This document shows positions 1-35,620 of a stretch of 35,620 nucleotides of DNA, piece by piece. Under the pieces are notes generated by a model that worked only from the letters and a program-made list of their open reading frames with translations, was not told the origin of the DNA and did no database searches. Source of the stretch: a virus (taxonomy: Duplodnaviria; Caudoviricetes); the IMG/VR virus record IMGVR_UViG_3300032162_000004, positions 1-35,620 of that record; one strand, given 5' to 3'. Each line of letters starts with the position of its first letter. Positions within the stretch are counted from its first letter, which is position 1. Made by a program: the position numbers and the translations under genes.

Positions 1-153
1 GAGCTGCGTCACCTGGCCGGGTGCTACGGGCTGTGGCGGGGCCGCAGTCGCGGCACCCGTCAGCACACCCTTCGCAACCAGCTCGGCGCGGAGGGCGTCC
101 GCTTTGTCAGAAGCAGCCTTGGCCGCGATCAGAGCCTTGATTGAGAACGCCAT
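1..153 (-). CDS. 5' part of a hypothetical protein, probably a tail appendage; truncated by the window edge
   Basis: ATG at 153 lies 1 nt after the TAG of the GH26 gene; open frame MAFSIKALIAAKAASDKADALRAELVAKGVL... runs to the edge. Confidence 0.7.
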   Translation of the reverse strand, partial: MAFSIKALIAAKAASDKADALRAELVAKGVLTGAATAAPPQPVAPGQVTQL

Positions 154-154
154 G

Positions 155-2422
155 CTACGCTGCTCCGCCTGCCGTGGGGGTGGGATCGGTGATCGTGTCT
201 TCCCAAAGGCCAAGATCAGTTGGCTTGAGCGTCACGGTCCCGGCCTGGCCGTGGTAGAACGTCGCCTTGAACCCCGTGAGCCGAGACGTGACGGTGAACG
301 GAATTGCAACCCGCTTGGCCACGTTCAGCGGCAGCCTAGTGGTGTCCAAGATCGTCGCCGGAACCAGATCGCCCGCCTCCCCCGATATACGAAGTTCAGC
401 AGTATCGGTGCCGACCGTGCGGGTCAGCGTGGTCGAGAACAGATATTTGCCGGGGGGGATGACAGGCTGCGTCAGGTTGATCTGCTGGTTGCCGGACGCG
501 TTCCCGGCACCGTCGAATGCGAGGGTGTTTGCGGTGCGCGCGACGGTTCCGTTGCCGATGTAGCCGTTATACCAAGGCCCAACCGAAAGGTCCTGACCTC
601 CCGAGATCAGGTTGATCTGGACGAACGGCTCGGTCGGATACTTCGCCGTATTGAACCGATGCCGATACGCGGCACCGTTCGCTAGAAGCCTACTGCCTTC
701 GCTCAGCTTGCTCGGATAGGCGCCGTCAGAGTCCCAATAGTTGGAATAGACCACGTTGTGATCAATGCACCACTGGTCGTAGAGGGCGATATACGGTCCG
801 AAGTTATCAAGCCGGATACCCCATTCCGGAATGCAGATCGGCTTGTTATGCAGCGTGGCAAAAGCAACCAGGTCGTTCAGCCCGAACTGCTGCGTCAGCA
901 TGAAATCCCAGGCCAGGTAGGGATCGCTGGGTGCGCCGAACTCGGGATAGTGATAGAAATCCATACCGATCAGGTCGCAGAAACCGTCGCCCGGATAGGT
1001 CACGCGCCAGTCGTCGCCGCCGATGTTCGGGCCATAGACGATTTTGAATTTCGGGCTGACGGCGCGAAAGGCTGTCGCAAAGTTCTGGAAAGCAGTTACG
1101 AATGCGGCTTCTTTGCCGTTGCTAGCCCAAGGCATTTGACCGTATAGGTTGTGTTCCCAGGCGGTCCTGATATAGATGACGGCCTGATTTGCTATCGGGA
1201 ATACCTGACCGGTGTTTGGATCAGGTGCGAGGATTGACTGCGCCGCTTGGGTATAGAGCGCGTTGTAATCCCCGGCGGCGGCAGCTTCTAAGGTTGCTCC
1301 GTTCCAGATCAGGGGCACGGATAGGCACATCGGCCCGGCGTAGCCGTTGGCCCCTATGCAATACCGGACGGAGCCAAGGAAATCAGCCCTGTTCTGCGCC
1401 TCCGTCTTACTGGAATCGCCCTGCCCCGTGTGCACGGACGCCAAATCCGGAGCCTTGCCCAGCCAGGTCTGGTAGTCCGCAATCTCGGTCGTGTTGTTCG
1501 GGCAATAGGTGCCGATCAGGGTCGTCCGGGCCGCTACTGGCGTTGCCACAAGTGCCAGGGGGCCGGTATAGGTGATGGACACCTGTGATCCTGGAGCCGG
1601 TGCTGGTGTGGGCGCGGGGGTCGGCGCGGGAGCGGGGGTAGGTGCCGCACTAGTGCTGGAACTTGCCACAATTGCCGCTGGACTGTTAATAGTGAATACC
1701 TGGCCCGTGGCGGCGGTGATTGAAGTCGCGCCGACGGCAGCGCTAGTGAAATCAACATCAACGACCTTAGAGCCGTTGGCGATGATTTGCACTGCTTTGA
1801 TAGCCATCGCAGCTGGAGTAAGAGTGTCTGTGTTAGGACCAATTTGCAACGCCGCAGTATTAAATCTTAGCTGCGAGTCTGCGGATATGGTTTGCGTGCT
1901 GCCTGCCTGAGTATAGTTCACTCCATCAGGGCTGGAATACATCATTAGTTGCATTGAATTAGCGCCAGAAAAAGCATAGGTCATCCGCACCCATGTGTCT
2001 GTCGTGGTAGAAACACCTATGCCAATGCCTGTATAAGTGTAGTTAGGGCTTGTTCCAGCGGCATTTGAAAAAAGAAACCCCAAGTTTCCATCAGCTTGAA
2101 CGCCGAATATCCAGCCCGAGAAACTATCGCCCAAACAGCTCACCAAACGGCCGATATAACCGTTTACCTTGAGAGTATCGGTTGACAGCTTCACGCGAAT
2201 ATCCAGCGACACCAGCGCCGCCGACAGGAATGCGTCCTGGTGCGGCGTAGTTGCCGTGCCGGTGCCATTCAGTTTCATTGCGTTCGGGCCGGAATAGGTG
2301 GACACGGTGCCGCTGCTGGACGTGCCGCCCCCGTCCGCGAGCGCCTTCAGCGCAACTAGGTTGGCTGGCGTGAAGTTGAGCAGCTTGCCGATCTCGGCAG
2401 CCGTCGTGAGATGATAGGCCAT
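155..2422 (-). CDS. Modular glycoside hydrolase: LamG/ConA-like domain, Pro-Ala-Thr linker, GH26-like catalytic domain, C-terminal CBM-like beta-sandwich
   Basis: GH26-type motifs IYIRTAWEHN, YPGDGFCDLIGMDFY and KPICIPEWG; linker APTPAPAPTPAPTPAPAP; beta-rich flanking domains. Confidence 0.8.
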   Translation of the reverse strand: MAYHLTTAAEIGKLLNFTPANLVALKALADGGGTSSSGTVSTYSGPNAMKLNGTGTATTPHQDAFLSAALVSLDIRVKLSTDTLKVNGYIGRLVSCLGDSFSGWIFGVQADGNLGFLFSNAAGTSPNYTYTGIGIGVSTTTDTWVRMTYAFSGANSMQLMMYSSPDGVNYTQAGSTQTISADSQLRFNTAALQIGPNTDTLTPAAMAIKAVQIIANGSKVVDVDFTSAAVGATSITAATGQVFTINSPAAIVASSSTSAAPTPAPAPTPAPTPAPAPGSQVSITYTGPLALVATPVAARTTLIGTYCPNNTTEIADYQTWLGKAPDLASVHTGQGDSSKTEAQNRADFLGSVRYCIGANGYAGPMCLSVPLIWNGATLEAAAAGDYNALYTQAAQSILAPDPNTGQVFPIANQAVIYIRTAWEHNLYGQMPWASNGKEAAFVTAFQNFATAFRAVSPKFKIVYGPNIGGDDWRVTYPGDGFCDLIGMDFYHYPEFGAPSDPYLAWDFMLTQQFGLNDLVAFATLHNKPICIPEWGIRLDNFGPYIALYDQWCIDHNVVYSNYWDSDGAYPSKLSEGSRLLANGAAYRHRFNTAKYPTEPFVQINLISGGQDLSVGPWYNGYIGNGTVARTANTLAFDGAGNASGNQQINLTQPVIPPGKYLFSTTLTRTVGTDTAELRISGEAGDLVPATILDTTRLPLNVAKRVAIPFTVTSRLTGFKATFYHGQAGTVTLKPTDLGLWEDTITDPTPTAGGAA

Positions 2423-2438
2423 TGCGGATCGCTCCGGG

Positions 2439-2744
2439 TTAGGGTGTGGTGCTAGCCACGACGGCGCCAGCCGTGCGAAGCGTGCCGTTGGGAAGCAGGG
2501 CGGCCTGCACGGTGCCGCCGAATGCGAAGGTCAGAGCGCCGTCAGCGCCACGTGTGGCCTGGGTCCAGCCCGGCGTCGGCTTGTCCCAGGCGTTGCCGAC
2601 GTCGGACAGCACGTGGATGGCAGCGCCGGTGCCGCGCATGTCGATGCACGCTTGCGCCACGAGCAGGCTGTCGTCCCCGCCCGCGCCGACCGTGCCCCAC
2701 TCGCGGATAGAACGAAGCGGGCCGGCACGACGGGAGTAGGCCAT
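2439..2744 (-). CDS. Hypothetical protein, tailspike-like fragment
   Basis: Coupled to the upstream gene (TGATG); SIREWGTVGAGGDDS resembles the start of beta-helix tailspikes. Confidence 0.6.
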   Translation of the reverse strand: MAYSRRAGPLRSIREWGTVGAGGDDSLLVAQACIDMRGTGAAIHVLSDVGNAWDKPTPGWTQATRGADGALTFAFGGTVQAALLPNGTLRTAGAVVASTTP

Positions 2745-3511
2745 CAGTAGAGGCCGAACTTCCCGCCGCCGTAGGACAGCACGCCGAGCGCGTCGTAAGC
2801 GCTGTCCATTACCTTGGTCGGCTGCCCGTCAATGGCACCGTTGGCCGGCGGCGTCAGAGTGATCGGGTTCGTGGCCGCATCGCCCTTGCCATCCTTAATC
2901 GTGACGCGCACGCCGTCGAGCAAATTGACCACGGTGGGCTCGCCGACCGTCTTGTTGATGACCAAGAAGCCGCCTGCGTCGCTGGCCTGGACGGTAACTG
3001 GGCCGGCGGCGGTCACGGTGCGGATGGTGACGCCCGGGGGGGCAGAGGTTGCGGGCTTGTTGGTCAAATCGTTGTAGCTACCGCTAGTCGCCACCGTCGC
3101 AAGCGAGGATGTCTGCGCAGCACCGACAATGCGGCTGTCGTTGCCTGCCGCGACCGTGCCCGCCGTAGTACCGACCGTGACGTTGCCAGATGCAGGCTTG
3201 TTGAGAAGGTCAGCATAGTTGCCAGACAGCGCTACGGGAGCCAGCGCTGGTATATGGCTCAAATCGGTATAGTTGCCGGTTGTCGCTACCGATGCGAGCG
3301 TTGGAGGCGTTAGAATAGCCGGCTTGTTAATGAGGTCGGCATAGTTGCCAGTCGTTGCCACAGTAGCCAGCGACGGCAATACGCCTCCAGTTTGTACCGG
3401 AATCTGGAACAGCCCCGCTGGCGTTGCGCCGCTCCGGGGGCGGATCACGTAGGTGAAATCTGTGGATTGCCCGGCGTCTGGACGTGCGGGAGGGGCGGCG
3501 AAATCAACCAT
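2744..3511 (-). CDS. Tail fibre protein with LATVAxxGxYxDLxNKP repeats
   Basis: Four copies of the fibre repeat plus the VGTTAGTVAAGNDSRI fibre motif. Confidence 0.8.
   Translation of the reverse strand: MVDFAAPPARPDAGQSTDFTYVIRPRSGATPAGLFQIPVQTGGVLPSLATVATTGNYADLINKPAILTPPTLASVATTGNYTDLSHIPALAPVALSGNYADLLNKPASGNVTVGTTAGTVAAGNDSRIVGAAQTSSLATVATSGSYNDLTNKPATSAPPGVTIRTVTAAGPVTVQASDAGGFLVINKTVGEPTVVNLLDGVRVTIKDGKGDAATNPITLTPPANGAIDGQPTKVMDSAYDALGVLSYGGGKFGLY
3052..3371 (-). repeat. Coding repeats (four of about 17 aa) in the tail fibre
   Basis: LATVATTGNYADLINKP, LASVATTGNYTDLSHIP, LAPVALSGNYADLLNKP, LATVATSGSYNDLTNKP. Confidence 0.85.
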
Positions 3512-3514
3512 TTG

Positions 3515-3862
3515 TTACGCTCCGAATGTGATTGCTTGGCCGTCGAAGGTGATCGTGCTGCCTGGCACGAGGGCATTGGCAGCCGTCGTTGTCGCCGCCG
3601 TCGTAGTGATGGTGGTGGTGTCGAAGGCGATTGGCTGACCGTCGAAGGTCGGCACGGTGCCGTCGAAGGCGCTGCCCGTCGCGGGCGTCGTAGCGGTGCC
3701 GCCCCCGGCCACGATCTGCGCACCCGCCTGCGCCACAGCCCGCGTCACGGCGTCGGCGATAGCTCGGTTCAGATCGTCAACGGTCAGGCTCCCAGGCGCC
3801 GCCGGCAATGCCAGCGAGGGCGCGAACGCCTGTGCAACAGGGTCGTAAGCGGATAGCGCCAT
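3515..3862 (-). CDS. Hypothetical protein with FDG repeats
   Basis: GGGAG RBS; fits between its neighbours; repeats FDGTVP, TFDGQPIAFD, ITFDGQAITFG. Confidence 0.7.
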   Translation of the reverse strand: MALSAYDPVAQAFAPSLALPAAPGSLTVDDLNRAIADAVTRAVAQAGAQIVAGGGTATTPATGSAFDGTVPTFDGQPIAFDTTTITTTAATTTAANALVPGSTITFDGQAITFGA

Positions 3863-3888
3863 AGGGCGTGGCTCCCAGGGTCAAGGGC

Positions 3889-3912
3889 AAAAGGCGAGCG
3901 TAGTGCTCAGCC
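3889..3912 (-). terminator. Putative intrinsic terminator after the ejection genes
   Basis: Minus strand GGC(T)GAGC-ACTAC-GCTCGCC followed by TTTT, just after the stop at 3916. Confidence 0.5.
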
Positions 3913-3915
3913 TGG

Positions 3916-6900
3916 TCAGTGCAGGAGCGCGTTGCCCCGGCTGGATGCCGCCGGACCGGTCGGCATCAGGCTGTTCTGCGACGGCGCGGTGAACTGCTGC
4001 CGTTGCCCGCTCTGCGCTGCGGACACCAAGGACAGCCGGCCAACCTGTGCGGCCAGCCCTGACATCAGCGAGGCTTGGTTCTGCGGCGTCACCTTGGCCA
4101 TCAGGGAGCGCATCAGCGCCGGGTTCAGCAGCGCCTGGCTGACGAGGTGATCCACGTTGCGAATGCCGGCCTGGCGCATGGCTTGAACGGCTGCGGCGCC
4201 CGCGCCAGCACCCATACCTGCAACCGCACCCGGTATGCCTCCCACCAGCGAGCCAACCAACGTCCCGCCAGTCGTTGTGAGTGCCGCACCCAACTTGCCG
4301 CTGAAAGTGCTCAGGAACGTCTGCACCGGCTTAGCGGCGTTCTGCGCCGAGTCCGACCCTGTGCCCACCCGCGTTCCATCCGACGACAGCCGCGACTGCG
4401 CCAGGCTGTCCGCCACGCTGCGCAAATCCTTCATCTGCTTTGGTGACATGATCTGCTCCAGCGCCTGGCTGCGGTCACGGATCAGCCTTTGAAGCTGGTC
4501 GCCCTTGAAATATGTTTCCGCACTGGTGGCGCCTTCGCTGTTGCCCTTGAGGGCGGTCAGGATGTGATCGCGCACGGCGCCTTGCAGCCCGGCGCGGGCC
4601 TCCGGGTCGTTCTTGGTCAGCTCGGCCAGGTGCGCCATGTCGGCGACCGCCGTCTTACTGTTGATGACGCTGCCCATCTGACGCACCGGGTCCGCATCGC
4701 CCAAGAACTTGCCGGCCACGCTGTCCTGCTGCGCCTTGATCGCCGTGGCGCGGGTTGCCATTGCGTCATCCACCGTGCGCTGCGCCGTCTTGGCGGCCTG
4801 CTGGATGGTGCTGTCCACCGCCTTGCCGACATCGGCAGCGCGTCGGGTGGCATCGGCTGCGCTGCCAAACCTGGCGGCGGCATCGGGGATTTGCGACAGG
4901 AACGCCTGCCGCTGCTGCGCCCAGGCTGCATACTTGGCCGGATCAAGCACGCCGTCCTTCATCGCAGCCTGCCGCAGGGAGAACGCGGCGGCCTCAGATA
5001 GCGCTTCCGGTGTGCCGCCGGCGGCTAGGTATGCCTTGGCCGTTTCAGCACCAGCGGCTCCCGTGCGGACAATTAGGCTGGGAACGGCACTGTCAAGCGC
5101 ACGGAAAGTGCCACCGTCCCTGCCGCCCTGCAGCGCCGGACCAACGCCCTCCGCATTCTTGAATGTGGCAACTCGATCACGGGTCGCCTGGCGTGCGGCG
5201 GCGTAGCGGGCAGCGGCGTCCGCGTCGAAATTGGGGGTTAGCGGTTCAGCGCCCGGTAAGCCCGCATTTCCCGCAGCATTTCGAGATCCCCGTCCCGCCT
5301 GATTTGCTGCTCCGTCAACGCCAGAAACCCCGGCCTGTCCGCCAGAGGCACCTGCTGGATCACCACCGCCAGCGCTTCTCCCGGTGCCAGTGGCTTGCTG
5401 CTGCTGTGCTGCACGGTATTCATCAACCTTCGCTTGGTAGCGCGACACCATAGCCTGATCAGGGTGCATCGTTCCAGCGGCAACTTGGCTGCTATCCCGG
5501 CCCGCCTGCTCCTGCATCCCGCCTTCCATCGCCTGATGCACGCCGTCCAGCAGCATGGACATGCGCCGCACCGCCTGCGGATCGCCCTGCGGCCCCCGCT
5601 CATTGCGGATCGCATCCGTCAGCCTTGACCGCAGCGCCGACAGGTCGCGGAACGACTGCACGTCCGGCAGCTCCGCCGCCGTCTTGAACACGCCAGCCTC
5701 CGCTCCAGCCAGCGGAGCCGCGTTGGGCGACATTTCGCCCAGGATGCTCGCGGCACCGTCCTTGATGGGCTTCATGTTCACGGCCAGGGTGCCGTTGGGG
5801 TCCACTGCGTCCCACAACGCCCTCTCTTGGGTGCGCGTGGCTTGGCTCGCCGCGTCCAGTGGTGCCCGCAGCATGGCGCCGACCTGGTTATCAGCGTCCG
5901 CCGGCAGGTTGCCGCCGATGGCATTCGTTGCCTGCGTCGCGCGGTCCTGTGCCACCGTCCGCAGCGCCTCGGCCTGCGTCGTGACATCGCTGGCCTGCTG
6001 CGTTGCCAATGCCTGTGTCCGCGCCACTTCGGCGTCGTGATGCGCGAGCAGGTCCGCCGCCGTTCCCTTCATGAACTGCGTGGCCGCAGCCGGATCGGTC
6101 CCTGCGGCGATGCCCTGAACCGTCTGCACCCGTGCGTCATTCTGCGAGTCCTGCCGGGCGCGGAAGTCCTGCGGGTCCGGCCCGGTGCGCGAGATGCTGC
6201 GCTCGGCCTGCCCCATCGCCGGGTCGCGCGTCAATTGGAATGAGGTCGGCCCAGATGGCTTGCCGTCCGCCGTCATTGCCATCGGCGGCGCCGCATCCAA
6301 CGCAGAACGCACCGCGGGAGCATCGGACACGAGACCATTTATGCGCTCGCCGGCCATGCGCGCCTGGTTCGACGTGGCGGTCAGCGCGTCGCCGCCTTCG
6401 GTCGTCAACGGCTGCCCGGCCGCGTCCAGCAGCGCGTTCGGCTTGCCGACGACGGGCGCCACAAACTCAGACAGCTTGTTGATGGCTGGACGGGCAATGG
6501 CCCGCGCGCCAGCAACCCCCGCAGCAGCGGCGCCCGGCACAATCACGCCGCCCAGCAACCCCGCCGCCGGTTTCAGGTCATCAGGCGCAGCATCGGATGC
6601 AGCCTGGCCACCCACGCCAGACAGGGCGCCGATGCCGAGCGCTCCTGCCGCGCCAAGCAGGCCGCCTGGCCCCATGCCAGCCATTCCCGCAGCCCCAGAG
6701 ACACCAGCCCTGGTGTAACGCTCTAGGTCATTGGCTGGCACGACATCCGATGGCGCTGTTGCCCCTATGGCGCGAGCACCACTGTCAACCAAGCGTTCGG
6801 CTGGCCCAGGCCCATCGTCCAGCAGGAACTGCTGCAACTTGGGGTCCATCGGTTGATAGCCGAGCGCACGTGCCCCGAGGTTGTAAGCGCCGGTGCCCAG

Positions 6901-7176
6901 CGTCACGATCTGCTTGCCGATGAAGCCGGATGGATTGGATGCGGCGTCTAGGACGCCAGCGCTTGTTTGAGCCAAGCCCGCGCCGATGTTCGCTGCCAGT
7001 CCGCTGCGCTGGCCGGGCAAAGCTGTAGGGGCGGCAGCAGATGCAGGCGCGGCAGGCTCAGCCGCCGACGCAAAGCCGAACTCGCCCGCCGGTGCCGGTG
7101 CTGCATACTGCGTCCAAGGCCCGCTGGCGGCAGGTGCGGCCGGCTGCGGTGCGTAGGCATCCCAAGGGCCAGCCAT
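3916..7176 (-). CDS. Large internal virion / DNA ejection protein
   Basis: 1086 aa, Ala/Gly/Gln-rich and helical; N-terminal GPWxxY repeats; third gene of the ejection trio. Confidence 0.75.
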   Translation of the reverse strand: MAGPWDAYAPQPAAPAASGPWTQYAAPAPAGEFGFASAAEPAAPASAAAPTALPGQRSGLAANIGAGLAQTSAGVLDAASNPSGFIGKQIVTLGTGAYNLGARALGYQPMDPKLQQFLLDDGPGPAERLVDSGARAIGATAPSDVVPANDLERYTRAGVSGAAGMAGMGPGGLLGAAGALGIGALSGVGGQAASDAAPDDLKPAAGLLGGVIVPGAAAAGVAGARAIARPAINKLSEFVAPVVGKPNALLDAAGQPLTTEGGDALTATSNQARMAGERINGLVSDAPAVRSALDAAPPMAMTADGKPSGPTSFQLTRDPAMGQAERSISRTGPDPQDFRARQDSQNDARVQTVQGIAAGTDPAAATQFMKGTAADLLAHHDAEVARTQALATQQASDVTTQAEALRTVAQDRATQATNAIGGNLPADADNQVGAMLRAPLDAASQATRTQERALWDAVDPNGTLAVNMKPIKDGAASILGEMSPNAAPLAGAEAGVFKTAAELPDVQSFRDLSALRSRLTDAIRNERGPQGDPQAVRRMSMLLDGVHQAMEGGMQEQAGRDSSQVAAGTMHPDQAMVSRYQAKVDEYRAAQQQQATGTGRSAGGGDPAGASGGQAGVSGVDGAANQAGRGSRNAAGNAGLPGAEPLTPNFDADAAARYAAARQATRDRVATFKNAEGVGPALQGGRDGGTFRALDSAVPSLIVRTGAAGAETAKAYLAAGGTPEALSEAAAFSLRQAAMKDGVLDPAKYAAWAQQRQAFLSQIPDAAARFGSAADATRRAADVGKAVDSTIQQAAKTAQRTVDDAMATRATAIKAQQDSVAGKFLGDADPVRQMGSVINSKTAVADMAHLAELTKNDPEARAGLQGAVRDHILTALKGNSEGATSAETYFKGDQLQRLIRDRSQALEQIMSPKQMKDLRSVADSLAQSRLSSDGTRVGTGSDSAQNAAKPVQTFLSTFSGKLGAALTTTGGTLVGSLVGGIPGAVAGMGAGAGAAAVQAMRQAGIRNVDHLVSQALLNPALMRSLMAKVTPQNQASLMSGLAAQVGRLSLVSAAQSGQRQQFTAPSQNSLMPTGPAASSRGNALLH
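5238..5423 (-). CDS. Candidate overprinted 61-aa protein inside the ejection gene
   Basis: ATG at 5423 after GAAGG; protein-like helical sequence exactly where the host frame turns Gly-rich and low-complexity. Confidence 0.45.
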   Translation of the reverse strand: MNTVQHSSSKPLAPGEALAVVIQQVPLADRPGFLALTEQQIRRDGDLEMLREMRAYRALNR

Positions 7177-9321
7177 CTACTGCACGGCCTGCCATGATGA
7201 CGGGCTGGCCGGGTTGCCGCCAAGGAACCGATGCCCCTGCTGCACGGTGCCAACCGCAGGCACCACCGGCGCAGATGCCGATCCTGCCTGCGTGGATCGC
7301 GGCTGCATGGATATGCGCCCCGTCTTGCCTTCCACGGTGTCATTCGGCGCAGCGCGAGAGACAACCTCCAGTGCGCGGCGGTATTCGTCCGCCGACAATC
7401 CCGTAGCCCAGCCCTTGACCGGCTTGCCGTTCACTTGGCCGTCTGCCGCCGACAGCCCAGCCAGCGCGCCAATGGCGCCGGCATAGACCTGCGGATTGCG
7501 CTGCCCCTGCCACTGCCGGTCGTATTCGGCCAGGGTCTGCGCGTAAGGCCCCTGGCCCGTGCGGAACGGTGCGGCGTTGGTCGAGAAGTGATCCTGTGCG
7601 CCTTTGGAGTAATCGGCATCGGCCTGCGCGCCGATGAGCTGCTTGGCCAAGATCGCTTGGTTGGTGTTCGGCAGCAGCGCATCGGACGGGTTGGCGGACT
7701 GAAACAGACGGATAGCCTGATAACCGCCGCGGGCGCCCAGGACGCCACGCTCCGCCGAGCCGGCGCCCATTAGCGCCAGCTTGCTGAACTCCTGCGCGGC
7801 CTCTGGATTGGTCATATTGGCGGCGCGGCTGGCAAACGATGCTGCAACGTCCTTCGGCAGATATTGCGCCGCAGCCTGGATGAGTTGCTGCGAAGTCGCC
7901 CCTGGAGTGATCTGCCCCACCAGATCACGCATGGTCTGCAGGTTGATTTGCGAAGACCGCGCAGCCTGGCCGGCATCCGCAATGCCACCAATCTCCTTGC
8001 TGTCCCGCTCATAATCTGCCGTCTGCACCGTGGCCGGATTGACGGGGGCCTGGTAGGTGCCACCCTGACCCGGCTGCGGCATGGTGGCGGGAGCGCCGAG
8101 CTGGAGGGATGCAGCCGTAGCGGGGGCACCGACGCCAGCCGTGCCCGGCGTAGTCAGCGTCTGCCCCGGCCCAACCGTCATTGGCTTGGCGCGGTCCATG
8201 TTCAGGTCCACCGCCGCATTCGCCGCGTGCGTCTGCTGCGCCCCGAGTTGCGTCACACCCTCGTTCATAGCGTGCAGTTGTGCTTCCGGCGCCACCTTGC
8301 CAGCAGCGGTAGCATTTGAAGCCGCGGAAATCGCGCCGTAACCGCCCGGCACCGCGACCACGTTGCCTTGGCCGTCCGTCACCGCGCCGACCTTCGGGAT
8401 TTGATCCAGCGCCTGCTGGAACGCCGCAGCGGCCCGCATCCCGGCGCCCTTCGGTTCCGCCAGCGCCATCTGCCGCATCAGAGCGATGCGACGGACCTCC
8501 GACTGCGCCGAATTGGGCTGTTGCGAGGCCGGTGCAGACGCAGAAGCTTGCGCCGCTGGCAGAACGCCAGAACTTGGATCGTTCGATGCCACCTGCACAC
8601 CAGCAGACGGAGCCGGGGCGCCGTTCATCATTGCGGCCACAGTGTCGCTATGCCCCGCCGCGTGCATCGCCGACATACCGTGAGCCACATAGGCTTGCGC
8701 GCCGGGCGACAAGCCGGCAATACCCTTGCCGCTGGCGATGGCTGCCTGCATGGCGCCCGGTCCAGCATTGTAGGCTCCCAGCGCGTAGTCAGGGCGCCCA
8801 AACTTCTCTTGCATCATGTGCAGGTATTCGGTGCCCACCTGCTTGCCGATATCCGGCTGCGCCGCGAGCTGCGCGTGTGTGTAGTTCGTGCCAAGCCGCG
8901 TGTTCACGTCGGCCAGCGCCTCGGGATGCACCTGCATAGGGCCGGCAGCCTGCCCGCCGTCGCCCATGATGCCGGGCCGCATGGACCCCCTGCTTTCGTT
9001 CTGATGCACAGCATCGGCCAGCGAGAACCCGCCAGACACTGGCGTGCTGCCCTGGCCAACCGTAGCCGAACCGGGGGCTGCCGACAGCGTATTAGGCGTG
9101 GCGGGGGCTGCGTTCGATGCACCAAGATCGGTTAGCCCGTTGATGCCTTGCAGCAGCATGTTGACCTGCGCCGGCTGCACCGCCGCCGTGTAGTCGTTCT
9201 GCATCTGCGCGCCGCGCAGAGCTTCTTGGCCAGACTGAACCTGCAACGCATGAAGATACGGCTGCGCCGCATCCAGTAGCGTGTTTTGGACCGGAGTTAC
9301 GTCGCCAAACATGCCCGCCAT
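7177..9321 (-). CDS. Ejection protein with a lytic transglycosylase (SLT) domain
   Basis: SLT motifs AVHQNES, AAGPMQV, EYLHMM and ALGAYNAGPG. Confidence 0.85.
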   Translation of the reverse strand: MAGMFGDVTPVQNTLLDAAQPYLHALQVQSGQEALRGAQMQNDYTAAVQPAQVNMLLQGINGLTDLGASNAAPATPNTLSAAPGSATVGQGSTPVSGGFSLADAVHQNESRGSMRPGIMGDGGQAAGPMQVHPEALADVNTRLGTNYTHAQLAAQPDIGKQVGTEYLHMMQEKFGRPDYALGAYNAGPGAMQAAIASGKGIAGLSPGAQAYVAHGMSAMHAAGHSDTVAAMMNGAPAPSAGVQVASNDPSSGVLPAAQASASAPASQQPNSAQSEVRRIALMRQMALAEPKGAGMRAAAAFQQALDQIPKVGAVTDGQGNVVAVPGGYGAISAASNATAAGKVAPEAQLHAMNEGVTQLGAQQTHAANAAVDLNMDRAKPMTVGPGQTLTTPGTAGVGAPATAASLQLGAPATMPQPGQGGTYQAPVNPATVQTADYERDSKEIGGIADAGQAARSSQINLQTMRDLVGQITPGATSQQLIQAAAQYLPKDVAASFASRAANMTNPEAAQEFSKLALMGAGSAERGVLGARGGYQAIRLFQSANPSDALLPNTNQAILAKQLIGAQADADYSKGAQDHFSTNAAPFRTGQGPYAQTLAEYDRQWQGQRNPQVYAGAIGALAGLSAADGQVNGKPVKGWATGLSADEYRRALEVVSRAAPNDTVEGKTGRISMQPRSTQAGSASAPVVPAVGTVQQGHRFLGGNPASPSSWQAVQ

Positions 9322-10019
9322 CAGGCAAACCCGCCGATCTTGCCGTTGTTTCCAGTGCCCGCAAACGGATCGGTCGCGCCGATGCCCAGCAAGTCGTTGA
9401 ACTTGCCGTTATTAAGTGCGGTGTTAACCGTGCCGCCCAGGCTATTCGCCACGTTCCCGTAAATGCTCGCTTGTGTGCCGGCGGCATTACCGTTCGCGTT
9501 CGCCTGCTGGTTTGTGCTGCCAGACAGCACGCCGTTATAGATGGCCGTTGCCTGGTTATCCAGGCCGGCGCCCTGCAGGCCCATGCCTGACAGCGAGTTA
9601 AGCCGCCCGAAATACTGACCGAAATCCTGATTGGCGAGGTTGCTGCCCAGCGTCTCTTCCGCTTTCAGCGTGGCCCCTGAACGCAGCATCCCGCGCGATG
9701 CAGCTCCGGCATCCACGCCCTTGAGGCCCTGCTGCACCTGGTAGGCATAGCCCGGCGATGCCTGGAAGGTGGCCATGGCAGCGGCCCCGGCGTCCGGTCC
9801 GCCCAACCCCAAAAGCGCGTTCTGCTGCGTGAGTGCGCCCTGGCCCGTCGAGATGTAGGGCTGCACGTTGGCGCGGTCGTTCGTGTAGTTCTGCCCGGCA
9901 ATCTGCCGCGCCTGCCGCTGCAGTGCGGCATTCTCAGAATTGGCGCCGTCCACAGCGCCCGATTGCAGCGCGCCGCCGATCAGGCTGGCCGCACCGGAGA
10001 AGACTGCACCCCACGGCAT
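9321..10019 (-). CDS. DNA transfer / pilot protein, P22 gp7-like
   Basis: Gly/Ala N-terminus; motifs QPYISTG, SPGYAYQVQQG and AASRGMLRSGATLKA; first of three ejection genes. Confidence 0.8.
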   Translation of the reverse strand: MPWGAVFSGAASLIGGALQSGAVDGANSENAALQRQARQIAGQNYTNDRANVQPYISTGQGALTQQNALLGLGGPDAGAAAMATFQASPGYAYQVQQGLKGVDAGAASRGMLRSGATLKAEETLGSNLANQDFGQYFGRLNSLSGMGLQGAGLDNQATAIYNGVLSGSTNQQANANGNAAGTQASIYGNVANSLGGTVNTALNNGKFNDLLGIGATDPFAGTGNNGKIGGFA

Positions 10020-10354
10020 CAGGCGACGTCCAACGTGTGTATTTCGTGGATTGGCAGGCTGCCGTTCTCATCCAGCCGATGCACGCACAGCACGGTTGCC
10101 CGCTCAAGCGCCAGAAACAAGTGCTTGGCGCGCGCCTTAATGACGATGCCGGCCGGCGCCATGAAATCGCCCATCAGTTTGCCATCCTGCCACACACGCA
10201 CCGAACCCGTTGCGATTACGGACAAATGTTCCATGTCGTGGCTGTGCTGGGGTATATAGGTCCCGGCCTGAAACACGGCGGTCTTGACGAACAGCCCTTC
10301 GCAAAGGGTGATGTCCGTCGCAATCGGCTGATCCGCCAGCTTGGTGAGCTGCAT
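10019..10354 (-). CDS. Cupin-fold protein
   Basis: IPQHSHDMEHLSVIATGSV...KHLF cupin motif; ATG at 10354 forms a TGATG overlap, so shorter than the ORF-track call. Confidence 0.75.
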   Translation of the reverse strand: MQLTKLADQPIATDITLCEGLFVKTAVFQAGTYIPQHSHDMEHLSVIATGSVRVWQDGKLMGDFMAPAGIVIKARAKHLFLALERATVLCVHRLDENGSLPIHEIHTLDVA

Positions 10355-10692
10355 CACGAGGCCCTTACAAAAGTCTGCTGCGCCGGGATGCCAGCGCTGT
10401 TGCCATCCAACGATGGGATGCTCGGCAACCGCGCGCTCGTGGCTGGCGGCGTCTGGCCGGGCGCCAGCAGCGGAACCAAGTCGGGATAATCCGCCCGCTG
10501 GATCTGACGACCGTCGCACAGCAACCAGCTCTTGCCGAGGTCCGTGCGCGCGGTTTGCCGATAGTCCCCGACCTGCCAATCCGCCGCGTGCGCCTGCTTG
10601 GCCAGCGCTGACATGAACTTGGTCCATGCCTGCGATGCCTGCCCGCCGCCGTCCGCCAGGGTGGCATTCTGCGGCGGGACTAGGCTTTTCAC
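10354..10692 (-). CDS. Small phage tail-collar-domain protein
   Basis: VGDYR...WLLCDGRQIQRADYPDL...RLP matches the tail collar motif; GTGA overlap with the upstream gene. Confidence 0.75.
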   Translation of the reverse strand: MKSLVPPQNATLADGGGQASQAWTKFMSALAKQAHAADWQVGDYRQTARTDLGKSWLLCDGRQIQRADYPDLVPLLAPGQTPPATSARLPSIPSLDGNSAGIPAQQTFVRAS

Positions 10693-12098
10693 CCGGCAAC
10701 ACCGGTCAACTGCGCATCCACGCCGTAGATCACGGCCCGGTTGCGCAGCGTCAGACGCAGGCTACGCTGCCGGAAGCTGCCGAGCCGATCCGTGAATACC
10801 CGGCGGCGATGCTCAAATCCGGTGCCTGACGACATGACCCGCTGCGGCCCATAGGTGAACCCGCCATCATCGGACCAGTCCAGCGTCACGTCGCCCGTGC
10901 TGCCCGTCTCCATCTCCACCTCAAGCCGGTGCAAGAAGCCGCGGCCGGCATCGGCCCACAGTGGCGGGAGTATCACCATGCGCTCCACGAGCTCCCCGGC
11001 ATCCGTGCCGAGCGACGGGTCCGGCGACCAAACTTGGCCGGTTCGATAGTCGCCAAACAGCACAATGTCCGAGCGCAGCACCGCGCATTGTGGACGCCAT
11101 CGCCCATTGCCGTTCACGTCACTGCTACGGTCGTGCCAGAGCTTGGTCGCCACGTCGTAGACCACCGTCCGGCCGGCAAACGTCAGCGCGTAGAAGATGT
11201 GCCCGTCCTGCGAGTAGGTCAGCGCCGCGACGACCGATGGCGCACTCTCGGACCGGATCAGCGCCTCAATGGAATGCGTGCTGACGCGCCGGCCCTGATA
11301 GCCGTCTGACCGATACACGATGCAATCCGTACCCACCCACCACACGCTGCCGTCCGCTTGGGCAACGCCGCGGGGAGAGGCTGATCCGTAAGGGACGACG
11401 CCGCCCGGCTGCGGTGCGAAAGGAAACCCGGGGCCGGGGTCAATCACGACAGCCCAGACCTGCACGCCGGCCTCGCCCAGCATCCACAGGTCGCCTCGAT
11501 GCGCCATCACGCGGCGGACCACGTTCGGCAGGGCATCGCTGTATGCGAAATCGAAGGCGTCGTAGGTCGTGGGGTCCAGCAACTGACTGCTGAAAAACCT
11601 GGTGTCGTTGTCTGCGCCCGTGAACACGAAGTAGCCGGCCAGGTAGGCCACGCTCGCGGCCCCTGGGAAGTTGCCGCCGATCTGGTGCAGCACAAGGTCG
11701 GAATGCCCAGCCACATAGGCTCGTGGCGGCATGCACACCACGATGGCGGTCGGCCCTACAGCGATGGTGATCAGGTGCAGGCTGTCCGTGATGCCGACCG
11801 AGCCAAGGTTGATCGGAACGCCCGTGGGTTCCGACCGATACAGCGTGCCGCCAGACACGACGTAGAGCCTGCCCGGCAGGTCATCGTTCATTGCCCAGAT
11901 CGGCCCGGTGCCGTAGGTCGCGGCCAAGGCAAGCCCGGGCGTGGACAGCAGCGCCACGTCGCTGCGCGCGTCCGACGGCTCCTGCTCAGCAAAAAAATTA
12001 AGCAACCTTTTGGTTGTCAGCGGCGGCGAAAGATGCTGGTAGCTGTCCGTCGCCAGCGGCAGACGGCGCAGCGTGCGCGGAGAGGGTGCTTGGGCCAT
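10689..12098 (-). CDS. Packaged DNA stabilization / tail nozzle protein, P22 gp10-like
   Basis: LLSTPGL, TYSQDGHIFY, YDVATKLWH, WSDDGGFTY and RLGSFRQR; beta-propeller-like; about 470 aa. Confidence 0.88.
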   Translation of the reverse strand: MAQAPSPRTLRRLPLATDSYQHLSPPLTTKRLLNFFAEQEPSDARSDVALLSTPGLALAATYGTGPIWAMNDDLPGRLYVVSGGTLYRSEPTGVPINLGSVGITDSLHLITIAVGPTAIVVCMPPRAYVAGHSDLVLHQIGGNFPGAASVAYLAGYFVFTGADNDTRFFSSQLLDPTTYDAFDFAYSDALPNVVRRVMAHRGDLWMLGEAGVQVWAVVIDPGPGFPFAPQPGGVVPYGSASPRGVAQADGSVWWVGTDCIVYRSDGYQGRRVSTHSIEALIRSESAPSVVAALTYSQDGHIFYALTFAGRTVVYDVATKLWHDRSSDVNGNGRWRPQCAVLRSDIVLFGDYRTGQVWSPDPSLGTDAGELVERMVILPPLWADAGRGFLHRLEVEMETGSTGDVTLDWSDDGGFTYGPQRVMSSGTGFEHRRRVFTDRLGSFRQRSLRLTLRNRAVIYGVDAQLTGVAG

Positions 12099-12164
12099 CT
12101 AGTTGCCCTGGACGCCGGTCTGCCACCAGCGCACCCCCCAGCGAGTGGTAAGCGTGGAAGGCAT
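12099..12164 (-). CDS. Candidate 21-aa coupled mini-ORF
   Basis: TAATG overlap upstream; its TAG abuts the gp10-like ATG; MPSTLTTRWGVRWWQTGVQGN. Confidence 0.35.
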   Translation of the reverse strand: MPSTLTTRWGVRWWQTGVQGN

Positions 12165-13591
12165 TATTGCGACCCTCCGCCAACAATGTTACCGATGCCA
12201 GCGTTGGAGACATTGGTCGTCACGTTTCGGTAAGCATTGGCCTGCACGGTGACGCCGCTTGTCCCAGGCTCCAGAGCGACACCATAAGTCAGGTTGACAA
12301 AGGTATTACCCGTGATGATGCCGGCGTTAAGGGCGTCGTTCGCAACCAAGTGAACACCCGTCGCATCATTGGAAAACTGTTCGCCCGCGCCGAATAGGAT
12401 GCCCACAAAGTGATTGCCGGTAATGCTCACGCTATGGTTGCCGCCGCTGAACACACCTTGCTGAGTGCTCGGCAGGAATATGATGTTGTCGTGAACGCCG
12501 AGCCGCATAACGCCAGCCCGCAAGAATATCTGATAGCGCGCCGTGTTTAACTGGCTGTTCGAGATCGTCAGCTCGTCGGTATTGACCGAATCCAACTCCT
12601 GATAAATGCCAAACTGGCCAAGGGTAAAATTGAGTTTGTCGAGCTGATACCCCTGCGACCAAGTTCCGATCTTGATGCCATAACCCAGGTTCCAGAACCC
12701 AGACCGGGTGACGTTGAACACGGCAGCCAGGCATCCGCTCGGGTAGGCAGCGCCAGGCGCAGTTCCTTCCAGCAACATGCCGATCCCGGTTTCGTTCGGG
12801 TTGGTAAACACTGCCGGGTCAGCGTCGGTGATGTTCATGCCGTCCACGTCGATGAAGCTGACGTTGGTCGCATGGACGCCCATCCGCCAAAACTGTGTCG
12901 GGCCGCTCATCTGGAAACGGCCGGTGCCCATCATGGACACGTCGCGAATTTCGGAATGGTAGGGCGTGCCGGGGCAGGCGCTAGACCCCGCATTGGAAAA
13001 GTCGTTCGTCGCCGTGATGGCGTCTGCCGTGCCGGCCTGCGCGGTCAGCAGCGTCATCCGCTCGACGGCAAAGCTGTGATGATCGGAATGCTCGGCAAAC
13101 AGGATGCCACCGGTTGTGCCCGTCCAAAACAGCGACGTGCCAGCCGAGCCGATGCCGCGGATGATGGCGCGGTGCGTGCCCGTGGTCGGAAACGGCCATG
13201 AAAGCTGAGCGTCGAACTTGTAGATGCCCGCGCCGAACTGCACACAGCCTTGGCGCGGCGCCGCAATCGCTGCCACGGTGGCAAATGCCGTGTCGCTCGC
13301 AGTCGCGCCGGTCGGATCGGCACCAAACATGTCGATGTTGAGACATGGCTTGTTCGCTGCGTCCCGCAAAGCCATGGCTGTGGCGCTACCAGTCGGCGTC
13401 ACATGCTGGCTGGACACGTCGCCATTGATGCCCTGCTTGGCCGCTAGGCCCCCATCAACGTAACCCTTAGGTGTAGCCTGGGCCGGATCGGTCGGCGTCG
13501 CCACCTTGGGCGATGGCAGATTTTGGGCTTGCGCCAGCAATGGCAGCAACAGCGCCAGCGTTGCGAGCGTGGGGACCGTCACGATACGCAT
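12164..13591 (-). CDS. Right-handed beta-helix (pectate-lyase-like) tailspike/depolymerase with an apparent signal peptide
   Basis: NIDMFGADPTGATASDTAF...FGAGIY start motif; ITGNxF repeats; ATPKGYVD neck motif; hydrophobic N-terminus ending AQA. Confidence 0.8.
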   Translation of the reverse strand: MRIVTVPTLATLALLLPLLAQAQNLPSPKVATPTDPAQATPKGYVDGGLAAKQGINGDVSSQHVTPTGSATAMALRDAANKPCLNIDMFGADPTGATASDTAFATVAAIAAPRQGCVQFGAGIYKFDAQLSWPFPTTGTHRAIIRGIGSAGTSLFWTGTTGGILFAEHSDHHSFAVERMTLLTAQAGTADAITATNDFSNAGSSACPGTPYHSEIRDVSMMGTGRFQMSGPTQFWRMGVHATNVSFIDVDGMNITDADPAVFTNPNETGIGMLLEGTAPGAAYPSGCLAAVFNVTRSGFWNLGYGIKIGTWSQGYQLDKLNFTLGQFGIYQELDSVNTDELTISNSQLNTARYQIFLRAGVMRLGVHDNIIFLPSTQQGVFSGGNHSVSITGNHFVGILFGAGEQFSNDATGVHLVANDALNAGIITGNTFVNLTYGVALEPGTSGVTVQANAYRNVTTNVSNAGIGNIVGGGSQ

Positions 13592-13785
13592 ACGAATCCA
13601 CCGTTATTCCATGGCAGGCCGGGCGTGGTTGGCTGGGCTTTGGGCAAAACTGAGAGATCAGTTGCAACAAGCAACGCTGCAAATTGCGGCACTTGCACAA
13701 ACTGCGCAAAGATCGCGCTCAGCTCGGCCGCCGTCAGCTTGTGGGCGTTAGGCGACGGAAGGTCGATGAGGGGAATAATGCTCAT
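13579..13785 (-). CDS. Small tail-associated protein
   Basis: ATGA overlap; C-terminal LPKAQPTTPGLPWNNGGFVCVS; N-terminus shared with 13971..14906. Confidence 0.7.
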   Translation of the reverse strand: MSIIPLIDLPSPNAHKLTAAELSAIFAQFVQVPQFAALLVATDLSVLPKAQPTTPGLPWNNGGFVCVS

Positions 13786-13967
13786 GCAGGATTTCCCAAA
13801 CAGGACGGCGCGGCGACGGGTGGAACAGCGGCATCGGCGTCGGTTGCGGCCTTGCTGATGGCAGCACGGATACCGTCCACAATGTGCGCGACCTCGCGGT
13901 AAGGCCGTTCAACCAAATAGGCACCAATTTGCTGCATGAGGGCGCCTGGCAAGGTCACGTCGTCCAT
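13782..13967 (-). CDS. Small helical protein, possible fibre chaperone
   Basis: YLVERPYREVAHIVDGIR; directly follows a fibre-like gene. Confidence 0.6.
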   Translation of the reverse strand: MDDVTLPGALMQQIGAYLVERPYREVAHIVDGIRAAISKAATDADAAVPPVAAPSCLGNPA

Positions 13968-13970
13968 GCC

Positions 13971-14906
13971 CTAAACGGTCCTGATTTTTAGAAAGCCATC
14001 CGGCGTCACGTATACGCGGCTGACTGGCAATCCAGCGGCTACTGCGGCAGCTTGATCCGCCAGTGCCGGCAGACCAAACACGTCCAGGCCGGCATTGGCT
14101 GATAACCGGCCAAAGGTCGTGATCCCCACGCATTCAATATGGTCATCATAAAGCGTAAAGGCGACGTTTCGACTCGGACCTTGCAGAACGACGCCGGCAT
14201 TCGCGAAGATGAGTGCTCCGCCCCCGCTCGGCAAAGTGACATCGGACCGAATTTCGGAAATCAAATGCCCGCTGACCGGTTCGCGCCAGCCTACCGTGTA
14301 GCCGGATGGCATATCCACTGCAATTTGCGTGGCCAAGCTGTCAGCGCCGAAGATGATGCCTTCAAGGAATTGGCACGCTTTGCTTGCGTTAACCGTCATG
14401 ACGGAACTGACGTTCGTCCCATAGCCCAGATCGGGCCGCCCGGCGCTGGCCCAGTAGGCGGTGGTGAAGCCGGGCATGATGGGGTTATAAGAGGTCGTTT
14501 GCACCACGTTGCCAGCGTTGGCAACGTTGACCTCAATGCCTTGAGTGTAGCCAGTGATCCCGGCATCGCGGCGGGCTTCGATATAACCGCCGTAGGCCGT
14601 TTGTACTTGTGCTATGTTGTTGTTGATCGAGAAGCTGCCAAAGGCAAAAGCTCCCTGGCTCCCGCTTTGAGTATTATCGCTTGTCCGAGTGGCAAACACC
14701 GCTGCGGCATGACCAACTTGGGACTGAAATGTTGCGGTATTACCCGGCCCGCCCAGCCCAGGAACGCTGGCAAGCCAGTTGCCCCCCACGATGGCGTTGG
14801 GTACGCCGGTTCGCACATCTTGATCGCCTAGGAGTTTCATGAACTCGGTCGCCGTCAGCTTATGCGCGCCTGGCGTTGGTAAATCCACGATGGCAATAGA
14901 AGTCAT
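13971..14906 (-). CDS. Tail fibre / spike-like protein
   Basis: Beta-rich Gly/Ala/Asn composition; C-terminal AAAVAAGLPVSRVYVTPDGFLKIR; lies in the tail module. Confidence 0.65.
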   Translation of the reverse strand: MTSIAIVDLPTPGAHKLTATEFMKLLGDQDVRTGVPNAIVGGNWLASVPGLGGPGNTATFQSQVGHAAAVFATRTSDNTQSGSQGAFAFGSFSINNNIAQVQTAYGGYIEARRDAGITGYTQGIEVNVANAGNVVQTTSYNPIMPGFTTAYWASAGRPDLGYGTNVSSVMTVNASKACQFLEGIIFGADSLATQIAVDMPSGYTVGWREPVSGHLISEIRSDVTLPSGGGALIFANAGVVLQGPSRNVAFTLYDDHIECVGITTFGRLSANAGLDVFGLPALADQAAAVAAGLPVSRVYVTPDGFLKIRTV

Positions 14907-14912
14907 GCTACG

Positions 14913-15599
14913 TCACCCTAACCGGAACTGGCCAAGCAGGCCCTGACCAAGGATGGTCGTGGGGAGTATGGCGACATTGTCGAACAGCCCGATGCCAGGC
15001 CCGCCGATGGCAGGGTCTGGCACTCCAATGCCGAATTGCGGGTCCAGGCCCAGGTTATCAAGCAATCCGATACCAAGGCCACCCAGCGCCGGGTCAAGCG
15101 CGCCGATGCCATCCAGCAGCAGGCCCGCCGGCAGCCGCGGCAGCACGATGCCACCGCGCACATCCAACAGCCCACGGGCGATAATGGCACCGCCACCTGC
15201 ACCGTCCAGCGACAGCAGCATCTCGTATCGGCCAGACCAGCAGCCTGTGACCTCGCGCGGCATCGTCACCTGCGCCGTGCCCAGCAGCGGGTCGATCGGC
15301 GTTGCGGCGGCCTGCCACAGGATGCGGTGCGGCTCAGTCAGCCAGCCCAAGCCATAGTCGCAGTGGGCGCCGTAGCCGTAGCCAGCGCCGTAGCTGCTCG
15401 GCCATGCGCCGCCGTGCATCACAGTGGCGGTCAGGACGCATTGCGTCAGGTCCAGCGCGTTGCCGGCGGTGTCGAAAATCGTGAGCGCCAGGGTGATGTC
15501 ATCGCCGCGCGAAATGGCGAGGTTGCGGACCGGCATCCGCAACGGTGACGCGCGGGTGATCTCAATTGCGAAGGGGATCAGGGTGCCGGCGTAGGTCAT
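14913..15599 (-). CDS. Virion protein with a BppU-like Ig-type domain
   Basis: ISRGDDITLALTIFDTAGNALDLT; ATG at 15599 in a TAATG overlap; Gly-Leu-Asp repeats at the C-terminus. Confidence 0.6.
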   Translation of the reverse strand: MTYAGTLIPFAIEITRASPLRMPVRNLAISRGDDITLALTIFDTAGNALDLTQCVLTATVMHGGAWPSSYGAGYGYGAHCDYGLGWLTEPHRILWQAAATPIDPLLGTAQVTMPREVTGCWSGRYEMLLSLDGAGGGAIIARGLLDVRGGIVLPRLPAGLLLDGIGALDPALGGLGIGLLDNLGLDPQFGIGVPDPAIGGPGIGLFDNVAILPTTILGQGLLGQFRLG

Positions 15600-17191
15600 T
15601 AGAAATACGGCACCACGACCGGCCGGCGCAGCGACGGCACTGAGATGCCACGGGTCAGCATCATGTCGCCCATCTGCCACAAGTTCGGATCGGCCTTGAC
15701 CTCGAACTCAGGAGCCAGCAGCGCCGCGGCCATTGAGACGTATGGCTCCTCTGCCCAAACTGGAAGATCGCCTCCGTAGAGGGTCCAGCGCACACGCCCG
15801 CGGGCCTCAAGATCGGCGTGCACCGCCTTAACCTTCTGTTCAGCCAAGGCCTGCCCGAGCGGCCCGCCCATCACCGTGCGGCGGATCCGGCTTTCCATTG
15901 CGGCATACATCTGCAGGTCGAACGGCTTACCAAACTCCGGCCCCATCTGCTGCACGGCAAGGTCGGTCACCGCATCAGCCAAATACGCCGGGATGTGGTC
16001 GGCGTCCCAATCGGCCAGACCCAGCGCGGACAATTCTGACGCAATGGCGCGGACCCGATCCGCAGCCCGCAGCGCCACGCCTGCGATCACCGCAGCCTTG
16101 CGGATGCTGGACTCGGCAGCTTCGTAATCGGCGCGGCTGACTTGCCGGTCCGGCGCATCCTGCCGCACGCCCAGCGCCGGGGCCAAGGTGGCAGAGGCCA
16201 TCGTCACATAGTGCGCGGCATGAGCCACAGGCACGGCGGCCAGCGGCCAGGACACGATGCCCTGCGTCACTAGCGCGTCGTGCGCCGCGGCGACCTCCTG
16301 CTCAGCCAGTGCCTGCCCGCGGTAGCCGGACAGCACGAAGCGCCGTGCGGCTGCCATCGTCGCATCCTGCGCCGCGGGATCGGGCGCTTTGCCGAACACC
16401 GGAGCCAGCAGCGCTGCCGTCATGGAAGCGTAGGCATCGGCCAGGGCCAGCGGTATCGCGTTCAGCAGCCACGTCGCCAGCCCGGCCGACACCAGCATGT
16501 CGTGCACGGTGGCAACGCGGTTCTCGGCACGGGCCTGCGCGACGGGGCCGGTCAGCGCCTGCCGCCGGATCATCTCCAGCGCCTCGGCGTAGGCCTCAGC
16601 GTTGCCCGGCAGGCCGAAATACGGGCCGAGCAGGTGCGCGGTCATGGCGATGTAGTGCGGCGCCACGCTCAGCGGCACGGCAGACAATGGCCACGCCACG
16701 TAGTCAAGCGACACCAGCGCATCGTGCACGGCGACCACCTGTGACGTGGCGAGCGCCTGATCCTCATTTGAGGGCATCTCGTCGGCAGCGGTCACCGTCA
16801 GCTTGGCCAGCGCCTGCTTGGCCAGCGCCGCAAAATCGGTTGCCGCGCCAGACGCCAGGCCAGCCACATCCTGCGGATTGACGCCCAGCAGCAGCAGCGC
16901 ACGCCGGGCCGGGTCAAACGCCGGCACTAGCGAGGTGACGACCTGCGGGCCGGCAGGATTACCACCGAGCGCACGGGCAGTGCGCGTTCCCATCTCGGCC
17001 AGCGTCACCGTGCCGTTGCTCGCCGGCCAGTCGGCAGCCGCCACCGGAACCCCGAGCTGCCGCGCAACCCGGCCCGCCACGTCCTGCGACGTGAGGACCG
17101 GGCCGGCAGCCGCGACCGCAGACGCCGGGATCAGCGCCAAGCCGATCTTGCGGAGCGCGCGGGCGCCGAGTTGTGTGACGGTGGCGGCCAC
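15599..17191 (-). CDS. Head-tail adaptor (P22 gp4-like fold) with five-fold internal amplification
   Basis: Starts TVTQLGARALRKIG; central ALAKLTVTAADEMPSNEDQALA; five copies of H..L......W....P......A..L.P.FG; located after the MCP. Confidence 0.7.
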   Translation of the reverse strand: MAATVTQLGARALRKIGLALIPASAVAAAGPVLTSQDVAGRVARQLGVPVAAADWPASNGTVTLAEMGTRTARALGGNPAGPQVVTSLVPAFDPARRALLLLGVNPQDVAGLASGAATDFAALAKQALAKLTVTAADEMPSNEDQALATSQVVAVHDALVSLDYVAWPLSAVPLSVAPHYIAMTAHLLGPYFGLPGNAEAYAEALEMIRRQALTGPVAQARAENRVATVHDMLVSAGLATWLLNAIPLALADAYASMTAALLAPVFGKAPDPAAQDATMAAARRFVLSGYRGQALAEQEVAAAHDALVTQGIVSWPLAAVPVAHAAHYVTMASATLAPALGVRQDAPDRQVSRADYEAAESSIRKAAVIAGVALRAADRVRAIASELSALGLADWDADHIPAYLADAVTDLAVQQMGPEFGKPFDLQMYAAMESRIRRTVMGGPLGQALAEQKVKAVHADLEARGRVRWTLYGGDLPVWAEEPYVSMAAALLAPEFEVKADPNLWQMGDMMLTRGISVPSLRRPVVVPYF

Positions 17192-17197
17192 GTTGGA

Positions 17198-17596
17198 TTA
17201 GGACTTGGCGGCGGGGGCCGGAGCGGCTGCCGGGGCGGTGGCAGGCTTGGCGTTGGCCGGGCCACCCTCGCCATCCGGCGTCGGCGTGTGCGTCGTGCCA
17301 TGCGCGCCAGCCGCGTCGAACACCGTGACGCCTTCGGCAGGCTTGACACCAGTGGACGGGCCGGACGGATCGTCCGTCTTTTCGGCCAACACGTCGTCGC
17401 GCTGGCGCTTGCCGGTGACGCTGGTGCCATCGGGGCTTTGCCCGTCCGCCTCCTCGCCGCTGGCCTCCAGCTTGCGCTTGGCCTCAATATTGCCGGCGAT
17501 GCTGTCAGCTACCGCGCCGCGCGACGCAGCGCTGGCCTCACGCTTCAGCACGACCTGCGCGCCGTGTTCGGCATGTTCGCCCTTCAACTCAGTCAT
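17198..17596 (-). CDS. Hypothetical low-complexity protein
   Basis: ATGA overlap; charged, disordered-looking composition. Confidence 0.65.
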   Translation of the reverse strand: MTELKGEHAEHGAQVVLKREASAASRGAVADSIAGNIEAKRKLEASGEEADGQSPDGTSVTGKRQRDDVLAEKTDDPSGPSTGVKPAEGVTVFDAAGAHGTTHTPTPDGEGGPANAKPATAPAAAPAPAAKS

Positions 17597-17892
17597 GTGC
17601 GTTTCCCTTTCAGGGTGAGCGTGCCCACGGACAGGACAGGCTCCGGTTCAATTTCGGCTGGCTGATAGCGGCTCTGGAACGGACCATCCGCCAGCACCTC
17701 AAGCAGCCCATCCACACCCCGCACGATCCAAGACAGTTCCGGCAGGGGTTGCAGTCCGTGCATCGTCTGCACGAAAGCGCCCAGCCGGCCTTGGAACGAC
17801 ACCGCCGCCGCAATTTCCAGCGGCAGCGCAGCAAGATTGCTGCGCCACTGATGGGCCTCGACGGCGACGGAGCGAGGCATAAAATCAGGCAT
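17593..17892 (-). CDS. Hypothetical phage protein
   Basis: GGAG RBS; VEAHQW...WIVRGVDG...FQSRYQP pattern recalls small phage proteins. Confidence 0.65.
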   Translation of the reverse strand: MPDFMPRSVAVEAHQWRSNLAALPLEIAAAVSFQGRLGAFVQTMHGLQPLPELSWIVRGVDGLLEVLADGPFQSRYQPAEIEPEPVLSVGTLTLKGKRT

Positions 17893-17901
17893 GGACTCTC
17901 C

Positions 17902-17926
17902 AAACAGGGCCAGGCATCACCGGCCC
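17902..17926 (-). terminator. Weak hairpin/terminator after the capsid gene
   Basis: GGGCCGG-TGATG-CCTGGCCC followed by TGTTT. Confidence 0.3.
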
Positions 17927-17933
17927 CGCCGGA

Positions 17934-19079
17934 TTACTGGTCGTTCGGCGCCGCGGTGAAGATCGTATAGACGCCGTGGTCCACGAGGTTCGTGTTCTGC
18001 TGCGCCGGATCTGCGTTCCGCGAGAACCGCAGCTTGTCCAGGCCGCGGATTTCCTCGCAGCCGATGCCGTGCTCGAACTTGTAGTCGTAGGTGTCCTCAG
18101 TGAACTCGAAACGCTGCGCCAGGGCATAGCCCACGGCCTGCGCACCACAGAGGACGTTCTGCTCGACTGGAACCGGCGTCGCGGCACCGTTCGGAAACGC
18201 CGTGAACTCGTATTCCTGCTTGACGATGATGCCGTTGGTGATGAGGTCGCCGCCCGTAAACAGCGGATTGTCCTTGCCGCGTTCCATGCCGAGCTGCAGG
18301 TCCTGGCGCATCTCGGGATCGTCGTAGAGGTCGCGGAACGCTGCCGGGCCGAGGAACGCGACATACCACTCCTGGCCACCGCTTTTCTGGCGGACGGGGC
18401 GGATGCGCGGCTTGGCCTGCTGGGCGCGGCGTTTGGCCAGGCTCAGCACGCGGCGGGTCATGCGACCGCCGAAGTCGGCGCGGGTACCGCCAGCGCCAGG
18501 CGTGACGGTGCCGGTCAGGTTGGCAAGGCTCGCGGCCATCGTCGGGGCCGTGTTGCTCATCTTCTCGCCGTACTGCACGCGATCCGCGTTATCCAGCGCC
18601 CACTGGTCCCGCTGTGCGGGTGTGGCGACGCCATAGGTCAGGCCGTTGATGCTGTGAAAAGCGTTGATGATGTCGACGCGGAACAGCTCAAGCGACCAGT
18701 TCTTGAGGCTCGGCTTGGCCGCACTCATCTTGTCGATGAGTTGCTTCTTGGCGGTCCACTTGTCGATGGCCACCGCGTGCCGGATGAAGTCCACGATGAT
18801 GGACATATACCGGTCGCCAAGGAGCTCCTCATTGCCGCGGAGAACCTGGTGCCCGCGCACACCAGCGCCGGCAAGACGGTTGATGAATGCGAACTGCACC
18901 CGGTCGCCGTTGCGGCGCAGCAGGTCTTCCTTGACCTGGATGATCGCGCCCTCATCGCTGCCGATGTAGGGGGTATACATATTCTCACGCACGAACTCGC
19001 GGTAGAAGTCGCGAGCAAAGATCAGCGGTACGTTTACTGCATTCTCTGGTGAGAGATTCATCGGATCGGCCACGGCCAA
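17934..19079 (-). CDS. Major capsid protein (N4-gp56 / DUF4043-like)
   Basis: IIQVKEDL...GDRVQF, LRGNEELL, NPLFTGG, LCGAQA and DHGV; GGAG RBS with TTG start. Confidence 0.88.
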   Translation of the reverse strand: MAVADPMNLSPENAVNVPLIFARDFYREFVRENMYTPYIGSDEGAIIQVKEDLLRRNGDRVQFAFINRLAGAGVRGHQVLRGNEELLGDRYMSIIVDFIRHAVAIDKWTAKKQLIDKMSAAKPSLKNWSLELFRVDIINAFHSINGLTYGVATPAQRDQWALDNADRVQYGEKMSNTAPTMAASLANLTGTVTPGAGGTRADFGGRMTRRVLSLAKRRAQQAKPRIRPVRQKSGGQEWYVAFLGPAAFRDLYDDPEMRQDLQLGMERGKDNPLFTGGDLITNGIIVKQEYEFTAFPNGAATPVPVEQNVLCGAQAVGYALAQRFEFTEDTYDYKFEHGIGCEEIRGLDKLRFSRNADPAQQNTNLVDHGVYTIFTAAPNDQ

Positions 19080-19086
19080 TCACTCC

Positions 19087-19962
19087 TTACCCAAATAGTG
19101 ACTCGATCGGGTCAGGTCCGGTGTATGCGGCGCCCGCTCTGGCGCCGGCACTTGCGACCTTGCCCAGCGAAGGGGGCAGGTTCGGGGGTGCGCTTTGACG
19201 TTGGGGAACGGCCTGTGCTTCAGCAGCGATTTGTGCGCGGATTTCGGCTTCCAGCCTTTGCCGCGTCTCGGCTTCCGCCTTGGCGCGCAGTTCTGGGTTG
19301 GCTTGGTCTGCTACAGCCTTGACAACATCGTAACGCTTTACGAGCGCATCCCATGGGTCATCCTCATTCAGGATTTCACCATGGGTTGCTGTGCCTTTGA
19401 TATTCGCATTGAACCAATCTCTGGCTTCATTGACGCGCTCATTCCCGTAAGAACGCCGTGCGCCAGCCTCAGACAGTTTCAGTATGCGGGTTTCAACGGC
19501 AGCTTGTTGCGCTATTGCATAGCCTTGCGGGTCCTCCGCAGGGTTCGGCACATAGGCTGGCTGTTGCTGTTGCTGCGGTGCGCGGAGCCGGGCCAATTCT
19601 GCTTCAAGAGCTTGCAGCCTTGCGGTAGCAGCCTTTTCGCGTTCCTCGGCACGAGCGCGCTCAACCTTCTCGGTCGAGGCTTGTTCCCGGTAGTCGTTGC
19701 GCTCCTTCCGGAGCCTGCCGAAAGCAGGGTCACGCCCATCGTTGTCTGCGGGGTCCGGCGGCGATCCCGTGTCCTGGCCCGCGGGCTGGGCAGCGTCAGG
19801 CTGCTTTGCCGTTGGCGCGTCGGGGGCTTTCGCTCCCGGCTCAGGCGCCGATGGCTCGGGCGCGGCCTGCGGCTCGGGCTGCACCGGAGCTTGCGGCTCG
19901 GGGGCGGCGGCGGGCGCAGTTGCGCTAGAGCCTCCGTAGAGGTCTTTCAACGAGTCTGACAT
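19087..19962 (-). CDS. Capsid scaffolding protein
   Basis: Acidic Pro/Ala N-terminus, coiled coil, PNPAEDPQGY, PPSL tail; directly upstream of the MCP. Confidence 0.8.
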   Translation of the reverse strand: MSDSLKDLYGGSSATAPAAAPEPQAPVQPEPQAAPEPSAPEPGAKAPDAPTAKQPDAAQPAGQDTGSPPDPADNDGRDPAFGRLRKERNDYREQASTEKVERARAEEREKAATARLQALEAELARLRAPQQQQQPAYVPNPAEDPQGYAIAQQAAVETRILKLSEAGARRSYGNERVNEARDWFNANIKGTATHGEILNEDDPWDALVKRYDVVKAVADQANPELRAKAEAETRQRLEAEIRAQIAAEAQAVPQRQSAPPNLPPSLGKVASAGARAGAAYTGPDPIESLFG

Positions 19963-20090
19963 GATCTGCTTAGTCCTGTCTGGTTAACGGCCCGACACGG
20001 CCAGCACAGCGTTGACGCACGCTGGGAGCGACACCCGGTAAGCCCCGGGGAGGGCATGGCGCGGCATCGCTGGGATGCGGCGCAATCTCG
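19963..20090 (-). promoter_or_regulatory. Structured 5' leader of the scaffold gene
   Basis: Four consecutive stem-loops and a TCCCAGCG direct repeat in non-coding DNA. Confidence 0.45.
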
Positions 20091-20238
20091 GTTGTGGTAG
20101 CGTCAGGCGAACCTTGGGAAGCTCAAGCCGTGACACGGGAACAGATGGAAGAAGGGAAACGCGAAATGCTTAGAAAGAATGGACCGCCGTTATTTCATTC
20201 CCCGGCAACAACGGGGCATGAGAACTTTGCCGCTATGA

Positions 20239-20520
20239 CTAAATACGGCTCTGCCCCCAAGGCGGACGCGAGTCCAAAGCTTCCTCGGCCACAATCTCTA
20301 CCAGCTTTGGGTCATTTTCCCAAGACGGGGCGATAAGCCGCATCTCAAACCAAGTCTGCAAATCGGCAAACGCCTTCGGCAATGCTAGAAGCATCTGCTC
20401 CGGCGTCATGCTTTCGCCCGGCAACGCAACAGCATGGCGGATCACCTCGCCGCCAACTGTCACCTTGACCATAACCACTAATGCATCTGGGATGGTATCA
20501 AGCATATCAAAATCGCTCAC
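20239..20520 (-). CDS. Hypothetical protein
   Basis: GTGA overlap with the portal stop; protein-like composition. Confidence 0.6.
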   Translation of the reverse strand: MSDFDMLDTIPDALVVMVKVTVGGEVIRHAVALPGESMTPEQMLLALPKAFADLQTWFEMRLIAPSWENDPKLVEIVAEEALDSRPPWGQSRI

Positions 20521-22586
20521 TGTGTCATTCCTTGCTGCTGTGGCGCTACCGGCGGCGGTTGCATAATCGGATTCATTTCTGGCTGCACCGGTCCCACGCC
20601 GGGCACCACAGGAACGTGCTGCGCCTCAGCGTGATCCATCGCCATGCCATGCACCTTCACGGTGCTATCCACCTGCCGGCTCTGCGCCTGTGCCATCTTG
20701 TCGGCGGCGTCGGCCTGCGCCTTGGCAAGCTGCGCGTGCATCATCTGCGCCTGCATGGCCTGCTGCGCCTGTTGCCCAGCCGCCTGCTGCTGCTGGTGCT
20801 CCTTGATCTGCTCGACCAACTTGTCCTTGTCCTTGAGGCTGCTGGCCTGGATCAGCACCTCGACCGGGATCGCGCCCGGGTTGGCCTGCGCGAACTGCAT
20901 CAGCGCCTGGAACTGCTCGGCCGCCATCGTGGGCGTATCCTGGCCCTCCTCAAGCGTGATCTGCATATCCAGGCCGCCGAGGTCGTTCTCGTATTTGACC
21001 ACGATGCCCAAGCGCGGATCGCCAGGCCGGATGCCATACCGCTGCGCCTGCATGGCTTTCTGATCAGGTGGCAAACGGGCAAGGGCTTCCCCGAAAGTGA
21101 TGGGCGTGTTGATGCCGACGAACTTGCTGCTGCCATTGTCATCGGTCACATGCAGCCAACGCTTACCATCCCAGAACTGGCGAATGCACATGTAGCCGCG
21201 CTCATACATGCGCCGCGACCATAGCCGTAAGCCGTCGAAGTCCGGCTCCTGTTCAACAGCGCCGCCAGCCTGCTGCAAGCTGATGGCCCGGCCAGACAAC
21301 TCCCGCGGGTCCTTGCCCATCATGCTGGAGTTGGGGCCGTGGCCTTGAAGCCGCGCGATGGTATGCTGCAGCAGCTCGAACTGCCCGGTGGACATATCGG
21401 TGTCGCGGTTCACCTCGAACTTAAAGCCCCGGTTGACCGCAACGGCGCCGTCAGGGCGCGCAATCTGGTCGCGGGCGTCATCGACGTCGTCAACCGCGCC
21501 TTCCTCGTAGATGATGCTGCGCGTTTGCAGGATGTGCATCAGCTTGGACCGGCGGGCGTTGATCTCGCTCTGCAGCGGGATCAGGTCGCGGATCAGGCCA
21601 TAGCGGTTGTTCTGGCCGTCCACATGGGCCGAACGCAGGATCAGCGGGCAGGCCGTCTGGCCGCGCCGATCCACGTAGGGCGACACTACCGGGCCATGCA
21701 GGAAACCGCCGCGGGTGTAGATACCGGTCCACCAATCACCGCCGTGCTGCCAATGGCATGTCACGATGCGGACTCGAGTACGGGAGCTGTCCACCCAAGC
21801 CGTGCTTGGCCGGTCGCCGTAGGTGTTGGCGGACCAGTCGTGCTCGTTGCCGAGGGTCTGGTCCAAGATCGCGCGGGCCTTGGGGAACAGCGACAGGAAC
21901 TGCTCCTTGTCGCCCCAGATCACGGTGCCAAGGTGGCGTGCGTCGTGGAAGTCAGGGTCGGCGCTGTATTGGTCCCACCATAGCCGGCTGAACGGGATGT
22001 GGTGCATCCGCACGTCCATCGTGCCGTCGGCCGTGGCCTCGACCACGACTTCCGCGCCGCCCACGCCCTCAATGGCGATGTTGGCGAACACGTCGGAACG
22101 CAGCCGGTTGAACACGTTATCGTCGGTGACGTAGCGCAGCGCCTGCGTGGCGGCGTCGGCAAGGCCCTCATCGGTCGGTGTGCGCGGGTATGCCTTGGGG
22201 TCAGAGCGCAAGCGGCGCTCGGCGCCCATCATGTAATCCACTTTGCTGCGGATCATGTTGTCAACGATGGGCGGCTGACCGCGCTCGGCCAGTTCTGCGA
22301 TCTGCGCTGCGGACCACTGCTGGCCGTCATACCAAGCCCTGTCCCGCTCGGACAGCTTGCGGGCTGGTGCGGTCGCCATCTCGGCCGCCTCAAACCGGCG
22401 CACCAAGTCATCTAGCAGCAGGTCTAGGTCGCCGTCCCAATCCTTGTCAGGAGCCTGCGGACGCTCGGCAGGGCGGGCCGCGGGGATGTGCGGATACATG
22501 CTGCCGTAAGCCGACATGCCCGGCGCCCCGGTGCGGGCGATTGCGCCGCCATCGGGGGACGATGCGCTGTCGGGAAGGCTTTGCAT
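20517..22586 (-). CDS. Portal protein, P22-like
   Basis: WYDGQQW, RGQP..N, YGLIRDLIPLQ.EIN.RRSK, SGRAI; Gln-rich C-terminal barrel. Confidence 0.92.
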   Translation of the reverse strand: MQSLPDSASSPDGGAIARTGAPGMSAYGSMYPHIPAARPAERPQAPDKDWDGDLDLLLDDLVRRFEAAEMATAPARKLSERDRAWYDGQQWSAAQIAELAERGQPPIVDNMIRSKVDYMMGAERRLRSDPKAYPRTPTDEGLADAATQALRYVTDDNVFNRLRSDVFANIAIEGVGGAEVVVEATADGTMDVRMHHIPFSRLWWDQYSADPDFHDARHLGTVIWGDKEQFLSLFPKARAILDQTLGNEHDWSANTYGDRPSTAWVDSSRTRVRIVTCHWQHGGDWWTGIYTRGGFLHGPVVSPYVDRRGQTACPLILRSAHVDGQNNRYGLIRDLIPLQSEINARRSKLMHILQTRSIIYEEGAVDDVDDARDQIARPDGAVAVNRGFKFEVNRDTDMSTGQFELLQHTIARLQGHGPNSSMMGKDPRELSGRAISLQQAGGAVEQEPDFDGLRLWSRRMYERGYMCIRQFWDGKRWLHVTDDNGSSKFVGINTPITFGEALARLPPDQKAMQAQRYGIRPGDPRLGIVVKYENDLGGLDMQITLEEGQDTPTMAAEQFQALMQFAQANPGAIPVEVLIQASSLKDKDKLVEQIKEHQQQQAAGQQAQQAMQAQMMHAQLAKAQADAADKMAQAQSRQVDSTVKVHGMAMDHAEAQHVPVVPGVGPVQPEMNPIMQPPPVAPQQQGMTQ

Positions 22587-22626
22587 CGGTGTTGAAGCCT
22601 CCCTGGCGCGGGTTTACTGTGTTGGC

Positions 22627-22971
22627 ATGGCACGAAGGAACAACTGCGCCGTCGCCCGCGGTATCAGCACCAGCAAGATGACGGCAGTGACCTGGGCGAC
22701 GTTCGACGCCCTGCCGCGCGAGGTGCGCCGGGCGCTGTGGGAAAGCCCGGTGCCGATCAATCCGGACAGCGTGGCGCAGGCGCTGTCATGGGCCGGTGTG
22801 CACGAGGTGCTGGCGCGGATAGAGCGCAACGTTTACCAGGAGGTAAGCTTATTCGCTGACCAGCACCGGCTGCGGCATGGTTACGAGCTGCCGCACGTTG
22901 CGGCTGATGTTGGGATGCAGCCGTATCAAGCCGTCAGATCAACAAGCCGATCTTCCTGGCGAAATCAATAG
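22627..22971 (+). CDS. Hypothetical protein, DUF6525-like; the only credible intact plus-strand gene
   Basis: FDALPREVRRALWESPVP; GC-ending codons; fills the gap between portal and HNH. Confidence 0.6.
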   Translation: MARRNNCAVARGISTSKMTAVTWATFDALPREVRRALWESPVPINPDSVAQALSWAGVHEVLARIERNVYQEVSLFADQHRLRHGYELPHVAADVGMQPYQAVRSTSRSSWRNQ

Positions 22972-23536
22972 GGTCAGCGGCGTGCTTGCGATTATTGCAC
23001 GGCTGGCAGGTTAACTGAAGATTGCGGCGGTCGTTAGAGCCGCCCTTAGATATCGGCACGATATGATCAGTGTGGTATATTTTAGGTAATCTCTTGCGAC
23101 AATACGCACACTTCTTTTTCTGCATGACGAAGATGTCTTTTATATCTTCACCACTATGCGTGCCGCCTGCAAGCTCTTTGCTACGTCTATTGTTGGCATA
23201 TGATCTATATGCATCACGTCTTGCGATACGCCTGGCTTTGTTCTGCTCTCTAACCTTGTCGGCGTTCTTCCTGTTCCACTCGCGCTTGTATTCACGCCAG
23301 CGCTCTGGGTTTGCCTGCTGCCAAGCGTCTAGCTTAGCACGATAGGCATCAGGATTGCTTCTGGCCTGCTTCGTAGTTACCAGAAGGTGACACGCCATGC
23401 AGTTACCTTGAATAGACCGCAATGACGCATGGCCACGCTTGCAAGCTTTCCCAGTAAAATAATGCGTTGCCCCAACCGCTCTCGCATCGGCACGCGTGAC
23501 GACAGGCCCTACATGTGGCACATACTGCTTAGCCAT
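22934..23536 (-). CDS. HNH endonuclease
   Basis: YFTGKACKRGH N-terminus; CAYC...HTDHIVPISKGGSNDRRNLQLTCQPCN; AT-richer than its flanks. Confidence 0.92.
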   Translation of the reverse strand: MAKQYVPHVGPVVTRADARAVGATHYFTGKACKRGHASLRSIQGNCMACHLLVTTKQARSNPDAYRAKLDAWQQANPERWREYKREWNRKNADKVREQNKARRIARRDAYRSYANNRRSKELAGGTHSGEDIKDIFVMQKKKCAYCRKRLPKIYHTDHIVPISKGGSNDRRNLQLTCQPCNNRKHAADPIDFARKIGLLI

Positions 23537-23603
23537 TCTGGCAACTCATCCTTGCTCGCGTGGTCAGAGGCTCGGAGGTGCTGAAACACCGCCGGGCCTC
23601 GTT

Positions 23604-23632
23604 TATGTAGCATAATCAATATGCTACGTCAA
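23604..23632 (-). promoter_or_regulatory. Sigma70-like promoter with an overlapping palindrome, upstream of the HNH gene
   Basis: TTGACG-17 nt-TACATA; GTAGCATA-N5-TATGCTAC at 23607-23627. Confidence 0.5.
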
Positions 23633-25083
23633 ATAGTCATCCAATCTTTCGTGCGTTTGCGCGGGGTGCGGCGGTAATCCTGCGGCTCGGCTGGCGTGAT
23701 GGGCTTAGGCTTACCCGGCGGCATCATCACGTCGAGGAGCTGGCCGACGAGTCCTAGGGCATCGACCTGATCGTCAAACTTGCCGGCGGGAAACGATAGC
23801 AACTCCGCCTCAAAGTCAGCACGCCAAGGCGCGTCAGCGGGGATGTAAAGGCCCCCAAGAGCCGCCCTGCCCCTAATGCTTTGAGCGCGGATCGCCTTGT
23901 CGCCCTTGGTCGGAAACTGCGTGCGGGCGACGTAAGCACGGCGCTCCCGCTGCCGACGATCCAGCCAAGGGCCGATTGCACCCCGAATCTGGCCCCCTTC
24001 TTCGGAAGCTCCCATCGGCTTCCATCGGATCACCAGATCACAAAACGCCTCAATCCATACATCTGAAGTCGCCTGTTGTCGCCACACGTCAACGACGTAT
24101 AAGCGATCATCTGCGTCCAGACCGACTACGACGTGCGCGGTGTTATCACCGCCATTTCCGGTGACGGCATAATCCGAACCCATGAAGGTTCGCAGGCTGG
24201 ATAACGGCGGCAAGGTCGGAATTGGCCTGAACCATTCAGACTTGAAGTAGGAACCACTATCAGGAATAGGGTTCTGCTGAAAGAGAGCGTTCCACGTCCG
24301 GGCGTCAGAGGTAGCCTTCTTAACCTCTAGGTCCGCTGCATAACCGTAGTTGTCATCCGCCCAAAGTGGCTCGCCGATGGCCCGGCCAAGTGGATCGTCT
24401 AGGCTGTCCGCCAGAGCCGGTAGGCGCACTACGCGCCACCTTCCGGCCTGGCGCTCCATCAGTCGTCCGTAAACGTCGTCTTGGTGCCAGTGTGTGCCGA
24501 TGACGATCACGGGCGCCCCTGGCTTCAGGCGTGTGCTTAGGTCGTTCATCCACCAGTCCCAGGCTCGATCCCGGTAGGTCTCGCTGTCAGCATCCGCTCG
24601 GCTTTTCACCAAATCATCCGCAAGAACCATGTCGGCGCGGAAGCCAGTTATGGCGCCCCCTACGCCAGCAGCTCGATACTGCCCACCTCGCGTCGTTGAC
24701 CACAGCTCCACGGCTTCAGTGGCCACCCCTATGCCAAGAGTGTTGGAATGCTCCATGACAAGGCTGCGGACCCGGCGCGAGAACCCCTCGGCCAGCATGG
24801 ACGTATGCGAGGCCGCAATGATGGCTTGGCCCTCACGTTGCGCCAGCCACCATGCAGGGAACAAGACGCTTGCGTAGGATGACTTGCCGGCGCCTGGCGG
24901 AAGCAGCAGCAGCAGCCTATCCGTCTCGCCGTCCGCCACCGCCTGCAATTCGCGGATGACGAGCCGATGGTGCGCGGCCGGCCTTTGCCCCAAGGGAGCA
25001 AGGACCATCTCGCACCAGGCGCCGAAGCTGCGGCGGATCGTGCGACGGCGAAGAAGCTCACGGGCAGCATCTGCCGGGGTCAA
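23629..25083 (-). CDS. terL: Terminase large subunit
   Basis: Walker A PPGAGKS, Walker B VLADD, nuclease motifs GSDYA and FPAGKFDDQVDAL; TTG start overlapping the TerS stop. Confidence 0.95.
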   Translation of the reverse strand: MTPADAARELLRRRTIRRSFGAWCEMVLAPLGQRPAAHHRLVIRELQAVADGETDRLLLLLPPGAGKSSYASVLFPAWWLAQREGQAIIAASHTSMLAEGFSRRVRSLVMEHSNTLGIGVATEAVELWSTTRGGQYRAAGVGGAITGFRADMVLADDLVKSRADADSETYRDRAWDWWMNDLSTRLKPGAPVIVIGTHWHQDDVYGRLMERQAGRWRVVRLPALADSLDDPLGRAIGEPLWADDNYGYAADLEVKKATSDARTWNALFQQNPIPDSGSYFKSEWFRPIPTLPPLSSLRTFMGSDYAVTGNGGDNTAHVVVGLDADDRLYVVDVWRQQATSDVWIEAFCDLVIRWKPMGASEEGGQIRGAIGPWLDRRQRERRAYVARTQFPTKGDKAIRAQSIRGRAALGGLYIPADAPWRADFEAELLSFPAGKFDDQVDALGLVGQLLDVMMPPGKPKPITPAEPQDYRRTPRKRTKDWMTI

Positions 25084-25484
25084 TGCGTCGTCTCGTTGCC
25101 CTTGCCCAGCGCGATTGCGGTCAGGGTGCCATCGTCCAACACGCTCACGTCGTCTGGCGTCAGGTTGATGTTGCGGGCGATAGGTGTGCCCTCGTGCCGG
25201 TTGAGCCACGCAACCGCCGCCGTGACCTGCGTTTCTTGGCGCTCGGCATTGCGGGCCAGGTCAAACAGGTGATCCTTGAGGGCCTGTGCAGCCTCGGCTC
25301 CACGGCGGGAACTGGCAGCAGCTTGGTTGCCTGGCGCAAACGGTGCGGGCATCAGCTTATTGGCACGCAAGCCCTTCGGCTCGCCAGGGGATCGAGCTGC
25401 ACCACCCCAGCTTTCGCCCTTGCCCGAGCCGTTGCCGTGCCGTGTGCCTGACGTGGGCGGGCGCTTGAGCTTGTCAGCCATCAT
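25080..25484 (-). CDS. terS: Terminase small subunit (putative)
   Basis: Immediately upstream of terL; PFAPGN motif and helical WLNRHEG segment. Confidence 0.7.
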   Translation of the reverse strand: MMADKLKRPPTSGTRHGNGSGKGESWGGAARSPGEPKGLRANKLMPAPFAPGNQAAASSRRGAEAAQALKDHLFDLARNAERQETQVTAAVAWLNRHEGTPIARNINLTPDDVSVLDDGTLTAIALGKGNETTH

Positions 25485-26127
25485 GCACCCCCACCGCCTT
25501 CACGGCCCCGCGCGCAACCTCGACGGCGACCTCGCTGCCCAACACCTGCATCAGCAGCCGCGTCCGCGTCTCGCTGGACCACAGGCACACACCCTCATGA
25601 TCGGCGAACGGCCCGTTGGTGACGCACAGCCGCTCGCCCGCGGTGAACGCCGGCAACTCGGCGGATAGGATGGAACGGGCATCGGACTCGGCCATGAACT
25701 TCTCAATCTGGCCGCGCCGTACCGGAATGGGCCGCAGCGTTTCGGTCAGGAACAGGCGCCGCACGCCGCGGGTTGAGACGATGGGCCGCCACTGGTCGGT
25801 CAGCGGACAGAACCGCACGAACAGGTAGCCGCGGAACAGCGGCATCTCGACCTTGTGCGTCTGGCTCGGCAACACGCGGTCAGGGCGGCGCTCGGTGACC
25901 ATCGGCAGGAACGCGGCGTATCCCTGGCGAACCAAGTTCTCGTGCGCCCAGCGCTCGGCTTGGCTATGGGTTTGAATGCAATGCCAGCGCGGATCGGGTG
26001 TCGCACGATGGCTACCGCAGTCCAGAGCGGCCAAGCTGTGGCCACCCTCGACTGAGGCTTTCCCTTCTAGAACATCCGATTGCGGCTTGTCAACTATCTT
26101 CTCCTCGACACGTGTCACTATGCTCAT
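25474..26127 (-). CDS. NusG/RfaH-family transcription antiterminator
   Basis: NGN motifs WHCIQT..QAE, PLFRGYLFV and STRGV; KOW-like GERLCVTNGPFAD. Confidence 0.9.
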   Translation of the reverse strand: MSIVTRVEEKIVDKPQSDVLEGKASVEGGHSLAALDCGSHRATPDPRWHCIQTHSQAERWAHENLVRQGYAAFLPMVTERRPDRVLPSQTHKVEMPLFRGYLFVRFCPLTDQWRPIVSTRGVRRLFLTETLRPIPVRRGQIEKFMAESDARSILSAELPAFTAGERLCVTNGPFADHEGVCLWSSETRTRLLMQVLGSEVAVEVARGAVKAVGVHDG

Positions 26128-26657
26128 GACACCACTCCGCTAGATTCAGACAGCAAGCGCACTTGATCAAAACGAGCCTGTTCAGGATTTATTGCTGGAT
26201 CAACGTGACAGCGCCTTCCAACCACGCTGAAGGCGAACATGACAGCAGCAATAGCATCTGACAAACTACAATCAACGCATTCCGATGCACCTATGCCGCA
26301 ACCAAGTTGACGGAGAGCCTCTGTCTCCACGTCCTTCGCAGCCTTTGGTACGACAGGCTGTATGAAAATGAGATGCCCTTTAAGATCCCTTGCTCGTATC
26401 AAAGGATTTGTGGACATACCAATTTTTGTCAGACCATTGTGCAACGTAACAACATACACCCACGCCTTGTCGCGTGGTGGCAAGTGGCCCTGTGTTTGTA
26501 TTAGCACGAACATGCGTGGATCACGGCGCCCATGTTTATCTAGGGCGTAATCATTCCAATATGTCGATTGTGCCCTCTTCTTTTTATTCAGAAGACCATT
26601 GATCCATTCCTGATCTTGCTCCGTGACCGCGCAAGGCTTTTCTGTGACGGCGTTCAT
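26124..26657 (-). CDS. GIY-YIG-like (T5orf172-type) protein
   Basis: WVYVV...TKIGMSTNPLIRARDL...VETEA; AGGAG RBS before the ATG at 26657; AT-richer. Confidence 0.7.
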   Translation of the reverse strand: MNAVTEKPCAVTEQDQEWINGLLNKKKRAQSTYWNDYALDKHGRRDPRMFVLIQTQGHLPPRDKAWVYVVTLHNGLTKIGMSTNPLIRARDLKGHLIFIQPVVPKAAKDVETEALRQLGCGIGASECVDCSLSDAIAAVMFAFSVVGRRCHVDPAINPEQARFDQVRLLSESSGVVS

Positions 26658-26790
26658 GAACTGCTCCTGGCATCCTATAGTGCCGCATCGGCAAGTTGTG
26701 CCGTCGCCGCATGACCTTGCGGTGAACGAACGAGGTATCGCTTTTCGGTACACAATCCATCAGGGACGCCGACGAGGAACGCCTTGATGA

Positions 26791-26973
26791 ATTGTTGCCA
26801 AGCACGTCCCTGACACTGGGGCCGCCAGCCTGCATCCAGTGGTCAAGGGTGCGGTTGAGGCTGGTTCGGAACTCTATACGGATACCCACAAGGGTTATCG
26901 CGGGCTGTCCCCCGAGTACGTGCATCAGGCTGTTGACCACTCTATCAAGCTACAGTCCGCCCATGATTTTTAA
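26791..26973 (+). pseudogene. IS1595-family transposase fragment
   Basis: Frame reads IVAKHVPDTGAASLHPVVKGAVEAGSELYTDTHKGYRGLSPEYVHQAVDHS, with TD..Y..L...H..V.H motif; bounded by stops, no start codon. Confidence 0.75.
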
Positions 26974-27097
26974 CGTGGAAGTGCGGCCCAAGAACCAAGA
27001 GTCCCGCGGCTCACTAAAATACCAACGCGAGTCACGTTTCTGCCCATTGACCACGCCCAATGTTCCAGCTAGTAATAAGGTAGCGGCTCAGGCCCAA

Positions 27098-27130
27098 CCT
27101 GACCTTGAGTGGTGAGACACTCAAGGCAGG
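27098..27130. other. Strong stem-loop
   Basis: CCTG(A)CCTTGAGTG-GTGAGA-CACTCAAGGCAGG. Confidence 0.6.
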
Positions 27131-27372
27131 CCGGCCAAAGGCTCACGATCTGACTTACATCCCGGTGGATCGGGGTGAAGCTTGGGCAGAAGACTGCGCC
27201 ATTCTAACCGTGTCGGACGGGTGAATAGGTAGCAGGCGCCTATGATTTCGTCAACGTCAAACTGAAACTTTCGCGCATCAATCGCGATGTTGGCCAAAGC
27301 GTTGTATTCTGGACGACCCTTGCGTTGAAGCGCGTGGATCATTTTGCCGACGCGGCTCATTTGCAGCGTCAT
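27121..27372 (-). CDS. Hypothetical protein
   Basis: Continues the ATGA-coupled chain. Confidence 0.45.
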   Translation of the reverse strand: MTLQMSRVGKMIHALQRKGRPEYNALANIAIDARKFQFDVDEIIGACYLFTRPTRLEWRSLLPKLHPDPPGCKSDREPLAGLP

Positions 27373-27422
27373 GCTTGTATCTCAACCGCGACCGCGCAAG
27401 AGATTTTTGCGATGATGCTCAT
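27369..27422 (-). CDS. Candidate 17-aa coupled mini-ORF
   Basis: ATGA overlaps at both ends; MSIIAKISCAVAVEIQA. Confidence 0.4.
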   Translation of the reverse strand: MSIIAKISCAVAVEIQA

Positions 27423-27844
27423 GTGTTCCTCCAGTCGTTGGGAGTTTGCATCATCTTTGCCTGAGCGGATCGGCTTGTCGCCGATTGCGCTGCCCGCTCC
27501 CGCGCATCGGCTTTAGCCTGCAGCTTGTCCAGATACGGCATGTGCTCCAGCGCCGCGTCGGCCATGCGCCAGAACTGCGACAAGCCAGGCGACCCTTGCT
27601 CGGCGCGAAGCCTGGTCAGTGCGACCTTCCAAGTAACGCCCACGCCGGCACTGTCCATGCTGGCTACAAGTAGTGCGGCAGCCATGCTCTCGCGCTTGGT
27701 AACGGGTGGTTCTGATTGAGGCTGCTGATCCAATGCAGTTACCAAAGCAGCAATCGCAAGCCCAATGCCGGGGATCAGAACCGGCACCTCCGCCACCCGG
27801 AGCAACGCATCCCGTGCCAGTTCCATAGCCTGTCGTTCGTTCAT
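27419..27844 (-). CDS. Hypothetical protein
   Basis: ATGA overlap; helical composition. Confidence 0.65.
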   Translation of the reverse strand: MNERQAMELARDALLRVAEVPVLIPGIGLAIAALVTALDQQPQSEPPVTKRESMAAALLVASMDSAGVGVTWKVALTRLRAEQGSPGLSQFWRMADAALEHMPYLDKLQAKADARERAAQSATSRSAQAKMMQTPNDWRNT

Positions 27845-28065
27845 GCCCGTTCCCCCGTCATCTGCACCGCCCCAACCCGCTCAACCCAGACCTCCCAGTG
27901 GCCGTTCGTGTGCTGCATCCACCACAGGCCGCACGCGGGCGGCGTCCTGGACGGGGCTGGGCGGGTTCTGAGCACTGTCCGGTCCTCCCCTACATCCCCA
28001 GACCCAAGACCACCCTCAGCGGCTTCCTGGCGCGGTTTGCGGGCCACGTTGGCGGTGGGGGTCAT
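27841..28065 (-). CDS. Hypothetical protein
   Basis: ATG at 28065 overlaps the upstream TGA. Confidence 0.55.
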   Translation of the reverse strand: MTPTANVARKPRQEAAEGGLGSGDVGEDRTVLRTRPAPSRTPPACGLWWMQHTNGHWEVWVERVGAVQMTGERA

Positions 28066-28253
28066 AGCGCACCCAGGATTTCGATGACCGCGGACAGCAC
28101 GACCACCGAGCCGAGCATCGCCCAGGCCGAACTGAGCGTCCAACTGCGCGGGCGTAAAGCGGCGATGAACAGCCAGGCCGATACTGCGGCTAGTGTGAAC
28201 AGCGGGAAGAGCAGCCCTAGTGTGCCGTGGTGAAACATCAGGGTGATGGTCAC
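28062..28253 (-). CDS. Small membrane protein with two hydrophobic segments
   Basis: GTGA overlap; LGLLFPLFTLAAVSAWLFIAAL and AWAMLGSVVVLSAVIEIL. Confidence 0.6.
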   Translation of the reverse strand: MTITLMFHHGTLGLLFPLFTLAAVSAWLFIAALRPRSWTLSSAWAMLGSVVVLSAVIEILGAL

Positions 28254-28471
28254 TCGTCGTCTCCGTTGCACAGCCCGGCCAGATGGTTCGCATACGCCTG
28301 TGCGGTCTTGAGATCGGCATGCTCCCATTCCAGCGATGTCCGGCCGGCGCGGATGATCACGCGCGGCGGGATTTTCTTGTCGCCGAACTCAAGACCTGCG
28401 TGAGCCACGACCGACGTGACGCTGCCAGGGTTGATCCAGGTGCCGTCGCCGAGTTGGATCAGGTGGCTCAT
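28250..28471 (-). CDS. Hypothetical protein
   Basis: ATGA overlap; LIQLGDGTWINPGSVTSV. Confidence 0.65.
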   Translation of the reverse strand: MSHLIQLGDGTWINPGSVTSVVAHAGLEFGDKKIPPRVIIRAGRTSLEWEHADLKTAQAYANHLAGLCNGDDE

Positions 28472-28665
28472 GGGTTCGTCTCCACCCAGGCGTGCCCTGC
28501 GGGGGCAACCTGCCAGCCAGACCCAGTCTGCCATTCCAAGAACCCGTTCTCGGCCAACCAGGAGCGGTCATTGTTGGCACTGGTAGTGGTCTCGCCGCGG
28601 CGCTTGATGTTGTAGACCATCCGCAGTTGCAGTGACTGCGCCGTCGTCAGCAGCACGGTGCTCAC
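28468..28665 (-). CDS. Small winged-helix-like protein, paralogue of the next gene
   Basis: GTGA overlap; LTTAQ..LR..Y...LAENGFLE...WQVAPAGHAW. Confidence 0.6.
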   Translation of the reverse strand: MSTVLLTTAQSLQLRMVYNIKRRGETTTSANNDRSWLAENGFLEWQTGSGWQVAPAGHAWVETNP

Positions 28666-28859
28666 AGGTTCGCCTCCAGCCAATCCAGTCCCGCCTGCGT
28701 GACGTGCCAGTCGTTCCTGCCGCGGTTCTCCAGCAGCCCTAGTCCAGCGAGCGCGACGCGTGCCGATGGCCGCTGGTATTCCAGGAACTGCTCACTTGGT
28801 GCGGCATAGATCTTCCGCAGCATCTCGGCCTGGGGTGTCGTCAGGCGTGCGTTGGTCAT
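28662..28859 (-). CDS. Small winged-helix-like protein
   Basis: ATGA overlap; LTTPQ..LR..Y...LAGLGLLE...WHVTQAGLDW. Confidence 0.62.
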   Translation of the reverse strand: MTNARLTTPQAEMLRKIYAAPSEQFLEYQRPSARVALAGLGLLENRGRNDWHVTQAGLDWLEANL

Positions 28860-29116
28860 AGCCCGAGCGCCTTCCGGGTGTCCGCCAGCAGTTCGGGCAC
28901 TTTTAACGGGTCCAGTGCCATCCAGCGCAGCAGCAGCAGCTTGCGCTCCTCGGCTTCGCGCATGAAAGCCAGCGTGTTCCGAAGTTGGCCTTCGTGGGCA
29001 ATGCGTGCGTTGTCCCGTTCGCTCAGGGCCGCATCCCGCTCAGCCGAAACCTGTTGCTCCAACTCAGCCACGGCCTTGTGCAGCCGAACGTTCAGCACTG
29101 GCATACGCGCGCTCAT
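28856..29116 (-). CDS. Hypothetical coiled-coil protein
   Basis: ATGA overlaps; heptad-like composition. Confidence 0.65.
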   Translation of the reverse strand: MSARMPVLNVRLHKAVAELEQQVSAERDAALSERDNARIAHEGQLRNTLAFMREAEERKLLLLRWMALDPLKVPELLADTRKALGL

Positions 29117-29526
29117 GCCAGCGCCTCCCGTGCAGCGATGACAGCGCGCGCCTCGTCATCGCTGGTCTTTTCAGACCTGCCACCAACGGTAGGAGCCACG
29201 CCTGGCCACGCTTCAAGAATTGCCCACACCTTCGTCGGCAGGTCCGGGTCCGTCTGCTGCCACCCATCCGGCAGGTCAAACAGCGTCCAGTCGCCACACC
29301 GCGCGATCTTGGACGCGACCGGCATCACCATGGAAACCGTGCCCTGCATTTTGCAGATCATGGAACCTGAGCCGATGTGCGTCAGACTCCAGCGCGTGTT
29401 CTGCTTCGGCGTGGCCCAGCCGTCATGCGCCAGGCCGAGGCCGCGCATGACGTAACCGGATCGCACGTCAGGACCGTGGGCCATGGCGACCCAAAACGTG
29501 CCTGGGGTCCAGATGTCCCCGCTCAT
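29113..29526 (-). CDS. Hypothetical protein
   Basis: ATG at 29526 (MSGDIW); WSLTHIGSG motif. Confidence 0.65.
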   Translation of the reverse strand: MSGDIWTPGTFWVAMAHGPDVRSGYVMRGLGLAHDGWATPKQNTRWSLTHIGSGSMICKMQGTVSMVMPVASKIARCGDWTLFDLPDGWQQTDPDLPTKVWAILEAWPGVAPTVGGRSEKTSDDEARAVIAAREALA

Positions 29527-29573
29527 GCCGCCCGAGCCTCGCGCACGGCGCTGTCGAAGGAGGCCACGCTCAT
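29523..29573 (-). CDS. Candidate 16-aa coupled mini-ORF
   Basis: ATGA overlaps at both ends; MSVASFDSAVREARAA. Confidence 0.45.
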   Translation of the reverse strand: MSVASFDSAVREARAA

Positions 29574-30247
29574 GCCCACCCCCCCCGATCCGTGACCACA
29601 ACGCCCGGCCGTTCCAGCGCCTTGCCCCGAATGCGCGCCAGCTCCTCGCCCTTGGCCGTCACATCCCGCATCGGCATGGGGGCTTGGACAACCTCGTATC
29701 GCGGCTGACCAGCCACCGGCTCTGGCCGCAGCAGCCGCGCGACGTAGGCGACCGCAGCCTCAGACGGGTAGCCCGTGATGACGGCCGGACCGTCGCCGCT
29801 GATGGCCGACCAAGCCTTCGCAGACTTCTCTCGGACCAGGCTGGACACGTTGGCGAGCGACGCTTCCGCGGCAGCTTGGCTCACGTCCTGCGCGAAGATT
29901 TCCGCCCGGCGCTTGTGCCAGAACGCGATCCACGAGCGGTCCATCGCATCCAGGCCCTGCACGACGGGGCCGGCGATCTGCGGTGCTGATGCAGGCCGGT
30001 GAGCGTCCCACCATGCGTGCAGCGCCTTCCGCACGTCGTCGTAGGCCGGGAAGAACCGCTGACCCTGCACTGCGGCGTGTAGCGAGTCCGAGGTGAACGC
30101 TGCCGATGGAAAACCGTCCTTGGCGAGCATCCCGGCCATCAGCGCGATTCGGTCGGCGTTGACGGGTTCAGAGCCGGCAACAGTGAGGTTCGCCAGGCCC
30201 TCCAGCCAGCGGATGATGCGCGGGTCGGCGTTAGTTGAGGCGGACAT
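29570..30247 (-). CDS. Hypothetical protein in the replication P / helicase-loader position
   Basis: Directly downstream of the initiator; RFFPAYDDV motif. Confidence 0.6.
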   Translation of the reverse strand: MSASTNADPRIIRWLEGLANLTVAGSEPVNADRIALMAGMLAKDGFPSAAFTSDSLHAAVQGQRFFPAYDDVRKALHAWWDAHRPASAPQIAGPVVQGLDAMDRSWIAFWHKRRAEIFAQDVSQAAAEASLANVSSLVREKSAKAWSAISGDGPAVITGYPSEAAVAYVARLLRPEPVAGQPRYEVVQAPMPMRDVTAKGEELARIRGKALERPGVVVTDRGGWA

Positions 30248-31148
30248 GGGAAGCCTCCCCGTCAAGGGTTACAGGGCTGTCAAGGTCGTCCATCACGTCA
30301 AAGCGGCTCTGGATGCCGAGCTTGCGGCGGCGCTCCTCGGAGTGCGTTTCCCGGCGCTGCGGCAGTTGTGTCGGACGTGCCTGCATCGGCTCGTCCTTCC
30401 ACCGTCCAGCCCGTAGCCATGACGCCGGAAGCGGGATGTAAGTTGGATCGGTGTTGAACCGGAAACGGGCAAGTCCAGCCATGATTTCAGCTACGCCGAC
30501 CCCATGCGAGATGACGGAACGCCAAGCTTTCAGGCCGTCGTCGGACGCCTCGTGGCGCGGATAGGCGGCGTAAAACGCGGCGAACTCAGGATCAGCTTTC
30601 GCGGCTCGGGATCGGACGAGTGAGCGAAGCGAACGGTCTTCTTTCTTTTCTTCTGGTGAAGGTGAAGGTGGCACGCCCGCGTAAGGGCATGGCGTTTGCA
30701 CATCCAAACGTGATGCATTTGCAGATGCATATGCATCATCATTTGCATGTCCATCTGCATCGACTGAACCGCCGTTTTCACCCCCTCCTGTATCTCCTTT
30801 TGCAGCCTGCTTGCGCCGCTGTTCCTTCCAACGAAGGTCAGCAGCGGCCCGCTTCTTGGCGCTGTTCTCGTCGGCATCAAAACGCTCGGCATCCAAGCGC
30901 TTCTGGCGCAGCTTGCCATCAGCGGCGGTGAAGAACCCGCGCACGATGAGTCCGGTGTCCGCCGTCCAAGTCTTTCGATCCACCCGCGCGATGCCAGCCA
31001 ACGCCCGATCATCATCCGGCAGTGGACCATTGCGCCAGTAGTGCATGAGCAGCAGCAGGTATGCCCCATGCTCCCGCGCCTCAAGGTGCATGGTATCGGC
31101 CAGATAGTCCCCGATGTAGAGGGGCATCCAGGTTGCAGTTTTGCTCAT
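30231..31148 (-). CDS. DUF1376 (YdaU-like) replication initiator
   Basis: WMPLYIGDYLADTMHL...HGAYLLLLMHYW; C-terminal FAAFYAAYPR...PASWLRAGRWKD. Confidence 0.88.
   Translation of the reverse strand: MSKTATWMPLYIGDYLADTMHLEAREHGAYLLLLMHYWRNGPLPDDDRALAGIARVDRKTWTADTGLIVRGFFTAADGKLRQKRLDAERFDADENSAKKRAAADLRWKEQRRKQAAKGDTGGGENGGSVDADGHANDDAYASANASRLDVQTPCPYAGVPPSPSPEEKKEDRSLRSLVRSRAAKADPEFAAFYAAYPRHEASDDGLKAWRSVISHGVGVAEIMAGLARFRFNTDPTYIPLPASWLRAGRWKDEPMQARPTQLPQRRETHSEERRRKLGIQSRFDVMDDLDSPVTLDGEASHVRLN
30637..30765. other. Putative replication origin inside the initiator gene
   Basis: Dense TGCA/ATGCAT/TTTGCA repeats at about 30695-30760 next to a T/C tract at 30637-30654. Confidence 0.55.
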
Positions 31149-31690
31149 TGCAGCCACTCCTGCACGAGCCTTCGGCCCTTGCGGCGATTACAGTCGCGGC
31201 AAGCCGCAACGAGATTGCTAGGATCGGTGATGCCGCCGTTCGCCACCGCAAGAACGTGGTCGCACTCAATGGGGCCACTGGTGTCAGCGCAGTACCGGCA
31301 CGCGTATCCATCCCGGCGCAACACCAGTGCGCGCATGGCGCGCCAGGCTGCGAACGTCACACCCGTTCCGCGTTCGGCCCATGTCTTTGCGGTGCGCTGA
31401 CGCCGCCAAAACTCTAGGTGACGCGCGATGGAGCGTGCGCTGGGAAACGGTAGCCCGTGCCGCCCAAGATGCCGGCAGCAGAAAACCCCGTGTTCCACCT
31501 GCATGAACAGGCCCGCCTGTAGCGGCGCCGCGATCTCGCCCCAGGTCGTAAACAGGCCGGGAATGGTGAAAAACCCAGGCCCGTCTGACATAGACCAAGC
31601 CCGAATGACGGTCAGTCTGTCATTGTCCGTCAGCGAGTTGAATCTCTCGTCCTGCCATAAGGCGGGATGAATGCTGCGGACGCGGCTCAC
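31145..31690 (-). CDS. HNH endonuclease with a replication-protein-like N-terminus
   Basis: RRDGYACRYC...ECDHV...GG...NLVAACRDCN; N-terminus SRVRSIHPALWQDE. Confidence 0.85.
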   Translation of the reverse strand: MSRVRSIHPALWQDERFNSLTDNDRLTVIRAWSMSDGPGFFTIPGLFTTWGEIAAPLQAGLFMQVEHGVFCCRHLGRHGLPFPSARSIARHLEFWRRQRTAKTWAERGTGVTFAAWRAMRALVLRRDGYACRYCADTSGPIECDHVLAVANGGITDPSNLVAACRDCNRRKGRRLVQEWLQ

Positions 31691-32061
31691 TGTCCGCGGC
31701 CCTTCATCGCCGCAGCGATCATCGCGCGGCAGTCGGCATCCACTTGGTTCAAGAAGGCCGCGATCTCATCGCGGGGCACACCATCAGCCAGAGCCTGGCG
31801 GCACAGCTCAAGTAGCTGCGCACGGCTTGCTTGGACGGCTAGATGAGCCACGGTTTTTGGGAACAAGTTGCGCGGAGACGCGCCTCGCGGTATGCGAGTG
31901 TCGTTGTCAGCCATCACCTCGATCCTTCCGAGTGGGTGGTCAGGCCGGGAACAACACTCGACGCCAATCGAGTGCCCGGCCGCCCTGCATGAGGCAGGGC
32001 AACCAAAGTTATACCTTGAATCACCGCAGCACGGCAACAGGTCCGGGAGCCTAGCGCTCAT
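31687..32061 (-). CDS. Hypothetical protein
   Basis: Coupled at both ends; Cys-rich N-terminus. Confidence 0.55.
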   Translation of the reverse strand: MSARLPDLLPCCGDSRYNFGCPASCRAAGHSIGVECCSRPDHPLGRIEVMADNDTRIPRGASPRNLFPKTVAHLAVQASRAQLLELCRQALADGVPRDEIAAFLNQVDADCRAMIAAAMKGRGQ

Positions 32062-32282
32062 TCAGCCACATCCCGCAGCAGCCGCGCCCGGTCCGGCGTC
32101 ACCCCATGCCGCGCGACGATGACCAGCCGGCGCTTGCCATACCAGTCCTCCTCGACGATCTTGATGAGGAGCTGCTGGCCGGTGCGGTCCTCGATGTGGC
32201 CCTGGAAATACGGACCCTGCTTGGACAGCTCGGCCTGGCCGACGTAATCGGCTTTCCGACGGTCATCGCTGGTTATGGTCAT
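32058..32282 (-). CDS. Hypothetical protein
   Basis: ATG at 32282 overlaps the RuvC-like stop. Confidence 0.6.
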   Translation of the reverse strand: MTITSDDRRKADYVGQAELSKQGPYFQGHIEDRTGQQLLIKIVEEDWYGKRRLVIVARHGVTPDRARLLRDVAE

Positions 32283-32767
32283 GCGGCGACCGCCCGCACA
32301 GGCACCTTCTCGACGCAGCACAGCAGCCCCGCCGCATCGGCTGCGTGCTCACTGTCCGGCCACCACCCGCGAGCCTGCACAGCCGCCATCACTGCAGCAT
32401 CCATACGCCGGTCGCGCGCCGCCTTGGACGGCTCGACGGCCTTGCTAATGGTGCCGAACCCCAACAGCCACTTGCGGACCTCACCAGGTGAGCGATCCGT
32501 GCGGTTGATGCTGCGCGCCCAGGCTGCGGCGTGCGCCACGCCCTCCATCGCCGTCTTGAGTCTGCCGCTGGCATTGTTCCCGCCATACCCGCGCTCGACG
32601 GCGAGATAGATCAGCGGCTCCTCATCCAGCATCGCGTCAATCCAGTCCGAGAATAGGGCGAGGGCCTGGCCGTGGTCTGCGATGCCGCGCACGCTGAACA
32701 TGCCGCTCCGCCCGTGGGGGCGTGCCCAGCCAACGCTGGTGCCGATGTCGAGGGCTAGGACGGTCAC
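32279..32767 (-). CDS. RuvC-like Holliday junction resolvase
   Basis: VLALDIGTSVGWA, LAVE, SPGEVRKWLLG and EHAADA. Confidence 0.8.
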   Translation of the reverse strand: MTVLALDIGTSVGWARPHGRSGMFSVRGIADHGQALALFSDWIDAMLDEEPLIYLAVERGYGGNNASGRLKTAMEGVAHAAAWARSINRTDRSPGEVRKWLLGFGTISKAVEPSKAARDRRMDAAVMAAVQARGWWPDSEHAADAAGLLCCVEKVPVRAVAA

Positions 32768-32773
32768 GCCGGC

Positions 32774-33076
32774 CTACATCCCAAGCGCGCGGCGATACAC
32801 GTCCAGCAGGCTCTCCTGCTCAGCCACATCCGCCGGCTCCTGCTTGCGGATGCTGATGACGGCGCGGATCACCTTACAGTCAAAGCCAGCACTCTTCGCC
32901 TCGGCAAAGATGTACTTGATGTCGGAACCAAACGCCTTGCGCCCCTCCTCCAGCCGCTCGACCCGCTCAATCAAGGACCTCAGCCGGACCGCCGCGATGC
33001 CCTGCGTGGCAGCGTCCCGCGCATCGTTCTCCGGGTGCGTGCCGAGTACATCGGCCTCAATATCAAGCTGGGTCAT
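32774..33076 (-). CDS. gapR: GapR (DUF2312) nucleoid-associated protein homologue
   Basis: LRSLIERVERLEE.RK....DIK.IFAEAKSAGFD.KVIR...IRK...YRRALGM; GGAGG RBS before 33076. Confidence 0.92.
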   Translation of the reverse strand: MTQLDIEADVLGTHPENDARDAATQGIAAVRLRSLIERVERLEEGRKAFGSDIKYIFAEAKSAGFDCKVIRAVISIRKQEPADVAEQESLLDVYRRALGM

Positions 33077-33184
33077 GGACGCCTCCAGTTGTTGAGTTTG
33101 CGGGATCACGCCTCAAGCGCCAAGCGGAACGACTTAGGCTTGCACCACAACGATCGCATGGAACATTGATTGAGTTACTGGCGG

Positions 33185-33733
33185 TCAAACCCTGCGCCTC
33201 CAGAAAAGAATGCCAACCACCGGCAAGAAAAGAACTGCTAGGCTTGATGGTTCGGGCACCGGCTGCGGGGCGACGTCCAGTTGCTCGGTATTTCCGAGGA
33301 GGTGCCCCGATCCGGCGCTGGGCGCACTCGGCTGCACATGCGTTCCAACATCGCGGGCGGCTCTCCCAGGGGCAGCCGATACTCCCGCTATACCCAGCGC
33401 CGGCACCTCTCTGTCTGAGGGAGAGGGTCCGAACCCGCCCGCGCCGAACCCCGATCCGAACGGCGCATATCCGGCATCGCCGAACCCAAATCCCGGCCCG
33501 CCCAGCGCATACGCCCCGCCGCCGAACGCATCGGGCTGGCCGATCAGGGGCAGCACCGGCGCCAAGGCACGCGCGGGCAGCGTCGCTACGGCAGGCCCGG
33601 CCAAGAGCGGCAACGCCAGCGCCCCGGCACGCGAGCACGGCCAGACGATGGAACGCGCGATCTCCGCCGGGCCGACATGCCGGTAAAACTGCCAGACGCG
33701 GACGCAATCGATGGTGGTATACCGCCAGGCCAT
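33185..33733 (-). CDS. PEP-CTERM sorting-domain protein
   Basis: C-terminus VPEPSS + hydrophobic LAVLFLPVVGILFW + RRRV; ATG at 33733 in a TGATG overlap. Confidence 0.85.
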   Translation of the reverse strand: MAWRYTTIDCVRVWQFYRHVGPAEIARSIVWPCSRAGALALPLLAGPAVATLPARALAPVLPLIGQPDAFGGGAYALGGPGFGFGDAGYAPFGSGFGAGGFGPSPSDREVPALGIAGVSAAPGRAARDVGTHVQPSAPSAGSGHLLGNTEQLDVAPQPVPEPSSLAVLFLPVVGILFWRRRV

Positions 33734-34095
33734 CAAACCGGCACCCCAGCCGCCATCCAATACCCCTGCCCCCGCGCCGACCGGATCAGCGGCTGCCCGT
33801 AGCGATCCGCCGGCAGCTTCTTGCGCAGGTTGAACACGAGCTGGTCCACGCTGCGATCCAGGCCGAGCTTGTCCCGGTTCAGCGTCCGGTGCAGCGCCGT
33901 CAGGCTCAGCACATCTCGCTGAACAGGCTTGCCGTTTGCCAGCGCGAGCGTCTCAAGCAGCAGGTATTCGGCATATGTGAGAGGCAGCGTCTCGTGTCCC
34001 ACCGTGGCCCGGCGCCGGACGGTGTCCACGAGCACGGCGTCAATCAGCAGGCGTGCGGGGCGCTCCGGCTGCAACGGGAGGGTGAGAGCCGTCAT
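33733..34095 (-). CDS. Stand-alone OmpR/PhoB-type winged-helix DNA-binding protein (no receiver domain)
   Basis: LTYAEYLLLETL...DRSVDQLVFNLRKKL...IRSARGQGY; ATGA overlap with the MTase stop. Confidence 0.85.
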   Translation of the reverse strand: MTALTLPLQPERPARLLIDAVLVDTVRRRATVGHETLPLTYAEYLLLETLALANGKPVQRDVLSLTALHRTLNRDKLGLDRSVDQLVFNLRKKLPADRYGQPLIRSARGQGYWMAAGVPV

Positions 34096-35072
34096 GCGGC
34101 AGTCCGCCGCTCGGCCAGCATCGCCAGCACGGCGCGCCCGATGGCTTCTGCAACCTGCGGCACCACCGCATTGCCCAGCGCGGTCAGGCGCTCTTTGCGG
34201 TGCGGCTGGCGCGGCGCGGTGCGGGGGATGCCGCGCTCCCAAGTGGCGGAACGGTCCAGCCCGGCGGGAACCCCATCAGCAGTTCCACCCAATCCGCCGA
34301 GAGTGCCCCAGGCATTGTCCCGGACAACGGGCGACTGTTGCCTTGACGGCCCGTGCTGCACGATTTCCAATCGCAGGCCGTGGGAGTGGGATGTATCGCC
34401 ACTTTCGTTGCCAACCCATCGCCGCTGTTGGCCGACGCTCCATGCCGGTTGTAGTTGCCGCATACCGTGGGCGTCGGCCAGAGCGTCCGCGCCGAGACCG
34501 CCTTGATGAGCGTTCCGCCCTCCCGCGACTTCCGCGCCGTCACCCTTCCGCCCTTGGAAGCCAAACTGGCTGTCGGCGTCGGCCACGGCCGCAATCCAGA
34601 CCCGTGCGCGCTTGTGCGGGGCGCCGACATGGACAGCTCCCACCACTCCCGCCCACCAAGCGTAGCTGTGCGCTTCCAGGTCACCGCACACCCGGTCAGC
34701 GCCGCGAGTTCGCAGGTTAGGGCTGTTCTCAATGAGGACCAGCCGGGGTCGCACTTCCCCGATGATGCGGGCGTATTCGGACCAAAGCCCTGAGCGGGGA
34801 TCGTCCAGCCCGGCACCTTTACCTGCTGCGCTGATACCTTGGCAGGGAAAGCCGCCGCAGATGGCATCCACGGCAATTCCATCTGCTGCCAGGCGGGCGC
34901 CGGTAAGGGTCCGCACGTCGTCATAGCAGGGCACTCCGGGCCAATGCTTCGCCAGGATGGCGCGGGGGAAGGTTGCGTTTTCGCAGAAGGCGACGGTGCG
35001 GAAGCCTTGGGTTCTCTCCAACCCGAGGTCAAAGCCGCCAATCCCGCTGAACAGGGACAGGAGGCGCATCAT
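34092..35072 (-). CDS. C5 cytosine DNA methyltransferase, alpha chain (motifs I-VIII and X)
   Basis: LFSGIGG, GGFPCQ, IENS, PHKRARVW and ALGNAV; ATG at 35072 in an ATGA overlap. Confidence 0.93.
   Translation of the reverse strand: MMRLLSLFSGIGGFDLGLERTQGFRTVAFCENATFPRAILAKHWPGVPCYDDVRTLTGARLAADGIAVDAICGGFPCQGISAAGKGAGLDDPRSGLWSEYARIIGEVRPRLVLIENSPNLRTRGADRVCGDLEAHSYAWWAGVVGAVHVGAPHKRARVWIAAVADADSQFGFQGRKGDGAEVAGGRNAHQGGLGADALADAHGMRQLQPAWSVGQQRRWVGNESGDTSHSHGLRLEIVQHGPSRQQSPVVRDNAWGTLGGLGGTADGVPAGLDRSATWERGIPRTAPRQPHRKERLTALGNAVVPQVAEAIGRAVLAMLAERRTAA
34184..34924 (-). CDS. Methyltransferase beta chain (TRD-like repeats and motif IX) in an alternative frame
   Basis: Three PTPT repeats (WPTPT twice, HPTPT) and WVELLMGFPPGWT; GGAG upstream of the ATG at 34924. 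Confidence 0.75.
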   Translation of the reverse strand: MTTCGPLPAPAWQQMELPWMPSAAAFPAKVSAQQVKVPGWTIPAQGFGPNTPASSGKCDPGWSSLRTALTCELAALTGCAVTWKRTATLGGREWWELSMSAPRTSAHGSGLRPWPTPTASLASKGGRVTARKSREGGTLIKAVSARTLWPTPTVCGNYNRHGASANSGDGLATKVAIHPTPTACDWKSCSTGRQGNSRPLSGTMPGALSADWVELLMGFPPGWTVPPLGSAASPAPRRASRTAKSA

Positions 35073-35455
35073 GCCCGCGCCTTTCTGCGCTCGACGCCAT
35101 CCCAGGCAGCTACTGCTGCGACCGGGCATCCAGCACAATGAGCCGGTGAAGCGGCGGCGGCGGGTCCAGACGGTCCCCCACCCTGGCGAACCATATCGCC
35201 CGGCGCCGGAACCACTGCGCAAGCCGCCACTGTATTCGCATCAGTGCTCCATTCACCAAGCAGGCGGACCAGTTCCGCCCGCAGTTCAGCCGACTGCCGG
35301 GCCATGCTCAGCAGGGTGTCGGCATCGGGTCGAAACCGGCGCTGCACCCAGCCCTGGGCCGTGCGGACCGGACCAGCCGCCGCCTGCGCCGCGCGCTTGG
35401 CTGTGTGTTGCGGCCAAGCCGCACGAAACAGGTCAGCCGCCGTCAGAACGTGCAT
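35069..35455 (-). CDS. CII-like HTH phage regulator
   Basis: HTAKRAAQAAAGPVRTAQGW...PDADTLL; heads the early operon. Confidence 0.6.
   Translation of the reverse strand: MHVLTAADLFRAAWPQHTAKRAAQAAAGPVRTAQGWVQRRFRPDADTLLSMARQSAELRAELVRLLGEWSTDANTVAACAVVPAPGDMVRQGGGPSGPAAAASPAHCAGCPVAAVAAWDGVERRKARA
35110..35241 (-). CDS. Candidate 43-aa Trp/Arg-rich protein overlapping the 3' half of the CII-like gene
   Basis: GGAG-N5-ATG; MRIQWRLAQWFRRRAIWFARVGDRLDPPPPLHRLIVLDARSQQ. Confidence 0.4.
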   Translation of the reverse strand: MRIQWRLAQWFRRRAIWFARVGDRLDPPPPLHRLIVLDARSQQ

Positions 35456-35620
35456 TCACGTCCCCGATCATGTTGATGGTGGACCGATAGAGGCGCTTTG
35501 TTCCTGGCGTTCACCACGGCGCCCACTCGGACAGGACCATGACGACCATCACCAGCACCGCATCAGCCTGCATGAGTGGCCACCAACTTGGCCCGCAGCC
35601 GCTCGCTCAACTGCGGACGC

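What the first reader, a model, noticed from the sequence alone, without database searches (positions are those of the whole stretch)
15599..17191. Nested ('Russian-doll') head-tail adaptor: five N-halves then five C-halves
Seen: aa 1-133 hold five helix-1 copies at about 29-aa spacing (QLGARALRKIG, DVAGRVARQLG, EMGTRTARALG, DPARRALLLLG, ALAKQALAKLT). Residues 144-530 hold five modules of about 75 aa (QALA..V..VH..L......W....P......MA..LAP.FG). Only the innermost pair is joined by the normal loop (VTAADEMPSNED), and only the last module has the terminal PVVVPYF. Known: P22 gp4-type adaptors are single helical bundles of roughly 150-200 aa. Inference: the order N1-N5, C5-C1 is what recursive insertion of the domain into its own helix1-helix2 loop gives, not tandem duplication. 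It would form a five-domain arm per subunit, i.e. a neck crown or scaffold for the many appendages encoded next door. I do not know this architecture from described phages.
Basis: partly seen in the sequence, partly recalled or inferred. Interest (0 to 1): 0.82.

Follow-up and report, generated by a model that had tools for sequence, protein, structure and literature searches.

The report
Self-nested five-layer phage neck adaptor
This phage's head-to-tail connector gene carries five first halves followed by five second halves of one small domain, which are predicted to fold one inside the next into a rod, and twelve such rods would likely stack five rings between head and tail tip, lengthening a normally short tail, while relatives carry from one to ten layers with the two halves almost always matched in number.

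Summary
Confirmed, on the minus strand. The 530-aa gene sits in the head-tail adaptor slot of a P22-like podophage and is its only adaptor-fold gene. It has five helix-1 units, then five helix-2-4 modules. Relatives carry 1 to 10 layers. N and C counts are equal in 150 of 171 complete sequences, and N never exceeds C. AlphaFold models of this protein and of a two-layer relative pair the halves in nested order, each pair matching Sf6 gp7/P22 gp4-type adaptors (Z about 10).

Portal-side features survive only in the outermost layer, and the nozzle-side loop only in the innermost. This points to five stacked rings, a tail barrel as in crAss001 but in one chain (inferred, about 70%). Later expansions look like matched duplications of N and C blocks, not whole-domain self-insertion. 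Tandem relatives also exist. I did not find the design in print.

The scan noted the same architecture before on other DNA (e1-10055233), which is not independent evidence.

The parts
15599..17191 (-). Nested five-layer head-to-tail adaptor gene (530 aa), whole ORF
17096..17185 (-). N1 (aa 3-32): helix 1 of the outermost layer plus linker; predicted partner of the last C module
   Evidence: (model range 1-530)
17009..17095 (-). N2 (aa 33-61); predicted partner of the 4th C module
   Evidence: one beta-bridge each at 33 and 400; weakest pairing evidence
16928..17008 (-). N3 (aa 62-88); predicted partner of the 3rd C module
   Evidence: model range 62-369 on KP32 adaptor, Z 6.8, 96 aligned
16841..16927 (-). 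N4 (aa 89-117); partner of the 2nd C module by elimination
16796..16840 (-). N5 (aa 118-132): helix 1 of the innermost layer
   Evidence: range 114-214
16760..16795 (-). Helix1-helix2 loop (aa 133-144), kept only in the innermost layer; inferred nozzle-facing
   Evidence: analogy with crAss001 R5 residues 15-26 (PMC10172136)
16538..16759 (-). 1st C module (aa 145-218), helices 2-4 of the innermost layer
16316..16537 (-). 2nd C module (aa 219-292)
16070..16315 (-). 3rd C module (aa 293-374)
15854..16069 (-). 4th C module (aa 375-446)
15644..15853 (-). 5th C module (aa 447-516), outermost layer; keeps the helix2-helix3 top loop of single-domain relatives
15602..15643 (-). C-terminal arm (aa 517-530, ends YF); inferred portal-binding arm
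   Evidence: Sf6 gp7 arm (PMC9728967)
10689..12098 (-). Nozzle / head-closure Hc3 (P22 gp10-like), inferred distal partner
   Evidence: phrog_578, E 5e-80; weak support
20517..22586 (-). P22-like portal, inferred proximal partner
   Evidence: PF16510, E 6e-114
17934..19079 (-). Major capsid protein, upstream anchor of the conserved gene order

Best explanation
The gene encodes the phage's only head-to-tail adaptor, with five helix-1 units followed by five helix-2-4 modules that are predicted to fold as five gp4-type bundles nested one inside the next, and twelve such rods would likely stand side by side as five stacked rings, a tail barrel between portal and nozzle. In each bundle helix 1 runs away from the portal and helix 4 runs back (inferred from where the arm and the loop sit in solved adaptors). 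Opening the helix1-helix2 loop therefore lets the next bundle sit directly under the previous one, with helix 4 of the inner layer running straight into helix 2 of the outer layer (seen in the models). The outermost layer (N1 + last module + YF arm) would grip the portal, and the innermost layer (N5 + loop + first module) would seat the nozzle. Layer number would set neck length, roughly 2.5-3 nm per layer, or about 13-15 nm here (rough estimate from helix length). A longer neck would likely give reach through a capsule or room for ejection cargo, as proposed for crAss001. Layers are gained or lost only as matched N and C units, likely by paired or out-of-register recombination under selection for complete bundles.
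For: Shown: (1) Adaptor slot between capsid and Hc3 nozzle in the window, in the 23 of 40 multi-layer loci that reach the nozzle gene, and in 15 of 15 single-layer loci. (2) No second adaptor-fold ORF in the window or in any of 63 loci within the fetched flanks. (3) N=C in 150 of 171 sequences, N>C in none, N-region versus C-region length r=0.98. (4) The loop is scored only for innermost N units (+1.05 versus -0.94 and -0.71 bits per column), and the top loop and tail only for last modules (+1.65 versus 0.38 and 0.37; +1.23 versus about -0.96), over 110 proteins. Predicted: (5) AF2 models at pLDDT 84/pTM 0.58 and 90/0.78 for a two-layer relative. (6) Structural matches over 114-214 (Sf6 gp7 Z 10.4, rmsd 3.1, 101 aligned; P22 gp4 Z 9.9, rmsd 2.9, 95 aligned), over 1-530 with only 115 aligned (LME-1 tail, Z 10.2, rmsd 4.4), and over 62-369 (Z 6.8, 96 aligned); over 1-215 and 27-132 in the two-layer model. 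(7) An unbroken helix 114-150 across the layer junction. (8) Gains and losses: 13 nested, 2 parallel, 6 uninformative, 12 neither, in 33 disjoint close pairs. (9) Internal-unit similarity patterns: nested higher in 10 and tied in 1 of 11 proteins with 6-10 layers (P0068: 0.73 versus -0.60). (10) Two copies of the inner two layers with the nozzle: weak support, 0.56 versus best control 0.13, runs agreeing in at least 88% of contacts, partner pLDDT at least 82. The mark was reached by 116 of 157 solved and 2 of 215 mismatched pairs, but at 0.60 or under by only 18 of the 157 and by both mismatches. Literature: five stacked adaptor-fold rings in crAss001, where R5 residues 15-26 bind the muzzle (PMC10172136); two rings in Pa223 and GP4 (bioRxiv 2025.06.11.659172); Sf6 gp7 C-terminal arm in the portal (PMC9728967).
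Against: No ring or barrel was modelled and I could not read coordinates, so lateral packing and ring radius of the inner layers are untested. pTM is only 0.58 for the full model. The all-unit within-protein similarity test favoured parallel pairing (nested higher in only 14 of 39); I attribute this to the two special terminal units, but it is a result against. Twelve of 33 close pairs fit neither order. In several 6-10 layer proteins the nested and parallel scores are nearly equal. Foldseek gave no hit at E<=0.001 in the PDB (P22 gp4 top at E 0.16, probability 1.00), and Z near 10 is not high for helical bundles. The nozzle score is weak, may come from likeness to solved gp7-gp8 type complexes, and had no outer-layer control. 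The single-domain profile was retrieved through these same proteins, which biases the segment scores. The position of the loop in this family is inferred from other adaptors.
Confidence: 0.7

Rival explanations
1. Radial arm or crown: only the outermost layer forms the ring, and the four inner layers project outward as an arm that carries fibres or other appendages.
For: Four relatives carry a GP4 gp77 fibre-tail adaptor domain (PF23148) fused before N1 (P0016, P0028, P0032; P0067), so appendages do attach near this protein. The window has several appendage-like genes between adaptor and nozzle. The ring geometry of the inner layers is untested.
Against: The ring layer would lack the helix1-helix2 loop, which is kept only at the far end of the stack. 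The modules have no beta-dock domain of the kind that carries fibres in T7-type adaptors. Five-layer genes exist with about 450 bp to the nozzle gene, and copy number correlates negatively with that interval (fibres may be encoded elsewhere). The gp77 fusion sits at N1, the portal-side layer, which fits both models.
Confidence: 0.13
2. A barrel forms, but the N helices complete bundles of neighbouring subunits (domain swap in trans) or pair in a shifted register, not strictly within one chain in nested order.
For: Monomer models cannot show swaps. The all-unit similarity test leaned parallel. In P0071 and L004 new layers join N and C units of different descent, so pairing is not highly sequence-specific.
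Against: Both monomer models give complete nested bundles at high pLDDT. Gains and losses mirror in nested order 13 to 2. The single-domain junction is covalent only for N5 and the first module.
Confidence: 0.1
3. The repeated domains take neighbouring positions within one ring, so that fewer chains build a single 12-fold adaptor ring and the tail stays short.
For: All layers keep the adaptor fold. Tandem relatives with short linkers exist.
Against: Layer numbers 5, 7, 8, 9 and 10 occur and do not divide 12. Only one portal arm and one loop remain per chain. The layers are joined end to end by a continuous helix.
Confidence: 0.04

Closest known systems
P22 gp4 / Sf6 gp7 head-to-tail adaptor (Pfam PF11650; PHROG 637 'Ad3')
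   Same: Four-helix bundle (Z 10.4 and 9.9). Position between a P22-like portal/capsid and an Hc3 nozzle. A C-terminal arm. A single-layer relative scores 0.95 by language-model features to a cluster with PF11650 on 48% of members.
   Different: Five nested copies in one chain instead of one domain. No Pfam or PHROG match for the whole protein. The arm is shorter (about 14 aa).
crAss001 tail barrel (ring proteins R1-R5; PMC10172136, passages read)
   Same: Five layers of an adaptor fold between portal and nozzle/muzzle; variable ring number among relatives; distal ring uses its residues 15-26 for the 12:6 contact. Entry 7qog chain B matches at Z 7.4.
   Different: crAss001 uses four separate paralogous genes with beta-sandwich domains. 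Here it is one gene, purely helical and nested. The barrel is shown there and only inferred here.
Pa223 gp63 double ring and GP4 gp81/gp82 (bioRxiv 10.1101/2025.06.11.659172, passages read)
   Same: Coaxial adaptor rings lengthen a podophage neck; both entries are among the structural matches. GP4's gp77 domain is fused to four relatives.
   Different: Rings there come from 24 copies of one small protein or from two genes, so ring number is not written into one chain.
Si3 region of cyanobacterial RNA polymerase beta' (six-level recursive insertion; PMC13114784, passages read)
   Same: A domain repeatedly hosts a copy of its kind in one loop, giving A1-B1-C-B2-A2 order.
   Different: Small beta hybrid motifs in a monomeric arm, versus a helical bundle in an oligomeric virion channel. 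Depth here reaches 10 in a relative (P0067, by sequence only).
Streptococcal antigen I/II A/P stalk (PMC7732690, passages read)
   Same: Repeats on both sides of a central domain pair out-and-back into a rod that sets reach.
   Different: Helix with proline-rich segments rather than split globular domains; unrelated sequence and role.

Membership tests
P22 gp4-type (Ad3) head-tail adaptor | Sequence match to PF11650 or phrog_637 | tested here: inconclusive
   No match for the 530-aa protein at E<=0.01. 1 of 24 single-layer relatives hits phrog_637 at E 0.05; none hits PF11650. Feature-based hit at 0.95 to a cluster with 48% PF11650.
P22 gp4-type (Ad3) head-tail adaptor | Four-helix adaptor bundle | tested here: met
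   On predicted models: Sf6 gp7 Z 10.4, rmsd 3.1, 101 aligned; P22 gp4 Z 9.9, rmsd 2.9, 95 aligned; all 15 chains with Z>=8 come from phage portal-tail entries. P22 gp4 entries rank 1, 2, 4, 5, 6 by Foldseek for the two-layer model, though at E>=0.16.
P22 gp4-type (Ad3) head-tail adaptor | Sole adaptor gene between P22-like portal/capsid and Hc3 nozzle | tested here: met
   The window record is estimated 61% complete.
P22 gp4-type (Ad3) head-tail adaptor | Single domain per chain (about 150 aa) | tested here: not met
   Five layers in 530 aa; hence a variant that works like gp4, not a plain member.
P22 gp4-type (Ad3) head-tail adaptor | C-terminal arm binds the portal; dodecamer forms on the portal | not tested
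   The arm is conserved (F530 invariant) but low-confidence in the monomer model; no portal complex was modelled.
P22 gp4-type (Ad3) head-tail adaptor | Binds the hexameric nozzle 2:1 | tested here: inconclusive
   Weak support only, 0.56 versus 0.13, no contacts given, possibly from likeness to solved complexes.
Crassvirus multi-ring tail barrel | Several paralogous ring genes, each with a beta-sandwich domain | tested here: not met
   One gene, all-helical modules.
Crassvirus multi-ring tail barrel | Stacked dodecameric rings in the virion | not testable with these tools
   Needs cryo-EM or a 12-mer model.
Recursive (Si3-like) domain insertion | Nested pairing of split halves | tested here: met
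   In predicted models and in mirrored gains and losses (13 versus 2); the all-unit similarity test disagreed.
Recursive (Si3-like) domain insertion | Each layer descends from one whole-domain insertion | tested here: inconclusive
   Cannot be told for the 1-to-2 step. In P0071, N5 is nearer N1 (0.58) than the innermost N7 (0.31), while its partner C3 is nearer the first module (0.56) than the last (0.33), so that layer is a chimaera.

The most novel reading that the evidence does not exclude
A large uncultured family of P22-like phages of alphaproteobacteria writes the length of its tail into one gene. A self-nested adaptor builds a barrel of 1 to 10 rings with a fixed portal face and a fixed nozzle face. 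It acts as a built-in ruler that needs no tape measure and can be retuned in steps of about 3 nm by matched gain or loss of halves.
Probability: 0.55. Interest if true: 0.8.

Novelty: new variant of a known kind. Interest (0 to 1): 0.68.

Why it matters
Short-tailed phages are known to lengthen their necks with extra adaptor rings made from separate genes or extra copies of one protein. Here ring number would be fixed inside one chain, with a natural series from 1 to 10 layers. That makes it directly testable whether neck length is tuned for reach or cargo, and it offers a modular, length-defined protein tube. It is also a clean case of how nested repeat proteins grow: halves are kept equal (0 of 171 sequences with excess N), and tandem versions of the same domain exist for comparison. 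I found no description in 10 full-text searches. That library lacks most subscription papers, including the original GP4 structure paper, which I did not see.

Tried and rejected
Searches without a useful hit:
- Pfam, PHROGs and PDB sequence searches with the full protein: no match. The single-layer profile against the PDB gave only Mu gpJ at E 0.8.
- No match in 50,697 GenBank phages for the full protein or for a single-layer relative. Only 1 locus in genome contigs, a Rhodopila MAG contig.
- Foldseek on the full model against the PDB gave only unrelated helical proteins. The atlas search with the full protein had no usable hit.
- Two 'shorter' homologue searches gave nothing or only C-terminal fragments; single- and two-layer forms came.
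- No DNA context was found for the two tandem relatives tried.

Analyses set aside or kept with caveats:
- The all-unit similarity (Mantel-type) test favoured parallel pairing (14 of 39 nested). I set it aside as confounded by the terminal units but report it.
- All-pairs gain/loss counts (445 nested-only, 71 parallel-only, 254 neither, 46 both) are not independent and were replaced by 33 disjoint pairs.
- Gap-corrected counts gave 155 of 171 equal, but over-count 7 proteins with long linkers.
- A tree of the last module (171 rows, 82 columns, FastTree) needs 56 changes of layer number, but has few supported branches (15 of 166 starred), so I draw no order of events from it.

Readings rejected:
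- Chance low-complexity repeats (shuffles; fold matches).
- A recent DNA duplication or assembly artefact (63 homologues).
- One ring made of fewer chains (see rivals).
Full report
OBSERVATION. The feature is a 530-aa ORF on the minus strand, 17191 to 15599. Five short helix units start at residues 3, 33, 62, 89 and 118, and five modules of 72-84 aa start at 145, 219, 293, 375 and 447. The modules are clearly homologous (10 of 10 pairs above 300 shuffles, z 3.5-22.5). The helix units are weak pair by pair (z 0-4) and become clear only with homologues. The units are 40-57% identical in DNA and form no DNA array.

CONTEXT. The window is a P22-like podophage: terminase, P22-type portal (E 6e-114), capsid, Hc3 nozzle (E 5e-80) and ejection genes. 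A GapR gene and a Rhodopila-labelled relative point to an alphaproteobacterial host (inference). The gene lies between capsid and nozzle, where gp4 is expected, and is the only adaptor-fold ORF in the window. The same order holds in the 23 of 40 multi-layer loci that reach the nozzle gene and in 15 of 15 single-layer loci. None of 63 loci has a second adaptor-fold ORF within the fetched flanks (five of the 63 are pieces of the window and some are duplicates).

FAMILY. Homologue searches gave 63 proteins, 565 representatives at E<=0.001 of which the best 150 were returned, and 40 viral loci. Lengths rise in steps of about 104 aa from 110 to 1163. I examined 247 sequences and dropped 39 without an N-then-C pattern (fragments, tandem forms), 27 without the conserved C-terminal end, and 10 duplicates. 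Of the remaining 171, N equals C in 150 and N exceeds C in none. Of the 21 with N below C, 12 have a gap of one or two unit lengths where a degenerate helix was missed. One is a tandem protein (P0202), one is open at the contig end (L037), two lack N1 (P0025, P0039), and five were not inspected. Layer numbers from 1 to 10 occur. The N profile was trained on these sequences, but the lengths of the N and C regions alone correlate at r=0.98. Median spacings are 30 and 74 aa.

FOLD AND PAIRING. AlphaFold2 on 36 five-layer sequences gave pLDDT 84, pTM 0.58. All 15 solved chains with Z>=8 come from phage portal-tail entries. The matched ranges show the pairing: 114-214 (N5 + first module; Sf6 gp7 Z 10.4, P22 gp4 Z 9.9), 1-530 with 115 residues aligned (N1 + last module; LME-1 Z 10.2; HK97 gp6 over 3-517), and 62-369 with 96 aligned (N3 + third module). 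N2 and N4 are placed by elimination and by matching beta-bridge counts. An independent two-layer relative (24 sequences, pLDDT 90, pTM 0.78) gave ranges 1-215 and 27-132, with one unbroken helix from 114 to 150 across the junction. Ranges give first and last residues only, Z near 10 is modest for helical bundles, and Foldseek reached no PDB hit at E<=0.001. Sequence tests are mixed but lean nested. Among 33 disjoint close pairs differing by one layer, the extra N and extra C are nested partners in 13, parallel partners in 2 (both with margins of 0.05 or less), undecidable in 6 and neither in 12. Internal-unit similarity patterns favour nested in 10 and tie in 1 of 11 long proteins, decisively in P0068. 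The all-unit version of that test favoured parallel (14 of 39 nested), likely because the innermost N and the last C are both outliers.

MECHANISM. Scored against a profile of 18 single-layer relatives, 110 multi-layer proteins keep the helix1-helix2 loop only in the innermost unit. They keep the helix2-helix3 loop and the C-terminal arm only in the last module, and N1 is the most single-like helix. In Sf6 gp7 the C-terminal arm inserts between portal subunits and each nozzle subunit contacts two adaptors (PMC9728967, passages). In T7 gp11 the end of the last bundle helix lines the channel and grips the portal clip (PMC6702177, passages). In crAss001 residues 15-26 of the distal ring bind the muzzle (PMC10172136, passages); I take these to be the equivalent loop (inference). 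So the two working faces of one adaptor are kept at opposite ends of a five-layer rod. The simplest reading is a barrel of five rings: twelve rods, the outer layer on the portal, the inner layer on the nozzle. Nesting is the topology that allows this, since both termini stay at the portal side while layers are added below. A prediction of two inner fragments (aa 86-289) with the nozzle gave weak support: 0.56 against a best control of 0.13, runs agreeing in at least 88% of contacts, partner pLDDT at least 82. Only 18 of 157 solved complexes and both passing mismatches scored this low, it may reflect likeness to solved complexes, and no contacts were given. Rise per layer is perhaps 2.5-3 nm (37-residue helix over two layers; rough inference). 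What the extra length is for, reach through a capsule or cargo storage, is borrowed from crAss001 and untested. The crown model is not excluded, but it leaves the distal loop unexplained, and layer number does not grow with the gene interval between adaptor and nozzle (rho -0.46, 23 loci, distances read).

ORIGIN. The step from one to two layers could be a whole-domain insertion. Later steps look different. In P0071, N1, N3 and N5 are alike, as are N2, N4 and N6; modules 1, 3 and 5 are alike, as are 2, 4 and 6. L004 shows the same at DNA level (N2-N4 70%, modules 1-3 65%). A two-unit block was repeated on each side, and new layers join halves of different descent. This fits two matched tandem duplications, or one out-of-register replacement by a contiguous gene fragment (inference). 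Eight more distant relatives repeat the whole domain in tandem instead, and two divergent ones (P0152, P0154) look nested.

COMPARISON AND NOVELTY. It works like P22 gp4 but fails the single-domain feature and has no family-profile match, so I file it as a new variant. Multi-ring podophage necks are known from crAss001 (four genes, five rings), Pa223 (one protein, two rings) and GP4 (two genes). A 2026 paper lists three ways podophage tails are lengthened, none a fused or nested adaptor (PMC13730344, passages). Recursive nesting is known from Si3, up to six levels (PMC13114784, passages). Ten searches found no paper on a nested adaptor; subscription papers and preprint supplements were not visible. 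No cultured phage in the GenBank set has it. Earlier notes of this scan report the same nested design on other DNA (e1-10055233) and tandem-fused adaptors (e1-9726169, e1-9745729, e1-5909093). I had written down the barrel reading before seeing them; they are unchecked AI notes and not evidence.

VERDICT. Observation confirmed; nested gp4-type fold well supported by prediction and by the natural series; stacked-ring barrel the most likely function (0.7). Interest 0.68.

Noticed in passing
P0131, P0149, P0170, P0169, P0194, P0164, P0202, P0207: Distant relatives repeat the whole 110-aa adaptor domain in tandem (2 to 8 copies), so the same domain was multiplied by two different designs. No DNA context was found for the two tried.
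   Followed up: partly
P0152, P0154: Two divergent proteins also show several N helices followed by several C modules; possibly independent origins of nesting.
   Followed up: partly
P0016, P0028, P0032, P0067: A GP4 gp77 fibre-tail adaptor domain (PF23148, E 1e-13 to 1e-15) is fused in front of N1 in four relatives with 4, 4, 6 and 10 layers.
   Followed up: partly
BFVD A0A8S5PNU3: The best viral structure match is a 691-aa 'head to tail adaptor' of Podoviridae sp. ct8dV2 (E 1.1e-4), probably another multi-domain adaptor; its architecture was not examined.
   Followed up: no
window 34092-35222 and 34184-35041 (both minus strand): Two long overlapping ORFs in different frames both match DNA-methyltransferase PHROGs (phrog_363, E 2e-73; phrog_1008, E 2e-18).
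   Followed up: no
window 14913-15599 (-): The gene after the adaptor overlaps its stop codon by one base (TAATG). A small gene occupies this place in many loci, single-layer ones included; weak phrog_1084 match. A candidate collar or appendage anchor.
   Followed up: partly
window 155-2422 (-): A 755-aa protein with a Pro/Thr-rich linker and a faint glycoside hydrolase family 26 match (E 0.16); possibly a virion appendage with an enzyme domain.
   Followed up: no
window 10019-10357 (-): A small cupin-like gene (PF07883, E 0.002) between nozzle and first ejection gene is conserved in many related loci.
   Followed up: no
window 22934-23536 (-) and 31145-31690 (-): Two HNH endonuclease genes, one between terminase and portal.
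   Followed up: no
window 32774-33109 (-), 25474-26127 (-), 7177-9321 (-): A GapR-like nucleoid protein, a NusG-like antiterminator, and an ejection protein with a lytic transglycosylase domain.
   Followed up: no
window 13579-13785 (-) and 13971-14906 (-): The 68-aa ORF also matches the start of the 311-aa gene (L001), suggesting a shared N-terminal anchor motif among appendage genes.
   Followed up: no
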